Part shown: one piece after another, positions 1 through 64,000 of the stretch
Layout: every line of letters begins with the position of its first letter
Numbering within the stretch: the first letter of the stretch is position 1
DNA from: Candidatus Sungiibacteriota bacterium
GTDB taxonomy: Bacteria; Patescibacteriota; Minisyncoccia; Sungbacterales; HO2-52-23
Direction of reading: 5' to 3'
Assembly (NCBI GenBank): GCA_016180435.1
Contig: JACPBG010000004.1
Coordinates: 59,660 to 123,659, forward strand
Length of the DNA: 64,000 bases
Translations under genes and position numbers: made by a program
Notes under the pieces: model-generated
What the model was told of the DNA's origin: nothing
The model's input: only the letters and a program-made list of their open reading frames with translations
Database searches by the model: none

Positions 1-22
1 CGGTTTTTTCAATCCAGACAAG

Positions 23-3000
23 TTGCCTGCGGCCAAAGAACTAAGAACTAAGAACTTAGAACTTAGAAAACCAAAAAGGGAACTAAGTTCTAAATCACTA
101 AGATCTAAGTTCTATGATGCAAAATCATTTTGCATCGTTGTCCCTCCTCCCAACGTTACCGGTTCTCTGCATATGGGACACGCTCTGAATGCCGTTATTC
201 AGGACATCTTGATACGCAAAAAACGAATGGAAGGATTTAGAACTTTATGGCTTCCCGGTACGGATCATGCCGGAATTGCTACGCAAAATGTGGTGGAAAA
301 AGAACTTCGCAAACAAAATATTTCGCGCCACGAATTGGGCAGGGAAAAATTTTTGGCGAGTGTGTGGGAATGGAAAGAAAAATACGGGAATATAATTCTG
401 GACCAATTTAAAAAACTGGGTTCTTCTATGGATTGGTCGCGCGTGCGTTTTACCATGGATGAGGGGTATAAAAAAGCGGTGGAGGAGGCATTTATTCACT
501 ATTATAAAAAAGGATGGATTTACCGCGGAGAGCGCACGGTGAATTGGTGTTCGCGTTGCGCGACTTCCCTTTCGGACCTTGAAATTGAGTATCGGGAAGA
601 GAAAGGCAAATTTTACTATATTAAATACGGCCCCATGGTTTTAGGAACCGCACGGCCGGAAACAAAATTAGGGGATACTGCGCTGGCGGTAAATCCGGTA
701 GACAAACGGTATAAAAAATACATCGGGAAGGAAATTATTATTCGATCGGTGGATTCGTCGGTGGTTCGTGAAGAACAGCCCCGGCTCAAAGATATAAAAA
801 TAAAGGTGGTTGCGGATGAGGCGGCTGATCCGAAATTTGGAACAGGCGTGATTAAAGTAACGCCGGCCCATGATGCGGCTGATTTTGGAATTTATCAGCG
901 GCATCCCGAGATTCTGATTATAAAAGTAATTGGCGAAAACGGACGCATGACTAAAGAGGCGGGTGCGCGTTATGAGGGGCTGAAGGTTTCCGAGGCCCGG
1001 AAACAAATTATTGAAGACCTGGAAAAATTAGGACTCATGGATCATATCGAGGATTACACGCATAACGTCTCGTTATGTTATCGCTGCGGGACAGTGATTG
1101 AGCCGCTTCTTTCCAAACAGTGGTTCTTAAAAATGGATGAATTGGCTAAAATGGCAATTAAAGCCGCCCGCCCCGTTAGAGCCGGCTCTAATGGGGTTAA
1201 ATCCGGAAAAATTAAGTTTCATCCCAAGCGTTGGGAGAAGATTTATTTTGATTGGCTCGGCAATATCAAAGATTGGTGCATATCAAGACAGATTTGGTGG
1301 GGACACCGTCTGCCTGTCTGGTATTGTATGGGCTCGCATATCCAAACCGAAAAAAAAATGGGATTTGCCGGAGATATTGTCCCACAGGTTTTTATCAACA
1401 AAACACGGACTTACCGGTTACGCGATCACGGATTTAAAATTGGTGACCGTGTTGCATTTGAAAACAGCGCTACCGGAGAGATCTTTGGATACGCCGTAAT
1501 TACTGAAATTAAAAAAACAACCGCGGGTGAAATCGATTTAAAAGACCCGAAACATTACAAAATATATAACACCTGCGAGGAACTTATTACAGCATTCAAG
1601 CACCATCCGCAAAAAATAAATAAAGGAACAATCAGTGAAAATACTCTCGTGTGGATTTATACATATCGGTTTGAACCGGCTGATAAATCTGGATCATGCA
1701 TTCGGTTAAATCCCGTTGTAAAGGGCAACTGGTTTTTTGTGAGGCATGGAGAAACGGATTTTAATAAAGAACGTCGTATTCAGGGACAAACCGCTGGAGG
1801 CCCTCTTAATGAATTAGGAAAAAAACAAGCATATGAAACCGCTCAGCGGTTGAAGCCATATAAAATTGATTTAATTATTAGTTCGGATTTGGCGCGAGCT
1901 AAAGATACCGCCGAAATAATTGCCAAAGAGCTTAACGCCGAGATCATTTTTGATGCGGCATTGCGCGAAAGAAATTATGGCATTGCGGAAGGTACGACCC
2001 CTGAAGAGCGAAAACAGCACTACCCCGAATTAGAAGACCGTCTCAAGGAATATACCTTTGTGCCAGACGGCGGAGAAAATTTACCAACCATGGAGAAACG
2101 GATATACCGGGCGCTGGCGCAGCATAAAAAAAATCACCTCCATAAAAATATAGTCATCATATCACACGGCGCCACACTTAAAGGACTTTTTCGTAAGTTA
2201 AAAAATATACCGTTCAACGAGTTTTCCGAATTTACGATCCATAACGCCGGCGTTATTCATGTCTCCATTTCCGATCCATGTGAGAAATGCGGGAGCGATT
2301 TGGCGGAGCAAGACACTAATGTTCTGGATACATGGTTTTCATCCGCGCTTTGGCCTCTGGCAACACTTGGTTGGCCGGATAAAACGGGAGATCTTAAAAA
2401 TTTCTATCCCACCTCGGTATTATCCACGGCGCGTGATATAATCAATTTATGGGTGGCGCGCATGGTATTTTCCGGGCTGGAATTTATGGGAAAGCCGCCG
2501 TTTAAGGATATAATCATCCACGCCACCATTCTCACTAAAGATGGCAAACGGATGTCAAAATCCCTCGGAACCGGCATTGACCCCATGATTTTGATTGAAA
2601 AATACGGGGCAGATGCCGCGCGTTTCGGACTTATTTGGCAGGCCATGGGCAATCAGGATATACACTGGTCGGAGGAGCATGTGGTGGCCGGAAAAAAGTT
2701 TGCCAATAAGATTTGGAACGCCAGCAGATTCGTCCTGCTCCAAATTCCAAATTCTAAATTCCAAACTCCAAACAAATCACAAATTCCAAATTCTAAATTC
2801 CAAACATCGGCGGATAAAAAGATACTGAAACAACTGGAAAAAACAAAAAAAGATGTTTCCAAAAGCATTGATAAATATGAATTTGGACAAGCGCTACATG
2901 CGCTTTACGAATTTTATTGGCACGAGTTTTGCGATGTCTACATAGAAACAGCTAAATCACAAATCACAAATCACAAATCACAAGCAGCAACAGAAAATAT

Positions 3001-3130
3001 TTTACTTTATGTTCTCATTGAATCATTGAAACTCCTACATCCTTTTATGCCTTTTGTTACCGAAGAAATATGGAGCCATCTGCCGCTGAAAGACAAGAAG
3101 CTGTTACTCGTTGAAAACTGGCCCACATAA
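23..3130 (+). CDS. valS: valyl-tRNA synthetase carrying a ~330-aa internal insertion (ASCH/PUA-like + histidine-phosphatase domains); 5' end possibly truncated by window edge (TTG start at 23, frame open to position 2)
   Basis: PPPNVTGSLHMGHA (HIGH), KMSKSLGTGIDP, editing-domain motifs TARPETKLGDTALAVNP and GTGVIKVTPAHD, DWCISRQIWWGHRLP, DTWFSSALWPLATLGWP. Confidence 0.9.
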   Translation: MPAAKELRTKNLELRKPKRELSSKSLRSKFYDAKSFCIVVPPPNVTGSLHMGHALNAVIQDILIRKKRMEGFRTLWLPGTDHAGIATQNVVEKELRKQNISRHELGREKFLASVWEWKEKYGNIILDQFKKLGSSMDWSRVRFTMDEGYKKAVEEAFIHYYKKGWIYRGERTVNWCSRCATSLSDLEIEYREEKGKFYYIKYGPMVLGTARPETKLGDTALAVNPVDKRYKKYIGKEIIIRSVDSSVVREEQPRLKDIKIKVVADEAADPKFGTGVIKVTPAHDAADFGIYQRHPEILIIKVIGENGRMTKEAGARYEGLKVSEARKQIIEDLEKLGLMDHIEDYTHNVSLCYRCGTVIEPLLSKQWFLKMDELAKMAIKAARPVRAGSNGVKSGKIKFHPKRWEKIYFDWLGNIKDWCISRQIWWGHRLPVWYCMGSHIQTEKKMGFAGDIVPQVFINKTRTYRLRDHGFKIGDRVAFENSATGEIFGYAVITEIKKTTAGEIDLKDPKHYKIYNTCEELITAFKHHPQKINKGTISENTLVWIYTYRFEPADKSGSCIRLNPVVKGNWFFVRHGETDFNKERRIQGQTAGGPLNELGKKQAYETAQRLKPYKIDLIISSDLARAKDTAEIIAKELNAEIIFDAALRERNYGIAEGTTPEERKQHYPELEDRLKEYTFVPDGGENLPTMEKRIYRALAQHKKNHLHKNIVIISHGATLKGLFRKLKNIPFNEFSEFTIHNAGVIHVSISDPCEKCGSDLAEQDTNVLDTWFSSALWPLATLGWPDKTGDLKNFYPTSVLSTARDIINLWVARMVFSGLEFMGKPPFKDIIIHATILTKDGKRMSKSLGTGIDPMILIEKYGADAARFGLIWQAMGNQDIHWSEEHVVAGKKFANKIWNASRFVLLQIPNSKFQTPNKSQIPNSKFQTSADKKILKQLEKTKKDVSKSIDKYEFGQALHALYEFYWHEFCDVYIETAKSQITNHKSQAATENILLYVLIESLKLLHPFMPFVTEEIWSHLPLKDKKLLLVENWPT

Positions 3131-3134
3131 AAGC

Positions 3135-3166
<32 letters not shown>

Positions 3167-3257
3167 AGACATGAATGCTAAGATCTAAGTTCTTGAATGC
3201 TAAGTTCTACGTTGCATAGCAACGCTGGCCGCAGTCATAGGAATAAATATCGGATAT

Positions 3258-3989
3258 GTGCTTTTAACCTTCGTGCCTCCGGTGCTCTGGCTTCTTTTTT
3301 ATTTGCGCGAAGATCGGCATCCCGAGCCCAAAACCCTGCTTCTTCTGACATTTATCGGAGGTATGGCATCGGCTCTCCTGGCCATGTTCGCCGAGATAGT
3401 GGCGCTGGGCGGTCCGGAAATGGCGTTTTCGGATTCGTCGTTTCTGCGGCAAAATATATTTATCTTTTTTTTGGTCATAGGACTTATTGAAGAATATGCT
3501 AAGTATCTTCCGGTGAAATTCTTGGTTCTGTCGCGCTGCCGCGACCATCAAAAATGCGATTTTGACGAGCCGATCGACGCCATGATTTATATGATAACCG
3601 CGGCCCTGGGTTTTGCCGCGCTTGAAAACACCCTGTTTTTGTTCCCGTTTTTTAAGGAAAACATCTATTTGGGACTTGAGGTTGCCGCCAACCGCTTTTT
3701 GGGAGCAAATCTTCTGCACGCTTTATCCTCCGGCATCGTGGGTTACTTTCTGGCACGCGCGTTTTTCTCGCCCTACAGGCATCATTTTGTGGCGCTGGGC
3801 ATAATTACCGCCGCCTTGTTGCACACTATTTTCAATTATCTTATACTGGTAAGAGAGGTACTGCCGCAAGGAACGTTTTATATAATCTTTCTTTTATCCA
3901 CTATGGCGGTTATGGTATTCGTGGATTTTGAACGACTCAAAAAGGCGCGAATAATAGACGAATCGCCCAAAACGAATATTAGCGAATAA
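3258..3989 (+). CDS. PrsW-family intramembrane protease-like membrane protein
   Basis: multi-TM; conserved-looking motifs LIEEYAKY (EExxK), GFAALENTLF (FxxxE), LLHTIFNYL (HxxxN). Confidence 0.6.
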   Translation: MLLTFVPPVLWLLFYLREDRHPEPKTLLLLTFIGGMASALLAMFAEIVALGGPEMAFSDSSFLRQNIFIFFLVIGLIEEYAKYLPVKFLVLSRCRDHQKCDFDEPIDAMIYMITAALGFAALENTLFLFPFFKENIYLGLEVAANRFLGANLLHALSSGIVGYFLARAFFSPYRHHFVALGIITAALLHTIFNYLILVREVLPQGTFYIIFLLSTMAVMVFVDFERLKKARIIDESPKTNISE

Positions 3990-4029
3990 CGATATATTTT
4001 GCGCCAAAGGCGGATACATTAAGAAAACT

Positions 4030-4200
4030 CGCTAGTGAGTGTATGGGCGATTGAGTCCGTTTTATTTCAGACAATGGGAGGACAAAATTGCTTGGTTTTG
4101 CGCGAATGCGCGCAAAAATTTTGTCCGACCCTTAGTGAGTCCCGCGCTGGACGGGACGAATCGTGTCTGAAATAAAATGGTGAAAATCGCCATACCGAGT
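4030..4200 (+). promoter_or_regulatory. structured leader upstream of hsp20: long-range inverted repeat (ggcgatt..ttttatttcagaca / tgtctgaaataaaa..aatcgcc) plus internal hairpin GTCCCGcgctggaCGGGAC
   Basis: inverted repeats seen directly, ~4046-4073 vs 4166-4193. Confidence 0.3.
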
Positions 4201-4205
4201 CAACA

Positions 4206-4787
4206 ATGAATACTTTTTTCGAAAAACTTACCAATTCCAAGCCGCAACCCGTTGCGGCCGATATTGGCGCGGAAGAACGCGATGATGAGGCCGCGGTTGT
4301 TGAAAAAGAAGTTACGCCTTCGCAGCCGTCTCCCAAACGCGCGCCCATGCGTAAAATCGCAGCCCCGGTCCAGCTAAAACCCAAACCAACTCAATTAAAA
4401 GTAGAAAGCGAGGAAGCGGAATCAACGGCAGGGGAGAAAGAAAAAGAACTTGAAGAAGAAGGAGAGTTGACTGTAGATATATATGACAATGGTAATGCTA
4501 TTGTAATTCAATCAACCGTAGCCGGAGTAAAGCCGGAGAATTTGGATGTTTCCATAACAACAGATACCGTGACTATTCGCGGGCGAAGGGAAAAATCCGA
4601 AGAGATTAAAGAAGAACATTATTACTACAAGGAACTTTTTTGGGGTTCTTTTTCCCGCTCGGTCATTTTGCCCGAAGAAATTGATGATACTGCCGCAGAG
4701 GCCGCTTTGAAACACGGCCTTCTCACTATCACGCTTCCGAAGAAAAGAAAAGGAGTGGCGCAGAAACTTAAGGTAAAGGTAACCTAA
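4206..4787 (+). CDS. Hsp20/alpha-crystallin family small heat-shock protein with low-complexity N-terminal extension
   Basis: C-terminal alpha-crystallin-like domain LTVDIYDNGNAIVIQSTVAGVKPENLDVSI...GLLTITLPKK. Confidence 0.8.
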   Translation: MNTFFEKLTNSKPQPVAADIGAEERDDEAAVVEKEVTPSQPSPKRAPMRKIAAPVQLKPKPTQLKVESEEAESTAGEKEKELEEEGELTVDIYDNGNAIVIQSTVAGVKPENLDVSITTDTVTIRGRREKSEEIKEEHYYYKELFWGSFSRSVILPEEIDDTAAEAALKHGLLTITLPKKRKGVAQKLKVKVT

Positions 4788-4958
4788 AAATCGCCATCCG
4801 GCGATTTTTTAGTAAATAAGGGTTGGTGTTTATATGATACTGTTCGGACTCATTTTGAGCAAAATCCCGACTGATTTACCCCTTGCTCGCACTCGGACGG
4901 CTCGGCATTCCTCCCCCCAACCCCCTCCTGCCGAGCCGTCCTCACGGTTGTGGCAGTG
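4782..4958. repeat. left terminal inverted repeat (~177 bp) of a TIR-bounded cassette; contains two strong hairpins (terminator-like, and GGACGGCTCGGCA...TGCCGAGCCGTCC)
   Basis: reverse-complement of 9507-9716 nearly base-for-base (right copy has an extra ~26 bp segment). Confidence 0.85.
4786..4812 (+). terminator. rho-independent terminator hairpin AAATCGCC-atcc-GGCGATTT followed by TTTT; also the outer end of the left terminal inverted repeat
   Basis: stem-loop plus T-run directly after hsp20 stop. Confidence 0.7.
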
Positions 4959-4962
4959 GCAT

Positions 4963-5166
4963 TCACGATTTCAATAAACTAGCTCCAAACTCTGAATGAC
5001 ATTTTACACAAAAACCCTTTAGCGTCATTCCAATTGTGTTAATCTTACCGACACTTTCTTTGTAATAGGTGGTACCCCTTACAATATCGCCACTACATCT
5101 ATCGCAACGTCGAGAAACCCGTGCTTTTGTTTCTTTAAGAAACTTAATGCTATCGTATTTACTCAT
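4963..5166 (-). CDS. small zinc-ribbon protein (CxxC...CxxC), last gene of cassette operon; 4-nt overlap with upstream MTase gene
   Basis: RRCDRCSGD ... CVKCHSEFG cysteine pairs; ATGA overlap at 5163-5166. Confidence 0.45.
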   Translation of the reverse strand: MSKYDSIKFLKETKARVSRRCDRCSGDIVRGTTYYKESVGKINTIGMTLKGFCVKCHSEFGASLLKS

Positions 5167-6014
5167 ACGGATTCAGCAAAAGCGTCCGATAGAATCATTA
5201 CCTCTCTGCCTTTGCGCGATTCATAAGCATTATAGTTGAGAGAAAAACTAACGATTTTTCTTTTTGGATATAATGACCTTATTTCTTTCTTGTTATCGTA
5301 AGTAAGTAACCAGAAAGCATCTCGATTCTCATTAAGTTTTTTTGCAAGTGCTTCGTGATTTTCTTTTTGATAGTGGTTGAGGTAAAGTGTTGCCCCCTTT
5401 TCAAAATAAGGGGGGTCGAGATATATGAAAGAGTTTTTCTTGTCTAAATATTCTTCAATCAATTCAAGGCCATCTTTGTTATATACCGAGATTTTGTCCT
5501 TATATCGGCCAAGTTGTTGGATTTTTTTCACCAAACTTTTCTTATTAAATCTTGCATCAATTTTCCATTTCCCTTTTTGGTTTAATCCACCAATAGGTCC
5601 TCCATCTAAAATCCCGGAAATATTAGTTCTATTTAGAAAAAAGGTTGCAAACCCCAGCTTAAAAAGCCATGATTTTGGATTTTCATAAATTGCCTTTTGT
5701 TTTTTCCATTCGTCAATAGTAATTGGGGTTCTGTAAATCTTCCCTACAAACTTTTCTGAATCAAAAATCGCTGACTGCCAAAACGAGTAAATCGCCCTAT
5801 CAAGATCATTAATCACAATTTTTTTGACCCTGCCAGAAAATAAGAGCGCAAGCGCTGCTCCCGCTCCGCCAGCAAACGGTTCAACGTAAGTGAGATTTTT
5901 CAGACCTTGCTCTTTAATAACTTTTTCAAAAAAGGGCACAAGAGAAGTCTTACCTCCAGGATATCGAAGGGGGCTGTGGTAATTTTTCTGATTTTTGTTC
6001 GTTAGTATTTTCAT
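5163..6014 (-). CDS. Dam-family (D12 class) N6-adenine DNA methyltransferase
   Basis: YPGGK near N-terminus, EPFAGGAG (SAM-binding motif I), IYLDPPYFEKG (DPPY motif IV). Confidence 0.85.
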   Translation of the reverse strand: MKILTNKNQKNYHSPLRYPGGKTSLVPFFEKVIKEQGLKNLTYVEPFAGGAGAALALLFSGRVKKIVINDLDRAIYSFWQSAIFDSEKFVGKIYRTPITIDEWKKQKAIYENPKSWLFKLGFATFFLNRTNISGILDGGPIGGLNQKGKWKIDARFNKKSLVKKIQQLGRYKDKISVYNKDGLELIEEYLDKKNSFIYLDPPYFEKGATLYLNHYQKENHEALAKKLNENRDAFWLLTYDNKKEIRSLYPKRKIVSFSLNYNAYESRKGREVMILSDAFAESV

Positions 6015-6035
6015 TCAATTACATTATACGGCAAT

Positions 6036-6962
6036 TTAAAGCGCCTTCCCATACCTTTGGAGGCGTTTGTAAATAGTCGGTAGTTTGGTTTTAAACCATT
6101 CGCCGTTCCATTCTTGCGCCCAAAAAGCGATGCGACTTCTATCGAAGAGTATGCCGACATCTGGGTAATAAAAATCTTGCCAGTCTGATTCATCAACCTC
6201 GTGAGGAACAAAAAAAGAAAAGATTATCCCCGGCATATCCCAAAAAGAGTAATACTGTTGAAGTTCTTTAATTTCCCGCTTCTTGCTTTTGAAATTGTTT
6301 CCAGCGGCGCATTGGCCAAGTAAAAAGAGCTTACTTTTCCTTCCATCTGGAAAAGGGCGCCAAGCCACAATATCAAGACCGGCATCTTTTTTTTGCGAGG
6401 CATTAGAATTATTTTTAATATCGCCTTCATTAACTTTTATCTTCAAGAACTCCAACGCTCTTCTGAAGGGTTTTTTATCCTGCGTCCATGAATTTCTAGG
6501 TGCGCCAAATTGCAAAGATTGAGCGTTCACCTCTTTACTCGAAAGAAAATTTTCCGCAACCAAGGAAGAAAGTTTCTCAAATAGATCAGAGGTTTTTTGT
6601 TTGTCCCAAACTTTTAGCTCTTTTGCGCCTTTTTCCAGTCCGACATATGACACAAGGAGACAAAATAAATATGCCCAATGATTCTTGTTTGGTTTTTTGT
6701 TTTTCACCTCAACGAGTTTCCCATTGAAACGGAAGGGGTAAACTTTATCCAATTTCCTCAATCGGCTCAATAGTTCGCTTGAGACATCTGTTTTAAGATT
6801 TTCAATTGTTGTTTCTCTGTCTGCATATTCTATCTTTAGCTTTGATGCTAAGTCCTCAATGCTGGACGAGTTATCCTTGTCTAACAACGCGTTTACCTCG
6901 AGCCAGTCGGCAAGCTTAATTTTATTAAGTCGTTCTTTTGGTAGATCAATAACAACAGCCAT
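6036..6962 (-). CDS. hypothetical protein, candidate restriction endonuclease partner of the Dam-like methyltransferase
   Basis: position immediately upstream of the MTase in same operon; no motif I can name with certainty (weak PD-(D/E)xK-like stretch GLDIVAWRPF...LLGQCAAG). Confidence 0.3.
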   Translation of the reverse strand: MAVVIDLPKERLNKIKLADWLEVNALLDKDNSSSIEDLASKLKIEYADRETTIENLKTDVSSELLSRLRKLDKVYPFRFNGKLVEVKNKKPNKNHWAYLFCLLVSYVGLEKGAKELKVWDKQKTSDLFEKLSSLVAENFLSSKEVNAQSLQFGAPRNSWTQDKKPFRRALEFLKIKVNEGDIKNNSNASQKKDAGLDIVAWRPFPDGRKSKLFLLGQCAAGNNFKSKKREIKELQQYYSFWDMPGIIFSFFVPHEVDESDWQDFYYPDVGILFDRSRIAFWAQEWNGEWFKTKLPTIYKRLQRYGKAL

Positions 6963-6968
6963 AGCATA

Positions 6969-8108
6969 TTAATTTTTACCGTTACGCTTTGTTCTCATCT
7001 GTTCTAAAATAGTGTTGGCCAATTCAGCAATTTCCTTCATTTGTTTATAAACCTCCTCGTTTCCTTTATATCGATTTAGATAACCGGCCGTTTTTCTAAG
7101 ATTGTTGAGGGCTTTAAAAACGAAATCTTCCAATTTATAATCCTCTGTATCCGTGTAGGATAAAGCATTTTCGAGTGAAGAAAATTCCTGCGAGTTTTCT
7201 CTTAAGTAGTTTGTAGCCAACTTATGTCCCAGAACATTATCGAGGTATTTCAAATCAGGATTTTGGGATTTAATAACAGATTTTTTAGCGCCATCCTTAC
7301 TCCCAAAGAGAAATTCAAGCAATAACCTAAGATTATTAAAATACTTTCTGGGAACTGGATTTTCAGAAAATATCTCCTTTTGTTTGTTTCTTATACCGAG
7401 ATACTTTCTAGTATTGTCATAACCTAGAATTGTGTAGAGGTGGGAAAAGTAAAATCTTCTCAACTCAACTTCTTCTGCTTTGAAATATCCCTCCTTTTCT
7501 GCCTGCTCTAAAACCCGGAGACCGTTGCACATTTTGATAACGGTCAGGTGTCTGTCTCCGATTCTCTCGGCAATCTTCTCAATCGGTATTTTATATTCTT
7601 TGTGAACCCGAAGTGCATATACGGCCTTACTGTAGGAATCCCATTCTTGTGGGCCATTTATATGCCTAAAGCCCAGATAGGTCCAAAGCGTTTGACGATC
7701 CGGGTATATTGCTACCGGTATCTGTTTAGTAAGTTGTGTCTTTAACTTCTCACTAATCTTTTTTTCTGATTTTAAAAGCGTTTTTATTGCAGCTAATCTT
7801 CTATTACCTTCAATTACAACAAATTTGCCCTTGTGTTTTTTGGATTCAACAGTGAGTAAGGGCTCGGTGTTATAAAAGCCATTTTTTTCAAAGGAATCAA
7901 TCAGCTCGTCCAGATGCATTTCTTTTTGTAGCTTACTAAGAATCTCGTTGTCAGATGCATTTTTTGACAAGCCAGCAAATCGTGGATTCTCGCTATCAAG
8001 TAGCAATCTATCCAACTTAACATAGTTGATTTGGATGGGATCTTGCAGAGTTTTGGTTTTTTGTTCGTTCATATTTTTATTCTTCAGAATATTCCGAATA
8101 CTCATCAA
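6969..8108 (-). CDS. ParB/Srx-like nuclease-domain protein with long C-terminal extension
   Basis: LLLDSENPRF and VIEGNRRLAAIKTLL resemble ParB N-terminal domain boxes (NPR... / (V/I)xEG(E/N)RRxRAA). Confidence 0.5.
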   Translation of the reverse strand: MMSIRNILKNKNMNEQKTKTLQDPIQINYVKLDRLLLDSENPRFAGLSKNASDNEILSKLQKEMHLDELIDSFEKNGFYNTEPLLTVESKKHKGKFVVIEGNRRLAAIKTLLKSEKKISEKLKTQLTKQIPVAIYPDRQTLWTYLGFRHINGPQEWDSYSKAVYALRVHKEYKIPIEKIAERIGDRHLTVIKMCNGLRVLEQAEKEGYFKAEEVELRRFYFSHLYTILGYDNTRKYLGIRNKQKEIFSENPVPRKYFNNLRLLLEFLFGSKDGAKKSVIKSQNPDLKYLDNVLGHKLATNYLRENSQEFSSLENALSYTDTEDYKLEDFVFKALNNLRKTAGYLNRYKGNEEVYKQMKEIAELANTILEQMRTKRNGKN

Positions 8109-9195
8109 GAATTGTATCCGTCATATGTTCCAACCTTTTCTCTTTTGCTAATTCATAAATGGAGTCATAGGGAATATATGAACAGAGCTCCGACAAAGGC
8201 CCTTTCTCCATGACCGCAAAGATTGGGCGAGAAATTTGTTTAAAAACTTCATTTCGTCTGTTGTTGGGCGCAACAATATGAATTTTAATTTCTATATTTG
8301 GCAAAAGAGAAAGTAGATCGGCCATTCTTAAAATACCGGAGTAAATCGACGTCGTTCCCTCAACTTCAAACGCTCGAATTATTGTACGCCCTTGAATCCA
8401 AAGAACGTCGATATTTTTAATCGTTCTTAATGTGATGTCATCAAAAGAAAATGGAAGCTCCTCCAATAAGACATTTTCTTTCGGCTTCCATACTTCTAAT
8501 ACTCCCACGCGATCATTTCTTGGTAACCACACCTTAAAACCTAATTTCTCTCCAATTTCCGAGAGTTTGGCCTGAACCCTGATCGATTCCCGCTCCTCGC
8601 CTACTGGTACTACTTCTTGTGCTTCTTTAGTGGGTTCTTCATCTTCCGGAACTGACACAGAAACTTCCTTTTTGCCAGCCAGACGCATTTTTGAAGATTT
8701 TAATTTCTTTTCATCATTTTCACTAAATTTATATTCAACGAGTTTTTGAGATTGTTCAATGAGTATTTTTTCCAAAAACTCGCAATCGGTTTTTGGCCAC
8801 AAACGAGGACTCGAAAAAATCACATACGTCCATTTGTTGCTATCTTTGGCGAATTCTTTTGTAAAAGAAAGATTATTCCAAATAAAGTCCTCGTGAACAG
8901 GAATCGCTTTTTCAAAAGGTAACCAAACTATAGGTTTTACATTAAAGCGCAAAATAAATGGATCATCTTCTTTTTGAAACAGAGGTGTCTTATCTATAAA
9001 ATATTTACTGGTAATTTCCAAAACACCAACGAAGCGTTGTATCCTTGTTACATAGCAAATAAACTTGTCGCCCGGGCCAATATTTTGATTTTCTACATAA
9101 GTTTTTCTGGAAATCCGAAAACCGCTTACATCCTGTTTGGATTGTTCAAATGCTCGTGCGGTTTCCGGAGAAAATAGATCAATAAAGTAACTCAT
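8077..9195 (-). CDS. EVE/PUA-like N-terminal domain fused to C-terminal putative PD-(D/E)xK-like nuclease domain (type IV / modification-dependent restriction-like)
   Basis: N-term GPGDKFICYVTRIQRFVGVLEITSKYF...DPFILRFNVKPIVWL fits PUA-like beta-barrel pattern; C-term IDVLWIQGRTIIRAFEVEGTTSIYSGILRMADL nuclease-like core; acidic low-complexity linker. Confidence 0.45.
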   Translation of the reverse strand: MSYFIDLFSPETARAFEQSKQDVSGFRISRKTYVENQNIGPGDKFICYVTRIQRFVGVLEITSKYFIDKTPLFQKEDDPFILRFNVKPIVWLPFEKAIPVHEDFIWNNLSFTKEFAKDSNKWTYVIFSSPRLWPKTDCEFLEKILIEQSQKLVEYKFSENDEKKLKSSKMRLAGKKEVSVSVPEDEEPTKEAQEVVPVGEERESIRVQAKLSEIGEKLGFKVWLPRNDRVGVLEVWKPKENVLLEELPFSFDDITLRTIKNIDVLWIQGRTIIRAFEVEGTTSIYSGILRMADLLSLLPNIEIKIHIVAPNNRRNEVFKQISRPIFAVMEKGPLSELCSYIPYDSIYELAKEKRLEHMTDTILDEYSEYSEE

Positions 9196-9197
9196 AA

Positions 9198-9407
9198 CTA
9201 TTTCATTAAATCATCAAGCGATACGCCGAGCGCGTCCGCAATTTTCTTAACCGTCTCAATGGTTGGATTAGGTGTCGTTCCGGCTTCAATCTTGGCGATA
9301 GTATGAAAAGCAAGGTTTGCCCTTTTTGAGAGGACATCTTGAGAAATACCGAGCTTGTTTCGGTATTTCTTTATATTCTCGCCAATTGTCGCTCCTTGCT
9401 TTGACAT
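9198..9407 (-). CDS. XRE-family helix-turn-helix transcriptional regulator (controller-protein-like), first gene of cassette operon
   Basis: LGISQDVLSKRANLAFHTIAKIEAG ... IADALGVSLDDL classic HTH_3. Confidence 0.85.
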   Translation of the reverse strand: MSKQGATIGENIKKYRNKLGISQDVLSKRANLAFHTIAKIEAGTTPNPTIETVKKIADALGVSLDDLMK

Positions 9408-9506
9408 AGTTCGTATAGTTATACTATACTAGTTAGTAGATACTCGTTGGTTTAACTATCACAAGTTTAGTATATGCAATTTTTAGGATTTAATCAATTG
9501 GTTGGT

Positions 9507-9716
9507 CACTGCCACAACCGTGAGGACGGCTCGGCAGGAGGGGGTTGGGGGGAGGAATGCCGAGCCGTCCGAGTGCGAGCCGACCAGCAGGGCGGCGAGC
9601 CAATCAAGGGGTAAATCAGTCGGGATTTTGCTCAAAATGAGTCCGAACAGTATCATATAAACACCAACCCTTATTTACTAAAAAATCGCCGGATGGCGAT
9701 TTTTTAGTAAATAAGG
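9507..9716. repeat. right terminal inverted repeat (~210 bp), outer end is a perfect extended palindrome ccaacccttatttactaaaaaatcgcc-ggat-ggcgattttttagtaaataagggttgg, abutting tRNA-Ala 3' end
   Basis: reverse complement of 4782-4958. Confidence 0.85.
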
Positions 9717-9718
9717 GT

Positions 9719-9789
9719 TGGACCTACGGGGAGTCGAACCCCGACCTCATCCATGCCATGGATGCGTAATGCCGCTTTACTATAGGCCC
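9719..9789 (-). tRNA. tRNA-Ala (anticodon GGC), G3:U70 present, CCA not encoded
   Basis: cloverleaf folds by hand: acceptor GGGCCTA/TAGGTCC, anticodon loop ATGGCAT, T-loop TTCGACT. Confidence 0.85.
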
Positions 9790-9817
9790 GTTTCGATCTT
9801 AAATTGTGATGATATTA

Positions 9818-10303
9818 TTACGGTATATTTTTATACACATCGATAATTCGTTTAATCGTAGCGGCTAATTCTTTGTCGTCCCGGATATCAGTATCTTGTA
9901 AAGATTCTTCAAGCGCCCGTACCGCCGCTTTTTTATTGGATTGAGATTCCATGAATACCGTAAGATGGATAGCCGCGAGCCGCTGTTTTTTATTTTTTTC
10001 GATCATCGGCGCGTCATCGGATAATTTTTGTTCCATAATTTTTTTCAAAATCGATTGCAGCGCGGCACGTTCCGGAGTTGTTTTTTCGACGGTTTCACGT
10101 TTCGATTTCTCTTCCATCCCCACTTCGCCCCCCTTCGCAAAACCCTCCGATGCGGCAACGGAGAGGAATGCACCGAGCGCAAGGGCGGATGTCTTTTTTC
10201 CGATGCGTTTCAATGCCAACGATTTTTCCTGTTTCAATTTATTGTCCGTACGCACCTCTTTATGCTTCGGTATATTCTCTGATGGTTGCCGTTCAAAATT
10301 CAT
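9818..10303 (-). CDS. hypothetical protein with N-terminal hydrophobic anchor/signal, charged low-complexity body
   Basis: ORF only. Confidence 0.4.
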   Translation of the reverse strand: MNFERQPSENIPKHKEVRTDNKLKQEKSLALKRIGKKTSALALGAFLSVAASEGFAKGGEVGMEEKSKRETVEKTTPERAALQSILKKIMEQKLSDDAPMIEKNKKQRLAAIHLTVFMESQSNKKAAVRALEESLQDTDIRDDKELAATIKRIIDVYKNIP

Positions 10304-10343
10304 ATAAAAAATATTTTACGAATAATAATTTTATACGACCGTA

Positions 10344-10790
10344 TTAAATTCGCGTATAAGATAATACCAATAATCCGACTAAAACAATTGTAAACACTAT
10401 TTCAGATTTTGAAAATATCGGTAAAAATCCTCTAATCTTATGCTTGAACGGATAAAAATACTGTTTTTCGTCTTGATCGGGCCAGTCCAGAATTAAATGC
10501 ACAAGATAAGCAATAAAGAAATAAAAAGCACCAGTTATATTTATAAATAATATTGGAATAGTCATAACAGCTGCTCCTAAAATAGAATGCGCATATTTTG
10601 TTTTATAGCGTATATTGTGGGCGTCTTCAAATCTCATGCTGTCTATGATTTTATTCCAAGAAAAAATTTTATGCCGGTATAAGACAAATAAATGGTCAAG
10701 GTCGGGAATAATTGAACCCGCCAGCCAAAACCAAGAAAATTGGTAATTATTTACTGGCATCGTACCTATTATTAAGTGCGCAAAAATCAT
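10344..10790 (-). CDS. membrane-bound metal-dependent hydrolase-like protein (YdjM/DUF457-like)
   Basis: LIIGTMPVNNYQFSWFWLAGSIIPDLDHLF pattern (H..G....PDxDH) and 4 TM. Confidence 0.4.
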   Translation of the reverse strand: MIFAHLIIGTMPVNNYQFSWFWLAGSIIPDLDHLFVLYRHKIFSWNKIIDSMRFEDAHNIRYKTKYAHSILGAAVMTIPILFINITGAFYFFIAYLVHLILDWPDQDEKQYFYPFKHKIRGFLPIFSKSEIVFTIVLVGLLVLSYTRI

Positions 10791-10900
10791 ATTATTTTTT
10801 TATCCTCAATTCTAAACTTTGCACGAACCCATTTTGAGCATAACCTTGGGCCATAGTGGGCGCAAGGTGACCTCCGCAGCTCACCCAGCCCCGCCATTGG

Positions 10901-10938
10901 CTCCTTTTCAATTAGAAATCAATTTTTGTGGGTTTTGG
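10901..10938. repeat. 38-bp inverted repeat, left copy (tccttttcaattagaaatcaatttttgtgggttttggg)
   Basis: perfect reverse complement at 12105-12142. Confidence 0.8.
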
Positions 10939-11040
10939 GGCGTTACTGACTTGCCGCTAGGTAGGCCGGAGTTACCCGAGTATGATGTATAAAATGATTT
11001 GCCACAAACAAATTTATTGTTACACCCCTGCGAACTAATT

Positions 11041-12048
11041 TTATCGCATTCTTAACTCGCACGCTTCTCGTGAGCTCATGGACTTGCCGTCAACAATAAA
11101 AGAATGTTTTATAAGCGAATTATCAAAGGTGCTGCACGGATTCGGATCAGAATAAGAAGTTTTATAAGCTAGGATACACTTTTTAAAGTTTGGCGCATAA
11201 ACAAAAAGTTCGTTGCAAATAGTCACGTCTCTTGATTTTATGGCGTAAGCAACTATACAAGCACCTGTCGCATCTTCCGGTAAATCGATTTTTATATTGA
11301 GATCATTTTTGGGCTCTGGTCTAATTTTATACTTTGAAGAGGTCAAGCGCGCTACTTCTGGTTTTTGGCACTCAACAACTGATTTTGCGGCATAAATCCT
11401 GTTGTAGAAAATAGCTTCTGCAAAAGTATAGTTAAAAATATATGCCCCCATCAATATTACTATTAAAAATATGAACCCTATTCTGTAGTAAAAAAATGAT
11501 TTTACTTTACTAATACCGGATATAACTCCTGCTACCCACATCATGCCTGCCAGGTAAGCCGTGTATAAAATATAGGACATTGTATTAACTAAATATAAAG
11601 GGGTTTCTACATCAAGAAAGAATTTTAAGTTTTCGGCACCGACTAGAAATATGTTTAACAAATAATGCCTTAAAAGCGTTATGCCGACTCCATCATAAAT
11701 ATTAGAATCTCTAACCGCTGGTATTAAAAGTAGTACCAAGAATAATATTGCTAAAAAATATTTTTTGGTAAGAAATTTTTTAGTTGTAAAAAATATTACT
11801 AGTGCATAACCTACCACAAGTCCAAGATTTATTAAGGCGTTAAATGGAGCCCAAAGAATACTAGGAAACAAGGCTGTGTAAAATACAAATCCACATCCTC
11901 CAAAGGAGCAACCATAATAAATCAAAGGCGCTGAAAGCGCTATAATAAACGAGAAGAAAAACAATCTTTTCCTAGAATATACAAACTTTTCTGTAATAGT
12001 TCCAGTGGACATTAATTTAAGAATAACTTGTCGGTCTTTTATTATCAA
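11041..12048 (-). CDS. AT-rich polytopic membrane protein with Cys-rich C-terminal extracytoplasmic region; hypothetical
   Basis: ~8 TM helices, C-terminal CxxxC-rich tail; markedly lower GC than neighbours. Confidence 0.55.
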   Translation of the reverse strand: MIIKDRQVILKLMSTGTITEKFVYSRKRLFFFSFIIALSAPLIYYGCSFGGCGFVFYTALFPSILWAPFNALINLGLVVGYALVIFFTTKKFLTKKYFLAILFLVLLLIPAVRDSNIYDGVGITLLRHYLLNIFLVGAENLKFFLDVETPLYLVNTMSYILYTAYLAGMMWVAGVISGISKVKSFFYYRIGFIFLIVILMGAYIFNYTFAEAIFYNRIYAAKSVVECQKPEVARLTSSKYKIRPEPKNDLNIKIDLPEDATGACIVAYAIKSRDVTICNELFVYAPNFKKCILAYKTSYSDPNPCSTFDNSLIKHSFIVDGKSMSSREACELRMR

Positions 12049-12104
12049 GTTCCGATTACAAGTCTGGTATATGTGCGGATTAGCTCCACTTTTGCGCTAG
12101 CAAA

Positions 12105-12142
12105 GCCCAAAACCCACAAAAATTGATTTCTAATTGAAAAGG
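12105..12142. repeat. 38-bp inverted repeat, right copy
   Basis: reverse complement of 10901-10938. Confidence 0.8.
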
Positions 12143-12194
12143 AAATTCCGCGCGCCCACCTTCTCCGCTAAAGGCGGGTTGCGGGTTTTTGGAG

Positions 12195-12298
12195 CGAGTC
12201 CCAGCATGATAATACTTTCCCGATTTTTGGGGGAGGTTGCCTCGCCGCTTCGCGGCTCGGCTCGGCGGCTTTGCGCAAGGCGCAAAGCCAAAAAATCC
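12195..12298. repeat. ~104-bp inverted repeat, left copy (upstream of recombinase start)
   Basis: reverse complement of 13775-13876 with few mismatches. Confidence 0.8.
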
Positions 12299-12361
12299 CA
12301 CGGCGCGGAAAACGAAAAGGAAGCGGATAAGGAATATCTAAAATCAATAATTTAAGAAATT

Positions 12362-13972
12362 ATGCTCAAACCAAAATATTTTCTCTACGCTCGCAAGAGC
12401 ACCGAGGATGATGACAAACAAGTAATGTCTATTGAAGCACAGCTTTTTGAATTGCGTGAATTTGCCAAAAGAGAAAATATTGAAATTCTTGAAGAATTTA
12501 CCGAGGCGAAAAGCGCAAAGACGCCGGGACGAGAAGTATTTAATTTAATGATGGGAAAAATTGAAAAATTGGAGGGAGTTGGAATCCTCGCGTGGCACCC
12601 AGATCGTCTCGCTAGAAATTCTGTTGATGGTGGTAAAATCGTTTATTTTGTTGATACGCAAAAAATAATTTCTTTGCGCTTTCCGCAATTTTGGTTTGAG
12701 CCAACTCCGCAAGGGAAATTTATGTTGCAAGTGGCGTTCGGACAGAGCAAATATTTTTCTGACAACTTGGTGGAAAATGTAAAGCGCGGTATCCGCCAAA
12801 AACTCCGCCGTGGCGAGTGGTTGACGCTCGCACCCTTTGGCTATGTGAACAATCCGAAAACGAGACAAATTGAACCGCACCCTACCAAATCAAAAATTGT
12901 CGTGCGAGCGTTTGAGGAGTTTGCCAAAGGAACGCATACGCTCAAAAGTATGTCGGAGTTTTTGGCGGAGCTTGGCGTTGAAACAAAGAACCGAACGCCA
13001 CTTGCGAAATGCAGTATTCACCACTTACTTACCAATCGCGCCTATCTCGGTTTTGTCGCGCACCACGGCGAATATCACGAGGGCACATTTCCGCCAATTC
13101 TTTCCCTCGCAACCTTTGAAGCCGTGCAGGAAGTATTGAAAAGGAAAGCGAAACCTCGCAAATCCAAACAGAGGCACAATTTCCCTTTTACCGGACTACT
13201 CACCTGCGGAGAGTGCGGCTCGGCGATCACCGCGCAATTCGCGCACGGCAATGGCGGAACATATCGCTACTATCGGTGCACGCGGAAAAAGGGAAATTGC
13301 GCTCAAAGATATTTGCGAGAGGATTTACTCGTTTCGCAATTAAAAGCACGGCTTCAAAGCGTTGCGCTTTGCGATGAGTGGATAAAGAAAATGTTAGCGA
13401 AAGTAAATGAATGGGAAAAAGAAAAAGTCCACTCATCGCAAACATTCGTCCAAAATCTGGAAACCAAAAGAACGGCCACGCAAGAGAAACTGGATAAACT
13501 TGTCTCGGCGTATATTGACGGCGACATACCCAAAGAAAACTATTTGAAAAAGAAAGAGGAGTTATTGAAGCAAAAAGTTTCTTTTGCGTCCCAAAAATCG
13601 GATTTTGGACGAACGGGAAAGAATTGGATCGAACCCTTGCGGAGTTGGATTTTAGATATACAGAAAGCCGAAAAATTGTCGCAGAGCGACAATTTTGAGG
13701 ACATTAAGGCGTTTGTCCAAAAAGTTGGAACGAACCATCAACTTTTGGACAAATCCGCTTCATTTTCGTTTTCTGCGCCGTGGGATTATGCGGCTTTGCG
13801 TCTCGCGCAAAGCCGCCAAGCCGAGGGGCGAAGCGGCGAGGCAACCTCCCCCAAAAATCGGGAAAGTATTATCATGTCCCCTCGGGAAGAATTGAACTCC
13901 CATTTTCTCCTTAGGACGGAGACGCTCTGTCCGTTGAGCTACGAGGGGGTTTGGATATTCGCTAAAATATAG
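12362..13972 (+). CDS. large serine recombinase (resolvase/invertase catalytic domain + recombinase domain + zinc ribbon); annotated ORF reads through right repeat and tRNA-Arg so true stop may be as given or protein C-terminus is fortuitous read-through
   Basis: YARKSTEDDDKQ (catalytic Ser region), LAWHPDRLARN, VKRGIRQKLRRGEWLTLAPFGY, CGECGS...YRYYRC. Confidence 0.85.
   Translation: MLKPKYFLYARKSTEDDDKQVMSIEAQLFELREFAKRENIEILEEFTEAKSAKTPGREVFNLMMGKIEKLEGVGILAWHPDRLARNSVDGGKIVYFVDTQKIISLRFPQFWFEPTPQGKFMLQVAFGQSKYFSDNLVENVKRGIRQKLRRGEWLTLAPFGYVNNPKTRQIEPHPTKSKIVVRAFEEFAKGTHTLKSMSEFLAELGVETKNRTPLAKCSIHHLLTNRAYLGFVAHHGEYHEGTFPPILSLATFEAVQEVLKRKAKPRKSKQRHNFPFTGLLTCGECGSAITAQFAHGNGGTYRYYRCTRKKGNCAQRYLREDLLVSQLKARLQSVALCDEWIKKMLAKVNEWEKEKVHSSQTFVQNLETKRTATQEKLDKLVSAYIDGDIPKENYLKKKEELLKQKVSFASQKSDFGRTGKNWIEPLRSWILDIQKAEKLSQSDNFEDIKAFVQKVGTNHQLLDKSASFSFSAPWDYAALRLAQSRQAEGRSGEATSPKNRESIIMSPREELNSHFLLRTETLCPLSYEGVWIFAKI
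13775..13876. repeat. ~104-bp inverted repeat, right copy, lying inside 3' end of recombinase ORF and abutting tRNA-Arg(CCT) 3' end
   Basis: reverse complement of 12195-12298. Confidence 0.8.
13877..13948 (-). tRNA. tRNA-Arg (anticodon CCT); overlapped by 3' end of recombinase ORF
   Basis: cloverleaf by hand: acceptor CCCCTCG/CGAGGGG, D-arm GCTC..GAGC, anticodon loop GTCCTAA, T-loop TTCAATT; backbone very similar to tRNA-Arg(TCT) at 17102. Confidence 0.7.
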
Positions 13973-13984
13973 TATCATAAATTT

Positions 13985-15058
13985 ATGCCTTACACAAACT
14001 ATGAGGAAAAAATAATTGATACGGTAAAAAAAGTGATGCCCGCGGTGGTGTCTATTGTTGTTGGGAAGACCTATGACGAAATTGTAAAAGAGCGTCCGTA
14101 TGAGCTCATGGTGCCGCACGGCGATCATGTGGATTTGCCGCCGCCGGAGGAAGATTTGCCGCACACTCCATCCGGTAAAGTGCGTATTGGCGGAGGATCA
14201 GGATTTATTATTGACGCCTCCGGTCTTATTTTAACCAATAAACACGTGGTTTTTGACGAAAAAGCAGAATATCTTGTAACTACCGCGGCTGAAGACACGT
14301 ATCCCGCTAAAGTTATTGCGCGTGATCCGTTAAATGATGTGGCAATCGTAAAAATAGAAGCGGAGAATTTGCAGGTTATTTCTCTGGGAAATTCAAATGC
14401 CATAGAGCTCGGGCAAACCGCGCTTGCGGTTGGCACGGCTCTGGGTGAATTCCAGAATACGGTTTCGGCCGGAATTGTTTCCGGACTGTCGCGTTTTATC
14501 AATGCCATTACCGATATGGAAGGACATTCGGAACGGCTGCGGGGGCTGATTCAGACCGATGCCGCCATAAATCCGGGAAATTCCGGCGGGCCGCTGGTAA
14601 ATTTAAAAGGCGAGGCAATCGGAATTAACGCGGCCGTGGTTTTCGGCGCGCAAAACATAGGGTTTGCGATTCCCATCAATAAAGCCAAGTACGATCTTGA
14701 TGAATTAAAAAAATACGGTCGTATTCGCCGGCCTTTTCTGGGCATCCGCTATATCCTTTTAAACCCCATGCTTAAACGCAGATTTCGTTTGGCGGTTGAT
14801 CGGGGCGCATTTGTGTTGCGCGAGGGGGTTCCGGGGCGATCGGCCGTGATAGCCGGATCAGCCGCGGAAAAAGCGGGCATACATGAGACCGATATAATCC
14901 TTGAGCTTAATCAAATCAAAATAGACGAAAAAACCTCGCCCGAGGATATCTTGGAAGGTGCGGCTTTGGGCACAAAAATACCCGTAAGAATTTTACGGGA
15001 CGGCAAAGAAGAAATTTTAACAGCACCAGTTGAAGAGCGCGCGATATCAACCGGATAG
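13985..15058 (+). CDS. htrA: HtrA/DegP-family serine protease with C-terminal PDZ domain
   Basis: catalytic triad contexts TNKHVV (His), NDVAIVKIE (Asp), GNSGGPLVN (Ser). Confidence 0.85.
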   Translation: MPYTNYEEKIIDTVKKVMPAVVSIVVGKTYDEIVKERPYELMVPHGDHVDLPPPEEDLPHTPSGKVRIGGGSGFIIDASGLILTNKHVVFDEKAEYLVTTAAEDTYPAKVIARDPLNDVAIVKIEAENLQVISLGNSNAIELGQTALAVGTALGEFQNTVSAGIVSGLSRFINAITDMEGHSERLRGLIQTDAAINPGNSGGPLVNLKGEAIGINAAVVFGAQNIGFAIPINKAKYDLDELKKYGRIRRPFLGIRYILLNPMLKRRFRLAVDRGAFVLREGVPGRSAVIAGSAAEKAGIHETDIILELNQIKIDEKTSPEDILEGAALGTKIPVRILRDGKEEILTAPVEERAISTG

Positions 15059-15063
15059 ATACG

Positions 15064-15447
15064 TTAGGCCGTGCCAGCCGCCTTTTTTACGCGCTCTACA
15101 ATTTCCGGGAGCGCGAAATTTGCTTTTACAAGATAATCAATCGCGCCCAGGCGTTTGGCTTCTTCAATATCGGTTTCTTCCGAGAGGTTTGAAAGAAACA
15201 TGGCTTTCATTTCCGGTCCTCCGGGTTCGCGCCGTATTTTGCGCAGTGTGTCAAAGCCGTTTTGGTCCGGAAGCAGTACGTCAAGTAGAATAATATCCGG
15301 CGCGGATTCTTTGAATTTTTCAACACCCTCGGCTCCGGTACGCGCCACCGAAATTTCAAAACCCGCATTGGAGAATTCATGCGTCAAAAGTTCCACCATA
15401 AAGGCGTCGTCCTCAACCAATAGAATTTTATGAGAAGTTTCTGCCAT
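15064..15447 (-). CDS. single-domain CheY-like response regulator (receiver domain); start taken at MAETSHKILLVEDD rather than longest ORF (15573)
   Basis: ILLVEDD...DIILLDVLLPDQNGFD...KAMFLSN receiver-domain pattern. Confidence 0.75.
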   Translation of the reverse strand: MAETSHKILLVEDDAFMVELLTHEFSNAGFEISVARTGAEGVEKFKESAPDIILLDVLLPDQNGFDTLRKIRREPGGPEMKAMFLSNLSEETDIEEAKRLGAIDYLVKANFALPEIVERVKKAAGTA

Positions 15448-15451
15448 AAAT

Positions 15452-15571
15452 GGGATTGTTGCCGAATGCGCTTTCGTAGCGAAAATGATGAATTTTGAGA
15501 CAAAATCGCTGAATAAACTTGGCGGCCTATCTGAAAGATAAGCCAAGAAGATGGTATTCGGCAACAGTCCC
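15452..15571 (-). ncRNA. ~120-nt structured 5' leader element immediately upstream of response-regulator start codon; second copy at 62732-62893
   Basis: outer stem GGGATTGTTGCC/GGCAACAGTCCC, internal hairpins CGCTttcgtAGCG and TTGGC..TATCtgaaaGATA..GCCAA; conserved blocks shared with 62732-62893. Confidence 0.45.
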
Positions 15572-15629
15572 AAATATAGTGTATAACTTTATTGGATTAA
15601 AATCAAAAACCGGTTTTGCACAAAACTTG

Positions 15630-15702
15630 GGCGGCTAGAGAGAATTGAACTCTCGCTAAGGGTTCCACAAACCCCTGTGACTGCCACTACACCATAGCCG
15701 CC
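15630..15702 (-). tRNA. tRNA-His (anticodon GTG) with encoded G-1 opposite C73
   Basis: anticodon loop TTGTGGA, T-loop TTCAATT, acceptor GCGGCTA/TAGCCGC plus extra 5' G. Confidence 0.8.
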
Positions 15703-15763
15703 AACCCATCAAATTATACCGTAAAAACTTCCAAAAATCAACTTTTCATGCTATAATTAGTAA

Positions 15764-17101
15764 ATGCCGAAAATCCCGAAAAAGCAGGTTAAAAATCGCG
15801 TAAAACCCGAACTTGGGGGCGGTTTTCGCGACTATGGGCCGGAGGACGCAATTTTGCGTATTCGCCTTGTTGAAAAAATCAAAAAAACATTCGAGGATTT
15901 CGGATTTGATCCTATGGAAACGCCGGCCGTGGAACGCACGGAAGTGCTTCTGGGCGGCGAGAAAGAATCGGGCAAGATTATATTTAATGTTAGCGGATCA
16001 AAGGAGAAAAAATCGGATCTGTCGTTGCGTTTTGATTTAACGGTGCCGCTCGCGCGTTTTTTATCCGCAAATCCCGATGTCCCCAAGCCATTCAAGCGTT
16101 ATCAGATCGGAAATTCGTGGCGGGGCGAGTCGCCGCAAGCCGGCAGATACCGCGAATTCATGCAGGCGGATCTGGATATTGCGGGCGCATCCTCTTCGGA
16201 TGCGGATGCCGAAATAATCTCCGTGATTTGGAAAACCTTCAAAAATCTGGGAATAAGCAAATTTCTTATTAAAATCAATAGCCGTAAAATTCTGAATGGT
16301 TTGCCGCAATACGCCGGGTTTCCGGAAAAAAAATTGCCGGAGCTCCTGCGCCTTATCGATAAAAAAGAAAAAATCGGGGATGCCGCATTGCCAAAAGAAT
16401 TAAATAAACAATTTAAGTCCAAGGCATCCGGGAAAATTATGGAAGTTATGGCCATATCCGGAGACACCAAGACCCGCCTTTTGAAAATACGGGAATTGCT
16501 GAAAGATGTGCCGGTTGCGCAGGAGGGAGTCAATGAACTTATCGAAATCGTCAGGAATTTAAACGCAAGCGGCGTCTTACCGGAAAACTGGGAAATTGAT
16601 TTTTCCATAGCGCGGGGGCTTGGATATTATACCGGCTCGGTATTTGAGACGTATTTAACCGATGCTAAAGAATTCGGAAGCGTGGCATCCGGCGGGCGGT
16701 ATGATATGCTAACTGCTCCTTTCACCGGGCAAAAACTTCCGACGGTCGGCGGATCTATCGGCGTGGACCGGCTGTATGCCGCGTTTGAAAAATTAAATTT
16801 GCTGAAGAAAAAACAAACTACGACAAAGGTTCTTATTTTAAATTTGGCAGAGGAATTAAAAAAAGAATATCTTGCGTTTGCCCAGACGCTTCGATCCGCG
16901 AATATTAACACCTCATTTTATCTTGGGGATGATCGCGCGTTTCAGGCCCAACTGGCATACGCTGTAAAAAGAGAAATTCCCCTTGTTTTGATTTATGGAG
17001 AGAACGAAGACAAAAAAGGAACTGTGACTATAAAAAATCTGGTGACGCGGGAACAAAAAGAAATCCCGAAAGAAAAGATTGTGGAATATTTTAGAAAATA
17101 A
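15764..17101 (+). CDS. hisS: histidyl-tRNA synthetase
   Basis: class II motifs: FRDYGPEDAILR, RFDLTVPLARF, YQIGNSWRGESPQAGRYREFMQADLDIAG, GGRYDML. Confidence 0.9.
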   Translation: MPKIPKKQVKNRVKPELGGGFRDYGPEDAILRIRLVEKIKKTFEDFGFDPMETPAVERTEVLLGGEKESGKIIFNVSGSKEKKSDLSLRFDLTVPLARFLSANPDVPKPFKRYQIGNSWRGESPQAGRYREFMQADLDIAGASSSDADAEIISVIWKTFKNLGISKFLIKINSRKILNGLPQYAGFPEKKLPELLRLIDKKEKIGDAALPKELNKQFKSKASGKIMEVMAISGDTKTRLLKIRELLKDVPVAQEGVNELIEIVRNLNASGVLPENWEIDFSIARGLGYYTGSVFETYLTDAKEFGSVASGGRYDMLTAPFTGQKLPTVGGSIGVDRLYAAFEKLNLLKKKQTTTKVLILNLAEELKKEYLAFAQTLRSANINTSFYLGDDRAFQAQLAYAVKREIPLVLIYGENEDKKGTVTIKNLVTREQKEIPKEKIVEYFRK

Positions 17102-17173
17102 GCCCTCGTAGTTCAACGGACAGAACAGCGCTCTTCTAAGGCGCATATGGGGGTTCAATTCCCTCCGAGGGCG
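17102..17173 (+). tRNA. tRNA-Arg (anticodon TCT), starts 1 nt after hisS stop
   Basis: acceptor GCCCTCG/CGAGGGC, anticodon loop CTTCTAA, T-loop TTCAATT. Confidence 0.85.
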
Positions 17174-17211
17174 ATTTGATTTTTTTAATCCGTTGTATAT
17201 ACTTTAGTTAT

Positions 17212-17484
17212 ATGAAAACCTTAATCAGTATCAAGGCCGACATTGACGTGAAGAGGCGGGCGCAAAAAGCGGCTAAAGAGCTGGGGATACCGCTTAGCAC
17301 CATAGTTAATGCATATCTCAAACAATTGGGCCGTGAACCGCGGATTAGTTTTGCTGTGCCGTTAAGGCCCAATAAAAAGACCGCAGAGTTACTCCAGCGG
17401 GCCAGTAGGGACTATCGCAGGGGGAGAAATATCTCTCCGGAGTTTTCTACGGGAGAGGAAATGGATGAGTATCTAAACTCATGA
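17212..17484 (+). CDS. RelB/DinJ-family antitoxin
   Basis: MKTLISIKADIDVKRRAQKAAKELGIPLSTIVNAYLKQL ribbon-helix-helix DinJ-like N-terminus; 4-nt overlap with toxin gene. Confidence 0.7.
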   Translation: MKTLISIKADIDVKRRAQKAAKELGIPLSTIVNAYLKQLGREPRISFAVPLRPNKKTAELLQRASRDYRRGRNISPEFSTGEEMDEYLNS

Positions 17485-17741
17485 AAATCATCCTCCACCG
17501 GAATTTCAAGAAACAATACATAAAACTCCGCGATGAAGAACGGCAGCGGTTTGGAGAAAGGAGAGATTTATTTCTTAAAAATCCATTCCACCCCATTCTT
17601 AATAATCATCCTCTACACGGAGCTTATCGGGGTTATCGCAGTATTAGCGTGGGCGGAGATTTACGAGTAATTTATGAAGAAATAGATTCTTATACCGTAT
17701 ATTTTATTCTCATCGACACTCACAGCAATCTTTACGAATAA
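17481..17741 (+). CDS. RelE/YafQ-family toxin (mRNA interferase)
   Basis: LHGAYRGYRSISVGGDLRVIYEE matches YafQ/RelE core; operonic with antitoxin. Confidence 0.7.
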   Translation: MKIILHRNFKKQYIKLRDEERQRFGERRDLFLKNPFHPILNNHPLHGAYRGYRSISVGGDLRVIYEEIDSYTVYFILIDTHSNLYE

Positions 17742-17820
17742 TCAATAGGCGTAAACTATATTTTGAATTTGCTTGCACTGAGCGAGGTCGAAGTGGGGGA
17801 AGAAAATTTTTATTCATGCT

Positions 17821-18582
17821 ATGCAAATTAAATTTCCAACGAATTTCCATGAAAAAACTTTTAATTCTGCGGTAGATTTCCTAAAGAAAGAAAAAAATGT
17901 AATGGCTCTTACACTATCCGGAGCTTGCGCTCGTGGTGAGGGTTCGTATGATTCAGATATTGATATAGACGCCTTTGTAGAAAACCCTGATACCGGCAAA
18001 GAAATTTGGGAAAGATTTGAAAAGTTTGCCTCTACAATTGGCACATCGAATGAAGTTGCGAAATATTTTGGCATGGACTTACACATAAGATTTGCTGATA
18101 TCAAGCCCAAAAAGAGGGGTTGGACCGATGGTCCGGACGATTTTGAGCTTGAGATAGGTAATGCTTTTATCTATTCCCAGCTTATTTTTGAAAAAGAAGA
18201 TTTTTTTACTAAAGCAAAAGAAAAATATTTGCCATACTATGATGAGACATTGCGTCAAGAACGCTTGAAAGAGGTGTTGAAATTTTGCAATAACAATCTC
18301 GGTCACATAGAGCCTTATGTAAAAAGAGGACTTCATTTTCAAGCGTTCAAACGACTGTATGACGCAAGCAAAGAATTTCTTCAAGCCCTTTTTATCCACA
18401 AGAGAATTTATCCCATTGCTTACGATAAGTGGGTGAAAAAGCAAATTGTAGAAATTCTTCAGTTGCCGGAACTCTACAAAGAGTTTGTGACTCTCTACGA
18501 AATTTCTAAACTTGAAAGTGATGAGCTGGTGCATAAGGGCGATAAATTACATAATTTATTGAATCAGTATATTAAGATTTAA
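17821..18582 (+). CDS. nucleotidyltransferase-fold protein (KNTase/ANT(4')-like or minimal NTase + helical C-domain)
   Basis: LSGACARGEGSYDSDIDIDAFV = G[SG]x9-13Dh[DE]h NTase signature; 253 aa. Confidence 0.6.
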   Translation: MQIKFPTNFHEKTFNSAVDFLKKEKNVMALTLSGACARGEGSYDSDIDIDAFVENPDTGKEIWERFEKFASTIGTSNEVAKYFGMDLHIRFADIKPKKRGWTDGPDDFELEIGNAFIYSQLIFEKEDFFTKAKEKYLPYYDETLRQERLKEVLKFCNNNLGHIEPYVKRGLHFQAFKRLYDASKEFLQALFIHKRIYPIAYDKWVKKQIVEILQLPELYKEFVTLYEISKLESDELVHKGDKLHNLLNQYIKI

Positions 18583-18646
18583 AGAGTATGTCGCCCCATC
18601 CTTCGCCAAGGCTACGAAGGGCAGTGCAAAGAAAAACCCCGGTAGT

Positions 18647-18671
18647 AGAATATTTCATATTCACTACGGGG
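18647..18671. repeat. small palindromic element, family 2 (CCCCGGTAGTAGAA-n8-TTCACTACGGGG)
   Basis: inverted repeat; second copy inside recG at 21196-21227. Confidence 0.6.
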
Positions 18672-18750
18672 CAGGCGGCCCGACCAGTTTTTCAAGCACC
18701 GCACAATGCTTTTGGATAAGGCGTTGTTTTTTTGACGCAATCGTATCATC

Positions 18751-19656
18751 TTGATACGATTAAAGTGTCCAAATGATATGATTATGATCCCTTCTCTCGG
18801 TATTTTTTTTGCGATTCTGGCTATGGTGCTTTGGGGGCTGGAAGAGCTTTTTTTAAAAGAATCCCTTGAGCGCCTGCGAAGCACCACGACCTACTTTATT
18901 AACACCGTAAGCGGGGTTTTACTGCAAACCGCGGTAATTTTTTTATTTTGGGGAGGCGGCATAACGCTTTTGGCTCCGAATGATTTTCTTCTGGCGGTTT
19001 TAAGCGCCGGGGTGGCTTTTCTTGGTTTTTATCTTTTCTATCTTGCTCTGGAGCGCCAAAAATTATCGCTTATATCCTCACTGGACGAGAGCTGGATTAT
19101 CGTTACGATTCTGATCGCGGTATTCTTTTTCGGCGAAACATTAAGCCCGCTTCACATATTTTCGATTGTTATCGTGCTTTCGGGCGCATTGTTGATTTCC
19201 GCGGATATTTCAAATCTGCGCAATTTATCGTTTATTTCCGGCTCCGGATATGAATTTTTATCGATCATTTTGATCGGCATCTCCATCCCACTTGAGAAAA
19301 TAGTGCTTGATCGGATCGGTGAAGTAAATGCCATTTTTTATTTAAGCGCGTTGGTTATCCCGTTTATCCTTATCACAAAATTTTTGCGGGGCCATACTTT
19401 TGTAAAAGCACCCGGCAAGATTTTTCGGATAGCGGTATATTCCGGTTTTGCCGACGGACTTGCATTTTTATTCTATCTGCTCGCCATTCAAAGCGTTGCG
19501 ATCTCCATAGTATCCCCCATTGTCGCGTCCAGCGTGGTGGTGTCGGTGATCCTTGCGCGGATATATCTTAAGGAGCGCACGGCGTCCAAAGAGATTTTCG
19601 GAGCGTGTCTAATTCTGGCTGGCGTGATTATTCTTTCCATACTGTCTCCGACATAA
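18751..19656 (+). CDS. EamA/DMT-superfamily transporter
   Basis: 10 predicted TM helices in two 5-TM repeats; typical EamA-like hydropathy. Confidence 0.6.
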   Translation: MIRLKCPNDMIMIPSLGIFFAILAMVLWGLEELFLKESLERLRSTTTYFINTVSGVLLQTAVIFLFWGGGITLLAPNDFLLAVLSAGVAFLGFYLFYLALERQKLSLISSLDESWIIVTILIAVFFFGETLSPLHIFSIVIVLSGALLISADISNLRNLSFISGSGYEFLSIILIGISIPLEKIVLDRIGEVNAIFYLSALVIPFILITKFLRGHTFVKAPGKIFRIAVYSGFADGLAFLFYLLAIQSVAISIVSPIVASSVVVSVILARIYLKERTASKEIFGACLILAGVIILSILSPT

Positions 19657-19672
19657 GGAGGTCTTATGTGTC

Positions 19673-21865
19673 ATGTCTATTTTGGATATTCCAATTGAAA
19701 ACGCGCCGCGGATCAACCGCCGCATTATTCCGGCGCTTAGGCGTTTGGGCATAAAAACCGTGCGCGATATTTTGTTTCATTTTCCCTCGCGCTATGAAGA
19801 TTTTTCGAACGAGAAACAAATTTCTGAAATAAAAATCGGAGAGATAGTAACCATATCCGGAATTATTAAAAGAACCGCTTTGCACCGCACGGCCCGCAAA
19901 CATATGGCGCTGGTGGAGGCGGTGGTTTCGGACGAGAGCGGATCCATAAAAGCCGTTTGGTTCAACCAGCCGTATCTTTTGCGGAATTTCAGAATCGGCA
20001 ACGCTCTGCGCCTTTCCGGAAAAATTGCCCGCGGACCCAAAGGAGTTTATCTGCAAAATCCCGCATACGAGAAGTTATCAGCTACCAGCTACCAACTACC
20101 AGCTCAACAAAGTATCCATACTGGAGGACTGGTTGCAATTTATCCGGAAACGCGGGGCATTACTTCGCGTTGGTTGAGGTTCTTGGTAAAGACCTTTATT
20201 GATCAGAGAAAATTTATAATTGATCCTCTGTCGACCGATGTGCGGAAAAAGCATGTTCTTCCGGATATTCAAACCGCGCTCAAAGTAATCCATTTTCCGC
20301 AAGATAAAAAGGAATCAAATCAGGCGCGACGTCGGTTCGTTTTTGAGGAACTTTTTTTAATCCAACTTCGTGCGCTTCGCGCCCGGGCGTTACTTAAGCA
20401 ATACTCGGCTCCCCAGATTCCGACCAATTTGCCGCTTCTTAAAGAATTCGTGGCGTCTTTGCCTTTTAAGTTGACCGATGCCCAGCGCCGATCCGTGTGG
20501 GAAATCGCGAAAGATATAGAAAAACCGCGTCCCATGAACCGTCTGCTGGAGGGAGATGTGGGGTCCGGAAAAACCGTGGTTGCGGCCGCAGCCGCATTGC
20601 TTGCGGTTCGCGCGGGATACAAGATCGCATTTATGGCGCCCACCGAAATTCTGGCGCACCAGCACTATGATACGTTTCAGAAAATACTTGAGCCGTTTGA
20701 TATAAAAATTGGAATTTTGACCGGCGCGAAAAAATTAGCACAAAATGCGGACATAATAGTCGGCACGCATGCGCTTCTCCACCCCGTTAGAAGTAAGACG
20801 TCGGGGGCGTCTGCCGATCCAATTTTATCGGATCGGACTTCTAACGGGGTAAAAAAATCCGCCAGGTTTGAAAATTTGGGGCTGGTGATTATTGACGAAC
20901 AGCATCGTTTCGGAGTCCAGCAACGAGCGGCGCTTGTTGTACGCGGATCTGCGTTGCTGCCCCACTTTTTAAGCATGAGTGCAACCCCCATTCCGCGCAC
21001 TCTTGCCCTTACAATCTATGGAGACTTGGACCTTTCCATATTGGATGAGATGCCAAAATCGCGGAAACAGGTTATTACGAGAATCATAGAGCCGGGGAAA
21101 CGGAATGAGGCATACCAATTTATTCGATCAGAAGTAAAAAAAGAAAGACAAGTTTTTGTGATATGTCCGCGCATAGAGCCATCACCAACGAATAACCCCG
21201 AAGTAGAACCATCGGTTCACTACGGGGCAGGCGAATCCGGCGCGAATAAACGAATAAATGAATCGGCGTTTCGCTTGTGGGAGGTTAGGGCGGTGAAAGA
21301 TGAATATAAAAAACTTTCCGAAACAATTTTTCCCGAATTTAAAATAGGAATGCTTCACGGCAAATTAAAATCCAAAGAAAAAGAGGCGGTGATGAAAAAA
21401 TTTAAAAGCGGAGAAATCGATATTCTGGTTTCAACTTCGGTGGTGGAGGTCGGCGTGGATATACAAAATGCCACGATCATGATTATAGAGGGCGCGGAGC
21501 GTTTCGGGCTGGCACAACTTCATCAATTCCGCGGCCGCGTGGGGCGCGGGACTGATCAATCATATTGTTTTCTTTTTCCCACCGAGGACGGCATGGTAAC
21601 GCGGCGTCTGCGCGCGGTGGTGGATGCCAGAAACGGATTTGAGCTGGCGGAGCAGGATCTGAAAATCCGCGGTCCCGGCGATCTTTTCGGGACGGAACAA
21701 TGGGGAATTTCGGATACGGCCATGGCCGCAATTACCGATTCGGTTTTGGTCCGAGAGGTGCGCTCTGCCGCTTATGATTTGATGCGTGAAGACCCCCTGC
21801 TTTTACTTGTGCCGGAGTTAAAGCGCAAACTTGAAGAGATTGAAAAAACAGCTCATCCGGAATAA
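19673..21865 (+). CDS. recG: ATP-dependent DNA helicase RecG, carrying in-frame palindromic-element insertions
   Basis: LEGDVGSGKTVVAAAAALLAVRAGYKIAFMAPTEILAHQH (Walker A region), LVIIDEQHRFGVQQR (DExH), helicase C motifs; wedge-domain region FNQPYLLRNFRIG. Confidence 0.9.
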   Translation: MSILDIPIENAPRINRRIIPALRRLGIKTVRDILFHFPSRYEDFSNEKQISEIKIGEIVTISGIIKRTALHRTARKHMALVEAVVSDESGSIKAVWFNQPYLLRNFRIGNALRLSGKIARGPKGVYLQNPAYEKLSATSYQLPAQQSIHTGGLVAIYPETRGITSRWLRFLVKTFIDQRKFIIDPLSTDVRKKHVLPDIQTALKVIHFPQDKKESNQARRRFVFEELFLIQLRALRARALLKQYSAPQIPTNLPLLKEFVASLPFKLTDAQRRSVWEIAKDIEKPRPMNRLLEGDVGSGKTVVAAAAALLAVRAGYKIAFMAPTEILAHQHYDTFQKILEPFDIKIGILTGAKKLAQNADIIVGTHALLHPVRSKTSGASADPILSDRTSNGVKKSARFENLGLVIIDEQHRFGVQQRAALVVRGSALLPHFLSMSATPIPRTLALTIYGDLDLSILDEMPKSRKQVITRIIEPGKRNEAYQFIRSEVKKERQVFVICPRIEPSPTNNPEVEPSVHYGAGESGANKRINESAFRLWEVRAVKDEYKKLSETIFPEFKIGMLHGKLKSKEKEAVMKKFKSGEIDILVSTSVVEVGVDIQNATIMIIEGAERFGLAQLHQFRGRVGRGTDQSYCFLFPTEDGMVTRRLRAVVDARNGFELAEQDLKIRGPGDLFGTEQWGISDTAMAAITDSVLVREVRSAAYDLMREDPLLLLVPELKRKLEEIEKTAHPE
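20782..20849. repeat. RPE-like palindromic element, family 1 (CCCCGTTAGAAGT...ACTTCTAACGGGG), inserted in-frame in recG adding ~23 aa (PVRSKTSGASADPILSDRTSNGV)
   Basis: terminal 13-bp inverted repeats; same termini at 29584-29684 and 59050-59183. Confidence 0.8.
21196..21227. repeat. palindromic element family 2 copy (CCCCGAAGTAGAA-n8-TTCACTACGGGG) inside recG
   Basis: shares TTCACTACGGGGCAGGCG with 18661-18680. Confidence 0.6.
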
Positions 21866-21892
21866 AAATCCATTCTCCGACTTAATTTTAAT

Positions 21893-21932
21893 TCCTATCT
21901 TATGCTTACGCGCGATCGCGCGTAAGCATAAG
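21893..21932. terminator. 36-bp perfect palindrome tcttatgcttacgcgcgatcgcgcgtaagcataaga between convergent recG and 22016..22612; likely bidirectional terminator; adjacent tandem repeat aaaagtgtgcgaataaaa x2 and second hairpin gtaccgaatttagttcggtac
   Basis: seen directly. Confidence 0.6.
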
Positions 21933-22015
21933 ATGGAAAAGTGTGCGAATAAAAAGTGTGCGAATAAAAAATGTACCGAATTTAGTTCGGTACAATACCG
22001 CATTCGCATCGGTTT

Positions 22016-22612
22016 CTACTGCAAAATGTCTTTTTCGGGAATATAAATTCCTTGCTCGCGAAGCCATTCCAAATTCTTTTGATCGCCCGTATTTACATAA
22101 CGCTTCCACACGGCGGTAACCACCTCAAGTTCTATGCCGACATTTCCCTCTACCAGCACATGGGAAAAGACCCGGACGAATTTATGGATATCGGCAGCCA
22201 GTGTATTGAAAGTAACTGCTTGGCCGACCTCTCTAATTATTCGTTCATATAGCTTTTGATATGCGGTCGCGGCGGTTTGAATATAATATTCCGTCCCCAA
22301 AATTCGGTGGGAAATAAGTTTTTGGGCAGTAAATACGCCGGAAACCAAAAGGGCTGTATCTCCAATGTATTTTATTCTTAAATTTGCCTCTCGTCCGTTT
22401 TGCGGCAGAAGCAAATAAAGAATTGTATTCAGGTGATATTCGTTCAGGACACCTTTTTCTTTACAAAAAAATTCCATGAGAACATCAACAAGGTAACTTT
22501 CTACCATAAGATAATCATTGGTTAGGGGAAGATTTTGAACTTCCCAAATTTTGTCAAGGAGCTCCCGAAAAAGTTCGGGCGGAGTGGTAACTGTATCAAT
22601 AATGGGTTTCAT
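22016..22612 (-). CDS. hypothetical protein
   Basis: ORF with good coding look, no recognisable motif. Confidence 0.4.
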   Translation of the reverse strand: MKPIIDTVTTPPELFRELLDKIWEVQNLPLTNDYLMVESYLVDVLMEFFCKEKGVLNEYHLNTILYLLLPQNGREANLRIKYIGDTALLVSGVFTAQKLISHRILGTEYYIQTAATAYQKLYERIIREVGQAVTFNTLAADIHKFVRVFSHVLVEGNVGIELEVVTAVWKRYVNTGDQKNLEWLREQGIYIPEKDILQ

Positions 22613-22684
22613 GGCCGCCCCCCGGTTCCGGAATAAATATATATAAATATACTACCCTATTATTCTAAAAATAAAAGCCCGCTC

Positions 22685-24145
22685 TTATTGAACGGGTTTG
22701 AATACTAATTGATTTTCGGAAACGCAAAGCAGCGTTTCTTTGCCATTGACGGTCGTATTCAGGACCACTTCGTGCCCCCAAAGCTGGCGAAGATACTGGA
22801 GCGTCTTCTCGGCATATTCTAACTGGAGGTCGCGGCCGTCATGGGCGTGCTTCAAATATAGCGTTCGCTCACTGTTATAATCGGCATCCTCAACTTTAAT
22901 GACCGGTATGGTTCCGGTGCCGACGTTTTGAATCAAAGTGTCTTTGATGCTCCGCCAGTTCTCCTCGTCGGCGACGCGGCTGATGACTTTGTCGTTGCCC
23001 CTGGTTTGATATTCAAACAGTTTGAGTTCGCGAACCAGGTCTTCAGTAAGGAATCGTCGAAGAAAAGATGTGTCCCGCTCAACTTCGCGCACCACAAATA
23101 TTTTATTCCTGCCCTGCATTGTTTTTATGTTCCAGTCGCTTCGTTCGCTAGCCGTACACAAATCATATTCCGGACCGAAACGGCCTTTATCCCACCGCTC
23201 TTCAATGTCTTCCCAGATTTTCATGCCAACATGATACGGATTTAGGCCGCCCGGAGTCGGACAGAGCACCTGCGTGTGGCGCACGATGAACTCCATATGT
23301 AGGTTTTGAGGCAGTTCTAGGGATTCAAGGATTCGTTTGTGCCAGAAGCTTGCCCAACCCTCGTTCATAATCTTGGTTTCCATCTGGGGAATGAAATACT
23401 GCGCTTGTTCGTGTACGATGGTCAAAAGGTCTTTTTCCCATTCCGCCAAGTGCGGGTTATGATCCCGCACAAAGAGAAGTATGTCTTCTTCCGGATAGGG
23501 CGGGACCTTTGTCAAGTCGGGTTCCACGTGTTCTACTCTCCGATGGATGGCGTGGTGCGGGTCATGCCTTGGCCTTGATTCATCGATTTTTCGTTCTTTC
23601 TGCTCTTTCTCGGTTTCTTTCTTGATGGAAAGATTCCGTCGGCATTGGAGCGATAGCGCGTGCGCCGCGTCAAGTACGCGCTCAACTTTTTCCAGTCCAA
23701 TGCTTGGATCCTCAATGTAGTGGCGCACGCGGTTGGCGTGAGCCTTGAATGTTTCAATAGTGTATTCCGTCTGGGTGGTTCTGAAAGTGAAGTTGTTCTT
23801 AAAAAAGTCGTTGTGCGCGTATACATGGGCGATGGTGAGAACCTGCAAGGCCAGACTGTTATCGCGCATGAGATAGGCGATGGAGGGATTGGAATTGATC
23901 ACCATCTCGTAGGGCAGGCCGCTGAGACCGTAGTCGTAAAGGGTTTTGAGTTTCTCGAACCCCTTGCCGTAAGACCAGTGGGGATAGTGGGAGGGCATGC
24001 CGGAATAGACCATATAAGAGAGCATCTGTTCATAGTCGCAGACCTCGAATTCCTGGGAATAGGGGTCAAGACCGAATTTTTGCACCAGTTCAACGATACG
24101 CTGGTTCCACTCCTGGAGATCTTCGGTTGTCCATTCTCTACTCAT
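22685..24145 (-). CDS. SpoVR/YcgB-family protein
   Basis: N-terminal similarity pattern to YcgB: ...SYMVYSGMPSHYPHWSYGKGFEKL...PYEMVINSNPSIAYLMRDNSLALQVLTIAHVYAHNDFFKNN. Confidence 0.8.
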   Translation of the reverse strand: MSREWTTEDLQEWNQRIVELVQKFGLDPYSQEFEVCDYEQMLSYMVYSGMPSHYPHWSYGKGFEKLKTLYDYGLSGLPYEMVINSNPSIAYLMRDNSLALQVLTIAHVYAHNDFFKNNFTFRTTQTEYTIETFKAHANRVRHYIEDPSIGLEKVERVLDAAHALSLQCRRNLSIKKETEKEQKERKIDESRPRHDPHHAIHRRVEHVEPDLTKVPPYPEEDILLFVRDHNPHLAEWEKDLLTIVHEQAQYFIPQMETKIMNEGWASFWHKRILESLELPQNLHMEFIVRHTQVLCPTPGGLNPYHVGMKIWEDIEERWDKGRFGPEYDLCTASERSDWNIKTMQGRNKIFVVREVERDTSFLRRFLTEDLVRELKLFEYQTRGNDKVISRVADEENWRSIKDTLIQNVGTGTIPVIKVEDADYNSERTLYLKHAHDGRDLQLEYAEKTLQYLRQLWGHEVVLNTTVNGKETLLCVSENQLVFKPVQ

Positions 24146-25346
24146 AATTCACCTCGTTTTTAATGTTTGCGCGGTCTTTGGCAAGAAAGGTCTTGAAGGC
24201 GGACCAGATATCCTCTTTGCGCTGGATTTGCACCGTGAGGAAGTTGGGCTCCTGGATCTGCGAGAAATACTGAATCATGCTGCTGCCGTAGTAGCCCGCG
24301 CCCAAGGGCTTGATTTCGCCGTAGCCAAACAGATTGGATATTTTGGCGAGTTCCCGCGCGGAATTTAGCGCGGCGGTATTGTCGGATTCGAAATTGTCGC
24401 CGTCGGAACAGTGAAAGGCGTAAACGTTCCAGAGAGCGGGATGATATCGTTCATTGATGACCTCCAGGGCCTTGTTGTAGCCGGATGAGATAAAGGTTCC
24501 GCCGGATTCGCCCTTGTGGAAAAACTCTTCCTCGGTCACTTCGCGGGCTTCGGTGTGATGGGCGATGAACACGATCTCGACGTTCTGATAGCGCGTGCGC
24601 AGGAATTGGTACAGTAAAAAGAAGAAACTGCGCGCTAGATACTTTTTCATTGTATCCATGGAGCCGGAAGTATCCATGATGGCCATAACTACGGCGTTGG
24701 ATTCGCGCCGCATCTCTTTGACAACATGGTGGTAGCGCAGATCATCCTCGTGAAAAGGAAAGCGCTCGCCGTGAAGATTCGCGGCACCGGAGCGATGTGC
24801 GGATTTTTTGCGTCGTACTCGGGCACGGGCAGTGCGTTTTTTGTCCAAGCGCACGCGGATGCCTTTTTTTCGGAATCCTTTTTGGCGGAGATGGTCTACC
24901 GTCACGATTTCGCGTAAGTGCTTGCGTTCCAGATCCGGCAGTTCCAGGTCTTCGAACATCACTTCAATCAACTCATCGAGGCTGACCTCGGTCTCGTAGT
25001 AATCAACGCCGGCTTGGTCTCCGGCTTGCTGGCCCTGAGCGCCTTTTTTGCCTTGGCCAATGGTTTGTCCGGGCTGCAGGTCACCGTCCCCGCCTTGTCC
25101 CACGCCGGGCGCGTTCTCTCCGTAAACGAAACGGTATTCTTTTACACCTCGAATCGGCACTTTGATCACGCGGTTTTTGTCTTTGCCGATAATGGATTCT
25201 TCGGCGATGATGTCGGCGATGTTGTTACGAATCGCCTCGCGTACTTTCTGGCGGTGGCGCTGGCGATCCCCGGCCGATCGGTCGCTGCGCTGTCCGGAGG
25301 AAGGGTGATATGGCCGAAATATAGTATCCATCCGATAAACCTCCAA
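24138..25346 (-). CDS. YeaH/YhbH-family protein (DUF444, vWA-like)
   Basis: DTSGSMD...YQNVEIVFIAHHTEAREVTEEEFFHKGESGGTFISSGY...WNVYAFHCSDGDN closely parallels E. coli YeaH core. Confidence 0.8.
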   Translation of the reverse strand: MEVYRMDTIFRPYHPSSGQRSDRSAGDRQRHRQKVREAIRNNIADIIAEESIIGKDKNRVIKVPIRGVKEYRFVYGENAPGVGQGGDGDLQPGQTIGQGKKGAQGQQAGDQAGVDYYETEVSLDELIEVMFEDLELPDLERKHLREIVTVDHLRQKGFRKKGIRVRLDKKRTARARVRRKKSAHRSGAANLHGERFPFHEDDLRYHHVVKEMRRESNAVVMAIMDTSGSMDTMKKYLARSFFFLLYQFLRTRYQNVEIVFIAHHTEAREVTEEEFFHKGESGGTFISSGYNKALEVINERYHPALWNVYAFHCSDGDNFESDNTAALNSARELAKISNLFGYGEIKPLGAGYYGSSMIQYFSQIQEPNFLTVQIQRKEDIWSAFKTFLAKDRANIKNEVNYE

Positions 25347-25435
25347 TTGTAAAAGGCCTGTTTCTGTATTCGTAGTAGTATCATAATCGGCAAATAAAGT
25401 CCACGGATAAAAAAAGACACCCTGGCCGGGTGCCG

Positions 25436-27427
25436 TTATTTAAAAATTCGTCTGGCGTAGCTTAACAGGTTCTGCCAGCAACACTCCCGGTATCCTCTAT
25501 TCTGCAATAGTTCTTTCTTTATTTTGTCTAGGTTCTGCTTGGCTTTGTTGGGGTCAATCCCTTTGTCTTTCTCTTGATCCAGTGAATTCCAACATACTGC
25601 ACGCCTCACTATATCGTGATATTCGCTTATGATTTGCTTGGTCACCGCTTCTTCGAGCGGCAGATGGCTATCAAAATCATACGGCGGATCTCCCGGCAGG
25701 TTAGAATCCACACATTTTCTGAAATCATCGGCAGCTACTCCAATCACCGCGATTTGTTCCTCAATCTTTTCAAGAAAGTCCCGATTTGGATCTATGCACG
25801 TCACCTTGTTTTCGGCGTCCCGGATTTCAACTTTTTGTTTTTTTAAAAGGGCTTTCGTGTGAACCGCATAATCGTTGAAATACGTTTTTTGCCGCTCGGT
25901 GAATGCGGAGGATCCGACATGGCCGCGTACCAAATCTTCAAAGGCGCGATCTTGATACCAATCCCCCTCCAGCGGCGCGTGATCATATTCTCCCGATGAA
26001 TTCTTATCAATGGGGACCCACTTTTTTATCCGCGCCAAAGAGTCGCTTTCAAGGTTTTCAAAATTGGCTTCACGAATCGTCCTGATAAATTGGTTGATGC
26101 CTATGCAATTGTTCTGTTGCCCGGCCAACGCCATCAGATTGCCACCTTGGCGCATAGTCAGGCCGCGCGTTCCGTCTTTAGGCCTTTTATCACAGAGTTC
26201 TCGAAAACTATGTTTGACGAGGAATTTTCTATCGTCAGAAATCATGGCGCCGCCGCCGTAAAAAAGCGCCGCCTCGGCATTTTCGAGCTTCAGCTTATAT
26301 GGATAGTTATCCGTGTCAAGACGAGATGCGGTTATTACCTGACAGGCGGCCTCCTCTACCCACGGGACAAAGTGAAAACTGCGTCCCTCACTCATTGATT
26401 CTTTGCGCTGAATCTTAAGTTCCGCAACCGGATCCATAACCATAGGAAATGTTACGGAAACCACTCGATCAATGAGCGCGTCCTCTTTTGGAAACGCCTC
26501 TTTGATCGTTTTATTACTAATGCTTACAACCGCTATGTCCGGCCACCAGTCGGTTTGATCCCGGCCCTTGAACCAGCCGTCGCTGACCATCCGGCTTAAC
26601 CTGCCGCAAAATTCTAGGTTTTGTGCGGGAAAGTCAACAAAGAAAAGCCCACCGTTGGCCAAATCAATTACTCGGTACCAATCCTCCGGAATTTTTGAAA
26701 CCCTGCCTTCCTTGTCAAATTCCGGTTCAGTCAACCTCCCCTCGATCTGCAACATCCCGATACCTGCCCCCAGGCGGTATTCAGATGATTTTACCGGCAT
26801 ATTTTCCCATTTTCCGCCAAATTCATTTTGAAAACGCTCTTCGCATCCTCGACACAGCCGTCCTCGAAAACGAGACAGGCGAGAAGCTATATTTTCATGG
26901 CATAACACCTTTTGAATATCATCCCGCGGGTGTCCTATTTTTTTCCGCAGTGTACGCGGAATGGCGTTTAACGGATGCTCGTGGTGCGGACATTCCTCAA
27001 GGTAAAAAAAGCTTTCTTCTTCCATTTTGTCCGCGATGAGTTTCAGCCACGTTGTCTTTCCTACCCCGGTTTTGCCGGTGACCTCGAGTATTCTCCGCTC
27101 CATGGCTCCGCCGGATGCTGCTTGTCTGAAGAATTCGCCTGTTTCCGCCAAATAGGGATCAATGCCGACAAGTTCATTTTTGAACAAAGGAAAACGCATA
27201 TACTGCGGCGGTTGATTGTGAAACAGATTTTTCTCACGCGGGGCCTTGAGCTCCGATAGGATTTCCGGCCCCTCCCCGTTTATAGTCGAGGAAATCGCTT
27301 TCCATACTTTGCTGTATGCGCGATCAAGCAGTTCGGGTTTTTCCTGGGCGCACCTTAAAAGGTCTCCAATTGTTTTGATTTCGCTTGACATTTTGTCAGC
27401 TCCTTTTCCGATTCTGATTTTATTCAA
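25436..27427 (-). CDS. PrkA-like paralog (divergent PrkA-family AAA/serine-kinase-like protein)
   Basis: Walker A VTGKTGVGKTTWL, CP..H..PL, FGGKWENMP, FLEKIEEQIAVIGVAADDFRKCV all parallel motifs in the adjacent canonical PrkA. Confidence 0.7.
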   Translation of the reverse strand: MNKIRIGKGADKMSSEIKTIGDLLRCAQEKPELLDRAYSKVWKAISSTINGEGPEILSELKAPREKNLFHNQPPQYMRFPLFKNELVGIDPYLAETGEFFRQAASGGAMERRILEVTGKTGVGKTTWLKLIADKMEEESFFYLEECPHHEHPLNAIPRTLRKKIGHPRDDIQKVLCHENIASRLSRFRGRLCRGCEERFQNEFGGKWENMPVKSSEYRLGAGIGMLQIEGRLTEPEFDKEGRVSKIPEDWYRVIDLANGGLFFVDFPAQNLEFCGRLSRMVSDGWFKGRDQTDWWPDIAVVSISNKTIKEAFPKEDALIDRVVSVTFPMVMDPVAELKIQRKESMSEGRSFHFVPWVEEAACQVITASRLDTDNYPYKLKLENAEAALFYGGGAMISDDRKFLVKHSFRELCDKRPKDGTRGLTMRQGGNLMALAGQQNNCIGINQFIRTIREANFENLESDSLARIKKWVPIDKNSSGEYDHAPLEGDWYQDRAFEDLVRGHVGSSAFTERQKTYFNDYAVHTKALLKKQKVEIRDAENKVTCIDPNRDFLEKIEEQIAVIGVAADDFRKCVDSNLPGDPPYDFDSHLPLEEAVTKQIISEYHDIVRRAVCWNSLDQEKDKGIDPNKAKQNLDKIKKELLQNRGYRECCWQNLLSYARRIFK

Positions 27428-27558
27428 AAGTTAACGTGCTGGGTTAGATATACGACATAATTATATAAAATACAAGGGCGTCTCGTACCAAATAAAATTC
27501 CCGTCACGTAAACGTAACGGGCTACTAAGTTCTAAGATCTAAGTTCTTGGTGCTTGTC

Positions 27559-29493
27559 TTAATCTTTCCACAGGTTATTGGCCGCGTATTTGAGAATCAC
27601 GTCCACGCAGCTCGGGCAGTATCCATGCTCAAGGAGATTTTTGGTCATCATGTCGTATTTTTCCGTTTGCTCCGTGTCGCGCATGCGCGACTTGGTGATA
27701 ACCCGGCTTAGGTCGCGCACCGAAGTGATGAGTTTTTTCTCAATGGCCTCTTTGAGTGGCTCGTAACTGCGGAAGTCAATCTTTTCTTCGCGCCGCTTGG
27801 CTGCCCATAGATAGGAGATCACTTCCTGGCGGAATCCGTCGGCGGCCGAGCCGATGATGGCGATTTGCTCCTCGATTGATTTCATGAATCCTTCGTCGGG
27901 CGCCAACTCTTCTTTGGTGTTGCGATCCTTTACTTTGCTCTTGTTAACGTAGGCCTCGGCGTGATCCAGGTAATTCTGGAATAGCGCCTCCGCCTGCTCC
28001 TGGTAGGAATAGACAAACGCGCGGGTAATCTCCTTTTCCAGCACCTCAAGGTACTCCTTGTGCAGTGTATCCTGGAGAAACTCCAGATACTGCTTGCGCA
28101 TTTCGTCCGACAGATCAGCTTCCTTCACCATGTTGATCAGCGCTTCCCGAACATTGATGGGGTTGATGCAGTTGCCAGCGGTATTGTCGGTGAGCGCGTT
28201 ATCCAAGGCCTTCATTATGAAGCGCGTGGAAATACCGTTCATGCCTTCGCGTTTGGCTGCCTCGCGCAATTCCTGTACATCAACTTTCTTGGTGCGCCCC
28301 TTCTCAAGCACCTCTTCGCCGTTATACAGCTTCAGCTTGGTCATGAGGTCGCACTTGTTGGTGGGCTCCAGGCGCGACAGGATCGCGAACATGGAGGCGA
28401 CCTCCAGGGTGTGCGGCGCCACGTGGGCGCGGAAGTCGGAGTTGCGGATGATCTTCTGATAAATTTTAACTTCTTCGGAGAGGCGCAGGTTGTAGGACAC
28501 GCGAATCACCACAATGCGATCCAGAATCGCTTCGTTGGTGTGGTCTCCCTTGAATTTCTGCCACTCAGCCTCGTTGGAATGGGCCACGATAACTGTGTCC
28601 ACATAGACCAATCCGTGGCGGCCGGGCGCGGGCACAACCTTTTCTTGGGTCGCCGTGATCATGCAATGGAGATACTCGATTTCGTTTTTGAAAACCTCAA
28701 TGAACTCAACTATGCCGCGGTTGCCAACATTAAGCGCGCCATTTAGTTCCAGGACCCGCGGATCGCCCTCGGAATAGAGATCCAACTTCGAGATATCTTC
28801 GCTGCCGATCAGTACGGAAGTATCTTGGTTATTGGAATCCACAGGCGGAACCGATGCGGTACCGACCCGCGCGCGTTTGGAAAATTCCACGGTAGTAATT
28901 GGGAAGTCCTCATACTTGCCGCCGAACTCTTCTTTAAGCCGATAACGGCAGACCGGACACAGGTCGCCTTCAATGTGAATTCCCAGCATCTTTTCAAATT
29001 CTTTTCTCAAGTGGCGCGGTATCAAATGCAGGGGCTCTTCGAACATCGGACAGCCATCAATGGCGAAGATGGGATCGCTTGCCTCCAGGCCTCGATTCAG
29101 TTTTTCCGCAAGCGAGCTTTTGCCGGAACCCACCGGACCCATCAGATAGAGCACCTGGCGGCTTTCTTCACCTTTGAGCGATGCGGCGTGGAAGTAGCGC
29201 ACGATCTGGCTGACTATTTTCTCGATGCCGAAGAACTCATCGGTGAAGAAATCGTAAACCTTGATTGACTCGTCTTTGAAAAGACGTTTAACGTGGGGGT
29301 CGGTGCTTTCCTGAATGTCGCGGACGCCTGCTTTGACGATGATGTCATAAAAACGGGCGTGAGCCAGCTTGGCGATGGAGGGATCTTCCTTGATCTTGTC
29401 GAGGTAGCCGAGTAGCTTCCCGCTCCAATCATTTCGCCTATGGTGTGTTTCTCGGTCCTGTCTGATCAGTTCTCTGTATTCGTCTTCGCTCAT
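27559..29493 (-). CDS. prkA: PrkA-family serine protein kinase (YeaG-like)
   Basis: LYLMGPVGSGKSSLAEKL, FGGKYEDFP, NGALNVGNRGIVEFIEVFK, HCMITATQEK, IVAHSNEAEW, EEQIAIIGSAADGFRQEV. Confidence 0.85.
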   Translation of the reverse strand: MSEDEYRELIRQDRETHHRRNDWSGKLLGYLDKIKEDPSIAKLAHARFYDIIVKAGVRDIQESTDPHVKRLFKDESIKVYDFFTDEFFGIEKIVSQIVRYFHAASLKGEESRQVLYLMGPVGSGKSSLAEKLNRGLEASDPIFAIDGCPMFEEPLHLIPRHLRKEFEKMLGIHIEGDLCPVCRYRLKEEFGGKYEDFPITTVEFSKRARVGTASVPPVDSNNQDTSVLIGSEDISKLDLYSEGDPRVLELNGALNVGNRGIVEFIEVFKNEIEYLHCMITATQEKVVPAPGRHGLVYVDTVIVAHSNEAEWQKFKGDHTNEAILDRIVVIRVSYNLRLSEEVKIYQKIIRNSDFRAHVAPHTLEVASMFAILSRLEPTNKCDLMTKLKLYNGEEVLEKGRTKKVDVQELREAAKREGMNGISTRFIMKALDNALTDNTAGNCINPINVREALINMVKEADLSDEMRKQYLEFLQDTLHKEYLEVLEKEITRAFVYSYQEQAEALFQNYLDHAEAYVNKSKVKDRNTKEELAPDEGFMKSIEEQIAIIGSAADGFRQEVISYLWAAKRREEKIDFRSYEPLKEAIEKKLITSVRDLSRVITKSRMRDTEQTEKYDMMTKNLLEHGYCPSCVDVILKYAANNLWKD

Positions 29494-29583
29494 CTTTTTT
29501 CTCCTTGTTTTGTGGCCAATATTGAGTTACCAAAGATCACATTACGTAAGCGCACTATAGCGCAAACCCCCATAAAAAGTCAA

Positions 29584-29684
29584 CCCCGTTAGAAGTTTGG
29601 TCCTGAAATCTCCATACGATTCAAATAATCCAACTATTATTGTGATGACGCATACACCGGGTGAGGATTACACTTCTAACGGGG
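29584..29684. repeat. RPE-like palindromic element family 1, intergenic copy
   Basis: CCCCGTTAGAAGT ... ACTTCTAACGGGG termini. Confidence 0.8.
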
Positions 29685-29929
29685 TCAACCCCCCAGTTTT
29701 GTACAATACGAGATTAGCCCCAAATAATCCTTAACTATACGGTATCAAAGGTAATTCCTCGACTCGCTCGGCTCGCTTGGAGAATATTGTTCGAGTTTAT
29801 CGAGAACCTTCCTAAGGTAACCGCGCAGCAAGCTGACGCGGAATTATCAAGTTAAAAAACCCATGAAATTCCATGGGCCCATTTTATTGAGGTGAAGACG
29901 GGGCGAGCAAGCCCGCGGTTTTCTGGGGC

Positions 29930-29962
29930 GCGGATAAAAAATCGGGCGAGGCCCGATTAAAT
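29930..29962 (-). terminator. rho-independent terminator downstream of Pup-like locus (AATCGGGCctcGCCCGATT + T-run on minus strand)
   Basis: hairpin followed by TTTTTTATCC on coding strand. Confidence 0.6.
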
Positions 29963-31674
29963 TAACTCATATTTATTTCATCTTCATTTTCCGGATGTGT
30001 ATCGGATATCGCCGGTCTGAATTTTTTGGCGGCGCGATTTACTTGCGCCAGCGCTTTTCTGTCGCGGGCGGATATTTTGTAACGCTCCGGGTCGAGGTTT
30101 TTGATATATAGGATTTTGGCGGATCTCTTGCCTGCATTAAATACAAAAGTAAACTCTTCCCAAACAGAGTCAACCAGGCATTTTTTATCGAGCTCGCGGG
30201 AAAAAATTATCCGGAGTATTTCTTCGCGCCAGTTAGCGCGCGTGCGTTCCGGCGGATTTTGCGTGGCCCACCTGACAAGATTTTCCGGAAATAATTTTTT
30301 AATAAGGCCGGCGCGAAGATACTGGCCGTAGGGACTTTGGGCGGTGTCCATGAATGCGTACTCGGATATGAACTCAAGAATATCTCGCAAAACATCCTGG
30401 TTGGAAGATGTGGGGATTTTTCCAACCGGCCGTTCTTCGCCGCGCGGCAGGATAGCTTCCGGATCAAACCCTCGGCTTTTCAGATACGGCATGATAAAAT
30501 AATGCAAAATCGCGGCCCAATCCAGGAATTGCGCAAGATACGGGAGGTCCCAGTGGGCGATCGCATCAATTATGTTTTCCCAGAGATTAAGGGCAAGTTT
30601 CCGTTCCGGGCTGAAGGATTGGCGTCCCGGCCCCGCAAAAAATTCCTGCGCCTGTTTTATGTAGAAGCGCTGGAAATCAAGCGCGTTCCAGCGTAAACCC
30701 TCTTCCAGAAGCGAAACCGGATTTTTTGATCCGGGGTCGGCGTTAAAAAAAAGCGAGGCCTCGAATAAATCCATCGGATAAATGTTCGGCGGGATCTTTA
30801 GAAATTTCTCTTCGGCCATGGTCAGAATAATGTCCAGCGTTGCATATTTCAAAAACAATTGCCATGCGGACATCGTGGAATTTCCTGACACATCATGGTG
30901 GCGTCTCCATCTCGTTTTGTCTGCGTATTGAGAATCTTTTTTTGAGAAGAAACTGGGTTTGTCTTCGGCCTTCCTGTTATTTTTCATGACCTCGGCGCGT
31001 TGGGAGAGGACAAACTGCAGGGTGTTGTCCGTTGCATTGATTTTTATCCAGCCGTTTCCAATAAGGCACCAGCGCGATATTAAAAACGGTATAATTAATT
31101 CGAAAAAATCACTGCGTTTGGAAAAGACCGATTTTTTTACCAAATAATTGGCATGCGAGCCCCAGCTGTTAACATCTAAATCCACCATCGGATACAATTC
31201 CACGTCGTAACAACAATTTCGGTTGGTCTTATAAAGTTTGAAATCCAAACCGGTTTTTCTTTTCAGGCGCCGCATCATCTGCGTCATAATCTGGAGCCCC
31301 GCGCTCTCAAAAAGCGCAAGTTCCAGGGCGCCCAGGCACTCCGGAGTGGAATATTCCACATGTTCGTTATCTATATAGATGATTCCTTGATTAGGAAGAA
31401 CGGCTTTGGGACGCCGGTTTGAGAAGCTGTCGTCATCCGGGTTGATTAGCCGGCGGCGGTCTTGTTTTGAAACCGCAGCGCGCAGAATCAATGGCTGATT
31501 TTCCGATTCCTTGACAAGAAGAAAAGGCTCCGGCGAACTTAATTCATTTTCGGCGCCCATGATGCGATGGATTATTCTTTCGGTTTTTTGCGAACCCATG
31601 CGTGTACCGTATTGAATTGGCAAGTTCCTGAATAAAGCATCGCAAGATATACGAAATAAAGCAAGCGGCGGCAT
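29962..31674 (-). CDS. PafA/Dop-family (Pup ligase/deamidase family) homolog 2; start may be internal Met (~31599)
   Basis: RIMGAENE (cf. RIMGIETE), IYIDNEHVEYSTPEC (cf. LYLDVGSHPEYATAEC), WGSHANYLV (GCHENYL), FVLSQRAE (LSQRA), RRHHDVSGNSTMS (RRLHVIVGDSNMS). Confidence 0.7.
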   Translation of the reverse strand: MPPLALFRISCDALFRNLPIQYGTRMGSQKTERIIHRIMGAENELSSPEPFLLVKESENQPLILRAAVSKQDRRRLINPDDDSFSNRRPKAVLPNQGIIYIDNEHVEYSTPECLGALELALFESAGLQIMTQMMRRLKRKTGLDFKLYKTNRNCCYDVELYPMVDLDVNSWGSHANYLVKKSVFSKRSDFFELIIPFLISRWCLIGNGWIKINATDNTLQFVLSQRAEVMKNNRKAEDKPSFFSKKDSQYADKTRWRRHHDVSGNSTMSAWQLFLKYATLDIILTMAEEKFLKIPPNIYPMDLFEASLFFNADPGSKNPVSLLEEGLRWNALDFQRFYIKQAQEFFAGPGRQSFSPERKLALNLWENIIDAIAHWDLPYLAQFLDWAAILHYFIMPYLKSRGFDPEAILPRGEERPVGKIPTSSNQDVLRDILEFISEYAFMDTAQSPYGQYLRAGLIKKLFPENLVRWATQNPPERTRANWREEILRIIFSRELDKKCLVDSVWEEFTFVFNAGKRSAKILYIKNLDPERYKISARDRKALAQVNRAAKKFRPAISDTHPENEDEINMS

Positions 31675-31710
31675 GAAAAAACGGGGAATATTCCCCGTAG
31701 AAATAAGTAT

Positions 31711-31911
31711 TTATTCGCCTTTTTCCTGTATGTGGCGGCGCCTTTTGCGTCGGGCCTTTTTCTTCAGATCCTTCTTGTTTTTCTTGAGTACCTCGTTGAT
31801 CCTTTTCTTTATTTCCTCCGCTTCCTCAACTGTGGCTCCAGGATTATTTATCACACCCCGCTCGGGGATATTGAATTCCGGGCGCTCTATTTTCTCGCGT
31901 TTTACCGGCAT
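31711..31911 (-). CDS. candidate Pup/UBact-like small protein modifier (66 aa, ends -QEKGE)
   Basis: located between two PafA/Dop homologs; helical segment ATVEEAEEIKKRINEVLKKN resembles Pup Mpa-binding helix TEETDDLLDEIDDVLEENAE; C-terminal Gly-Glu like Pup -GGQ/-GGE. Confidence 0.5.
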   Translation of the reverse strand: MPVKREKIERPEFNIPERGVINNPGATVEEAEEIKKRINEVLKKNKKDLKKKARRKRRRHIQEKGE

Positions 31912-31974
31912 AAAGACCTAATTTGCGCATATTTATCGGTTCTCATAACATTTTACGCCATATCCGAAAAATCA

Positions 31975-33567
31975 TCAAACGCAGAATTTCACAACTTTAA
32001 CCGGAATCATTCTTTCGGCATCGGCCAGAAATTTTTCAAGCGGCAGAGCCAGAAGCTGATCGGCAACTCCTTGGTTCCACATAAGAGTCGGGTCTTGGAA
32101 ATAAAGTTCTGCGCGGACAGTTCTTTTGGCCGGATTTTTAAATGAAATCATGTGCCAATAATTAGAGTCCGCAATATTTTTTTTGAAGCGGCGCGCCACA
32201 TTCATAATCCAGCGCGAGCGGGTTAGGGGCGGGGCGCCCACGGCGCCGTTGATATCCTGGTCGTGCGTAATGCGTCCGTTTTTGGCGAAAATTTCGCGCT
32301 GGAACACGCTTTCCGGATCATTATCATGGTATTCGTAGTCAAGCCCCATGGCTAAATCGCTTTTCCAGCCCCCTCGCTCTTGGGAGACGGCGTTTTGTAT
32401 GAATAGGAATTTGGTCGGCCAATCCAAAACGCCATAAAGCGATTCGTAGTCGCGCCGGAAAAGTTTTTTAAGAATATCGGCCAGGCGCGCTAAAACATCA
32501 TAAAGCACTTCATTTTCCGGATGATATTCATCCAGATAATTTCCGAAAAGTTCGTAATAATCCCAAAGGCAATCAAGCGCGAGGCGCGTTCTTTTTTTAT
32601 TTCGCAAAGTAACGCGGTGCGTCATGTCAAGCGAGCGCGAAATTGCCCAAAATTCTTTAACAGGATCCATGAGGGCGAAGCGGTTGTCCAGTACCTCATC
32701 CTCAAGCATCATAAAAAGTATGGATGTTAAGCCAATTTTGAGATACTCCGGAATTTCCAGCATATTGGAATCGCCGGGAATAACATGTATTCGGCGGAAG
32801 CGTCCGGCGTCGGCATACGGAGCGTCGCGGGTGTTATATATTCCCCGATCCTCCATGGTGTCCAGTCCCCACTCGCAGGTGAAAAAATCAGCGCGCTGGG
32901 AAATCTGGTAAGGCGCCTCCGGGGTGCAGTTGTCTGCCCCGATTTTGCCGGCTCCGATAAGAGGCGTGCGCAACACCAGCCACGGCACCGTATGCGATAT
33001 TAATTTTTCTAAAGGAATCCGGCGCAAAACCGTATAATTTTCGTGGCAAGCAAAAGAGTTGCGGGCGCCGGAGCCAGGAATATAATCTTGCGGTTTTCCG
33101 GCAACGTTATTTCTAATTACGGCGTATTTTTTTCTGTGAACCTCCTCGTGTTTTTTTCGCAAGAAATCAATTATGCGGTAACAGGCGCGATTCCAGGTAA
33201 TGAGCATTTTCGGATCAGAGCAGATCGGAGTTGAAATCTCGACATGCGCGCCATCAAGATATAGCCGGGCGCCGTTGGCAAGCAATATATTTTCACGCGA
33301 GCACCAGGAGTTCTCCTCAAAAAAATCATGATTTTTAGCGTCAGCATTTTTGGAAAGATCGCTAAACAACTCCGCTCGTATTTGCGGGCTTAATCTCTCC
33401 TGCGGATTCCACGGGATCATGCATGCATCCGGCATCCATTCGGGTTGGATGGATTGAATGAATTTGGCGTTGGCCGATATAGGGCCTGCGCGGGATGACA
33501 GATCAATGATCCCGAATTCGGTTTCAATCCCGCACATCTTGGGAATGGCGCGTGATTCTTTTGGCAT
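31975..33567 (-). CDS. PafA/Dop-family homolog 1 (clear member)
   Basis: MCGIETEFGI, NGARLYLDGAHVEISTP, FACHENY, ISQRADF, YNTRDAPYADAGRFRRIHVIPGDSNM. Confidence 0.85.
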   Translation of the reverse strand: MPKESRAIPKMCGIETEFGIIDLSSRAGPISANAKFIQSIQPEWMPDACMIPWNPQERLSPQIRAELFSDLSKNADAKNHDFFEENSWCSRENILLANGARLYLDGAHVEISTPICSDPKMLITWNRACYRIIDFLRKKHEEVHRKKYAVIRNNVAGKPQDYIPGSGARNSFACHENYTVLRRIPLEKLISHTVPWLVLRTPLIGAGKIGADNCTPEAPYQISQRADFFTCEWGLDTMEDRGIYNTRDAPYADAGRFRRIHVIPGDSNMLEIPEYLKIGLTSILFMMLEDEVLDNRFALMDPVKEFWAISRSLDMTHRVTLRNKKRTRLALDCLWDYYELFGNYLDEYHPENEVLYDVLARLADILKKLFRRDYESLYGVLDWPTKFLFIQNAVSQERGGWKSDLAMGLDYEYHDNDPESVFQREIFAKNGRITHDQDINGAVGAPPLTRSRWIMNVARRFKKNIADSNYWHMISFKNPAKRTVRAELYFQDPTLMWNQGVADQLLALPLEKFLADAERMIPVKVVKFCV

Positions 33568-33649
33568 ATTCCGCCCCTTTTAAAAAGCTGATCCCAGCGT
33601 AGCAGGTTTTGGGCCAAAATAAAATACCCCCGCGCGCTGCGTAGGGGCG

Positions 33650-33856
33650 TTATTTTGGATGGTTGCGATTTTCGCGGATGTCCTGGAATCTTCGGAGCAT
33701 CGCTTTTTGGGCGGATTCCAAAATATCAGACCGCAGGATTTTGAGCGATTGGTCAGTTCCGTGTTCAAGCCGTTTTAGTGCGGCCAGCTTGGCATTGCGG
33801 ACCGTTTCCTCGATCATGGCGCCGGTTATTACGTCAATTCCCTGTGACCTTTGCAT
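33650..33856 (-). CDS. small hypothetical helical protein overlapping AAA gene 3' end
   Basis: ORF only. Confidence 0.25.
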   Translation of the reverse strand: MQRSQGIDVITGAMIEETVRNAKLAALKRLEHGTDQSLKILRSDILESAQKAMLRRFQDIRENRNHPK

Positions 33857-34994
33857 TTCCGTTGTCCGCTTTCAGTTCATCCATGTCAAATGGCAGCTCG
33901 GGCAGGAGGTATTTTCTAAAAATATCTTTGGTGCCGCTGGTGCCTGGGGCCTTGATTTCAAGTATAAGATCAATGCGGCCCGGCCGTATCACGGCGCGGT
34001 CAAAAATGTCGCGGCGGTTTGAAGCAAAAATAACCAAGACATTATCGAGTTTTTCCAGGCCGTCAAGTTCTCCCAGAATTTGCGATACCAGCGGGTCAAA
34101 AAGCTGGGAATTGATTCCGGCCGAGTCGCGCGGGCGCAAAATGGACTCCGCTTCGTCAATAAATATTACGCACGATTCGCGCCGCGCTTCGGCAAAAACC
34201 ATGCGAACTTTTTCTTCTCCGGTGCCGATCAGCGGCCTAAGAAACTCCGCGCTGTTAAAATAAAGGAATCGTCGTCCGAGTTCTTTGGCCAGCGCTTTGG
34301 CCAGCATGCTTTTTCCGCAGCCCGGGGGGCCGATTAGCAGCACGCCCTTGGTGGGACGTAAATTTAACTTTCGGAAGGCGTCCGGGAAGCGTTGCGGATA
34401 TTCTATGGCCGCGCGCAGTTCCTCGATTTCTTTATCCAGGCCGCCGATATCCGAAAAACTTACATCCAGCGCATAGTCCTTGGCAAATGAGGGCGGTGTC
34501 GGCTCGGGCAGTTTTTCAAAAAGAAAACCAGACGCTGAATCCATCAGGAGCTTATCGCCCGGTTTCAATTCTTGTGACCGAAGGGACGAGGCCAGAACGC
34601 CAACCGGCTCTCGGGATTGATGTGCAACCAACGCGCGACCGTTATCCAGTTTTTCTTTAAATGTAACGGCAACGCCCGAACGGATGGGTGCGCGTACTTT
34701 GCCGATAATGTTCATGGCCGAATTTAAAATTACCACATCTCCGGGTTCCAGCGCGTCAGCGCCCCGTGCATTATAGAATGGATTACCTACCCTTATGGGT
34801 ACTGGTCGGCCGTCGGCAAAAACATCTACGGTTTTGTCGTCATTATGTTGCCCTAAAATTCCATAATAAAAAGGCGGTTTTGAAATTTTTTCCGTGTACG
34901 CCAGGGCGTTTTTAAGCGCTTGCTCAAGTTCGGAATTCCTTCTTTCCAGAAGAACAATCTCGCGCAGCGTGTGGGCAGATTTATTACGGGCCAT
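33834..34994 (-). CDS. short proteasomal-ATPase-like AAA+ protein (coiled coil + single OB-like + AAA), Mpa/ARC/PAN-like but lacking C-terminal HbYX/GQYL tail
   Basis: Walker A GPPGCGKSMLAK, Walker B VIFIDEAES, second region RPGRIDLILE; N-term coiled coil LREIVLLERRNSELEQALKNA. Confidence 0.75.
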   Translation of the reverse strand: MARNKSAHTLREIVLLERRNSELEQALKNALAYTEKISKPPFYYGILGQHNDDKTVDVFADGRPVPIRVGNPFYNARGADALEPGDVVILNSAMNIIGKVRAPIRSGVAVTFKEKLDNGRALVAHQSREPVGVLASSLRSQELKPGDKLLMDSASGFLFEKLPEPTPPSFAKDYALDVSFSDIGGLDKEIEELRAAIEYPQRFPDAFRKLNLRPTKGVLLIGPPGCGKSMLAKALAKELGRRFLYFNSAEFLRPLIGTGEEKVRMVFAEARRESCVIFIDEAESILRPRDSAGINSQLFDPLVSQILGELDGLEKLDNVLVIFASNRRDIFDRAVIRPGRIDLILEIKAPGTSGTKDIFRKYLLPELPFDMDELKADNGNAKVTGN

Positions 34995-35092
34995 TTGTCG
35001 ATTTTTCCTGGAAAAGTTCTACTTTATTCTTATCATCCCGCGTCAAATAGCGCAAATTAAAAATCGGCCCGGCGGGGTCTTAGTTTTTGAAA

Positions 35093-35164
35093 TGGGGATG
35101 GCAGGGATCGAACCTGCGACGGCCGTCTTATAAGGGCGGTGCTCTACCACTGAGCTACATCCCC
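35093..35164 (-). tRNA. tRNA with anticodon TAT (UAU; Ile-type), acceptor GGGGATG/CATCCCC
   Basis: anticodon loop CTTATAA read by hand from cloverleaf; one C:A mismatch in anticodon stem. Confidence 0.6.
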
Positions 35165-35246
35165 ACAAAAAAGCTTGCCCTCCTAAATTTTGCAATACAA
35201 AATTTTGGAGGGTGAAGAAGGACAAGCCAAGCCACATGCTCATAAA

Positions 35247-37082
35247 TTATTCCTTCACCAACTTTTCAAATTCATCCCGCTCAATTGTTTCTCTTTCCAC
35301 AAGTATTTTGGCGATTTCATCAAGTTTCGCGCGGCGGCGCGTTAAAATTTCCCGCGCGCGTTTCTCCGCACCGGTAATCAATTTTTTGATTTCCTCGTCA
35401 ATAATGCGCGCGGTTTCTTCCGAATAATTGCGTTCGGTGGTGAGTTCGCGTCCCAAAAACACCAACTCTTCTTTCTCGCCAAGCGTCATGGGGCCGACTT
35501 TATCCGACATCCCGAAGCGCATGACAAGCGATCGCGCCAGGTCGCTGGCTTTTTTCAGGTCATCGTGCGGTCCGGTGGTGATGTCCGCAAAGACCAATTT
35601 TTCCGCAACAAACCCGCCCAGAGCCACTGCCAATTCATTCAGCAGATAACTTCTGGAATGCAGATGCCGGTCTTCGGTCGGAAGTTTCAGGGTATAACCG
35701 GCGGCGCGGCCTCGCGACACTATGGATACTTTATGGATCGGATCAACGCCCTTAAGGGATGCGGCCACCAGAGCGTGTCCTCCTTCGTGGTAAGCCGAGA
35801 TTTTTTTCTCTTCGGGCGACAAAATATGGCTTTTTCTTTCCGGCCCCAACATAACTTTTTCAATGGAATTAATAAGATCCATTTGTGATACTTTTTTCTG
35901 ATTTTCGCGCGCAGCCAGTATCGCCGCTTCATTCACCAGATTGGCCAAATCCGCGCCGGAAAATCCCGGGGTGCGTTCGGCAATTCTCCGCAGATTTACA
36001 TCATTGGCCAGGGGTTTATTAGCCGAATGAATATGCAAAATCGCTTCGCGGTCATTAATGTCCGGCAAATCCAGCGTAACCCTACGGTCAAACCTGCCGG
36101 GACGTAAAATCGCGGGGTCCAAGACGTCCGGACGATTCGTGGCCGCCATAACTATGACGCGGTCATCCGTTTCCATGCCATCCATTTCTACAAGAATCTG
36201 ATTCAGAGTTTGTTCGCGCTCATCATGACCTCCGCCAAGTCCGGCTCCGCGGATTCTTCCTATGGCATCCAATTCGTCAATAAAAATTATGGAGGGTGCG
36301 GCTTTTTTGGCAAGCCGGAATAAATCTCGGGTGCGTGAAGCCCCGACTCCCACGAACATTTCAATAAATTCCGAGGCGGACATGTGGAAAAACGGAACCC
36401 CGGCTTCTCCCGATACTGCCTTGGCAAGCAGTGTTTTTCCGGATCCCGGGGGACCCATCAAAAGCACGCCTTTCGGTATTTTGGCGCCGATGTCAAGGAA
36501 TTTCTTGGGGCTTTTCAGAAAATCCACTATTTCTTTTAGTTCCTCTTTGGCTTCTTTTACTCCGGCCACGTCTTTAAACATCACCCGTTCCTTTTTATTG
36601 TCCGGTGAGATCATGCGCGCCTTGGATTGGCCGAAGGTAAAGGCCTGCATGGCTCCGCGCTGGACCTGGCGCGCCGTAATCCAGAAAAAAAGAGCGATGA
36701 GAAGAACCGGCCCCAGGATCGGCAAAATAAATCCGAGAAAGAAATTCCATACCCCCTGGTTTTTGATCCCGATTTTTACCTCTTTTAATTTTTCTGGATC
36801 CACCCCGTAGTTTCTTAGGGTTTCGGTAAGTTCGGCCTGCGGCTCTTTTTCCGCGCGAAGTTCCTCACCCGAACGAGTGCGGATTTCAAGAGTAGAGTCC
36901 ACGATAGTGATCTCCGCAATTTCGCCCGCATTAACTTGGGCCGCAAGATCGGACAGCGGAATTTCTTTCACCTCACGGAGCGCTCCCGCCAACATAGAAT
37001 AAAATACTGAAATAGACATCAGTATAACCAGCGCCCACAAAAAATTTTTAGATAGATTTTTCATCCCGCACATAACCTGCAC
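35247..37082 (-). CDS. ftsH: ATP-dependent zinc metalloprotease FtsH
   Basis: N-term 2 TM, Walker [33 protein letters not shown] zinc motif. Confidence 0.9.
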
Positions 37083-37407
37083 AATTTAGTGGGTCTTAAA
37101 AGACCGCAAAATATAATTGTACAAATTTTTATGGTTAATCCCACACAAAAAACAAGTACTTTTAAATTTGAGCCAAGTGCAAGTTATGTGCGGGATTCAT
37201 GCGTTTTGTCATCATACACTAAAAAATACTACTGGACAAGTAGGAAAAAAATCAATAAAATTCCTATGTTATATGATCCCGTCCGTAGTCCAATTTTACT
37301 CTCCAACCCGCCTTGGCTATATAGCAAAATCCGGATTCCACCCGCATTCTTAATTTAGATATAGTGGATAATTTTACCTTGCAGTTCGGCTGTCATGTGT
37401 GATATAA

Positions 37408-38181
37408 TTGGAGGTACACATGAATGCGCCGAAAGAACTAAAAACTAAAGCGATTTATTTGAGAAAACGTGGTTTGAGTTATAACGAAATCCGACATCAC
37501 GTGCCGGTTGCAAAAAGCACATTAAGCTTGTGGCTTAAAAGCACCCCCCTCTCAAAAGAGCATAAACGTAGATTATATACCAAAAATATTCTTCTTCTTT
37601 CACGCGGACCAAATAGTCAACACGAAAGAAGAAAAAGGGAGATTGAAGCAATCATAGCACGGGCACATAGTGAGATTCATTTGCCGATTCAGCCGGAAAC
37701 ATTCCAGCTTATGGGCGCGGCGTTATATTGGGCAGAGGGAAGCAAGACGAAGAAATTTGAGTTTACAAATTCAGACCCGCATTTTATTCTTTTTATGGTT
37801 AGATGGGCAGAAAAAATTTTTGGTCTTTCCAGTAAAACCTTTAGTGCTACGTTAAATATCTATCCGCAACAAAACGAGGTACGGCTCAAAAAATTCTGGT
37901 CGGAACTGACAAACATTCCATTACATAATTTCGGAAAAAGTTTTGTTAAGCCGCTAAGCAAGAATTACAAGAAAAATAATCTTTACTACGGAACGATAAA
38001 AGTTTATGTGCCGCGAGGTACTGATATGCGTCATCGCGTTTTTGGATGGATTGAAGCCGCCTTGAAAAATATAGAACCGAAAGTAAATTCTATAACCAAG
38101 CGCTGGATATCTTTAAAAAAAACGCCGCGTCCTGTTAATTTATCCCCCCATAACTCAATTGGTAGAGTACCCGCCTCTTAA
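37408..38181 (+). CDS. HTH-containing protein with LAGLIDADG-like motif (homing-endonuclease-like); 3' end overlaps tRNA-Lys
   Basis: N-term HTH LRKRGLSYNEIRHHVPVAKSTLSLWLK; LMGAALYWAEGSK resembles single LAGLIDADG motif. Confidence 0.4.
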   Translation: MEVHMNAPKELKTKAIYLRKRGLSYNEIRHHVPVAKSTLSLWLKSTPLSKEHKRRLYTKNILLLSRGPNSQHERRKREIEAIIARAHSEIHLPIQPETFQLMGAALYWAEGSKTKKFEFTNSDPHFILFMVRWAEKIFGLSSKTFSATLNIYPQQNEVRLKKFWSELTNIPLHNFGKSFVKPLSKNYKKNNLYYGTIKVYVPRGTDMRHRVFGWIEAALKNIEPKVNSITKRWISLKKTPRPVNLSPHNSIGRVPAS

Positions 38182-38216
38182 GCGGAATGTTCCAGGTTCG
38201 AGCCCTGGTGGGGGGA
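38144..38216 (+). tRNA. tRNA-Lys (anticodon CTT)
   Basis: acceptor CCCCCCA/TGGGGGG, anticodon loop CTCTTAA, T-loop TTCGAGC. Confidence 0.8.
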
Positions 38217-38423
38217 AAATGCGGAGCATTTTCCGAGTTCACTTCCTGCTCTCCGTTCATTCATGAACGCAGAAATTGAAGTTAACTCCGGGCTGTGCCT
38301 AGGAGGCACGGAAATGATTGCCATTATTTTCCCCACTTATTGAACGATGCGCGAACTTATAAAAAAATGTGCTTGACTCAAAAAATGCGTATAATATTGA
38401 TATAAATCAAGTATTATAAAAGC

Positions 38424-39299
38424 ATGAAAAAAAATAAAGGGCCGGACAATCAAATTGCAATTTTTGAAAACTTTAAAATCCGCCGTCACTATGACGAAAA
38501 GGCGGAGATTTGGTATTTTTCAGTAATTGACATTATCCGAGTATTGATTGGTCAATCGGGTTATCAAGCCGCCAGAAATTATTGGAAAGTGCTTAAAAGC
38601 CGTCTGAAAACGGAGGGAAGTGAACTGGTTACAAAATGTAACCGGTTGAAAATGACAGCAGAAGACGGAAAGATGAGAGAAACCGACGTTGCAAACATCG
38701 AAACTATTTTACGATTAGTTCAATCCGTTCCTAGTCCAAAGGCCGAGCCGATAAAGCTTTGGCTGGCTAAAGTCGGCCATGAAAGAATTCAGGAGTTGGC
38801 TGATCCGGAAAAATCTTTAAATCGTGCCAGAGAAAATTGGAAAAAGCACGGCCGCAGTGGAAAGTGGATCCAGCAGAGGATGATGGGGCAGGAAACTAGA
38901 AATAAGTTAACTGATTATTGGAGCGGCCATGGCATTAAAGAAAAAGATGAGTTTGCCATTCTTACTAACATCATCCACCGGGAATGGTCTGATTTGACGA
39001 TCAAAGAGCACAAGAATTTGAAAGGTTTGAAAACGCAGAATCTGCGCGACCACATGAATGAAGCCGAACTAATTTTTACGGCTTTAGCCGAGTTGTCCAC
39101 TCGGCAAATCGCGGAAACGACGGAAGCCATGGGCGTAGATGAAAATAAAGTGGCCGGTAAAAGAGGCGGCGGCATTGCTAAGAAAGCGAGAATTGATTTG
39201 GAAAATAAAACCGGAAGGAAGGTGGTCACCGGAGACAATTATTTAAAGAATGCTGAAAGTAAAAAATTGCCGGAACAAGGCGTTCCGGTAAAGCTCTAA
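38424..39299 (+). CDS. Bro-N domain protein (DinD-like / antirepressor-like)
   Basis: IAIFENFKIRRHYDEKAEIWYFSVIDIIRVL matches Bro-N N-terminal pattern. Confidence 0.5.
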   Translation: MKKNKGPDNQIAIFENFKIRRHYDEKAEIWYFSVIDIIRVLIGQSGYQAARNYWKVLKSRLKTEGSELVTKCNRLKMTAEDGKMRETDVANIETILRLVQSVPSPKAEPIKLWLAKVGHERIQELADPEKSLNRARENWKKHGRSGKWIQQRMMGQETRNKLTDYWSGHGIKEKDEFAILTNIIHREWSDLTIKEHKNLKGLKTQNLRDHMNEAELIFTALAELSTRQIAETTEAMGVDENKVAGKRGGGIAKKARIDLENKTGRKVVTGDNYLKNAESKKLPEQGVPVKL

Positions 39300-39851
39300 C
39301 TATTTTGGGAGAACAACGTATCCGATTTGTTTTTGCCCGGTAACACACGGCAGAAACTGCGTATAAAACGGCTCATTAATTCCTGATGCATTATTGGGCA
39401 TCGCGTGCCGCATAATCAGCCGGAGTTCATGGACGGTTTTGGGTTTTCTCTTTCGGATGAGTTTCGTGGCCGCCAGACACTCCTGATTGAAACGCGGACC
39501 AATCAGATGTTTATATCGCACCGCGAGATAAACAGTCCGCGCCAGCTGGTCTCGGAAAATTCTCCGGACACTGCGATCTTGTGTCGTGACCGGATCAAAC
39601 GCCAATCGGGCATAAGGGAATGGAATTAGCCATTCTATTTCCACATCGTCGTCCGGAACAAGCGATATATCGGTAAGCACCCAGCCCACGTACATATTGC
39701 GGTGATGCTTGTCTTCCACTGTTTTAATGGCATCTGCGATAGGAATCAGGCCGTTTTCTCCGTCAGCCGCGATTTCAACCCTGCGTTTTTCAAGTCCGGT
39801 ACGTTTTTCCGGAGGAGTTTTGGGATCGGCAAAAGTTGCTCTCCACTTCAT
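39300..39851 (-). CDS. hypothetical protein
   Basis: ORF only. Confidence 0.35.
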   Translation of the reverse strand: MKWRATFADPKTPPEKRTGLEKRRVEIAADGENGLIPIADAIKTVEDKHHRNMYVGWVLTDISLVPDDDVEIEWLIPFPYARLAFDPVTTQDRSVRRIFRDQLARTVYLAVRYKHLIGPRFNQECLAATKLIRKRKPKTVHELRLIMRHAMPNNASGINEPFYTQFLPCVTGQKQIGYVVLPK

Positions 39852-39938
39852 AATATTGATTCCTTAAAGAACTGTCTTGCGGACAGCTTAACATATCTTG
39901 TTATTATGACAAGAGGACGAAATGGTTCGTTAGATATT

Positions 39939-41639
39939 TTAAAACGCCAATTGTTGGAGTTTTTTTTGGATTTTTTCTTCCTGCCCTCTTCGTGCGAAGT
40001 CATATTCGCCCATGTTTACGCGCATATGCTCGGCAATTAGTGGATAAGCTTTTTCCAAAAGCTTGAATTTTTCCTGCGCAATATGGCGATAATCCGGATG
40101 TCCCTCGGGAATGGAGCGTAATTCCATTTCCCAAAAACATTCGCGCAGATTTTCCCATTGCATAAAGCGCACGCGATGCGCCAGGGTTACGGCATATTGC
40201 GCCAGAGCCGGATTTTTACGGCTGATTTTATAAAATACGTCCTCGGCTTTTTTAATTGCTTCCGAAAATTCATCCGTAAGTCCTGCCTCGGTAATTTCCG
40301 GCGGCACATGATATCCGTGATAGCAGGAAAAATCCTGTCGCATCTGGGTAAGCATGCGGTGGCGGTGCAAATCGCGCCAGGCCCCGATATTTACGGCAAT
40401 TTCAAAGCGCACATAGGCATTTTCAAACGCGCGCCCCACTCTTTGCCAGCGTTCGGTCCGGTTGCCAAGATACGCGGCGATGATTTTTCGTTTTTCATTC
40501 GTAGACATTTTTTGCACGCGCATAAAAATCTCCTCCCAGGGTAAATGGTTTCGCGGAGCGGAAAATAAAATGCCCGTAATAATTTTTTCTTCCCCCCGCG
40601 GGTCATATTCAATGAGAAAAACTTCGGTTTCGCCGCGCGAGGATACGAGTCGCTCTCCGAGCCCATCTTTCATCAACGGAAATACGCGCTCGCCCTTTTT
40701 TGCCAAATACTCCTGGTAATTTTTAGAATTTTCCTGCTCTATTCTTCGTAAAAACGACGGAACCGCGGTATTCAGTTCCTGATATGCCATCCGGGCAACC
40801 CAGCGGATTTCGCCAAGCGCGTGGCGCGATGAGCGGGTGATAAGATATTCAAATGCCTGTCCGTTGCCGAAAAATGCGACCTGGGAAAGCGTGGATACCG
40901 GCAAAAGGCCGCGGAGCGTATCAAACGCCTTTTTTTCCACTACTGCGGGTTTTTCTTCCGAAAAACGCTTTTGCAGCCATTCGGTCAGGCGCGGAATAAG
41001 ACGCGTATATGTTTCAAAAAGTCCGTCCATAGCGGTGCGGTATTCGGCTTCAAGCCCCATTTCTTTTAGGGTCGGATCGGTGTAATAAAGATATGAACCG
41101 CCTGCTTTTTTGGAATAATTTACATAGCGGGTGGATTTTTCAATGGGCGCCAATCCTATGCGCTGGTCTTCAAGGTGTTTAATGGCAACCTGTGAGATTC
41201 CGGTGAAAACCAGATGCATTCCGGCCATCTGGGCTATGGAGTCGTCGCCGTATTCGGCGAGCCACTTTACGTAAAAAGCGCGCGCCTTGGGGTTTGAAAA
41301 AATTTCAAGAAACGGGTGCTTTTGCAGAAATTCCACAAATTCGGCAAGCGATCTCCCGTATTTTTCTTTTTCCGCAAAACTTTCATCCGTATCTTTAGGA
41401 TCGCACGCGGGATTTAAAAACGGACCGATAAACTCTTTCAAAAAAATCAGGCGTAAATCATCCGCGGCGCGGCTGGTGCGGGAACACAACGCGCCGATGA
41501 GCTCCGGCGCAAAAATCAGCGGCACATATACGGATTTATCCAAATTGGTAAAAAATGGCGCAATCAGTTTGCATTCTTCTGCGGTGTAATCATCCGGTTT
41601 AAAAATTGGAGCGAATTCTTCAGATGGTTTCATGAGCAT
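39939..41639 (-). CDS. tandem-domain flavin-dependent thymidylate synthase (ThyX)-like protein
   Basis: C-terminal half has ThyX-like RHRxxxxxS region WRDLHRHRMLTQMRQDFS; N-terminal half degenerate repeat; adjacent to tmk. Confidence 0.45.
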   Translation of the reverse strand: MLMKPSEEFAPIFKPDDYTAEECKLIAPFFTNLDKSVYVPLIFAPELIGALCSRTSRAADDLRLIFLKEFIGPFLNPACDPKDTDESFAEKEKYGRSLAEFVEFLQKHPFLEIFSNPKARAFYVKWLAEYGDDSIAQMAGMHLVFTGISQVAIKHLEDQRIGLAPIEKSTRYVNYSKKAGGSYLYYTDPTLKEMGLEAEYRTAMDGLFETYTRLIPRLTEWLQKRFSEEKPAVVEKKAFDTLRGLLPVSTLSQVAFFGNGQAFEYLITRSSRHALGEIRWVARMAYQELNTAVPSFLRRIEQENSKNYQEYLAKKGERVFPLMKDGLGERLVSSRGETEVFLIEYDPRGEEKIITGILFSAPRNHLPWEEIFMRVQKMSTNEKRKIIAAYLGNRTERWQRVGRAFENAYVRFEIAVNIGAWRDLHRHRMLTQMRQDFSCYHGYHVPPEITEAGLTDEFSEAIKKAEDVFYKISRKNPALAQYAVTLAHRVRFMQWENLRECFWEMELRSIPEGHPDYRHIAQEKFKLLEKAYPLIAEHMRVNMGEYDFARRGQEEKIQKKLQQLAF

Positions 41640-41725
41640 AGTATTCCTATATTAAAAGAACAAAGATTATTTGCATAGTAGTATTTTTCCCCACTTTTTG
41701 AGTTATGAGTTAGTTCATATTAAAA

Positions 41726-41765
41726 TGTATCTAAAATTACGCTTAAGCGTAATTTTAGATACATT
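41726..41765. terminator. 40-bp perfect palindrome atgtatctaaaattacgcttaagcgtaattttagatacat downstream of tmk
   Basis: seen directly. Confidence 0.5.
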
Positions 41766-41798
41766 CCCTAAAAACGTAAAAATGTTATCCCGATGAAA

Positions 41799-42647
41799 TT
41801 ATAAAGATATAATGGGTTTTATTTTATTCCAAATCTCGCCGGAAACACTTTGAATATTACCGGAGCCGTCGAAATTTTCCATCACCATTCCGTGTTTTGA
41901 TCTTAAATCCTCCGCGGCCTCCTGATACGCGCGATCAATTCTTTCCAGCCGTTCTCGGGTGTCATGATATTCCAATCGCCCCCGCTGTTTTTTCATTGTT
42001 CTTTCAAGGCCGATAACAACGGGTACGGAAAGAAAAATTGAGCAGTCGGGCATCAAAAATTCATCACCCAAAACATCATATTGCATTTCAAGAAACGGTC
42101 GCCATCCGGCCCCATCAGCTGCGCCATAGGCAACGGTGGATAAAAAATAGCGGTCGCTGACCACAACTGTTCCCTCGCGAAGCGCCGGAATAATTATTTG
42201 AGAAAGATGTTCGTGCCGGTCCAGAGTCATAATGGTCTGAAGAAGCAATATGATATTTTGGTGCTCAAGCGATATTTTTTTGGCCGCCATCTCCTCAAGG
42301 CGCGTTATGTACATTAATTTTTTTTCGTTTGCCGCCCGTTTTGAATTAAGATATTCCTCGTTTAAAAGCAGTCCTTTGAGCGATTCGCGTACGAATTCCT
42401 GCGCCGATTCCGCTTCATACATTAATCGCGCCAATTTCCCAAAAAAAAGATCATCCGTGGGTTCGCGGGTAAGTAGAGCCTTTTTGCCATTTTTACTAAG
42501 TTGTTCGGCTAAAAGCTTGGCTTGGGTGGTTTTGCCCGAGCCCTCAATGCCCTCAAATACGATAAATTTTCCCGGATAAGGATTTTTTTGCATGTCCGAA
42601 TTTATTTTGCCACACTTATAAATATTTGTATAGTTGCCGTCCGCCAA
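41799..42647 (-). CDS. tmk: thymidylate kinase (start probably at internal Met, ~42593)
   Basis: FIVFEGIEGSGKTTQ (P-loop), LLTREP, DRYFLSTVAYG. Confidence 0.8.
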   Translation of the reverse strand: MADGNYTNIYKCGKINSDMQKNPYPGKFIVFEGIEGSGKTTQAKLLAEQLSKNGKKALLTREPTDDLFFGKLARLMYEAESAQEFVRESLKGLLLNEEYLNSKRAANEKKLMYITRLEEMAAKKISLEHQNIILLLQTIMTLDRHEHLSQIIIPALREGTVVVSDRYFLSTVAYGAADGAGWRPFLEMQYDVLGDEFLMPDCSIFLSVPVVIGLERTMKKQRGRLEYHDTRERLERIDRAYQEAAEDLRSKHGMVMENFDGSGNIQSVSGEIWNKIKPIISL

Positions 42648-42697
42648 ATGTCATGGCAGAATTATTTATAGTATAGTTCTTTGGGCGGGAATTTTAA

Positions 42698-43345
42698 ATG
42701 AAAGTCGTGATAGAACGGAGCGAGCCGATTGAATGCGCACTTGAGCGTCTTTATAATTCAGTTCTTTTAAATACCGGGGAAGAGAAAATCTATTACTTCC
42801 GAACTTCCACCATGCGCCTCGCGGATTTTAGGCCGCAGGAGATAAATCCGACCTCTTTATATGTTTTGCGCGATCACCTTGAATTTCAACGGGAACTTCA
42901 TAGCGAATTGCTGGCGTTTGGGATAGACACGTTTCGTATGGATGAAGTGATTCATTATCGTGTGGATGGCGGAGAGCTATGGGGTATGGCGCCGCCCGTG
43001 GTTGAGATTCATGAGGAATTCATATCTATTACGTCGCGGCGGCAAAAGGATGTTTCCGAGCTGCGTGTGCGGGTGGCGCTTTTGGAAGACGGAGAACACA
43101 GGGCTTGGTGTGCCATGAAATTACATACAACCCTGCGTTGTATTTTAATCAGCGACACCGATTCGGCGAAATATCCATTTGTCGCATATCCTGTTTCTTG
43201 GGCGGATGTTAAGGTGTGCGATGCGGTACCGTCTCGAAAAAGATATTACCGCAATTCTCAAAATCAGTATGTATTTGCCCGGCCACTTCATATACTGCGC
43301 CAAGTGGGTGATATCCCGCCACCGCCGGAGATCGGAAGAAAATAA
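42698..43345 (+). CDS. hypothetical protein, intact member of a 2-copy paralog family
   Basis: paralogous to 44661..45328. Confidence 0.45.
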   Translation: MKVVIERSEPIECALERLYNSVLLNTGEEKIYYFRTSTMRLADFRPQEINPTSLYVLRDHLEFQRELHSELLAFGIDTFRMDEVIHYRVDGGELWGMAPPVVEIHEEFISITSRRQKDVSELRVRVALLEDGEHRAWCAMKLHTTLRCILISDTDSAKYPFVAYPVSWADVKVCDAVPSRKRYYRNSQNQYVFARPLHILRQVGDIPPPPEIGRK

Positions 43346-43365
43346 TTGCCTTAGGGTCGGTTTAA

Positions 43366-43881
43366 CTATATCAACTGCCGCACCAATGCGGCGGTTTTTT
43401 TAAAAACAGCTCTTTGGCCTTTTGAAGTATTTATTACATAATGCGGTTCGCGGATTTTCTCAAAACTCTGCCGCATGGCAAGGTATTGCGAGAAACGCGC
43501 ATCGCTTATACTGCGGTGCGTTCTTTTGTTTAGGCGTAAATGCACCACAGCCACGGAACACATTGTTTCTATAATTACAAAGCGCCGTCCGAGGAGTTTG
43601 GCAATGCGAAGTGCGGTTTTGCGGTGTTTCTTTTTTGAAAATGTGGCATCAAGGATTATATTTCGTGTCTCCTCGGATTTTTGTGCTTGTAAAAAAAGTT
43701 CGCGATACACCCGATCCACATTTTTGGCGTCATAACGCGGCTGACGAAAGATCTCTTTTCGTATCACATCTGTGCGTAGAAGCTTGGCACCAAGGCGTTG
43801 GGCAAGTATTTTTGCCACCGTGCTTTTTCCGGTCCCGGGCAGTCCGCACACAATAATAAGAAGTTTTTGTCCACTTGTCAT
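43366..43881 (-). CDS. P-loop NTPase/kinase (AAA_33-like small kinase)
   Basis: LIIVCGLPGTGKSTVAKILAQRLGAKLLRTDVIRK. Confidence 0.55.
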   Translation of the reverse strand: MTSGQKLLIIVCGLPGTGKSTVAKILAQRLGAKLLRTDVIRKEIFRQPRYDAKNVDRVYRELFLQAQKSEETRNIILDATFSKKKHRKTALRIAKLLGRRFVIIETMCSVAVVHLRLNKRTHRSISDARFSQYLAMRQSFEKIREPHYVINTSKGQRAVFKKTAALVRQLI

Positions 43882-43947
43882 ATTATTATCATATATTATA
43901 CTTTTAACTGGGTTTTTGAAATAGCCAAATAAGAAAGGACGGCGCGG

Positions 43948-44658
43948 ATGATACGAGTTATTTTGGTTGACGGACTTTTTACGATTTTTGTTCCGAAAAA
44001 CGGCATGAGCAGATACGAAATGCTACAACTTTTAATCGTCAAATTTCTTGGCGTACGGATTGAGGTTGATGAAATTCAGCCGGTATACGATGCCATGCGT
44101 AAAAAATGGGAAGAGATCCTACCGCCAAATCACGGAGAAAAGTGGGCGATTATTGACCGCGAAATATTGCGGGCGCTTGTTCCCACAATTTCGTTGGCAA
44201 ATGCGGCTTTGGTCGGCAAGAAAATAAGCCATGCCACACTTTCGGACCCCGATCTTTATGAAATTTTGCCGGATACGCGCGGATTTTTGCGGCGCGCCAA
44301 ACACCGCGGAATACGTACGGTATTCGCCTCAAATCAGGATAAGGAAAAGTTACAAATTCTGATTGGGGCTTTCGGATTGGGACCGCTGGTTAACGCGGTG
44401 TATGTTTCTACGGAAATCGGCCATGAGAAACCAAGCCAGGATTTTTTTGAAGCAATACTTCGGCAGGAAAATATTCGGGCCGATGAATGCGTGATGGTTG
44501 GCAATAATCCGCATAATGACATTTACGGCGCGGCTTCAGTCGGAATTCGCGGGATTTTATATGACCGTGACAATGCCTATTCGGATTTTTCCGGACATCG
44601 CGTATCGCGTCTTAGCGAGGTTTTCGAGATTGATGCAATTTTTGGGGAAAGGAGATAG
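43948..44658 (+). CDS. HAD-superfamily hydrolase-like protein
   Basis: motif III-like VMVGNNPHNDIYGAASVGIRGILYD, motif II-like TVFASNQ; motif I region VILVDGLFT degenerate. Confidence 0.5.
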   Translation: MIRVILVDGLFTIFVPKNGMSRYEMLQLLIVKFLGVRIEVDEIQPVYDAMRKKWEEILPPNHGEKWAIIDREILRALVPTISLANAALVGKKISHATLSDPDLYEILPDTRGFLRRAKHRGIRTVFASNQDKEKLQILIGAFGLGPLVNAVYVSTEIGHEKPSQDFFEAILRQENIRADECVMVGNNPHNDIYGAASVGIRGILYDRDNAYSDFSGHRVSRLSEVFEIDAIFGERR

Positions 44659-44660
44659 CG

Positions 44661-45328
44661 ATGCGGATAATTTTGGAGCGGGTTGAGCCATTTGAAAAAG
44701 CGTTTGCGCGCTTGCGCGAGTCGCCGTTGGAACAAGCCGGAGACGAAAAAATCTTGATTTACCGCGATGCCAATATCCGGCTGGCAAAATTTTACGCCGC
44801 GGAATTAAACCCGACCGCGCTTTATGTGTTAGATCATAAGTTGGAGTTTCAGCGAGAAATGCGCCGCTATCTCCTGGATCGTTACCAGATTGATACGTTT
44901 AATCCGCCGGGCATTTTGCATCTGCGAAACGAGGAGGGAAAACTGGAGGCCATGTTTCCGCCGTTTGTGGAATTTTATCCCGAGCAATTGCGGATATTGC
45001 CCAAAAAAGGAGATAACACCCCCCCAAAGGGCAGAATCTGCTGATTCCTGTTATGAAAGACGGAATCCACCGCGCGTATGATGCGTATAGGAATAACGAA
45101 TCCATTCTTTGTATTGTCGTATCAAGAGCTCTGGCGGAGCCGCGGCCGTATGCGTATCCGAATGCGTGGGACGAAATAAAAGTTTGCGATAAAATTCCTT
45201 TGGTTAAAAAGTACTATCGCCGCAAAGATCCATACACTTTTATGCGCCCCTTGACCGCGCTTCGCCAGACCGGAGAAGCGCAAGTCCTTCCACAATGGGG
45301 AAGAACCGACGGCGGAATAGGAAAATAG
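44661..45328 (+). pseudogene. frameshifted paralog of 42698..43345; frame break at a C7 homopolymer near 45030-45037 (splits into 44661..45044 and 45053..45328)
   Basis: N-half MRIILERVEPFEKAFARL.. aligns with MKVVIERSEPIECALERL..; C-half LIPVMKDGIHRAYDAY.. aligns with LLEDGEHRAWCAMKL.. in the +1 frame. Confidence 0.6.
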
Positions 45329-45356
45329 GCATTGTAACAAGTGCCTTTTTTTTTGT

Positions 45357-45944
45357 TTGAAATTTTACGTCGCCCCGATTATGATTAACTATATGACCAA
45401 ACAAATAATCATTGCGGTGGTTGGCCTTATCGGATCCGGAAAGACTGAGGCCACCCAAAAATTTATAGAGGCCGGTTTTGAAAGAGTCGGATTTAATGAT
45501 CGCGTATATGAAGAGTTGGATCAAAGAGGTCTTGCGTGCATAGAAAAAAACGAACGTGCGGTTCGGGAGGAACTTCGCGCACAAGAGGGCATGGGCGTTA
45601 TGGCTAAGCGCTCGCTTTCTAAAGTAGAATCGGCCCTGCGGGATGGAAAAAATGTCGTGGTGGAAAGTTTATACAGCTGGGATGAGTATAAAATCATGAA
45701 AGAGCGGTTTGGCGAACAATTCCGAACTCTGGCAATTTATGCGCAGCCCGAAATTCGTTATCGGCGTTTGGCGGCCCGCCCGATCCGTCCGCTTTCGCTG
45801 GAAAATGCGATTTCCCGAGATTATGCCCAAATAGAAAATCTTGATCAGGCCGGGCCGATTGTAATGGCTGATTGGACCATAGAAAATATCGGGACCAGAG
45901 AAGAATTGCTGGCGGCATTGGATAAAATTATTAACGGACTATAG
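45357..45944 (+). CDS. P-loop nucleotide kinase, dephospho-CoA-kinase-like
   Basis: IIIAVVGLIGSGKTEATQKF (CoaE-like P-loop). Confidence 0.45.
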   Translation: MKFYVAPIMINYMTKQIIIAVVGLIGSGKTEATQKFIEAGFERVGFNDRVYEELDQRGLACIEKNERAVREELRAQEGMGVMAKRSLSKVESALRDGKNVVVESLYSWDEYKIMKERFGEQFRTLAIYAQPEIRYRRLAARPIRPLSLENAISRDYAQIENLDQAGPIVMADWTIENIGTREELLAALDKIINGL

Positions 45945-46024
45945 ATAAAAAAACGGCGCAGAAAAATGCGTCGTTTGGATTTTGGGGGCGGATTGATTTA
46001 AATCCGGGTGTATGGTCCGGCAGA

Positions 46025-46696
46025 TTATGATGCAAGAAGGTCGGGGTTATTGTTCAGGTATTTCATAATTTCCAGACTCCAATTATCAATGCCGAGAAGC
46101 CCGCGGGCTTTTTCTTTTTGGTCGCGTTCCGTGAGTTCCTCAAGCGACCACCATTTGGCCTCTTCCAGCTCCTCGCCGGCGTTTATACGAACCGAAAGTT
46201 CGTCACCCATAAGGAGAAATGCAAACCCCAGATGCGCCGCGCTGACTTGGCGCGACGGGTCGTAAATTACGCCGATGGGAAACGCAAAGGGCAGTCCTTC
46301 GTATCGAATTTCCTCGCACCATTCGCGCCGGAACCACCCTATCAAGCTTCCATAATCCGTGGTGTCGCGTTTTCGCAGGTGTCCGGCTATGCCTATCATT
46401 CGTTCGCCGTGAAGGCGCGTTTCACTTGAGCGGTTTGACTTAACATATGAGAAGATTTTTTCCTGCGCCGAAAGAACGCCGAAAGGAATAACCTGCAGCC
46501 ATTCGGTGGTGTAGGTTTCATCTACTCCATTTTTTCCGAAGCGCGGCAGAAATTTATGGCATTGGCGCACAACTTTAAGGAGGCGGCTGAATTCCGGATT
46601 GATGCCCATCCACGAGCCGTTGGCAAAAATGTCGTCTCGGTGCACGACCATTACTTCTTCGTTTTCACGATTTCGTCGCGCCATTGGACAGCTCAA
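46025..46696 (-). CDS. hypothetical protein
   Basis: ORF only. Confidence 0.35.
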   Translation of the reverse strand: MSCPMARRNRENEEVMVVHRDDIFANGSWMGINPEFSRLLKVVRQCHKFLPRFGKNGVDETYTTEWLQVIPFGVLSAQEKIFSYVKSNRSSETRLHGERMIGIAGHLRKRDTTDYGSLIGWFRREWCEEIRYEGLPFAFPIGVIYDPSRQVSAAHLGFAFLLMGDELSVRINAGEELEEAKWWSLEELTERDQKEKARGLLGIDNWSLEIMKYLNNNPDLLAS

Positions 46697-46837
46697 TCTG
46701 TAAAAAATCTATATCCAATTAAGCATATAAGATTAAAGACGGCAAGCCACTATCGACTAGTTCGGCCGGGTTTACAATCCGCACCGGATGTTATATGCTA
46801 TCCGTAGTTCATTTATACGTGAGTTAAGGAGAATTTT

Positions 46838-47182
46838 ATGTGCCAGGCATATGAAGCGGAGCGGAGTTTCATTGTTCATTCAGAGAACATTGCAACGGTT
46901 AAAGGATTTGTTGCGGCTCGAAGAGGTGAGCCGAAAAAGTCCAATCCTTATCATGAATTTGAAAAATACAGCAGAGAGGCGTGGGATCATGGATGGAGAT
47001 GCTGGAATTCAAACCCCCCGGTTTTACCCTGGGCCCTGGAGCAGCAGCTACCTTCTGGCGAGAGGACCAAGGCGCGGCTGTGTTTTGAGAAAACTCGTGA
47101 ACTTCCGGAAGTTCTTTTGCAAGAAGTCGAATCTTGGGACCAGGTGGCAGTGGCCGATGCGTTTTTGGAGAAAAGACAATGA
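46838..47182 (+). CDS. hypothetical small protein
   Basis: ORF only. Confidence 0.25.
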   Translation: MCQAYEAERSFIVHSENIATVKGFVAARRGEPKKSNPYHEFEKYSREAWDHGWRCWNSNPPVLPWALEQQLPSGERTKARLCFEKTRELPEVLLQEVESWDQVAVADAFLEKRQ

Positions 47183-47418
47183 AGAAAAAAGAATTTCTTG
47201 TTCCTGTCGACAAGTTAGAATTGGGTGCAGGAATTCCTTGCGAGATTATAGAGACATGTGATGCCGTGCCCCGCGGCGATGGTGTTGTTGAACCATGTTT
47301 TCATATCCGGATAACCGTTGGCGTAGAATGGTTTATTCCTGTCAATCCGGAAACTGCCTACATTTTGCTTTCCGAAGATGATGTGGCGGCCGGTAAAATC
47401 CCTGAGGTATTTGATTAA
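47180..47418 (+). CDS. hypothetical small protein (start at MKKKEFLVPVDK)
   Basis: ORF only. Confidence 0.25.
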
Positions 47419-47466
47419 CCACCCGATTTGATATAAAAATAGCGTTTCGATTTAGGCGAAGCGCTT

Positions 47467-48060
47467 TTATATTTGCCAGCCGGTGTTGGCAAGGATTAGT
47501 TTTATTTGGCTGCCGAGTTCCTTTATGGTTCCGTTATTATCAAGGACCCGTACGGCCGAAAGATTTTTGATCGTGGCGACAAATTTTGCGGTCTCGTGCT
47601 CGTGCATTTTTTTAAATTCTTCCAGCGTGATCTTGGCCTCATCCGGTTTAGCGTCAGCTTCTTGGCAAAGTGCGGCCAGCCGCGCGCGTTTATATCTGGT
47701 TTCTATTTTGCAGTCAACGAAAAAAAGAATATTTTGCGGAAAACTTCGGATGAATTCCACGTCCCAAGGCATAAGCACGCCGTCAAATATCCAGATTCTT
47801 TTTTTGCTCTCTTCCCATCGTTCACGGATGCCGGAGTGCAGACACCTCCTGCCAAGCGCCTTTTGGGCCCGGGAAAAGCAGTCCTGCAAAGTTTTCCGGT
47901 TGGTCGGATCCGGCCGCTCAAAAGCCATGGCAAGATCGGTTAAGATCATGCCGCTGGAAATTACCGAGGTATCGCCGTGAAATATGGTTTCAAGAATTTT
48001 AACACAGGTTCCCTTCCCACCGCGAAGTTCCGCTGATATTCCGATTACGGTATCGGGCAT
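47467..48060 (-). CDS. P-loop NTPase-like hypothetical protein
   Basis: GISAELRGGKGT P-loop-like. Confidence 0.4.
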   Translation of the reverse strand: MPDTVIGISAELRGGKGTCVKILETIFHGDTSVISSGMILTDLAMAFERPDPTNRKTLQDCFSRAQKALGRRCLHSGIRERWEESKKRIWIFDGVLMPWDVEFIRSFPQNILFFVDCKIETRYKRARLAALCQEADAKPDEAKITLEEFKKMHEHETAKFVATIKNLSAVRVLDNNGTIKELGSQIKLILANTGWQI

Positions 48061-48134
48061 AATTACTCTCCAATATAAAGAACTATTTAGAGCATATTAT
48101 GCAAAAACAAAAATGTCGAGGCGGTGTGGCCGAT

Positions 48135-48190
48135 TCAGTCGATCTTTTGATTGTTAACATCATACTACGATCGTATATAGTTGTTAACAA
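48135..48190. repeat. ~45-bp palindromic site GTTAACA-n3-TACTACGATCGTATATA-n2-TGTTAACA, copy 1
   Basis: near-identical direct copy at 48820-48868; each copy internally palindromic. Confidence 0.75.
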
Positions 48191-48222
48191 TTAACTTGGT
48201 TTGATCAATATATTCCTAAAAA

Positions 48223-48804
48223 TCAGTTTTTGAGTAAATTCTCTATTGTTCCACTTTTTTGTATGCTCAAAATATGAACTTTATTTTTGAGACGCAATTC
48301 ATCCAGCCGTTCAATAAATTGCTGGGGAAGCGGATTAAAGCCGAGCCACACGCTTTTTTGCAGGTGCCGAAATCCGCAGGCGGTCAATTCCATGCGCACT
48401 ATATCACGCTTTCGTCTTTCTCGTTCCGGAATGTCGAAAATAACCAGACGCGGGATACCATCTTTTTCCGGTATTTCCAGGACAATTTCCTGTCGCTTAT
48501 GCAATCGCAGTTTACCTTTTGTGGTAATATGCCACCGGGAATTTCGTGAGGATCCATTGCGTCCAACCAGTCCATGTCGCTTTAGACGGGAAAGAATGGC
48601 GGAGAGCGTGCGGGGAGAAACCTCGGGACTGGAATCTAATCCGAAAAGGCGGCGGCCAGATGATGTGAAGGAATATTGAGGAGGGAAGAAGGCGTCAAGA
48701 AATACTTTTCCTCCCTCTGCGAGTTTCTCCAATACAAGCCGCGTGATTGAGCGATTTTTTACATATACGCGGGAAGAGGGTTTTTGCATGTAGATTTTTA
48801 CCAT
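48223..48804 (-). CDS. winged-HTH protein with C-terminal Cas2-like/PaaX-C-like domain
   Basis: N-term wHTH-like LVLEKLAEGGKVFLDAFF; C-term LVIFDIPERERRKRDIVRMELTACGFRHLQKSVWLG resembles Cas2 core (vYDi...RR...k.L...G.r.Q.SVf). Confidence 0.4.
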   Translation of the reverse strand: MVKIYMQKPSSRVYVKNRSITRLVLEKLAEGGKVFLDAFFPPQYSFTSSGRRLFGLDSSPEVSPRTLSAILSRLKRHGLVGRNGSSRNSRWHITTKGKLRLHKRQEIVLEIPEKDGIPRLVIFDIPERERRKRDIVRMELTACGFRHLQKSVWLGFNPLPQQFIERLDELRLKNKVHILSIQKSGTIENLLKN

Positions 48805-48819
48805 AAAAATAGATATTAT

Positions 48820-48868
48820 GGACTGTTAACAATGTACTACGATCGTATATAACTGTTAACATTTGATG
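48820..48868. repeat. ~45-bp palindromic site copy 2
   Basis: direct repeat of 48135-48190. Confidence 0.75.
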
Positions 48869-48942
48869 AAACTTAATTTTTTGCTTTAGTAACACCTTAT
48901 TTTATCCACGTACCAGAAGACCACGGGCTTGCCCGTGGAGCT

Positions 48943-49368
48943 TCATTTCAGTATGTCAATTCCCATTGAGCGGGCCGTACCCTCGATTATTTTTTCTGCG
49001 GCCTCGGGGTTCTCGGCGTTTAAATCCTCCATTTTGCGCTCGGCGATCTTTCGGATGTCTTCGCGGGTAACACGCCCCACCTTCTTTTTATTCGGCTCTC
49101 CGGACCCCTTTTCCACGGATGCGGCTTTGCGCAGCATGTCGGATGCCGGCGGAGTTCGTAATTTAAACTCAAAACTACGGTCTTCAAAGATCGTAATTTC
49201 CACGGGCACAATTTCTCCCTCCATTTTTCCGGATGCCTCGTTATATTTTTTTACAAAGTCCCCGATATTGATGCCGTGCGGCCCGAGAGCCGTGCCTACC
49301 GGCGGCGCCGGAGTGGCTTTGCCGGCCGGAAGCTGGAGTTTAAGTTTTACTTTAATTGGTTTGGCCAT
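48943..49368 (-). CDS. rplK: 50S ribosomal protein L11 (start at [12 protein letters not shown])
   Basis: [45 protein letters not shown]. Confidence 0.9.
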
Positions 49369-49369
49369 G

Positions 49370-49420
49370 TTTTTACAGATTAACACAGATTTCTCACAGA
49401 TGTTCACAGATCACAGATAA
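49370..49420. repeat. array of CACAGAT heptamers (x5, irregular spacing)
   Basis: inverted counterpart ATCTGTG array at 49803-49845. Confidence 0.7.
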
Positions 49421-49847
49421 ATTGTTTTCTATCGTTTGTATGGATATATCTGCAGGGCTTTAACGTTTTTTCTGCGAAATTTACCGCATACCCAAGTTCA
49501 TATTTGCTTATTTTTAGATACTCTAAGAGTTGTCGTCCGGCTTCAATCATTTTATGCGGCGGGAGCGCCTTTAGTTCTACCAGCACTTTATCATTTATAA
49601 GATAGTCGGGCACAAAGAAACCAATTCTTTTTCCATTAGTCACAGAATGCAGTGTTATTTTGGGCTTCGCGATAAACGAAATTTTAGCTTGTTCGAGTTC
49701 CTCTTGAAAGGCGCGGTCATATATAATTTCTCTATGCCCAGATCCGTATTTATTATGCGCCGCAAACAGGCAACCGATTATTTTATGACATAATTCTTTT
49801 TCAGGAAATCTGTGATCTGTGTTGATCTGTGTAGAATCTGTGGGCAT
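49404..49847 (-). CDS. GxxExxY-family protein (PD-(D/E)xK-like), inserted between nusG and rplK
   Basis: N-term [30 protein letters not shown] and C-term [10 protein letters not shown] are the family hallmarks. Confidence 0.7.
49803..49845. repeat. array of ATCTGTG heptamers (x4-5)
   Basis: inverse of 49370-49420 array. Confidence 0.7.
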
Positions 49848-49853
49848 CGGTGT

Positions 49854-50399
49854 TTATAGTTTTTTTATTTGTAATGAATCCAGTTCTACGGGCGTGTCGC
49901 GGCCGAATACGTTAACAAGCACCTTGATCTTGCCGCGGTCCTGGTCCACTTCCGATACTTTGCCGTCAAAGTCCTTAAAGGGGCCGTCGGTAATTTTTAT
50001 CGGATCCCCGATCAATACATCAATTTTGAATTTGGGTTCCTCCTCTCCGACGCGATTCAGTAAAACCTCCATTTCTTCGGGTGAAAGCGGAGTGGGCGTG
50101 GTGCCGGCGCCGATAAATCCGGTAACGCGGGGAGTATTTCGCACTACGTACCAAGAGTCGTCGGTCACGACCATCTCCACCAAAACATACCCGGGATAAA
50201 TTTTTTCTTCAACTACGCGCCGTTTCCCGCTTTTAATTTTTATTTTTTTCTCCACCGGCACGAGCACGTTGAAAATTTTATCCTCCATACCCATGGATTC
50301 GATGCGTTGTTTTAAGTTTCGCGCAACCGCATCCTCATACCCGGAATAGGTATGGACCGCGTACCAATTGCGCCCGAATTCCGATGTTTGTTTAGGCAT
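49854..50399 (-). CDS. nusG: transcription termination/antitermination factor NusG
   Basis: NGN domain WYAVHTYSGYEDAV..., KOW GDPIKITDGPFKDFDGKVSEVD. Confidence 0.9.
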   Translation of the reverse strand: MPKQTSEFGRNWYAVHTYSGYEDAVARNLKQRIESMGMEDKIFNVLVPVEKKIKIKSGKRRVVEEKIYPGYVLVEMVVTDDSWYVVRNTPRVTGFIGAGTTPTPLSPEEMEVLLNRVGEEEPKFKIDVLIGDPIKITDGPFKDFDGKVSEVDQDRGKIKVLVNVFGRDTPVELDSLQIKKL

Positions 50400-50412
50400 A
50401 TCGTGCTTTGCA

Positions 50413-50529
50413 CCGCAATGATGCCAATCTACAAATGAAATGCTAATCTACAAATTGCGAATAAATTCTTTTTACAGTATTCGCGATTCGCTAGATTGGC
50501 ATTAAATTCGCATCGGATTGGCATCACTG
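50413..50529 (-). ncRNA. ~117-nt structured repeat element occupying the whole nusG 5' region (between secE stop and nusG start); copy A
   Basis: outer stem TGATGCCAATC/GATTGGCATCA, inner GCGAAT/ATTCGC hairpins; paralog at 50729-50859. Confidence 0.45.
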
Positions 50530-50715
50530 CTAAAGAATGAATGTATTCAAAATAAACTGGAATAAATAATCCAGCCCTCCCAAAAATACGGCAATGACCA
50601 GGCTTACGGCAACCACGGTTACTGTATAGCGAATCGTGTCTTCGCGATTCGGCCAAGTTACTTTTTTGAGTTCAAGCCTGGTTTCTTTAAGAAAAGTAGT
50701 AAGACGTTCCAACAT
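50530..50715 (-). CDS. secE: preprotein translocase subunit SecE (start at MLERLTTF)
   Basis: 61 aa, single C-terminal TM, KKVTWP motif. Confidence 0.8.
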   Translation of the reverse strand: MLERLTTFLKETRLELKKVTWPNREDTIRYTVTVVAVSLVIAVFLGGLDYLFQFILNTFIL

Positions 50716-50728
50716 ACCGCGCTTCGCG

Positions 50729-50859
50729 CCGCAATGATGCCAATCTATAAATCTTATGCTAATCCACAAATTGCAAATGAATATTCTCGATAGACTCGAA
50801 TAATAATTATTCGCAATTCGCTAAATTGGCATTAAATTCGCATCGGATTGGCATCACTG
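50729..50859 (-). ncRNA. ~131-nt structured repeat element copy B, 14 nt upstream of secE start
   Basis: direct repeat of 50413-50529. Confidence 0.45.
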
Positions 50860-51109
50860 TGGCCTTTTTTAAAAGGCCCGCAGGCCCTTAGTATTTCAAG
50901 CATACTGCAATATGGCGCAAGATGTCAATAGTCCCTAAATATCAAGATTTTTCACTGCTTTTGCGTGTGTCTGAACCCCGCACTAAAATTTCGACCGCCG
51001 CAATCTTGTTCTTTGGTTTGAGAAGGAATCTTTATTCACGAGAATTTCGCTCCGGCTTAGTCGGGGCGGCAACGAAAAGTCGAAATTTAGTTACGGGGCA
51101 AGTAAATTT

Positions 51110-53218
<2,109 letters not shown>

Positions 53219-53349
53219 TTAGCATTTTTGTGCCGTCTTTACAAGTAATTTCGTCCCGTATGTGCGGGACGAAATATGCCTTATATATGATACTTTTAGC
53301 TTACATGCATAATCGGATTTTACTTTCCATTGTTTGATGTTTCGAAGTC

Positions 53350-53393
53350 GGACTTCAGTAGCACACTATTGAAGTCCGACTTCAATAGACTAC
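53350..53393. other. 14-bp perfect inverted repeat hairpin GAAGTCGGACTTCA-n12-TGAAGTCCGACTTC between pheS end and gyrB start
   Basis: seen directly; no T-run so not a classic intrinsic terminator. Confidence 0.5.
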
Positions 53394-54547
53394 CGCAATA
53401 AAGCATGAAATATTTTCTCGGTTTGTTGATAAATTTTGGCTTGAATCGGGTCTATTTCTTCGGTTAAAAGCGTTCGTTCATTACTGCGGTATGTGATCCG
53501 ATAAGTGTAACTTATTTTTCCCGGGCCGAATTTTTCCTTATTTTCGTAGCGATCCAAAAGTTTCACTTCTTCCACCATATCTCCTCCCAAATCGCGGATA
53601 AGGTCAAAATAATTGTTGGGCACGAAATCATTTTTTACGATAAAGGAGATATCGCGGGTGATCTGCGGGAATTTTGAGACCTCTTTAAACTTATTACCCA
53701 ATTTTAACTGGTTTTTTACCCTTGGGTTTTCCGACCAGAGCAGTCGGATATCCGGTAGCGACATGGAAACAATTGCCAAGCGCTCGAGTCCGAAGCCAAA
53801 CGCCCAACCGTGGTAGCCCGTTAAACCAAAATTGGCAAGCACGCTTTTTCTTGCCATGCCGGAACCCAGCATTTCGATCCATTGGCTGTTTATTTCAGCT
53901 TCCATTTCAAAACTTGGGTCGGTATACGGAAATTGGTGCTCATAAAAGCGGAAATTTACGTCGCCAAAAATACTGCGGGCTATTTCAGACAGCGCGTTTT
54001 TTAGATCCACCGGGGTTATGGTGTGTTTATCATCCGGCGTTATATAAAGGCCGCCGAATTGATGGAAAACATTCATGTGCTTGCCGTCTATTTCATCTTT
54101 GCGATAGACCTTGCCGTAGCAAATAGCTCCCAAAGTTTCCTGGTTTTCAATTCTTTTTTTGATTTCGGGGTGGTTTAAATAATAATACCAAAAAACCGTA
54201 TCATGGGTCCTCAAAACATGATTATCGTCCACATAATATGTGTCAGATTTGCTGCGGGCAGGATGACCCGGGGGCATATTGAAAAGATCAAATAAAATAT
54301 AAGTGGAAACTATTTCCGGTATGTCTATTACATCAAATCCCACAAGACTTTTGACCCCGCAAGCCCTGTCAATAATTTCTTTTAAGGGACCCCCTTTTGT
54401 CCGTGAAAGATCGGGCATAGCCAAGAAGCGCAGGATGCGTTTGGCTTCCGGATCGGCGCGTTTTTTCAATTCCTGAAGGATTTTTTGTTCCTCATCGCGC
54501 GGGATATGGATTTCTTCTCCGGTTGTTTTGGTGAGTAGTGATGACAT
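53390..54547 (-). CDS. pheS: phenylalanyl-tRNA synthetase alpha-like single-chain enzyme with C-terminal FDX-ACB-like anticodon-binding domain (mitochondrial-type architecture)
   Basis: class II motifs PPGHPARSKSDTYYV, FRxE region, GWAFGFGLERLAIV (motif 3); ~100-aa C-terminal extension FPQITRDISFIV... Confidence 0.75.
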   Translation of the reverse strand: MSSLLTKTTGEEIHIPRDEEQKILQELKKRADPEAKRILRFLAMPDLSRTKGGPLKEIIDRACGVKSLVGFDVIDIPEIVSTYILFDLFNMPPGHPARSKSDTYYVDDNHVLRTHDTVFWYYYLNHPEIKKRIENQETLGAICYGKVYRKDEIDGKHMNVFHQFGGLYITPDDKHTITPVDLKNALSEIARSIFGDVNFRFYEHQFPYTDPSFEMEAEINSQWIEMLGSGMARKSVLANFGLTGYHGWAFGFGLERLAIVSMSLPDIRLLWSENPRVKNQLKLGNKFKEVSKFPQITRDISFIVKNDFVPNNYFDLIRDLGGDMVEEVKLLDRYENKEKFGPGKISYTYRITYRSNERTLLTEEIDPIQAKIYQQTEKIFHALLR

Positions 54548-54660
54548 GATTTTTGTATCATATCACTTTTGGGTAAAAAATAAAGTATGCCCACTTTTTC
54601 CGTTTGAGCGGGAAAAGTGGGCATACTTTGAAGTAAAAATTTCTACCGGGATTCAATTTT

Positions 54661-57600
54661 TTACTGCGGAGGGATTTCTATAAAAGAAGGCGGCGGTTTT
54701 ACCAGCGCGGTTGCACTTCTTGATATGCCATCGCAAGTCAAGGTAAATATGGTGGTGGAAGCCAGATTCACTTTGGGGCAGGCCTGGTATCCGGCAATTC
54801 CGCAATTGGTTTGAACCGGGGTATTGTTGATCGCGGTTTTGGGATTATTATCCGTAAGAGTGCAGTCAGTTGCGCCAAATCCGTCGGTTGTCCAAGAAAC
54901 AGTTGTGGGCTTGCCGGCGTCAATGGGTGTGGGATCTACGCCGAATGTTACAATTCGTCCTTTGATTTCTATGGGCGAGTTTGTGCAGGTGTTTGGCCCG
55001 TCGCTCGTAAATCCGTCACTTACGGTTACAGCTCCGTTTTTTTGGCCGCTGGAGGGATATATAGCATCATATGGGTTTGCGGTTTGTCCGCCAAGCGGAG
55101 CGTCTCCGGACCAGATAAAGCTGTAAGATCCCGAACCGCCGGTTGGGAATGCGGTCCAGCGCACCGTATCATCTATCATGGAGGCGATCGCCGGAACCGC
55201 CGTACAAGTCGCGTCAAGATTTACATTCACCACGGTGCGGCGTTCGGCAGACGGAGCAGGACCCTGTTCCAGGATAACTTTAGCGGTTGAACGCAGAGCA
55301 TAGGCGCGGGGAACCATCATGGAAGTCGCTGATTCGCCATTACATTTGGCGCCATTGGAGTTGGTCGCGCATATGCCGTCACCGGCTTGTTCACAACCCA
55401 CAGGATTACCCGGAGATATGCAAGTTGGCGGAAGCGCTCCACACACGCCTGATACGGTGCCAACATTAGTGCCGGCATTATTGCAATTCCACCAGAATGA
55501 ATAATTAATTGTGCCGAGTGCTGTACTTGCCGGGTCGCGCGTTGCGGTAATATTACGGTTAACACCCGGATCCGCCGGGTTTGGAACAACACTAAGCGAA
55601 GATATTAAAAGGGTCTGCGCATTAACAGTCAGGGTAAATGTCGTGGTGCGCGTAAGAGGGCCGCTTGTGCCGGTAACAGTTACGGGATATGACCCGGCCG
55701 GAGTTGAACCCGAGGTTGTAATATTAAGGGTTTTTGAACAAGGAGGATTGCAGGATGCGGGAGACGGGGCAAAGGAAAAACTGACACCGGAAATCGGCGC
55801 TGAAGTTATGGAAAATGTAACCGACTGGGTTGCGCCGGAATCAAGCGAGGCATTGATGGTCCGGGATGTATTATAGCCCTGGGTTACGGACACGTTGCCG
55901 TTGTTGGACAGCGAAAAATCAAACGCCGCGCCAACGGTAAATGAAGTCCCGGCTCCTGCGCAGTTATTATTTTCATTTGACTCGGTTACGGCGCCGGGCG
56001 GCGGAACCGGAGAAACATCCGCGCAAAAATACACGGTATGCGGCCCTATGGTTGCGGGCCAGGAGGATGAAGTAATTGAACCGGAACTTCCTCCGCCCGA
56101 AGTCAACGCTCCGATACTCGGAGCATTTATTTGTCCGGTAGAGGATGTAAGGCAATTTGAATTATCAATGCAAAAGCGGGCGGTGGATGCTCCGGCATTG
56201 GCTGTGCCGACATTGGTAACGCCGCTATTGGTAAAGGTAAGAGTTTGTCCCGCAATAAGAGTGCCATTTACCGTAATACTCGGACCAACCACAAGATCGG
56301 GTGTGGGAGGCACTCCCACGTTAAAAGTGGCGGTGGTGCAGTTATTTCCCTGACTTGTGTCATTAATATAGTCGCTGGTTTCGGAAAAAGCATTTCCCAC
56401 ATCCGCGCATACTTCAAAAAGATGTGTTCCAACTTGCGCGGTCCAGGCATTGGTCCAGTTTTCAACTTCGGTATCCCCGGGATTACTTGCGGCAGCTAAT
56501 GCTCCGGTGGTTTGATCAGCCGGAGTAAAATCCCATGTGCCATTATTATCTATATCCAAGCGTAAACGCGTTTGGGAAGATACGGATGCCGCACCCGTTC
56601 CGGAATTTCTCACAGTCGCCGCAAAAGTTACCAATTGTCCGGCGCTAATCGGGCCCGGAACCGGACCGGCTGTGGCCAGTCCCTCGGTAATGTAGTCGGG
56701 TTCAGATGCCGTTGAAACCGTAAACGTCTGCGCTGAACAATTGTTTGTTTCGTTTGTTTCATTCTCAACTGGATTCGGCTGATCGGCACAAAGGGAAATT
56801 CTATGAGTCCCGAGTTCCGCGGTCCATGTGCCCGATGTTACTGATTGCGAGCCCGAAGGCGCGAGCGCGCCAGCCGCAATCATGGGATGGGGAGTAAGCG
56901 CGCGATCTTTACCCATAGTATCGTTATAGAGCTGCGCAATTTCAGACGCATTCAGCGCCCTGCCGTACACATATACTTCATCAATTTGCCCGTCAAAATA
57001 TACCCCAGAGCCATCATCCTGACTACCGATTGCGCTATATGAGGAAGGCGTATTCGGCGTTAATGATTGAGAAAAATTCACAGGTCCTGATGCCGCAAGC
57101 GCGCCATTAACATACACGCTCATAAAATCTCCTGCATAATTTATCACCCCCGCGATATGGTACCACGTATTCAGCGCCAGCGGAGGAATTGCTCCCGAAG
57201 TGCTAACGCTTTGAATCGCCTCGGTATCCATAGACCGGCCCACAACCCGCACATTACCGGATGAGGTGAACTCAAGCGCGGCGCGAGATTCATTAGTTGG
57301 GACAGCGCTGTTGATTGAAAAAGAAACCACTCCGTTGACAAAGCCGGCAACTACGCTTTCTCTTCTAACCCACGCGGAAATGGTTACGGCGGCTTTTTTG
57401 CGTACGGTGTTAAGATTAGTACCCAAATTAACGTATTCATTCACTCCATCAAAATCAAGAGCTCCATTTACTCTGCCGCCCATCCAATCGGTGGATTCCA
57501 TATTGACGAGCGTCCCGTTGATTCCGCTTCCTGAAAAATCACCCGCGCTGGTTCCGGATGTTTCATCGAAATGCCATCCGCCCGCAAGCCCTATCGGATC

Positions 57601-58293
57601 GGGACTATTATTATTAAAATCAATATAGAATAGATTATTAAATGATGATATGTTGGCGCCAGCGCCGATGTTTGTAATGTTGCCCGAGAATGTAACAGGG
57701 CCGGGGTTTAGAGTGCCTGGGGAATTGAGCGCCGAGGTGAGATCGGTATTAGCGCTTACCGTAAACGTCTGCGTTGTGCAATTATTTCCCTCGTTTGTTT
57801 CGGCAATAACTAATTCCACATCCGCGCATACTTCAAATAAATGCGTTCCAACTTGCGCGGTCCAGGCATTGGACCAGGTTTCAACTTCGTTATCACCGGG
57901 ACTCATGAAGGAAGTTAATCCTGCGGTGGTTTGATCCGGCGAAATAGTTAAATCCCATACTCCGGGAGGATTGTCATTATTTATATCCAGACGTAAACGG
58001 GTTTGGGAAGGAATTGTTTCCGCATCATCCCCGTAATTTCTCACGGTTGCCGAAAAGGTTACCAATTGTCCGGCAGTAATCGGGCCGGGAACCGGACCGG
58101 CTGTGGCAAGTCCTTCGACTCTGTAATCAATTATACCAGGACCAGGACCAGGACCAGCCGAAACTCCCGCGGCAACGGTTAAAAAAGCGAGCATCAAAAA
58201 ACACGCCTGCAATGAGTTTAAAACGCGATGATGATCTAAAAAACCTGGCTTAATCATTATATTCAATATAGATGAGGCGCCGAAAATACACAA
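54661..58293 (-). CDS. large secreted surface protein with repeated CARDB-like modules and a LamG/concanavalin-like domain
   Basis: N-term signal/TM; repeated ...GLATAGPVPGPI(T/S)AGQLVTF(S/A)ATVRN.G... and NNCT modules; LamG-like GGWHFDETSG...ALNASEIAQLYN. Confidence 0.6.
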   Translation of the reverse strand: MCIFGASSILNIMIKPGFLDHHRVLNSLQACFLMLAFLTVAAGVSAGPGPGPGIIDYRVEGLATAGPVPGPITAGQLVTFSATVRNYGDDAETIPSQTRLRLDINNDNPPGVWDLTISPDQTTAGLTSFMSPGDNEVETWSNAWTAQVGTHLFEVCADVELVIAETNEGNNCTTQTFTVSANTDLTSALNSPGTLNPGPVTFSGNITNIGAGANISSFNNLFYIDFNNNSPDPIGLAGGWHFDETSGTSAGDFSGSGINGTLVNMESTDWMGGRVNGALDFDGVNEYVNLGTNLNTVRKKAAVTISAWVRRESVVAGFVNGVVSFSINSAVPTNESRAALEFTSSGNVRVVGRSMDTEAIQSVSTSGAIPPLALNTWYHIAGVINYAGDFMSVYVNGALAASGPVNFSQSLTPNTPSSYSAIGSQDDGSGVYFDGQIDEVYVYGRALNASEIAQLYNDTMGKDRALTPHPMIAAGALAPSGSQSVTSGTWTAELGTHRISLCADQPNPVENETNETNNCSAQTFTVSTASEPDYITEGLATAGPVPGPISAGQLVTFAATVRNSGTGAASVSSQTRLRLDIDNNGTWDFTPADQTTGALAAASNPGDTEVENWTNAWTAQVGTHLFEVCADVGNAFSETSDYINDTSQGNNCTTATFNVGVPPTPDLVVGPSITVNGTLIAGQTLTFTNSGVTNVGTANAGASTARFCIDNSNCLTSSTGQINAPSIGALTSGGGSSGSITSSSWPATIGPHTVYFCADVSPVPPPGAVTESNENNNCAGAGTSFTVGAAFDFSLSNNGNVSVTQGYNTSRTINASLDSGATQSVTFSITSAPISGVSFSFAPSPASCNPPCSKTLNITTSGSTPAGSYPVTVTGTSGPLTRTTTFTLTVNAQTLLISSLSVVPNPADPGVNRNITATRDPASTALGTINYSFWWNCNNAGTNVGTVSGVCGALPPTCISPGNPVGCEQAGDGICATNSNGAKCNGESATSMMVPRAYALRSTAKVILEQGPAPSAERRTVVNVNLDATCTAVPAIASMIDDTVRWTAFPTGGSGSYSFIWSGDAPLGGQTANPYDAIYPSSGQKNGAVTVSDGFTSDGPNTCTNSPIEIKGRIVTFGVDPTPIDAGKPTTVSWTTDGFGATDCTLTDNNPKTAINNTPVQTNCGIAGYQACPKVNLASTTIFTLTCDGISRSATALVKPPPSFIEIPPQ

Positions 58294-58324
58294 TCAATTT
58301 TATCCACACGGTAATAATATGATT

Positions 58325-59962
58325 TCAATTTTTACTTATGCCGAATGATACGGAAATCAAGTCAAGAATTGTTTTTTCCGGATAGGTTTTAAGCAGAGTT
58401 TGATAATCAACGTAATATTTTGTCTGTCCGTAGTATCGGACAAATGAGGGCGGCATATCGCCGTGCCACACTGATCCGGAAAATGGCAGAAAATAGAGCG
58501 AGGGGAAAGAGCGCGTGATAAAGAGCTCTTTTAACTCAAGGGGTTGGGGAAGAAGCGCGGTTAGTTTCATCAGGTTCCGGTTTTCAGCAACTCCCCGGCG
58601 GATGAGTGCTTCAAAATATCCGCTTTTCTCCCGGTTGACCTCAATAATTTCGCGAAGCAGGTCCGGAGTATCGTTTCCGGCAAGTTCGCGTAATTTTCCA
58701 TCCGGATATTTTTCAAGTGCCAATCGGATGGCGTAAAGCACCCGGTCCTGCGTTTCACGCCAGATCGGATCTGCTTTAAGAAATGAGTCAATTGCGGACA
58801 CAAGTTCGGGCAATTCTATATTCCAGTGGCTGGCGCGCCACTCCAGCAGCAATTTCCGCACGCGATATAGCGTAAAAATCTGGGCGTGGTAGGAAACATC
58901 CGGACAGGAATAATAATTGAAGTTTGGCTGCCAGTAATATTCAAGTCCGGCTTGGCGGAGCGGCTTGAAAAATCGCGTTTCCTCGCCATAACTCAGGGTG
59001 AAGTGAAAAAAGGTTTGGCGTATGGAAAGCGGAGTAAGAAATTTGTTGACCCCGTTAGAACTCCGCTGACTCCTGCTCGCCTCGCTAAAGCTATGGCGAA
59101 GCGGGTCGGCGGTAACGGCAGAGATAGTCGATGGGGGTGTAATACCCTCATCGGCGGGTTGTGAAGCGCCCGTTCTAACGGGGTTGACGCGCGCCAGGTA
59201 AAAAAGATCGCGTTCTCCTTTGGCCGGGTCTCCTCCACAGCCAGTCGGAATTTCGGCCAAAGGCATGACCGGCAGCCACTTCATGCGTTCAATGATTTTT
59301 TTTGTAAATGCAAGGTTACGCAGTTCGTCGGGGGCTAAAATCGGATTTGGCGCTATGACAGGCGCGGCAATGGTAACCGGCAAGGATGGCGCGGCGCGTT
59401 GAGTCGGGGTTTTTGCGTTTGCGATCAGCGCCGAAATATTGGAAAGAAGCATTTCGCGGGTTATAACGCTTGTCCCATAATGGTAAAATTCATTTTTTGT
59501 AACGCGGGGCAGATTTTCTAGCGCGTTTTGATATTGTAAAAGATCTTTTTGATATAACGCTGCAGTGCGGTTAAGCGCCCGACGGTATGTTAAAAAATTT
59601 TTCAATGCCAGATTTTTTATAAATGCGCGGCGCGTCTCCTCCAGGTTCGGCAGTGATTCCAGAAAATCAATAGGGTGAAAAGAGGTTTCAATGAGCTGTT
59701 TGTCCCCATCTTTAGGATAGAGGGCGGCGACTGCGTTGACGGTTTCTTTCAATTCTTTTATTTTAACGCGGAGCGTTGCGGTGTCTGCTCCCGTAAGCCC
59801 AAAACGCGGTTGGGTCCGGGCTTCCTCCAGCGCCGCAAAAATTATTTGTCTTGACCATCCCCAGATCAGCAGTATGGAAACGCAAATAAACGCCAAGGCG
59901 GTTACGCCTTTGCGCAAATTATCCGTTTGCAGCAGTTTTCTATTTTTTTTATTTATGTTCAT
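58325..59962 (-). CDS. hypothetical N-terminally anchored protein, paralog of 61373..62731; carries in-frame RPE-like insertion
   Basis: C-terminal RSFPSLYFLPFSGSVWH aligns with RSYPSLYYLTFNRSVWR in paralog. Confidence 0.5.
   Translation of the reverse strand: MNINKKNRKLLQTDNLRKGVTALAFICVSILLIWGWSRQIIFAALEEARTQPRFGLTGADTATLRVKIKELKETVNAVAALYPKDGDKQLIETSFHPIDFLESLPNLEETRRAFIKNLALKNFLTYRRALNRTAALYQKDLLQYQNALENLPRVTKNEFYHYGTSVITREMLLSNISALIANAKTPTQRAAPSLPVTIAAPVIAPNPILAPDELRNLAFTKKIIERMKWLPVMPLAEIPTGCGGDPAKGERDLFYLARVNPVRTGASQPADEGITPPSTISAVTADPLRHSFSEASRSQRSSNGVNKFLTPLSIRQTFFHFTLSYGEETRFFKPLRQAGLEYYWQPNFNYYSCPDVSYHAQIFTLYRVRKLLLEWRASHWNIELPELVSAIDSFLKADPIWRETQDRVLYAIRLALEKYPDGKLRELAGNDTPDLLREIIEVNREKSGYFEALIRRGVAENRNLMKLTALLPQPLELKELFITRSFPSLYFLPFSGSVWHGDMPPSFVRYYGQTKYYVDYQTLLKTYPEKTILDLISVSFGISKN
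59050..59183. repeat. RPE-like palindromic element family 1 (134 bp) inserted in-frame in 58325..59962, encoding NPVRTGAS...SSNGV
   Basis: CCCCGTTAGAACT ... CGTTCTAACGGGG termini. Confidence 0.8.
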
Positions 59963-59965
59963 CGT

Positions 59966-60008
59966 ATGTCAATTGTCAACTGTTAATTGTTAAATGTTGG
60001 TTGTCAGT
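59966..60008. repeat. 7-bp tandem repeat (NTGTYAA x6): atgtcaa ttgtcaa ctgttaa ttgttaa atgttgg ttgtcag
   Basis: seen directly between 58325..59962 start and 60004..61419 end. Confidence 0.7.
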
Positions 60009-61419
60009 CGTCGGTATCATCTATTTTCCGGATAAGGATTTGTTTGGCCGCGTCCGGAAAACCGCCCCTGATTTCTATTATCAGGGGCAGAAACCGGCCC
60101 GCAGATGCGAGATCCGCCAGGGTCTTATCCGGGGTTAAAAATAAATTTCTACTTATGTGCTCGGCTAGCCACGTTAAAAAATGGTTGATATCCAAAATAT
60201 GGGAGTCCGCGGGCTGGATTAATATTCTTAATTCACCAAGCAATTTTCCGCCGGTTTGTTTTTCCCGTACTTCTCCGCGCCACTCCTTAACGTATGATTT
60301 TAGGGAGCCCATGACCCTTTCCAGTTCCGTTCTCACGATAAGCGCGCCTCCGTATCGGATGTAGTCGTAATTTTTTCGGCCCGCCAGAAAAAGCGTGAAT
60401 TTCGCTCCGCAGGGGCATTTTTCTTTCACGACTCGTCCCATGTCGCCGGTGCGATAACGCAGCAGCGCCCATCTGTGGTTGAGGTGGGTGACCGCAATTT
60501 CGCCGCAACCGTTTTCATCCATATCCACCAATTCTATAATAGTACCATTTAAAAAATTGGGGTGGTACACGTCCTGGCGTCCATATCTTCGTTTCAGTTC
60601 CGGGCATGAGTGAGAAATCTTTCCGGCTTCGGTCATGGTGTAATTTAGATTAAGTCTCGCATTATGGAAAAATTCATGAATAATGCGGCGCTGGGTGGCG
60701 CTCAAGAAATCCCCACTCAAGTCAATAATTTGGATTTTAGAAGACAATGCTTCGGCCGCCGTAAAGACAGATGTGAATCTGATAAGATTTGCGGGGAAAC
60801 TGAAAATATTATCTGCGCCAAATTCTTCGAGGGCCTGCCGCATTTTGATGTTAAGACGCGCGGGGTCGAGTATAAGTGTTTGTAAAACCCCATTTGGTTC
60901 GCGGCGATTGCCCAAAATGTTTAGCAGAACGCCGCGTAGGCAAATCATAAATGGCCCTTCAATCCAAAGAGTGCGTTTTCTGCCGGAGCGCGCCAGGCCG
61001 ACCGGCATTAAAAAAAGAGGCGGTTCGTTTAGCGAAACGGTGCCGGAAGTGGCGCGCAGAATAAAATGACGGGTTTTATTTTTGATTTCCTCCCGCAGAT
61101 CAATCAGCCGCGGGTTTAGGCCAATTTTAAAAAAATCATCTTTAACCAGAAACGGAACGCGTTTCCACTGTTCTTTATCCATTTTTCCGGCTGTGAACCG
61201 AAAATTATGGTTGCCGAAATGTCTTTGCCAAAATTCGAGCTTCTGCAGTTCGGTTAAAAATTTTCCTAATTCGGACAAGGTAAGTTGTTGGGATTTTTGG
61301 GAAATAAATCCCCCTACCATGAATTTACGTTCGGGGCGTTCTTTTTTATGCGCGGTCGTGTCCATGGTCTTTTTAATAAAGTTGTTTCCAATCCATATGG
61401 CGGTATTTTTTGCTTTCAA
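60004..61419 (-). CDS. PaaK/CapK-like adenylate-forming enzyme (phenylacetate-CoA ligase / F390 synthetase family)
   Basis: ILRATSGTVS (cf. TSGTTGKP), YRTGDMGRV (YRTGD motif). Confidence 0.6.
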   Translation of the reverse strand: MKAKNTAIWIGNNFIKKTMDTTAHKKERPERKFMVGGFISQKSQQLTLSELGKFLTELQKLEFWQRHFGNHNFRFTAGKMDKEQWKRVPFLVKDDFFKIGLNPRLIDLREEIKNKTRHFILRATSGTVSLNEPPLFLMPVGLARSGRKRTLWIEGPFMICLRGVLLNILGNRREPNGVLQTLILDPARLNIKMRQALEEFGADNIFSFPANLIRFTSVFTAAEALSSKIQIIDLSGDFLSATQRRIIHEFFHNARLNLNYTMTEAGKISHSCPELKRRYGRQDVYHPNFLNGTIIELVDMDENGCGEIAVTHLNHRWALLRYRTGDMGRVVKEKCPCGAKFTLFLAGRKNYDYIRYGGALIVRTELERVMGSLKSYVKEWRGEVREKQTGGKLLGELRILIQPADSHILDINHFLTWLAEHISRNLFLTPDKTLADLASAGRFLPLIIEIRGGFPDAAKQILIRKIDDTDD

Positions 61420-62731
61420 AAATCTTTTCTAAAATTTCTGAAGAAACAAACGGTTCAATCTCTTCGAGGGTCTTGTAAATTCCCCCATTCCCAAAGCGGC
61501 TGCCTAAAAATCTCGGCGCATCGGATATGCGCCAGACACTGCGGTTAAAAGTCAAATAATATAGAGATGGATAGGACCGGGCAATAAAATTATAAAGCGG
61601 GGAGGGATTTTGGCCGGCCCGGGCCTGGACCTTTGACATAACCATATAAGACCGTTCGTGCTGTACCCCGGTCCATAAAATCAGGTCCAGCATACTTGAT
61701 TTCTGGCTAAGAACCGCCTGATGGTCTAAAAATGTGCGTCTCCAGTTTAAGTCCGTTAGGGTGGCCAAATCAGCATAATAACGAAGGTCTAGAACCGAGT
61801 AAAACGAGGTTACGTCTTGGTGCCAATAACGGACGCCGCGCTTGAGCGAGGGCTCGTATATGGCGCGGGTTCGGTTGTCAAACGGACTTTGTGCCGCAGG
61901 CAGGGCGCTTTCGGTTTTGGTTAATTCCAGGAAAAAACGGCAATCCGCCAGTGAAATATGAAAACTGCGGCGATTACGGTTGTCTCGGGTAACATAAGTG
62001 AAAAAGTTATGGATTCTGGGCGTGCCGTCCAAATGAGCGAATTCATAAAAAATAGGGCCGTATTTCTCAACCAGGCCGGATATATGTTTTTCTTCCAGAC
62101 GGAGAATTTCTTGATATTTTTCGGAAAGAGACGGCCCCTGAATTTTCCAGGGAATGGGGTCAGCCCCGGGAGGTTGCGCATCCGAAAAATTTATACTTTT
62201 GAAATCGCCGCGTTCAAAAATATTGCGGCGGCGTTTCACCTCCTTCTTTAACTCTTTTAGATTGGAGTAAATGACTTCAATTGATTTAAGAAACTCGGCG
62301 AGTGAAATGCTATTGGTATGAAAATAAAAAATCGAGGTGTCCGGCGGAATATGTTCTTGCCGGCATAAATCCAAAATGGAATCGCGGTAGGCCGTTAGGT
62401 TAAGTTCCAACGCGGAAACAGTTTTTTCGTGCGTGCGCAGGAGCAATTCGGCATTTTTTTCTGAGGGGCTGATTATAAATCGGCGCCGTTGGCGCTCGCT
62501 TTCCAAAAATCTTTTTAAGAAACCGATGGGATGCAGTGTTTCCGTGAAAGGATGCCAAAAACAAAACCAGCGGTGCGACGGGCGCCATACCCGTTCCACC
62601 TCGCGCGTTAAAAATTCCAGTTCCTCCAGCGCCCACTTGGCGTTGTCAATATCCAGCCCCTCGGCCGCAAACAAGGGGTCGCGGAGCGTGAAGTTGTGGA
62701 ACGATTTTATTTTTTTATCCATTGATTTCAT
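61373..62731 (-). CDS. hypothetical protein, paralog of 58325..59962
   Basis: shared C-terminal domain; preceded by structured leader copy 2. Confidence 0.5.
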   Translation of the reverse strand: MKSMDKKIKSFHNFTLRDPLFAAEGLDIDNAKWALEELEFLTREVERVWRPSHRWFCFWHPFTETLHPIGFLKRFLESERQRRRFIISPSEKNAELLLRTHEKTVSALELNLTAYRDSILDLCRQEHIPPDTSIFYFHTNSISLAEFLKSIEVIYSNLKELKKEVKRRRNIFERGDFKSINFSDAQPPGADPIPWKIQGPSLSEKYQEILRLEEKHISGLVEKYGPIFYEFAHLDGTPRIHNFFTYVTRDNRNRRSFHISLADCRFFLELTKTESALPAAQSPFDNRTRAIYEPSLKRGVRYWHQDVTSFYSVLDLRYYADLATLTDLNWRRTFLDHQAVLSQKSSMLDLILWTGVQHERSYMVMSKVQARAGQNPSPLYNFIARSYPSLYYLTFNRSVWRISDAPRFLGSRFGNGGIYKTLEEIEPFVSSEILEKIFESKKYRHMDWKQLY

Positions 62732-62893
62732 GGGTCTGTTGCCGAATGCGCTTTCGTCGCGAAATTTCAGAATTTCGAGGCAAAATCATTGAACAAATTT
62801 GGCGGTTTATCTGAAAGATAAGCCAAGAAATTTTGAGATGATTTTGACCGGAATTCTGAAATTGCAGTAGAAATGGCATTTGGCAACAGACCC
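62732..62893 (-). ncRNA. structured 5' leader element copy 2 (162 nt; copy-1 core plus ~40-nt insertion), begins directly after start codon of 61373..62731
   Basis: GGGTCTGTTGCC...GGCAACAGACCC outer stem; conserved blocks gccgaatgcgctttcgt, ttggcggtttatctgaaagataagccaagaa. Confidence 0.45.
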
Positions 62894-62922
62894 CCACAAG
62901 TGAAAAAATCTGCATCTTAAGA

Positions 62923-63948
62923 TTAAGATGCAGATGTGGTTTTATCAGACAGGGTGGCATAGTTGAATATTTTGGGACGCAACCATCCGCCGACCAGGCA
63001 GGCTATCAGAGTTATGGCAATTGGAACTAAACTTCCCACCGAAGAAATAGTCGGGTTTTTAACGATTGATCCGTAAACAAAGAGCGGCACGCCTATAACC
63101 ATACCCAGAATAATACCCCAAAAAGTGAATAATGGGGAGAGTTTTGACCAGAACAGCGAAAGAATTGTTGGCATAAGTAGCGCGCCGCGGAATGGAGCCA
63201 TTATAAGAATAAGGTATAAAAGCTGGATATTCGGAATTAGAGAGATAGACATTCCGATCAAAATCATAATAACCATACTTATTCTGGAAGCCATAACCAG
63301 CGCGCGATCCGAAGGGTCGGGTCGGAAAAATTTATATATGTCAACTGCGCCGATTGAACTTACCGCGGTCAGCGCCGAGCTTCCGGCTGCCACGAGGCTA
63401 GCCAGCACCATGGCTGTAAAACCCAGTACGGCGATGCCGGGTAAAAAATAGACAGCCGCGTAAAAACCGGCTAACTGATTTTGGTCCTTCGGTATATTTA
63501 AAATAGACGCATGATTTACCGCCACATAGCCAAGCATGCCCAGCATAATCGGCACAAAAGCGAACAGAAATCCTCCCCATAAGAATGAGCGCCGGACAAT
63601 TTTGTGTTTCATCGAAAAAGCGCGTTGCCATTGCTGTTGGTCCATTACGACTCCGGAAAAGAGCGTGATGCTGACGGGTACGCCGAAAGACCAGGCCACC
63701 GCCGGGTCAAAGATATGGGTAAAAGTTCCTTTTATTCCCCCTAAGCCGGATGTTATAGAATCAAGTCCCCCGCTTTCAAAAATCGTCCAGGGCACGATAA
63801 TAAACGCAACCATACAAATTAAAACGGCCTTAATAGTATCTTCAGTCAAAGAAGAGCGGATTCCTTTAAGCACGGAGAGTGAAACCATCATTAAGCCCAA
63901 AATCACGATTAGGGTTGATTTGGGAATCCCGGTAACCAAGTTCAGCAT
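62923..63948 (-). CDS. sodium:solute symporter-family membrane transporter, C-terminal portion (gene continues beyond window end)
   Basis: multi-TM profile typical of SSF C-terminal half; ORF open to window edge. Confidence 0.5.
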   Translation of the reverse strand: MLNLVTGIPKSTLIVILGLMMVSLSVLKGIRSSLTEDTIKAVLICMVAFIIVPWTIFESGGLDSITSGLGGIKGTFTHIFDPAVAWSFGVPVSITLFSGVVMDQQQWQRAFSMKHKIVRRSFLWGGFLFAFVPIMLGMLGYVAVNHASILNIPKDQNQLAGFYAAVYFLPGIAVLGFTAMVLASLVAAGSSALTAVSSIGAVDIYKFFRPDPSDRALVMASRISMVIMILIGMSISLIPNIQLLYLILIMAPFRGALLMPTILSLFWSKLSPLFTFWGIILGMVIGVPLFVYGSIVKNPTISSVGSLVPIAITLIACLVGGWLRPKIFNYATLSDKTTSAS

Positions 63949-64000
63949 CAGAAGCGCTGCGGTTAAATTAAAGACGATCGCATAGTTCTGGGCCGCGAAA

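Follow-up and report, generated by a model that had tools for sequence, protein, structure and literature searches.

What is the palindrome-ended segment that lies within recG in this Candidatus Sungbacteria (CPR) genome, and is it part of the ancestral gene or a later arrival? The original prediction, made on the 64-kb (64,000-nucleotide) stretch of DNA that we call the window, described a repeated element that had entered recG in frame and compared it to the palindromic elements (RPE) of Rickettsia. The three copies that it listed, at 20782-20849, 29584-29684 and 59050-59183 (copies 1 to 3), are all confirmed from the window sequence. We argue that they very probably belong to a MITE-like, non-autonomous cut-and-paste transposon bounded by two 13-bp terminal inverted repeats (TIRs).

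The insert in recG

The features of recG and of copy 1 are the following (no strand is assigned to the parts of the element).

19673-21865, plus strand: recG, 730 amino acids (ORF; Pfam RecG_wedge, DEAD, Helicase_C and RecG_dom3_C; alignment of 120 homologues)
20778-20781: left target site duplication (TSD), TCCA (comparison with locus L127 and with the empty alleles)
20782-20794: left TIR, CCCCGTTAGAAGT (complementarity of the arms)
20795-20836: interior, 'ASAD' subfamily (hairpins and interior alignment)
20837-20849: right TIR, ACTTCTAACGGGG (window sequence)
20850-20853: right TSD, TAAA, decayed, with two mismatches to TCCA

Copy 1 is 68 bp long (20782-20849) and lies inside the RecG ORF, which continues across it as HPVRSKTSGASADPILSDRTSNGV, with the DEQH box 14 residues further on. 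Since the net insertion is 72 bp including the 4-bp TSD, the insert counts 24 residues (370-393, preceded by GTHALL and followed by KKSARFENLGLVIIDEQH): the predicted insertion ahead of DEQH stands, its predicted size of about 23 residues does not. These residues are missing in 115 of the 120 RecG homologues, including the closest one (75-80% identity). The insert peptide is found at the identical position in five Sungbacteria RecGs (56-64% identity); the five filled lineages are scattered, and each has an empty close relative as its sister.

The comparison can be carried to the DNA level. At the corresponding site of L127, TCCA flanks the element on either side, which makes a perfect TSD, and deleting the duplication gives CTT ATC CAA AAA, which codes for LIQK as in the empty alleles; the latter read ATC CAA (L127 compared with L132, L133 and L130). 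The right-hand TSD is TCCA in L127 and TCAA in L128. The in-frame insertion that had been predicted is thus borne out both by the homologues that lack it and by the restoration of LIQK. Another empty site, with TSD TTCA, was reconstructed at the DNA level for a second position in recG, and the subfamily of copy 1 is present at this second site and in valS as well. The scattered filling of the first site could result from recurrent insertion or from precise loss. The orientation of the recG copies is uninformative on whether there was one event or several; when reversed, the copy has an in-frame TAA (read from the sequence).

The interior of copy 1, which was aligned with related interiors from L127, L128, L129 and L131, contains two small hairpins, AGACG…CGTCT and CCGATCC…GGATCGG. 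The predicted RNA fold of the copy has an energy of -40 kcal/mol (z = -6.75) and a strong closing stem. In the AlphaFold2 model of RecG, residues 372-395 are coil with pLDDT below 50, flanked by confident elements, so the model places the insert in a low-confidence loop.

A family with fixed ends and free interiors

The window holds four copies, and there are several per MAG elsewhere. Besides copy 1, they are:

29580-29688, no strand assigned: copy 2, intergenic; TCAA, 101-bp element (29584-29684), TCAA
59046-59187, minus strand: copy 3; TTGA, 134-bp element (59050-59183), TTGA (TCAA on the coding strand)
1171-1196, no strand assigned: copy 4, decayed 26-bp mini-element CCCCGTTAGAGCCGGCTCTAATGGGG in valS (ORF 23-3130)

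All of them have the 13-nt TIR CCCCGTTAGAARY in common. Copies 1 and 2 have CCCCGTTAGAAG/CTTCTAACGGGG as their termini, and copy 3 has CCCCGTTAGAAC/GTTCTAACGGGG. When the window was shuffled 100 times with its dinucleotides preserved, the paired pattern CCCCGTTAGAA-N45-105-TTCTAACGGGG never appeared. Element and 4-bp TSD together add 72, 105 and 138 bp for copies 1, 2 and 3.

Copy 2 lies about 90 bp upstream of the start of prkA (29493, minus strand), and a promoter-like -35 hexamer, TTGACT, which is a consensus match only, starts within its duplicated TTGA. Translated in silico on the minus strand, copy 3 gives 46 residues (NPVR…SNGV) within a 545-residue ORF (58325-59962). Precisely these 46 residues are absent from three homologues, and the empty site of one locus, L302, reads GCG CGC GTC AAC AAA TTT, the exact pre-insertion sequence (GCGCGC-G-TCAA-CAAATTT). 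Copy 4 contributes 10 residues (RPVRAGSNGV) to ValRS, which are missing in the other 44 ValRS homologues shown from an alignment of 70 sequences; its TSD is no longer recognisable.

The same anatomy is found well beyond the window. Among the matches listed (131 copies), arm complementarity is still 0.86 and 0.80 at positions 12 and 13 but only about 0.25 at position 14 and beyond. The TSD is 4 bp long and of the form TNNA; among these copies, it is identical on both flanks in 74 of 131 and agrees at three or more of its four positions in 94, against 5 in an offset control. CAAG/CAAG and other non-canonical flank pairs co-vary as direct repeats, and in an independent metagenome sample collected with a single end the TSD is identical in 59 of 88 cases. 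The size ranges from 26 to about 240 bp, the sequence between the TIRs being otherwise free, from a few bases to about 240 bp. Similarity between interiors is limited to small subfamilies, which is why there is no full-length consensus. In L069, a 26-bp element with a TTTA duplication is nested within a 163-bp element, and L131 also contains a nested insertion. The 40-, 61- and 95-bp 'ATTCCAG…GGGGCATTAT' forms are a deletion series with a common asymmetric subterminal sequence, and TSDs are present even around copies of 28-33 bp. The step of 33 bp between the lengths of copies 1 to 3 (68, 101 and 134 bp) is a coincidence, the lengths of 135 copies being broadly spread.

Hairpins are restricted to some subfamilies, that of recG among them; with 121 interiors set against flanking controls, the structure z-scores show no difference (p = 0.09). 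An Rfam scan of the window at the gathering score returned tRNAs only, and permissive RNA-family scans of copies 1 and 2 returned only sub-threshold miRNA-hairpin models.

The same termini and TSD occur in Patescibacteria, Desulfobacterota, Planctomycetota, Omnitrophota, Nitrospirota and other phyla. Matches number at least 120 among stretches from genomes and at least 120 among those from metagenomes; by our own arithmetic, 22 fixed bases would be matched about 2-4 times by chance in the 596 Gb covered. Viral contigs gave six paired matches, with single-end matches at chance level, and a BLAST search of the 95-bp subfamily against plasmids gave no match.

Approximately 90% of the copies among the matches listed are intergenic and 10% lie within long ORFs. 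The length of the latter is congruent to 2 modulo 3 in 14 of 14 cases, with no stop codon, while the intergenic copies are distributed 46:37:34 over the three classes; all the copies in long ORFs read PVR…SNGV or PLE…LTG. Since all 14 preserve the frame and are readable, they are probably translated. Survival in a gene would require that element plus duplication be a multiple of three, that the element be read in one of its two open phases (C|CCC|GTT|AGA, giving PVR…SNGV, or CC|CCG|TTA|GAA, giving PLE…LTG; the third meets TAG or TAA), and that the extra residues fall at a loop-tolerant place in the protein. In recG, the target would have been TCCA in ATC-CAA, on the stretch that links the GTHAL strand to motif II, and the insert would be translated there as a loop of 24 residues. 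Because the ends are symmetric, the same terminal peptides are obtained in both orientations; the prediction was right that PVR…SNGV can be read either way and that the element is repeated, palindrome-ended and tolerated in frame.

Mobilisation and alternative explanations

The element has TIRs, a TSD of fixed length and empty sites that match the flanks once one duplication is taken away, and it is small, non-coding and multicopy, as MITEs are. We propose that a transposase provided in trans binds both ends of the element, that insertion occurs at a 4-bp staggered cut, T-N-N-A being preferred (weakly G-TNNA-C), and that repair of the stagger copies the four target bases. No autonomous partner with the same ends was detected in the window (Pfam, 52 ORFs) or in about 290 loci, nor was any transposase seen among the matches listed in 120 genome loci, 120 metagenome loci and the viral contigs. 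Since no such partner was found, we infer both the transposase and its chemistry, which would be of the DDE type.

Several candidates for the missing partner were discarded. A long-range pair of ends with matching duplication in L069 is a chance pair with glycolysis genes inside. The ORF families that recur among the loci are all housekeeping genes. In L016, inverted repeats of 330 nt surround a lipoprotein-like gene, and the single-end metagenome loci L185, L217 and L239 correspond to mur/fts genes with several small copies, to a duplicated toxin-antitoxin segment and to unrelated genes.

Besides the missing partner, three observations count against the transposon that we propose. Ends of 13 bp that are identical across phyla are unusual for IS families; the TIRs of the recG copy are intact while the neighbouring TSD carries two changes, which fits poorly with uniform neutral decay; and copies of 28-33 bp leave awkwardly little room for a synaptic complex with two ends, unless they became shorter once inserted. 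It may be that a conserved transposase acting in trans, which lacks these ends at its own borders and is perhaps domesticated, sustains the family across phyla and excises the element seamlessly, a version that we consider unlikely. If it were true, it would explain the five scattered fillings of recG with empty relatives and no footprint, as well as intact TIRs beside a decayed TSD, and the in-frame copies would make loops of essential proteins reversibly polymorphic, in CPR as in other bacteria. An unlinked enzyme acting in trans parallels RAYTs for REPINs, and seamless excision parallels piggyBac.

The other explanations depart further from the transposon. That RecG had these 24 residues from the start, as a lineage-specific ancestral loop in which the palindrome is incidental, is almost certainly wrong. 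The original prediction would have taken the same peptide in orthologs of distant lineages as a sign of ancestral sequence; other Sungbacteria RecGs, at 56-62% identity, do have the peptide, and the five Sungbacteria RecGs share even its position. The insertion nonetheless stands, because the filled lineages have empty sisters (among the 115 homologues without the insert), because a TSD is visible, and because the same subfamily is found at another site in recG and in valS. In addition, the TCCA duplication gives back the empty allele, and the sequence that identical termini enclose at other places of the window, and across many phyla, is unrelated. Judging from these sequence comparisons, the RecG segment is inserted, not ancestral. 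The suggestion that it is removed or skipped at the level of RNA or translation, as an intron-like hairpin or by bypass as in T4 gene 60 and the yeast mitochondrial 'byps', leaving the protein unaltered, could invoke the strong closing stem and compact folding of the recG copy, together with the identity of the flanking 4-mers. It can hardly be right, since a skipped segment would have no need of the frame and stop filter seen in 14 of 14 ORF copies; moreover, the take-off and landing codons that the duplicated 4-mer would give in frame do not match (ATC CAC … GTC CAA), and there is no match to an Rfam family.

Mobility by another route, or no mobility at all, has also to be considered. Elements of REP/REPIN type are moved as single-stranded hairpins by a single-copy HUH enzyme (RAYT, IS200/IS605-like) rather than by a DDE transposase; the elements described here are likewise tiny, high-copy and palindrome-ended, no transposase adjoins any copy, and the 28-33 bp mini-copies would form simple hairpins. 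We regard this route as very improbable: Y1/HUH transposition does not make a regular 4-bp TSD, the ends are CCCC and not a GTAG-type 5' tetranucleotide, the subterminal hairpins show no left/right asymmetry, the copies are not confined to extragenic space, and the window contains no RAYT-like gene. Neisseria uptake sequences are known as inverted pairs, and one could therefore imagine that the motif is a host-functional pair that does not move (uptake signal, terminator or regulatory hairpin, recombinase site, integron attC), the more so as the size range is attC-like, the ends contain GTTAGAA/TTCTAAC and a promoter-like site lies beside copy 2. This we find very hard to credit, given the TSDs, the empty orthologous sites, the copies within essential ORFs and interiors that are no more structured than the flanks (p = 0.09). 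An integron attC was rejected in particular: GTTAGAA…TTCTAAC, with GTT… first and …AAC last, reverses the R'' RYYYAAC / R' GTTRRRY order, and there are neither arrays nor an integrase context.

The MITE-like transposon that we favour has consequences for the reading of these genomes. The proteins of CPR/Patescibacteria are known for unexplained extra segments, of which a tiny transposon open in two phases would be one concrete source; the genes hit include recG, valS, murG, murD, an infB-like gene and others. The signature [HNDY]PVR…SNG[VA] flags such inserts in annotation and in alignments for phylogeny, the 13-bp ends shared across phyla can serve to follow gene flow between uncultivated bacteria of groundwater and sediment, and the family defines a very small substrate (26-32 bp) for the putative transposase.

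Comparison with known systems

This family was not found described in the literature that could be searched by sequence and by topic, an absence which is no proof of novelty. Correia/NEMIS, ERIC, RUP, Nezha and MITEAba12 also have TIRs and a TSD, are non-coding and multicopy, have deletion derivatives and are occasionally fused in frame to ORFs. However, their copies remain similar internally, their range does not exceed a genus or family, and a parent IS can usually be recognised (with TA duplications of IS630 type, for example), whereas the present family has a 4-bp TNNA duplication, ends identical across phyla and no parent found here.

The IS1380 family and the eukaryotic piggyBac superfamily duplicate 4-5 bp of the form T…A and have ends that start with CC or CCC followed by a TAGAA-like sequence; piggyBac itself has the end CCCTAGAAAG and targets TTAA. 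The 4-bp TSD and the CC-initial ends are shared with the present family, these criteria being weak and non-specific, but the target here is TNNA and not TTAA, and no such transposase was found near any copy. This resemblance is a lead. A link between IS1380 and piggyBac is mentioned in PMC10813416.

Like the REP/REPIN-RAYT systems, the elements are very short, numerous and palindromic, have no gene of their own and would need a single-copy enzyme encoded elsewhere. REPINs, on the contrary, make no TSD and have a conserved 5' end of GTAG type; they lie outside genes, and each kind is found in one species or genus.

Last, RPE-1 to RPE-10 are short palindromic repeats found in frame in coding genes, where they are translated into extra surface segments that seem compatible with function (PMC10969869). 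In-frame insertion into ORFs is common to both, translation being probable in the present case, and to this extent the predicted RPE-like behaviour holds as an analogy. It does not extend to kinship with the Rickettsia families: RPE families are each defined by a full-length consensus of about 100-150 bp and do not occur outside Rickettsia and its close relatives, whereas the present copies have no more than the 13-bp ends in common, measure between 26 and about 240 bp and show a clear 4-bp TSD, about 90% of them are intergenic, and the hosts are CPR, Desulfobacterota, Planctomycetota and others. As far as the published descriptions of RPE allow the comparison, the likeness is functional only, and the element, of MITE type with TIRs and TSD and present in many phyla, lies outside the RPE family.

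Copies in the window and their empty counterparts

The three elements described in the original prediction were all recovered at the stated positions (copies 1 to 3), together with a decayed mini-copy. Copies 1 to 3 share their start, CCCCGTTAGAA, and their end, TTCTAACGGGG, and have unrelated interiors; the paired end pattern occurs in none of 100 dinucleotide-preserving shuffles of the window.

Copies of the element family in the window
20782-20849, 68 bp: copy 1, inside the recG ORF (730 aa)
29584-29684, 101 bp: copy 2, between prkA and a Pup-ligase homologue
59050-59183, 134 bp: copy 3, minus-strand read-through in a 545-aa ORF (58325-59962)
1171-1196, 26 bp: copy 4, decayed mini-copy CCCCGTTAGAGCCGGCTCTAATGGGG in the ValRS gene (valS), adding RPVRAGSNGV

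The host ORF of copy 1 contains the Pfam domains RecG_wedge, DEAD, Helicase_C and RecG_dom3_C, and its nearest homologues are from Sungbacteria and other Patescibacteria, which places the window in a CPR bacterium; the copy is translated as HPVRSKTSGASADPILSDRTSNGV, directly upstream of LGLVIIDEQH. The ORF with copy 3 matches no Pfam family. Copy 2 abuts a putative prkA promoter (29554-29583, minus strand; TTGACT, 18 nt, TATAGT; 10/12, by consensus match only), since the -35 hexamer begins in the TTGA duplicated by the element. The surrounding region (22685-34994) is a PrkA/DUF444/SpoVR cluster with two PrkA paralogues, beside which lie two Pup-ligase homologues and a proteasomal-type AAA ATPase; a Pup gene adjoins recG in relatives.

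Comparison with homologous sequences shows that all three coding copies (recG, copy 3 and the valS mini-copy) are insertions. That the recG segment had been inserted was already proposed from the sequence, and the alignment of orthologues bears this out: 115 of 120 homologues lack the segment and read GTHALI-QKxVxFxNLGLV with nothing between, and the closest homologue, at 75% identity by BLAST and 80% over shared columns, is among them. The other five carry 21-26 residues at exactly the same point, starting with H/Y-P-V/A/M-R and ending with S-N/D-G-V/I/S. The DNA of one filled recG from another genome (locus L127) reads CTT A-TCCA-[CCCCGTTAGAAAT…ATTTCTAACGGGG]-TCCA-AAAA; without the element and one of the two TCCA, CTT ATC CAA AAA (LIQK) is left, the sequence of the empty allele, and its empty close relatives have CTT ATC CAA AGG (L133), CTG ATT CAG AAA (L132) and TTG ATA CAA AAA (L130). 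The right-hand 4-mer of the window copy has drifted to TAAA. For copy 3, exactly its 46 residues are absent from three homologues (76%, 74% and 42% identity), and the DNA of the first, GCG CGC G-TCAA-CAAA TTT, equals the window sequence exactly once the element and a single TCAA are taken out. The valS insert is missing from the other 44 ValRS homologues listed from a 70-sequence alignment.

The same ValRS (ORF 23-3130, plus strand) has a complete His_Phos_1 (histidine-phosphatase) domain at residues 571-751, between two halves of the catalytic domain; this insertion occurs in some Sungbacteria ValRS, of 890-960 aa, and is missing in others, of 680-710 aa. ThyX (39939-41639, minus strand, 566 aa) and thymidylate kinase (41799-42647, minus strand, 282 aa) both far exceed the usual length, and in each the Pfam domain falls in two separate stretches, which suggests further insertions in these housekeeping proteins.

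Anatomy, distribution and reading frame of the family

A scan of GTDB (one genome per species, paired 11-mers, interior 45-105) returned at least 120 stretches, the chance expectation being about 2-4 by our own arithmetic (22 fixed bases, 596 Gb). Among the matches listed, about 45% of the copies are in Patescibacteria of many classes, and the other hosts include Desulfobacterota, Planctomycetota, Omnitrophota, Nitrospirota/Thermodesulfovibrionia, KSB1 and Gammaproteobacteria. Mis-binning is not the explanation, because a complete 3.3-Mb genome and a 1.24-Mb contig are among the hosts.

The 131 copies among the matches listed define an inverted repeat of 13 nt, with A or G at position 12 and mostly T at position 13; arm complementarity drops to the random value of 0.25 from position 14 onward. 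The outer four bases on the left and right are identical in 74 of these copies and match at three or more positions in 94, the offset control giving 5/131. The commonest 4-mers are TAAA, TTTA, TGAA, TTCA, TTGA and TCAA, and rare flanking pairs (CAAG/CAAG, TATG/TATG, TGGG/TGGG) also match as direct repeats. Since the flanks, rare pairs included, match directly, this is a true 4-bp target duplication with a TNNA preference rather than extra repeat bases; a weak G precedes the 4-mer and a weak C follows it. Metagenomes scanned with a single end gave a second, independent sample, in which the duplications are identical in 59 of the 88 exact pairs of at least 28 bp among the matches listed.

Copies can be nested (a 26-bp copy with a TTTA duplication within a 163-bp copy in L069, and a second case in L131), and some subfamilies form deletion series, an asymmetric subterminal sequence being kept in 40-, 61- and 95-bp versions of CCCCGTTAGAAATTCCAG…GGGGCATTATTTCTAACGGGG. 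Intact copies without internal ends reach at most about 240 bp among the matches listed. As a class, the interiors are no more structured than flanking DNA; the recG copy folds as a tight three-way junction (RNA fold).

Long open frames hold 14 of the 131 copies among the matches listed. All 14 have a length ≡ 2 mod 3, which the 4-bp duplication brings to a multiple of three; the lengths of the remaining copies split 46:37:34 mod 3. Such a frame filter speaks for translation of the inserts and against skipping. Their peptides are of two types, PVR…SNG(V/A) in 10 and PLE…(F/L)LTG in 4, because the repeat itself is open in two phases (C CCC GTT AGA and CC CCG TTA GAA) and closed in the third (CCC CGT TAG). 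The ends being symmetric, the terminal peptides are the same in either orientation, as originally predicted. When the window RecG is modelled with AlphaFold2 from a 69-sequence alignment (mean pLDDT 75), residues 372-395 are coil with pLDDT <50, flanked by strand 361-365/helix 366-369 and by the motif-II strand 402-408, which is consistent with a tolerated loop, unstructured in the model. In other genomes, in-frame copies occur in murG, murD and an IF-2-like gene. On one metagenomic CPR contig (L185, 7246-10122), two adjacent cell-wall genes each have a family copy, as murG starts with MNPVRNSKNKQDYNSMSPQKQNKVSNGVKILFTGGG and murD holds …FFVNPVRNQKSSNGVNNM….

Other repeats are present in the window. 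Two intergenic segments, 15446-15577 (132 bp) and 62732-62893 (162 bp), form a second family with ends GGG(A/T)(T/C)TGTTGCCGAATGCGCTTTCGT… in inverted orientation. Three more (37063-37196, 13174-13302 and 4046-4191; 129-146 bp), bounded by inverted repeats of 20-28 nt, have no relation to the recG element; the second lies within a serine-recombinase ORF.

Repeated occupancy of one site in recG

A neighbour-joining tree calculated from 60 RecGs with the insert columns left out scatters the five filled proteins: P0001, P0003 and P0008 pair with empty sisters (P0002, P0046 and P0019, respectively), and P0016 and P0060 are near each other in another clade, the rest of which is empty. Identity at four-fold sites is 0.54, 0.65 and 0.77 within the three filled/empty sister pairs and 0.36-0.43 between filled lineages; between the latter, element interiors are 0.48-0.71 identical and repeats 0.92-1.0, with the exception of P0060, whose copy has decayed.

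The likeness of these copies could be taken for common descent from an old insertion, later lost precisely many times. The 'ASAD' subfamily (the interior type of copy 1) also occupies a second recG site, with a TTCA duplication before IHTGG, in P0029, P0062 and P0069; these copies are 0.77-0.83 identical to those at the first site and are necessarily an independent insertion. Another member is found in a ValRS, P0209. Because the same subfamily inserted independently at the second site, likeness at the first is no proof of common descent. We slightly favor recurrent hits on the site ATCCA(A) by a circulating subfamily over an old insertion with many precise losses; either would be unusual. In the window recG, intact repeats stand beside a duplication with two changes, which suggests recency or constraint on the ends.

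Other inserts are found in recG. In the filled P0008 (locus L128), the wedge-domain region before IHTGG contains a different, palindrome-ended 60-bp in-frame insert, CCCCGACGCGAAG…GAAGCGTCGGGA (20 aa, PRREVGVPTSLSKESHEASG), which is missing from its 89%-identical sister L133, so that palindromic elements of at least two families have colonised ORFs in these genomes. A PF13366 domain lies in-frame within six other Sungbacteria RecGs (842-907 aa), between VxQRxAL and PHFLSMSAT. In the window, the corresponding GxxExxY PD-(D/E)XK gene (ORF 49404-49847, minus strand), just downstream of nusG, is flanked by 44-nt inverted repeats of CACAGAT-like units (segment 49375-49851) and seems to be a small mobile gene of its own.

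Mobility and relation to known systems

Inverted repeats with a duplication of fixed length are characteristic of cut-and-paste transposition of the DDE type, here with a 4-bp stagger. As the element itself encodes nothing, its enzyme has to be supplied in trans; one of the DDE type would move it with that stagger. No transposase was found by Pfam among the 52 ORFs of the window, which include the GxxExxY gene and, as sole recombinase, a large serine recombinase, nor near the copies at about 240 loci from genomes and metagenomes; searches of viral contigs and of plasmids gave no result either. The 4-bp T…A duplication and the CC(CC)…TAGAA ends recall IS1380 and piggyBac, which is a lead only. 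The serine recombinase (12362-13972, plus strand; Resolvase, Recombinase and Zn_ribbon_recom domains) runs, as called, into a tRNA gene (13877-13948, minus strand), and this overlap may mark the boundary of an integrated element.

The observation is confirmed, and the original interpretation is essentially right. The family stands out in several ways: its architecture is minimal, with 13-bp ends; it is spread over many phyla and has copies within essential genes of a CPR bacterium; one recG site is occupied repeatedly; and the transposase is missing. No Rfam family matches the element. The element does not fit REP/REPIN sequences, as it has a duplication, lacks GTAG and is not extragenic, nor attC sites, as its core order is the reverse of theirs and its copies form no arrays. 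The likeness to Rickettsia palindromic elements, on which the original prediction relied, stands for behavior, since those too are in-frame, translated and tolerated (PMC10969869); it does not extend to membership, as the element differs in host range and has no full-length consensus. Every structural feature of a MITE is present, bar a known parent; the family is new, the kind of mobile DNA already known.

Follow-up and report, generated by a model that had tools for sequence, protein, structure and literature searches.

A divergent PrkA paralog within a PrkA-YeaH-SpoVR gene cluster of a Candidatus Sungiibacteriota bacterium

The window, a 64,000-nucleotide stretch of DNA from a Candidatus Sungiibacteriota bacterium, contains four co-directional open reading frames on the minus strand, prkA1, prkA2, yeaH and spoVR, at the positions given in an earlier sequence-only reading; all features below lie on this strand, apart from one palindromic element to which no strand is assigned. 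As that reading had proposed, the canonical three-gene module is present with an additional, strongly diverged PrkA encoded between prkA and yeaH, recognizable by its Pfam matches and 26% identity to its neighbor. prkA1 (27559-29493) encodes a canonical PrkA/YeaG-type AAA+ protein of 644 aa and has AAGGAG 7 nt 5′ of its ATG. For prkA2, a 663-aa reading frame starting from TTG exists as originally described (25436-27427), but the likely start is the ATG at 27391, which yields a 651-aa protein (25436-27391), since it is preceded by AAGGAG at a distance of 8 nt and gene calls on nine contigs gave exactly this 651-aa protein (P0001). yeaH/yhbH (DUF444; 24138-25331, start ATG at 25331) encodes 397 aa with a VWA-type DxSxS motif (DTSGS), and its product matched Pfam DUF444 (400.7 bits) and NCBIfam spore_yhbH (TIGR02877, 497.7 bits, above the cut-off of 467.95); the YeaH ortholog of lineage L012 also matches VWA_CoxE. 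spoVR (22685-24145) encodes 486 aa that matched Pfam SpoVR (486.9 bits) and SpoVR_C (58 bits). yeaH and spoVR overlap by 8 nt and are the only overlapping pair in the cluster. The open reading frame 3′ of spoVR (22016-22612, 198 aa, family unknown) had no match in Pfam, NCBIfam or PADLOC. It is 87% identical to its counterpart in the relative L019 (dN/dS 0.063), and we detected no similarity to the small reading frames that occupy this position in L011, L016 and L014. As it is retained in close relatives only, it probably lies outside the PrkA module.

PrkA1 is a typical family member. It matched Pfam AAA_PrkA (492.7 bits) and PrkA_C (295.2 bits) as well as PDB 9xip ("Serine protein kinase", E = 6e-108), carries K125, R259, E263, E266, H305, N307, R326 and R374, and has the pore-loop segment with Y240. 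Its score against the NCBIfam equivalog NF011999 (PRK15455) was 438.3 bits, below the cut-off of 576; because even this canonical protein falls short, we regard NF011999 as a narrow model. A search for a Lon protease domain gave no Pfam Lon_C match. The match of PrkA1 to the Lon model TIGR00763 was confined to the surroundings of Walker A (20.7 bits, cut-off 608), PrkA2 gave no match to this model, and PDB matches to Lon were restricted to residues 83-147.

PrkA2 is 26% identical to PrkA1 over its full length (BLASTP, E = 2e-41, residues 28-658), and hhalign aligned it to canonical PrkA with a probability of 100% over 590 columns (residues 1-651). Its matches to Pfam AAA_PrkA (PF08298, 74.8 bits, profile positions 2-177 of 358) and PrkA_C (PF06798, 40.7 bits, positions 114-255 of 255) both exceed the gathering cut-offs of 25, yet are partial. 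Against NF011999 it scored 25.9 bits, missing the cut-off, and it matched PDB 9xip with E = 7e-8. The AlphaFold2 model (pLDDT 94.8, pTM 0.92) has the alpha/beta domain and helical lid of an AAA+ protein, followed by a C-terminal domain that is almost all helical. The best structural matches listed were AAA+ proteins only, and its structural neighbors include NorQ-NorD(VWA), BchI and CbbX/CbbQ. All the motifs quoted in the sequence-only reading (Walker A, a CP..H..P segment, FGGKWENMP and an EEQIAVIG block) were found: PrkA1 and PrkA2 have GKTGVGKT in common, and pair ECPHHEHPLNAIP with GCPMFEEPLHLIP, EFGGKWENMPV with EFGGKYEDFPI, and IEEQIAVIG with IEEQIAIIG. PrkA2 also keeps the Cys triad C134/C180/C183, along with the IEEQI..IG block.

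Proteins of this type are rare. Among 1.84 billion representatives, only nine clusters (P0001, P0006-P0013) outscored the co-resident PrkA1 (186.8 bits), and the lineages carrying PrkA2 are so far a handful, all uncultured. In a neighbor-joining tree of PrkA homologs, the 13 PrkA2 sequences formed a monophyletic clade of their own (bootstrap 100/100) that is not sister to the co-resident PrkA1. Clade members are 26-57% identical to each other, whereas PrkA1 is 69-89% identical between the same genome pairs. This is not the pattern of a recent duplicate, the outcome that would have made the paralog an ordinary duplication. All 13 members have intact reading frames of 607-695 aa, and 42 columns are invariant in the clade, including the clade-specific W238, H340, C429 and C637-C638. 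Between the window and L019, dN/dS of prkA2 is 0.176 and dN is nearly the same for prkA2 and prkA1 (0.071 and 0.070), the higher dN/dS of prkA2 stemming from its lower dS. prkA2 is under purifying selection. Judged from these sequence comparisons, PrkA2 is ancient, neither a recent duplicate nor decaying.

A survey of relatives for the four-gene arrangement recovered a clade member inside a prkA-yeaH-spoVR cluster in 10 of the 11 lineages with sufficient flanking DNA, in two gene orders. The order prkA-prkA2(-yeaH-spoVR) occurs in the window, L001-4, L019, L006, L005, L010 and L012, and the order prkA-yeaH-spoVR-(x)-prkA2 in L011, L013, L016-18 and L022. Association with both DUF444 (YeaH) and SpoVR was seen in the window, L001-4, L006, L019, L011, L012, L013, L016-18 and L022. 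The exception is L014/L015, where the gene for P0012 adjoins gatCA and canonical prkA is absent within 8 kb. Linkage to prkA, yeaH and spoVR persists across lineages in which PrkA2 identity is down to 26-30%.

We compared motifs between the 13 PrkA2-clade members and 72 other, diverse PrkA-family proteins, assigning the sensor-1, Arg-finger and sensor-2 roles by position and taking strand placement from the DSSP string of the model. Residues K112, D285, N293, R309 and R357 are present in 13/13 clade members. K112 belongs to Walker A (GKTGVGKT, residues 106-113, 27053-27076), and N293 (26513-26515), R309 (26465-26467) and R357 (26321-26323) occupy the sensor-1, Arg-finger and sensor-2 positions, which are also invariant in canonical PrkA. 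PrkA2 retains the residues predicted to serve in nucleotide binding and in completing the site of a neighboring subunit. The acidic motif after beta3 is altered. In the model, beta3 is LFFV (residues 249-252; 26633-26647 with D253), and relative to a Walker B of the form hhhhDE it is followed by D253 and then F254, the following Glu being absent; canonical PrkA reads VEFIE-V here. With respect to the canonical ExxE, the position of E263 is a gap in the clade and E266 is replaced by D in nine members and by N, G, G and Q in the other four. No acidic residue follows beta3 in P0009, P0010, P0011 and P0013, all of which have the Walker A Lys; one is kept in the eight closest members and the distant P0012. 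In addition, R259 is replaced by G in 13/13 members and H305 by I, V or M. A 16-residue segment corresponding to B. thuringiensis PrkA residues 215-230 is also gone from all 13 members. It holds T217, S219 and Y228-G229 of Bacillus PrkA, described as regulatory phosphosites (T217/S219) and predicted pore-loop-1 residues (Y228-G229) (PMC9512850, PMC13001217; the pore-loop assignment is from PMC13001217). The pore loop 1 aromatic, between beta2 and beta3, accordingly falls in a gap. The altered positions (R259, E263, E266, H305 and the pore-loop segment) are 89-94% conserved across the 72 other proteins, and with the invariant positions included the range is 89-100%. Because E263, E266, R259 and H305 have putative functions in canonical PrkA, a "degenerate Walker B" in PrkA2 is our reading of alignments.

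PrkA1 and PrkA2 differ most in the AAA+ pore region, with 11% identity, and next in the beta3-beta5 core, with 19%, a core in which the co-resident PrkA1 is itself at its most conserved (88%). They agree best over the insert that contains the Cys residues (45%), followed by the C-terminal domain (32-33%). As far as these alignments go, the divergence of PrkA2 sits in the AAA+ core and not in any "kinase" domain.

The intergenic regions contain terminator-like and promoter-like signals. A hairpin marks the end of the upstream pup-ligase gene (29940-29958) and is conserved in L019. A promoter-like site 5′ of prkA1 (29554-29583; TTGACT, 18-nt spacer, TATAGT) matches 10 of 12 positions, the top score in 21800-30100, tied with three other sites; its L019 counterpart (TTGACA-N17-TATAGT) lies in a much shorter upstream spacer. 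Directly 3′ of prkA1, the hairpin scan identified a terminator-like hairpin with a T run (27500-27521) that is nearly invariant in L019 and L005 and is kept in L010 with a pair-improving change. It is followed, 5′ of prkA2, by a promoter-like TTGTAT-N17-TATATC (27447-27475), missed by the promoter scan and read from alignments, and a conserved leader, TAACCCAGCACGTTAAC (27430-27446). L005 has TTGACC-N17-TATATC at this site and L010 has TTGCAT...TACATC. This succession of hairpin and promoter-like site in the prkA1-prkA2 spacer is conserved in five lineages. The scan also found hairpins with T runs after prkA2 (25416-25434), conserved in L019 where a C-to-T change preserves a pair as G-U, and after spoVR (22678-22696). 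Describing the cluster as an operon oversimplifies it: with hairpins after prkA1, prkA2 and spoVR and an internal promoter-like site, the unit is not a tight one.

The region 5′ of prkA1 is 468 bp long, compared with ~116 bp in L019, and does contain an element resembling Rickettsia palindromic elements (RPE), as previously suggested. This palindrome (29580-29688) carries an inverted repeat of 13 nt at its termini, ACCCCGTTAGAAG / CTTCTAACGGGGT; on the right it directly adjoins the prkA1 -35 hexamer, and its RNA fold energy is -45.6 kcal/mol (z = -4.6). We found six arm matches in the window against 0.55 expected by chance, and three copies of the element, which fold strongly (z -4.6 to -6.3) and in which only the 13-nt termini are conserved while the interiors differ. 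One copy lies in frame in recG, adding ~25 residues between the GTHAL and DEQHRFG motifs that are absent from the L016 RecG. A gathering-threshold Rfam scan of the window returned tRNAs only. The likeness to RPE is one of form (short, palindromic, multi-copy, one copy in frame in a conserved gene); unlike that precedent, the copies here have differing interiors, and the element is absent from the orthologous prkA1 spacer of the 87%-identical relative L019.

Our preferred reading, to which we give a probability of roughly 45%, is that prkA2 encodes a functional, ancient PrkA AAA+ paralog that may act as a specialized accessory of the PrkA-YeaH-SpoVR module. Its full PrkA architecture, distinct clade, cluster linkage and purifying selection are consistent with this, as are the VWA DxSxS motif of YeaH taken with NorQ-NorD, BchI and CbbX/CbbQ among the structural neighbors of PrkA2, and the conserved hairpin and promoter-like pair between prkA1 and prkA2. 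PrkA2 would still bind ATP, would hydrolyze it poorly or differently, and would be unable to engage substrate through a pore loop. It would most likely assemble with PrkA1 in a mixed or stacked ring, where it could serve as a non-threading regulatory or adaptor subunit tuning the PrkA1/YeaH (VWA)/SpoVR machine, and its own promoter-like site behind the conserved hairpin may allow the PrkA2:PrkA1 ratio to be set separately. Several observations pull the other way. Hydrolysis by PrkA2 may be intact, given the acidic residue at the end of beta3 in the eight closest members and P0012. The conserved hairpin and separate promoter-like site speak against strict co-expression, and dN of prkA2 equals that of prkA1.

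The retained Walker A and the sensor-1, Arg-finger and sensor-2 residues fit equally well with an independent homo-oligomeric AAA+ ATPase that would work in parallel with PrkA1 on another client or signal, having only the YeaH/SpoVR partners or the regulon in common, an explanation we find less probable than our preferred reading. All cis and trans nucleotide-site residues are kept, and prkA2 has its own promoter-like site behind the conserved hairpin. The variable gene order and the P0012 locus beside gatCA, with no canonical prkA within 8 kb, count for such independence and against an accessory, and the GC3 of prkA2 (0.51, against 0.60-0.68 for prkA1, yeaH and spoVR) suggests a differing expression level or history. 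However, the pore-loop segment, E263, R259 and H305, all near-universal in the family, have been lost, so an independent PrkA2 would need another mechanism, and linkage to prkA1 in 10/11 informative lineages is tighter than a shared regulon usually needs.

We think it unlikely that PrkA2 is a pseudo-enzyme, a non-hydrolyzing nucleotide sensor or inhibitor that binds PrkA1, YeaH or SpoVR stoichiometrically outside a ring, for example by capping or sequestering. The loss of the acidic residue after beta3 in four members that always keep the Walker A Lys, and the poor conservation of the catalytic core, the lowest in the protein, relative to the Cys insert and C-domain, would suit such a protein, but the invariance of R309 and R357 in 13/13 members is hard to explain without AAA+-type subunit interfaces. 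The sequence-only reading had suggested a pseudo-kinase or regulatory partner; the partner or regulatory role is plausible, whereas a pseudo-kinase, with a kinase-like C-terminal domain minus its catalytic residues, is very improbable. That idea draws on the Pfam name "PrkA serine protein kinase C-terminal domain", to which the PrkA2 match is weak and partial, and on the kinase report for E. coli YeaG as cited in PMC9512850. PrkA's own kinase activity is disputed, kinase activity and a kinase P-loop being absent in two Bacillus studies (PMC9512850, PMC13001217), and the C-terminal domain is among the better preserved parts between PrkA1 and PrkA2 and almost wholly helical in the model. A functionless, decaying duplicate, which the faster divergence of PrkA2 than of PrkA1 between the same genomes might suggest, is effectively ruled out by 13/13 intact full-length reading frames, a dN/dS of 0.18, the 42 invariant columns and conserved synteny.

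PrkA2 resembles canonical PrkA/YeaG (B. subtilis PrkA, B. anthracis BAS0518, E. coli YeaG, PDB 9xip) in Pfam domains, length and neighborhood, and differs in its ~25% identity, the missing 16-residue segment, an ExxE reduced to a single D at most, and the changes at R259 (G) and H305 (I/V/M). The four-gene layout is not unprecedented: all haloarchaeal genomes are reported to encode two PrkA-related proteins side by side, together with SpoVR and DUF444 (Anderson et al, 2011, PMC3102087). Compared by description, the window has the same four-gene content and neighboring PrkA paralogs, and is a further variant of a two-PrkA layout already known from haloarchaea. The PrkA2 clade differs in its source, the contigs being from uncultured bacteria that are not halophiles. 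None of the 13 members exceeds a D+E content of 0.16, and the top 150 hits of the PrkA2 profile include no strongly acidic protein. On these grounds the clade probably represents a duplication separate from the haloarchaeal one, that cluster being known here by description.

The locus also recalls Mg-chelatase, in which an active BchI works with BchD, a VWA protein whose AAA+ part is degenerate, and the MoxR-VWA pairs (NorQ-NorD, CbbQ-CbbO, RavA-ViaA), in that an active AAA+ PrkA1, a motif-depleted PrkA2 and a VWA/MIDAS YeaH (DTSGS) are co-encoded; the likeness is purely one of organization. PrkA proteins differ in their large additional N-terminal domain, in the Cys insert and in a helical C-domain of 290 residues, and PrkA2 keeps its Walker A, unlike BchD, which is without one. 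A stronger proposal, which we offer tentatively and consider less probable than an accessory role as such, has PrkA1 and PrkA2 as obligate partners in a mixed AAA+ assembly, to which a pore-less, hydrolysis-impaired PrkA2 would still contribute an Arg finger and a surface on which YeaH (VWA) and SpoVR dock, a BchI/BchD-like split that would have arisen independently in candidate-phyla bacteria and haloarchaea.

Few conserved clusters linked to stress, starvation and sporulation are as widespread in bacteria and archaea as PrkA-YeaH-SpoVR, and the biochemistry of this module is disputed, with conflicting reports of YeaG as a kinase, of B. subtilis PrkA as a Lon-like protease and of B. anthracis PrkA as neither. 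PrkA2 combines retained nucleotide-site residues with an acidic motif that is only partly there, and it is without both the phospho-regulated segment and the predicted pore loop; it may be regarded as a natural "separation-of-function" variant that points to the PrkA features that matter. The reported presence of a second PrkA inside the module in all haloarchaea too hints at a convergent two-subunit machine. If an obligate mixed assembly were true, the "motor" and "adaptor" functions of PrkA would already be split in nature, and comparison of the paralogs would show which features are needed for the disputed activity, be it that of a kinase, a protease or a remodeling ATPase.

That prkA, yeaH and spoVR form a three-gene module is well established; what the module does is in dispute. 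In the window, four co-directional ORFs occupy 22685-29493 of the minus strand. The first, prkA1 (27559-29493, minus), encodes a canonical PrkA of 644 aa (Pfam AAA_PrkA, 492.7 bits; PrkA_C, 295.2 bits) that matches 9xip, the solved structure of a canonical PrkA homolog named 'Serine protein kinase', at E = 6e-108. The third gene encodes YeaH/YhbH (DUF444, 400.7 bits; TIGR02877 above cut-off) and the fourth, also on the minus strand, SpoVR (Pfam, 486.9 bits). Between prkA1 and yeaH lies prkA2 (25436-27427 as an ORF, minus), the product of which gives weak and partial matches to AAA_PrkA (74.8 bits) and PrkA_C (40.7 bits). PrkA1 and PrkA2 are 26% identical end to end (E = 2e-41), with a profile-profile probability of 100%. 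The sequence-only reading had described a canonical module with an extra PrkA; this was borne out, and the motifs that it quoted are all present. Its four ORFs lie as located, with two starts corrected on the minus strand: YeaH begins at 25331 and prkA2 most likely at the ATG at 27391, giving 651 aa, since AAGGAG lies 8 nt upstream and the identical protein P0001 was gene-called in the same way on nine independent contigs.

When 5.8 billion proteins were searched by word index, only five clusters were returned for PrkA2 (54-100% identity). A profile built from these was then run with HMMER over all of 1.84 billion representatives and matched 447, among which P0001 and the related proteins P0006-P0013 were the only ones above the best canonical PrkA. 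The latter was the window's own PrkA1 (186.8 bits), a high score that we attribute to slow PrkA1 evolution. A scan of genome contigs yielded one true PrkA2 relative (locus L006) together with two canonical PrkAs of Epulonipiscium, and a scan of metagenome contigs yielded three loci, so the clade is rare. In a neighbour-joining tree of 88 PrkA family members, the 13 PrkA2 sequences formed one clade (100/100 bootstrap) and the co-resident PrkA1 proteins another (100/100), and the two were joined in 0/100 bootstraps. We therefore rejected an origin of PrkA2 by duplication of the resident PrkA1; nor is it a recent duplicate with intact residues, which would have made it an ordinary duplication, but an old, separate clade. 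Many proteins of ~1000-1120 aa (P0017, P0018, P0027-P0029, P0032 and others) matched the PrkA2 profile over its C-terminal half alone, from position ~283 to the end, which suggests a family in which a large N-terminal part of unrelated sequence precedes the PrkA lid and C-domain in one fused protein. For a candidate tandem PrkA in Pontibacillus, where one record had two match places, the region inspected showed an ordinary three-gene module.

A second PrkA within the module is already on record: all haloarchaeal genomes are reported to carry two adjacent PrkA-related genes with DUF444 and SpoVR genes (Anderson et al. 2011, PMC3102087), an arrangement like that in the window. None of the 13 clade members and none of the best 150 matches to the PrkA2 profile is as acidic as a haloarchaeal protein would be expected to be, which suggests that the bacterial PrkA2 arose by an independent duplication. 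Our literature search found no description of the bacterial PrkA2 clade or of its particular motif losses, and no paper on 9xip or on 'prkA2'.

PrkA2 is kept by the module in two arrangements. The order prkA-prkA2(-yeaH-spoVR) was seen in the window lineage (loci L001-L004), in L019 and L006 (87% identity), and in L005 (57%), L010 (37%) and L012 (29%), and the order prkA-yeaH-spoVR-(small ORF)-prkA2 in L011, L013, L022 and L016-L018 (27-32%). The sole exception found was P0012, the most divergent clade member (L014/L015, GCA_964349275.1, 8001-10007), which follows gatC-gatA and has no prkA, yeaH or spoVR within 8 kb. Other candidate components were rejected. The 198-aa ORF that follows spoVR was dropped as a fifth module gene, since the small ORFs in the corresponding position in L011, L016 and L014 show no detectable similarity to it; the upstream Pup-ligase genes occur in the window lineage and L019 only and are absent from the readable upstream flanks of L005, L011 and L016; and a role in anti-phage defence found no PADLOC matches. 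L016/L017, from a distant relative with PrkA2, share with the window a neighbourhood of FtsH, the prkA module and recG on the opposite strand, and the FtsH gene upstream of their module (1-885, GCA_007376195.1) contains a LAGLIDADG-domain intein.

We compared motifs between 72 diverse PrkA-family proteins and the 13 clade members, checked the alignment with hhalign, anchored Bacillus numbering on the annotated B. thuringiensis PrkA, and took strand positions from the DSSP string of a PrkA2 model (pLDDT 94.8, pTM 0.92; 85 family members as input). A Foldseek search of this model against the PDB did not return 9xip. All 13 members keep the Walker A residues G106 and K112 (PrkA1 G119 and K125), D285 (D299), N293 at the sensor-1 position (N307), R309 (R326) just before beta5, the usual site of the AAA+ arginine finger, R357 in the lid at the sensor-2 position (R374), and the Cys triad C134/C180/C183. 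Equally uniform are the losses: R259 is replaced by Gly, H305 by Ile, Val or Met, and the position of E263 is a gap in 13/13. E266 has become Asp in nine members, the remaining four having Asn, Gly, Gly and Gln. A 16-residue segment, LIGSEDISKLDLYSEG in PrkA1, is also missing throughout. It corresponds to residues 215-230 in Bacillus numbering and includes T217, S219 and Y228-G229. Phosphorylation of T217 and S219 by PrkC turns off B. subtilis PrkA (PMC9512850), and Y228-G229 was assigned to pore loop 1 in a B. anthracis study (PMC13001217). By these alignments, PrkA2 has its nucleotide-binding and interface residues intact, with the canonical pore loop absent and the acidic motif reduced. PrkA1 and PrkA2 resemble each other least around the pore (11% identity) and across the beta3-beta5 core (19%), the latter being the most conserved part among co-resident PrkA1 proteins (88%), and most in the Cys insert (45%) and C-terminal domain (32-33%). 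The term 'pseudo-kinase', proposed for the paralog from sequence, is a poor description, given the fold results and two Bacillus studies in which kinase activity was not found (PMC9512850, PMC13001217); the divergence lies in the ATPase core and pore, not in a kinase site.

Between the same pairs of genomes, identity was 69-89% for PrkA1, 53-61% for YeaH, 45-60% for SpoVR and 26-57% for PrkA2. Relative to L019, dN/dS was 0.176 for prkA2 and 0.063-0.077 for its four neighbours, so that prkA2 is constrained, though less than they are. Its dN (0.071) is close to that of prkA1 (0.070), and its dS (0.40) is below half that of the neighbours (0.9-1.6). GC3 is 0.68 in prkA1, 0.65 in yeaH and 0.60 in spoVR, compared with 0.51 in prkA2, which is near the flanking genes (0.49-0.53) and the rest of the window; orf198 has 0.39. 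Codon usage or history seems to set prkA2 apart from the three canonical genes, and a different expression level, or a recombination history unlike theirs, is a possible cause of the low dS and GC3.

The cluster had been called an operon, but it is not a simple one: prkA1 (27521-27500, minus), prkA2 (25434-25416, minus) and spoVR (22696-22678, minus) are each followed by a hairpin and a run of T. The best conserved non-coding DNA of the region is the prkA1-prkA2 spacer (27430-27521), with equivalents in L019, L005, L010 and L012 and no match to an Rfam family. Its hairpin, CCCGTTACG-TTTA-CGTGACGGG plus AATTTTATTT, has scarcely changed in L019 and L005 and is retained with a pair-improving change in L010. 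In these three loci and the window it is followed by a promoter-like site, TTGnnn-N17-TAtAtC, at 27447-27475 in the window, and then by a conserved 17-nt leader before prkA2, TAACCCAGCACGTTAAC. The pattern holds though PrkA2 itself is only 37-57% identical between the lineages. The spacer could be a regulatory site, and its conserved hairpin and promoter-like site suggest that prkA2, perhaps with yeaH and spoVR, is transcribed apart from prkA1.

Upstream of prkA1 is a spacer of 468 bp. In it lie two terminator-like hairpins that belong to the gene before, the region's best promoter-like site (TTGACT-N18-TATAGT, 29583-29554, minus) and a palindromic element (29580-29688). Two further copies lie inside recG (20778-20853; recG 19673-21865, plus) and inside a 545-aa ORF without a Pfam match (59046-59187; ORF 58325-59962, minus). 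The three copies in the window fold strongly (z from -4.6 to -6.3) and end in conserved 13-nt inverted repeats, ACCCCGTTAGAAG / CTTCTAACGGGGT, for which six arm matches were found against 0.55 expected; their interiors are unrelated. Inserted in frame, the copy in recG lengthens the protein by ~25 residues between two helicase motifs, GTHAL and LGLVIIDEQHRFG; RecG of L016 does not have these residues. 'RPE-like', the label first given to the upstream element, is fair for its behaviour (palindromic, multi-copy, in frame in recG) when set beside that of the Rickettsia RPEs. TTGAC flanks two of the three copies on both sides; it could represent a duplicated target site or, alternatively, a -35-like hexamer that points outward. 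In L019 the spacer is only ~116 bp long, with a terminator as in the window, a TTGACA-N17-TATAGT promoter and no palindromic element, which indicates that the element and other DNA were inserted in the window's lineage.

Directly upstream of prkA1, and also in L001 and L019, lies a pupylation-type gene set (29962-35000, minus). It comprises Pup-ligase-family genes with a strong (31975-33567, minus) and a weak match (29962-31674, minus), a 66-aa ORF between them (31711-31911, minus) that ends in ...QEKGE, like Pup with its C-terminal Glu, and a gene for an AAA ATPase that is Mpa/ARC-like and has proteasomal OB domains; beyond these, further upstream, comes FtsH. Genes for proteasome subunits were not seen near the set, and such a system would be unexpected in Parcubacteria. 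The window and L001 are 100% identical over 15.4 kb except for 65 bp (L001 3480-3544) missing at 33847/33848. This splits the Mpa-like gene, a single 469-aa ORF in L001, into ORFs of 386 and 68 aa, and reflects either variation within the population or a difference in assembly. Elsewhere, a 566-aa ORF (39939-41639, minus) has two ThyX (Thy1) domain matches; ThyX proteins are usually much shorter.

PrkA2 is a functional PrkA-fold protein. Its residue pattern would fit a protein that binds ATP without threading substrate. We tentatively propose, at a probability of roughly 45%, that it is a partner of PrkA1, most simply a subunit in a mixed or stacked ring, where it would modulate the PrkA1/YeaH/SpoVR machine. 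An independent homomeric ATPase that operates in parallel with PrkA1 appears rather unlikely, and a pseudo-enzyme regulator outside the ring distinctly more so. Very little weight falls on readings of PrkA2 as a kinase domain or a pseudogene. For the partnership with PrkA1, YeaH offers a comparison: it has a VWA-type DxSxS motif (DTSGS) and its ortholog matches VWA_CoxE, so that an active AAA+ protein, a depleted AAA+ paralog and a VWA protein would together resemble BchI/BchD and the MoxR-VWA pairs in organisation.

Follow-up and report, generated by a model that had tools for sequence, protein, structure and literature searches.

Pupylation is regarded as an essentially actinobacterial process, in which the tag is uniformly acidic and PafA, Dop and Mpa read both its charge and its helices. 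In mycobacteria, the genes of the Pup-proteasome system are arranged in the order mpa-dop-pup-prcB-prcA-pafA. In Corynebacterium, ARC disassembles or remodels pupylated ferritin. UBact systems are said to have been described by Lehmann et al. in 2017 in Nitrospirae and in other Gram-negative phyla. Corynebacteria carry pup directly before pafA and an ATPase devoid of the interaction motif, and their enzymes are more divergent than those of proteasome-bearing species (PMC3511204). Corynebacterial pupylation has a non-degradative role (PMC12288473).

Organization of the locus

The locus analysed here is found in a 64-kb stretch of DNA, referred to as the window, from a tiny and uncultured CPR (Patescibacteria) bacterium, Candidatus Sungbacteria. 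Judged from its sequence, it is a genuine Pup-ligase-family tagging operon. It probably encodes a reduced, proteasome-independent pupylation-type system of the Sungbacteria lineage, consisting of an ARC-like ATPase, a deconjugase of the Dop type, a tag of 66 aa and a ligase-type paralogue. The features are the following:

35247..37082, minus strand: ftsH, a context gene (Pfam)
35092-35165: tRNA-Ile, upstream of the operon
33650..34994, minus strand: Mpa/ARC-like AAA+ ATPase, split here into 386-aa and 68-aa ORFs (Pfam and NCBIfam)
31975..33567, minus strand: predicted Dop orthologue, 530 aa (PF03136, Dop model, Dop-loop)
31711..31911, minus strand: candidate conjugated tag, 66 aa (position, conservation, Gly-Glu end)
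31681..31698, minus strand: terminator-like hairpin and T-run directly 3' of the tag gene (hairpin scan)
29962..31599, minus strand: H2 paralogue, presumed ligase, 545 aa (PF03136); the longest ORF extends to 31674
29940..29958, minus strand: terminator-like hairpin and T-run that closes the operon (hairpin scan)

The five minus-strand ORFs of the original prediction are present where it placed them, and their translations contain the motifs that it listed (RPGRID, MCGIETEFGI, FACHENY, ISQRA, RRIHVIPGDSNM, RIMGAENE, LSQRAE and the -KGE end). Its picture of a PafA/Dop-family locus that also encodes an Mpa/ARC-like ATPase and, between two enzymes, a small Glu-ended ORF holds, as do the terminator at the end of the second enzyme gene, where a terminator-like hairpin is seen, and the location of ftsH and the tRNA-Ile gene upstream of the operon. 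The genes are four rather than five, since a profile match and the intact gene of relatives assign the 68-aa ORF to the ATPase. The hairpin located behind the tag gene could be an attenuator, in which case more tag than ligase transcript would be made.

Comparison with described systems

The gene order is that of Corynebacterium glutamicum (arc-dop-pupE-pafA), the tag gene immediately preceding that of the second enzyme. As in C. glutamicum, prcBA genes are missing, the ATPase is retained without the C-terminal proteasome-interaction motif, the enzymes are divergent, and the tag gene itself specifies a terminal Glu. In contrast to C. glutamicum, the window tag is basic (pI about 10), features a single Gly before the Glu and is unrecognised by Pup models; the ATPase of the window clade, at 469 aa, is far smaller, and its pore loop is non-aromatic; the second enzyme is a member of a paralogue family specific to CPR and not a canonical PafA; and the host is a CPR bacterium rather than an actinobacterium. 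The absence of a proteasome and of a docking motif had been presented as a surprise. Proteasome-less pupylation with a motif-less ATPase is already known in corynebacteria (PMC3511204; PMC12288473) and this architecture is not new in itself; the basic tag is the sole unusual feature.

The locus shares with the mycobacterial system the enzyme family, the Dop-loop feature and the domain plan of the ATPase, but lacks prcBA and GQYL, and its tag is basic and terminates with Glu instead of Gln. UBact systems reportedly also possess a short tag that terminates in x-G-E and is basic towards its C-terminus, and its gene, as here, adjoins those of Dop/PafA homologues outside Actinobacteria. However, the UBact model NF033388 matches neither the window tag nor its relatives P0002, P0003, P0143 and P0144, although a UBact-like test sequence, used as a positive control, scored 60.8 bits. 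The hhalign comparison of the tag with that sequence is not significant (P = 0.06), and one fetched Nitrospira locus contains both prcB and prcA. None of the tests run showed the tag to be “UBact-like”.

Among CPR loci, that of Sungiibacteriota CP066690 (L009), from the same phylum-level lineage, resembles the window in the order of the ATPase, Dop-like, small tag and H2 paralogue genes, in a Dop protein that is 46% identical, and in the proximity of ftsH. In the other CPR loci in which a tag gene was found (L009, L022 and L024), the tag is an acidic Pup with a GGE or GGQ end, unlike that of the window. Bona fide Pup is encoded by a small gene in relatives whose Dop is 45-47% identical (L009 and L024). 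This gene is located between the two enzyme genes in L009, where its product passes both Pup models (65.7 bits with PF05639, 52.6 bits with TIGR03687), and just after a third ligase paralogue in L024. Such a third paralogue, present also in L009, L025 and L026, is missing in the window, and L009, L024 and L025 add a conserved protein of ~520 aa without a Pfam family. More distant CPR Mpa proteins are 580-680 aa long and have GQYL or GHYL ends, in contrast to the short and tailless ATPase of the window clade.

Two enzymes of the Pup-ligase family

Both large ORFs match the Pup_ligase family (PF03136, cut-off 25 bits) in Pfam, with scores of 302 bits for homologue 1 (H1, 31975-33567) and 188 bits for homologue 2 (H2, 29962-31674). 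The glutamine synthetase or GCS2 placement, which the original prediction had named as the contrary outcome, was not obtained. Of the profiles that it proposed, PF03136 recognises both enzymes, and the Pup and UBact models leave the tag unmatched.

H1 scores 258 bits with the Dop model and 204 bits with the PafA model. Its score is below the TIGR03688 Dop equivalog cut-off (492 bits), and H1 is thus a divergent member and not an equivalog by the NCBI criterion. The protein aligns over its full length with the Dop structures 4B0R and 5LRT, loop Trp included. The Dop-loop, defined as 40-65 residues preceding strand beta-2 with a conserved Trp, is present, as the alignment of H1 with A. cellulolyticus Dop extends across the entire loop. 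In Dop, residues E8, E10, Y92, E99, H155 and H241 bind Mg, and D94 is the catalytic Asp (PMC8599861); the alignment revealed that H1 keeps the equivalents of all of them. In a neighbour-joining (NJ) tree, H1 clusters with the CPR Dop-like family. These features identify H1 as a Dop orthologue, with a predicted depupylase-type activity.

H2 scores 129 bits with the Dop model and 126 bits with the PafA model, below both equivalog cut-offs (492 bits for TIGR03688, 551 bits for TIGR03686). In the NCBI record, it is a 545-aa product named PafA2 family protein, and its start is most likely Met26 (31599), which matches this record. H2 lacks the Dop-loop, in place of which a spacer of ~50 residues is found that does not contain the motif. 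In the alignment, H2 keeps the catalytic Asp and each of the six Mg-binding residues (residue list from PMC8599861). Two motifs that are otherwise invariant are altered in the H2 family, HENY to HANY and GDxN to GNxN, the latter reading GNxT in the window H2; the window H2 and five of the seven other aligned members also lack the Arg that corresponds to R90 of Dop. Because of these substitutions and of the missing Arg, ligase activity is not assured. In the NJ tree, H2 proteins form a CPR-specific clade of their own, apart from canonical PafA, which is represented in the tree by a single protein (Nitrospira, L029). The separate clade and the 126-bit TIGR03686 score led us to reject H2 as a canonical PafA orthologue; it is the presumed ligase of the system.

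Both enzymes retain the Arg residue of the SQR motif, presumably the counterpart of R201, the residue in contact with the C-terminus of Pup in the PafA structure (PMC8599861). Neither enzyme displays a global charge shift, despite the charge of the tag being opposite to that of Pup.

A minimal ATPase

Pfam searches of the ATPase ORF (33834-34994) detected PF00004 (109 bits), PF16450 (48 bits) and PF17758 (30 bits), all above thresholds. The last two correspond to two OB domains, where one OB-like segment had been predicted. The N-terminal coiled coil, double OB and single AAA module that define the Mpa/ARC architecture are all present, in a minimal plan composed of a short coiled coil (N-terminal helix of ~40 residues), two OB domains, the AAA module and the lid; a C-terminal domain is missing. 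The Walker A and B motifs, the sensor and the Arg fingers are all intact. The pore loop reads PLIG in place of KYVG, and the unfoldase power of the protein is uncertain because an aromatic residue is missing there. With the TIGR03689 equivalog model (cut-off 505 bits), scores of 280 and 292 bits are obtained for the window fragment and the intact L001 copy, respectively; the Mpa proteins of L009 and L012 exceed the cut-off (511 and 628 bits, respectively).

The 68-aa ORF (33650-33856) was rejected as a separate gene, as it is the C-terminal AAA lid of the ATPase. It covers positions 436-487 of the pup_AAA model, and the 386-aa ORF covers positions 12-397. In the window, 65 bp are missing at ~33847/33848, which shifts the frame; relatives have one 469-aa gene. 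The intact ATPase (P0146), identical to the window sequence on both sides of the gap, is found on 15 other contigs, and the split form on one contig only, which is the NCBI MAG record.

The lack of a GQYL/HbYX tail, already pointed out in the original prediction, extends to the intact relatives, the C-termini of which read ...REERTRQK or ...RENRNHPK. The GQYL docking motif, which the strict definition of Mpa includes, is absent in all intact ATPase copies of the clade.

Association with ftsH

Seven loci of differing sequence (the window, L009, L012, L015, L024, L025 and L026) carry ftsH no more than a few genes away from the ATPase or ligase genes, despite Dop identities of only 36-47%. This association, together with the small number of ATP-dependent proteases in CPR genomes, speaks for a degradative system, in which the ARC-like ATPase would unfold tagged proteins and pass them to another protease, FtsH being the candidate. 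We regard such a system as unlikely. A tRNA or unrelated genes (purH, htrA, a homing-endonuclease-like ORF) intervene between ftsH and the operon, ftsH is on the opposite strand in L024, and the linkage is observed also in loci whose Mpa retains GQYL. Moreover, FtsH has its own AAA module, and we know of no docking site on it for a separate unfoldase. The linkage looks like an inherited neighbourhood rather than co-transcription, and the hand-off to FtsH previously suggested is, given the intervening genes and the L024 arrangement, speculation.

The candidate tag

The 66-aa protein has a net charge of +10, a pI of 10.3 and a C-terminus reading ...RRHIQEKGE. Its C-terminal half is rich in Lys and Arg, the last 30 residues having a net charge of +11. 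The protein is known in five sequence variants, which are 64-66 aa long, are as little as 44% identical, and have net charges of +7 to +10, versus -6 for Pup. The Gly-Glu end is invariant in all five, the endings being K-G-E, S-G-E or N-G-E. The dN/dS values of the tag gene (0.19-0.26) are similar to those of the neighbouring Dop gene, and denote purifying selection on both.

Pup is expected to be encoded by a small gene (about 64 aa) located between dop and the next pupylation gene, and to end in Gly-Gly-Gln/Glu. In all loci carrying the tag, its gene is found between the Dop-like and H2 genes, as expected for Pup, but a single Gly precedes the terminal Glu. The Pup models PF05639 and TIGR03687 do not match the window tag and four relatives at E values up to 10, and a purpose-built Pup HMM gives the tags 1-8 bits. 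The tag profile aligns to helix 1 of Pup via a common I-[DN]-x-x-L-x-x-N motif; the similarity is weak, with an hhalign probability of 6% and a score of 10 bits that was equalled by 3 of 2000 shuffles.

The failure of the Pup and UBact models, the Lys/Arg-rich C-terminal half, which resembles nucleic-acid-binding tails, and an invariant N-terminal ERPxF motif that has no counterpart in Pup would all suit a small basic protein that serves another purpose, for example as an enzyme regulator or inhibitor or as a nucleic-acid binder, the enzymes acting on some other carboxylate substrate. The invariant Gly-Glu end, the match in position, length and orientation with the L009 Pup gene, and the SQR-motif Arg kept by both enzymes for presumed contact with a Pup C-terminus make this quite improbable. 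The tag is most likely a descendant of canonical acidic Pup that turned strongly basic in this clade.

Absence of 20S proteasome genes from the window and related loci

Pfam searches of 49 of the 52 non-overlapping window ORFs of at least 90 aa returned no PF00227 match, and phmmer searches with Nitrospira PrcA and PrcB as queries detected no similar protein among window ORFs of at least 60 aa. The claim that the 64-kb window is free of 20S genes thus stands, and PrcA/PrcB-like ORFs were likewise missing from the other fetched loci (L001-L028). An ordinary Pup-proteasome system with prcBA elsewhere in the genome is very unlikely. The 20S search covered 64 kb of the genome, and related CPR loci whose Mpa ends in GQYL or GHYL are likewise devoid of 20S genes in the 10 kb to either side, so that any 20S proteasome there must be unlinked. 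In the window clade, however, both docking motif and C-terminal domain are missing in all intact ATPases; in actinobacteria, loss of the docking motif accompanies the absence of proteasome genes (PMC3511204). Furthermore, a tag located directly before the second enzyme gene is the proteasome-less arrangement.

Though the 65-bp frameshifting gap of the window record might hint at a decaying, non-functional remnant, this is extremely improbable in view of the ATPase being intact on 15 other contigs, of the purifying selection acting on both the tag gene and the Dop gene, and of the intact catalytic residues.

Discussion

In the proteasome-independent system that we favour, and by analogy with PafA and Dop, H2 would bind the C-terminal half of the tag, and the side-chain carboxylate of the terminal Glu would undergo ATP-dependent phosphorylation. 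H2 would then couple this carboxylate to lysines of target proteins. As the tag is synthesised with Glu at its end, deamidation would not be required, in agreement with the original prediction. The Dop orthologue would strip the tag from its targets and recycle it. A hexamer of the short ARC would recognise tagged proteins; since the ATPase has no 20S docking tail, it would most likely remodel or disassemble them instead of feeding a proteasome.

We tentatively consider, as possible rather than probable, that the 66-aa protein represents, beside Pup and UBact, a third bacterial family of Pup-type tags. The tag would then have arisen from Pup by charge inversion, a CPR-specific paralogue would act as its ligase, and it would be read by a minimal ARC that no longer has the docking tail, the C-terminal domain and the aromatic pore loop. 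If so, tagged proteins of these organisms, whose genomes are very small, could meet a fate other than degradation, for instance by associating with nucleic acids, ribosomes or acidic partners. Because Pup and UBact profile models miss the tag, such systems are annotated as tagless ligases. A strongly basic tag combined with retained catalytic residues would represent a natural experiment on the rewiring of tag recognition, and the system could show which role pupylation plays without a proteasome in a minimal-genome symbiont.

Organization of the operon

The minus-strand genes at 29962-34994 form a bona fide operon of the pupylation type, belonging to the class without a proteasome. Five ORFs occur exactly where the original prediction had placed a five-gene Pup/UBact-like locus, and the motifs quoted for them are present in the translations. 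The genes are four, however, as the presumed fifth, a 68-aa ORF, is part of the ATPase gene and an artefact of this record. Aside from this artefact, the prediction was largely correct in its observations, and its interpretation is supported in part. tRNA-Ile(UAU) and ftsH are located upstream of the operon, which features the following elements:

33650-34994, minus strand: Mpa/ARC-like AAA+ ATPase gene
31975-33567, minus strand: PafA/Dop homologue 1 (H1)
31711-31911, minus strand: 66-aa tag ORF
31681-31698, minus strand: terminator-like hairpin and T-run, directly 3' of the tag gene and 5' of the H2 gene
29962-31599, minus strand: PafA/Dop homologue 2 (H2)
29940-29958, minus strand: terminator-like hairpin at the operon end

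Membership of the two large ORFs in the PafA/Dop family is confirmed by matches to Pup_ligase (PF03136) scoring 302 bits (31975-33567) and 188 bits (29962-31674) against a cut-off of 25; a GS/GCS2 identity did not turn up in profile searches. In NCBI records, both enzymes are already named "PafA2 family protein", and the tag is annotated as hypothetical. The hairpin at 31681-31698 could yield more tag transcript than ligase transcript. Only tRNAs and chance repeats emerged when the locus was scanned against Rfam and for repeats. The tag ORF has an identical counterpart, annotated as hypothetical, in a Candidatus Sungbacteria MAG, which places the host among the CPR/Patescibacteria.

The tRNA-Ile gene (35092-35165, minus strand), which maps between ftsH and the ATPase gene, has the anticodon UAU. 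This anticodon is unusual in bacteria, in which AUA is normally read by a lysidine-modified CAU tRNA.

The ATPase is encoded by a single gene

By Pfam profile search, 33834-34994 encodes one AAA module and two OB domains of the proteasomal-ATPase type (PF17758 and PF16450). The best NCBIfam model is pup_AAA (TIGR03689; 280 bits, under the equivalog cut-off), positions 12-397 of which are covered by the 386-aa ORF and positions 436-487 by the 68-aa ORF. In the close relatives (L001-L008), the ATPase is a single gene of 469 aa. Protein and DNA alignments revealed that 65 bp are missing from the window at ~33847/33848, resulting in the loss of 22 codons and a shifted frame. By exact-sequence look-up, the intact 469-aa copy (P0146), which matches the window identically on either side of the gap, is found on 15 independent contigs, and the split form on one contig only, that of the NCBI MAG. 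The split thus characterizes this record and not the system, and reflects either misassembly or a rare variant. A programmed +1 frameshift at AAU-UGA-C was ruled out, as the relatives reveal the deletion and no slippery site, and the gene is intact on the 15 contigs.

ATPases of the window clade and of its closest outgroup, L023, the Dop of which is 60% identical, range from 469 to 476 aa and lack both the C-terminal domain and the docking motif, in line with the proposed absence of a proteasome-docking tail. The Walker A, Walker B, sensor 1 and Arg finger motifs are intact; in the window clade, the pore-1 loop K-[YF]-V-G is changed to P-L-[IL]-G. Other CPR loci encode a long Mpa (582-678 aa) with the C-terminus GQYL or GHYL, and both long proteins scanned (from L009, the Sungiibacteriota CP066690 locus, and from L012) pass the pup_AAA cut-off.

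The tag protein

The 66-aa tag ORF represents a true gene. It is known in five variants, the window tag and four relatives (P0002, P0003, P0143 and P0144), with identity down to 44%, all of which map between the Dop-like and H2 genes and share a Gly-Glu C-terminus and an invariant N-terminal ERPxF motif. The dN/dS of the tag (0.19-0.26) is the same as that of the adjacent Dop gene. The family is rare: just two further members emerged when 1.84 billion representative proteins were searched exhaustively by HMM.

No match was obtained for the tag with the Pup models (PF05639 and TIGR03687) or with the UBact model (NF033388). The latter is present and working, as a UBact-like test sequence scored 60.8 bits. 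By these tests, the tag is not "UBact-like". Membership of either family is ruled out at the profile level; what remains is a weak similarity to Pup helix 1, to which the tag aligns in profile comparisons via the shared motif I-[DN]-x-x-L-x-x-N (hhalign P-value 0.006; HMM score 10 bits, equalled or exceeded in 3 of 2000 shuffles). Net charge is +7 to +10 and pI ~10 in the window tag family, versus -6 and ~4.7 in the CPR Pups of the relatives described below. A search of the window for a second, canonical Pup was negative: a GG[EQ] C-terminus is absent from its ORFs, and E is 6 for the best match to the Pup HMM.

Relatives with a Dop 45-47% identical feature a textbook Pup ending in ...FVRSYVQRGGE or ...GGQ. 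In L009, the Pup gene (65.7 bits on PF05639) is flanked by the Dop-like and H2 genes; in L024, it is found just after a third ligase paralogue, and in the L022 fragment Pup precedes an H2 gene. The most economical reading, mainly from synteny, is that the tag is a Pup descendant, the charge of which changed within this clade.

In the CPR loci with canonical Pup, a conserved protein of ~520 aa adjoins the Pup-ligase paralogues (L009, 11733-13319; L024, 981-2546; L025, 13240-14811). It has a hydrophobic N-terminus, belongs to no Pfam or NCBIfam family and is 57-62% identical between loci. No homologue was found among the three Pfam-less window ORFs compared.

The two ligase-family enzymes

H1 aligns over its full length to solved Dop structures, including the conserved Trp and the Dop-loop, the feature separating Dop from PafA (PMC8599861). 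H2 lacks the Dop-loop, and Dop and PafA models score it about equally. In a neighbour-joining tree of the ligase homologues of the fetched loci, with canonical Dop and PafA for comparison, three CPR families were distinguished: a Dop-like family including H1, the H2 family, and a very divergent third family, which has members in L009, L024, L025 and L026 and none in the window. Canonical Dop and PafA cluster with the Dop-like family, and H2 is therefore a CPR-specific paralogue and not an orthologue of PafA.

Alignment revealed that the six Mg-binding residues and the catalytic Asp, as listed for Dop (PMC8599861), are kept in both enzymes. Throughout the H2 family, HENY is changed to H[AGS]NY and GDxN to GNxN, and the Arg equivalent to Dop R90 is missing in the window H2 and in 5 of the 7 other members aligned. 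By elimination and position, H2 is the presumed ligase. No global charge shift compensating for that of the tag was found in the enzymes between basic-tag and acidic-tag clades.

Scans with the H2-family alignment identified only one locus in GTDB genomes and seven in JGI metagenomes, which points to either a scarce family or overly stringent search patterns. Two tandem H2-family paralogues are found downstream of ftsH in L015 (6020-9545), a contig labelled Saccharibacteria, where the ATPase gene is absent and a tag gene is not recognisable.

Proteasome and FtsH

The absence of 20S genes from the window was borne out. The PF00227 scan covered 49 of the 52 ORFs in the window that reach 90 aa and found no such domain, and phmmer searches with PrcA and PrcB of a Nitrospira locus (L029) gave no match in the window or in L001-L028. 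Loci encoding a GQYL/GHYL-bearing Mpa (L009, L012, L024, L025 and L026) also have no 20S subunit gene within 10 kb on either side.

In the window, L009, L012, L015, L024, L025 and L026, no more than a few genes separate ftsH from the ATPase or ligase genes. The intervening genes vary, ftsH is in the opposite orientation in L024, and the linkage is also seen in loci whose Mpa keeps GQYL. We read this proximity as an inherited neighbourhood; a functional hand-off to FtsH is possible but unsupported.

Other features of the window and its relatives

A 257-aa ORF just past ftsH (37408-38181, plus strand), which overlaps tRNA-Lys (38143-38217) and has no Pfam match, looks like a homing-endonuclease-type gene; a similar ORF occupies the same place in L015 (4266-4940). 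In L012 and L026, an intein with a LAGLIDADG domain is found inside ftsH.

Directly downstream of the operon (22685-29493, minus strand) is a cluster consisting of prkA, a divergent prkA paralogue (25436-27427; 75 bits only on AAA_PrkA), DUF444 (yeaH-like) and spoVR, which is syntenic in L001-L003. The low-GC region 5163-13972 (0.36-0.39) encodes a Dam-type methyltransferase, an EVE-domain protein, several family-less ORFs and a large serine recombinase abutting tRNA-Arg (13876-13948). This region probably represents a mobile or defence island that has integrated. A valyl-tRNA synthetase-like ORF (23-3130, plus strand, 1035 aa) carries a histidine-phosphatase domain (PF00300, 160 bits, residues 571-751) inserted between its catalytic and anticodon-binding parts. 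Two paralogous minus-strand ORFs, 58325-59962 (545 aa, no Pfam match) and 61373-62731 (452 aa), share the C-terminal motif RS[FY]PSLY[FY]L.F..SVW and flank a 471-aa ORF that is also family-less.

Relation to known systems

Pup/UBact homologues have reportedly been noted in several candidate phyla, including Parcubacteria, by Lehmann and colleagues in 2017. In proteasome-lacking actinobacteria, including corynebacteria, pup is located immediately 5' of pafA, the ATPase is retained without its carboxy-terminal interaction motif, and the pupylation enzymes are more divergent (PMC3511204, a 2012 review). A non-degradative role is also described, in which pupylated bacterioferritin is disassembled by ARC (PMC12288473, a 2025 review). 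The window locus has the same architecture as the corynebacterial type, here in a CPR lineage; the proteasome-less arrangement, regarded as a surprise in the original prediction, is therefore a known type. What is new here is the basic tag, which current models miss, together with a minimal ARC and a CPR-specific second enzyme.
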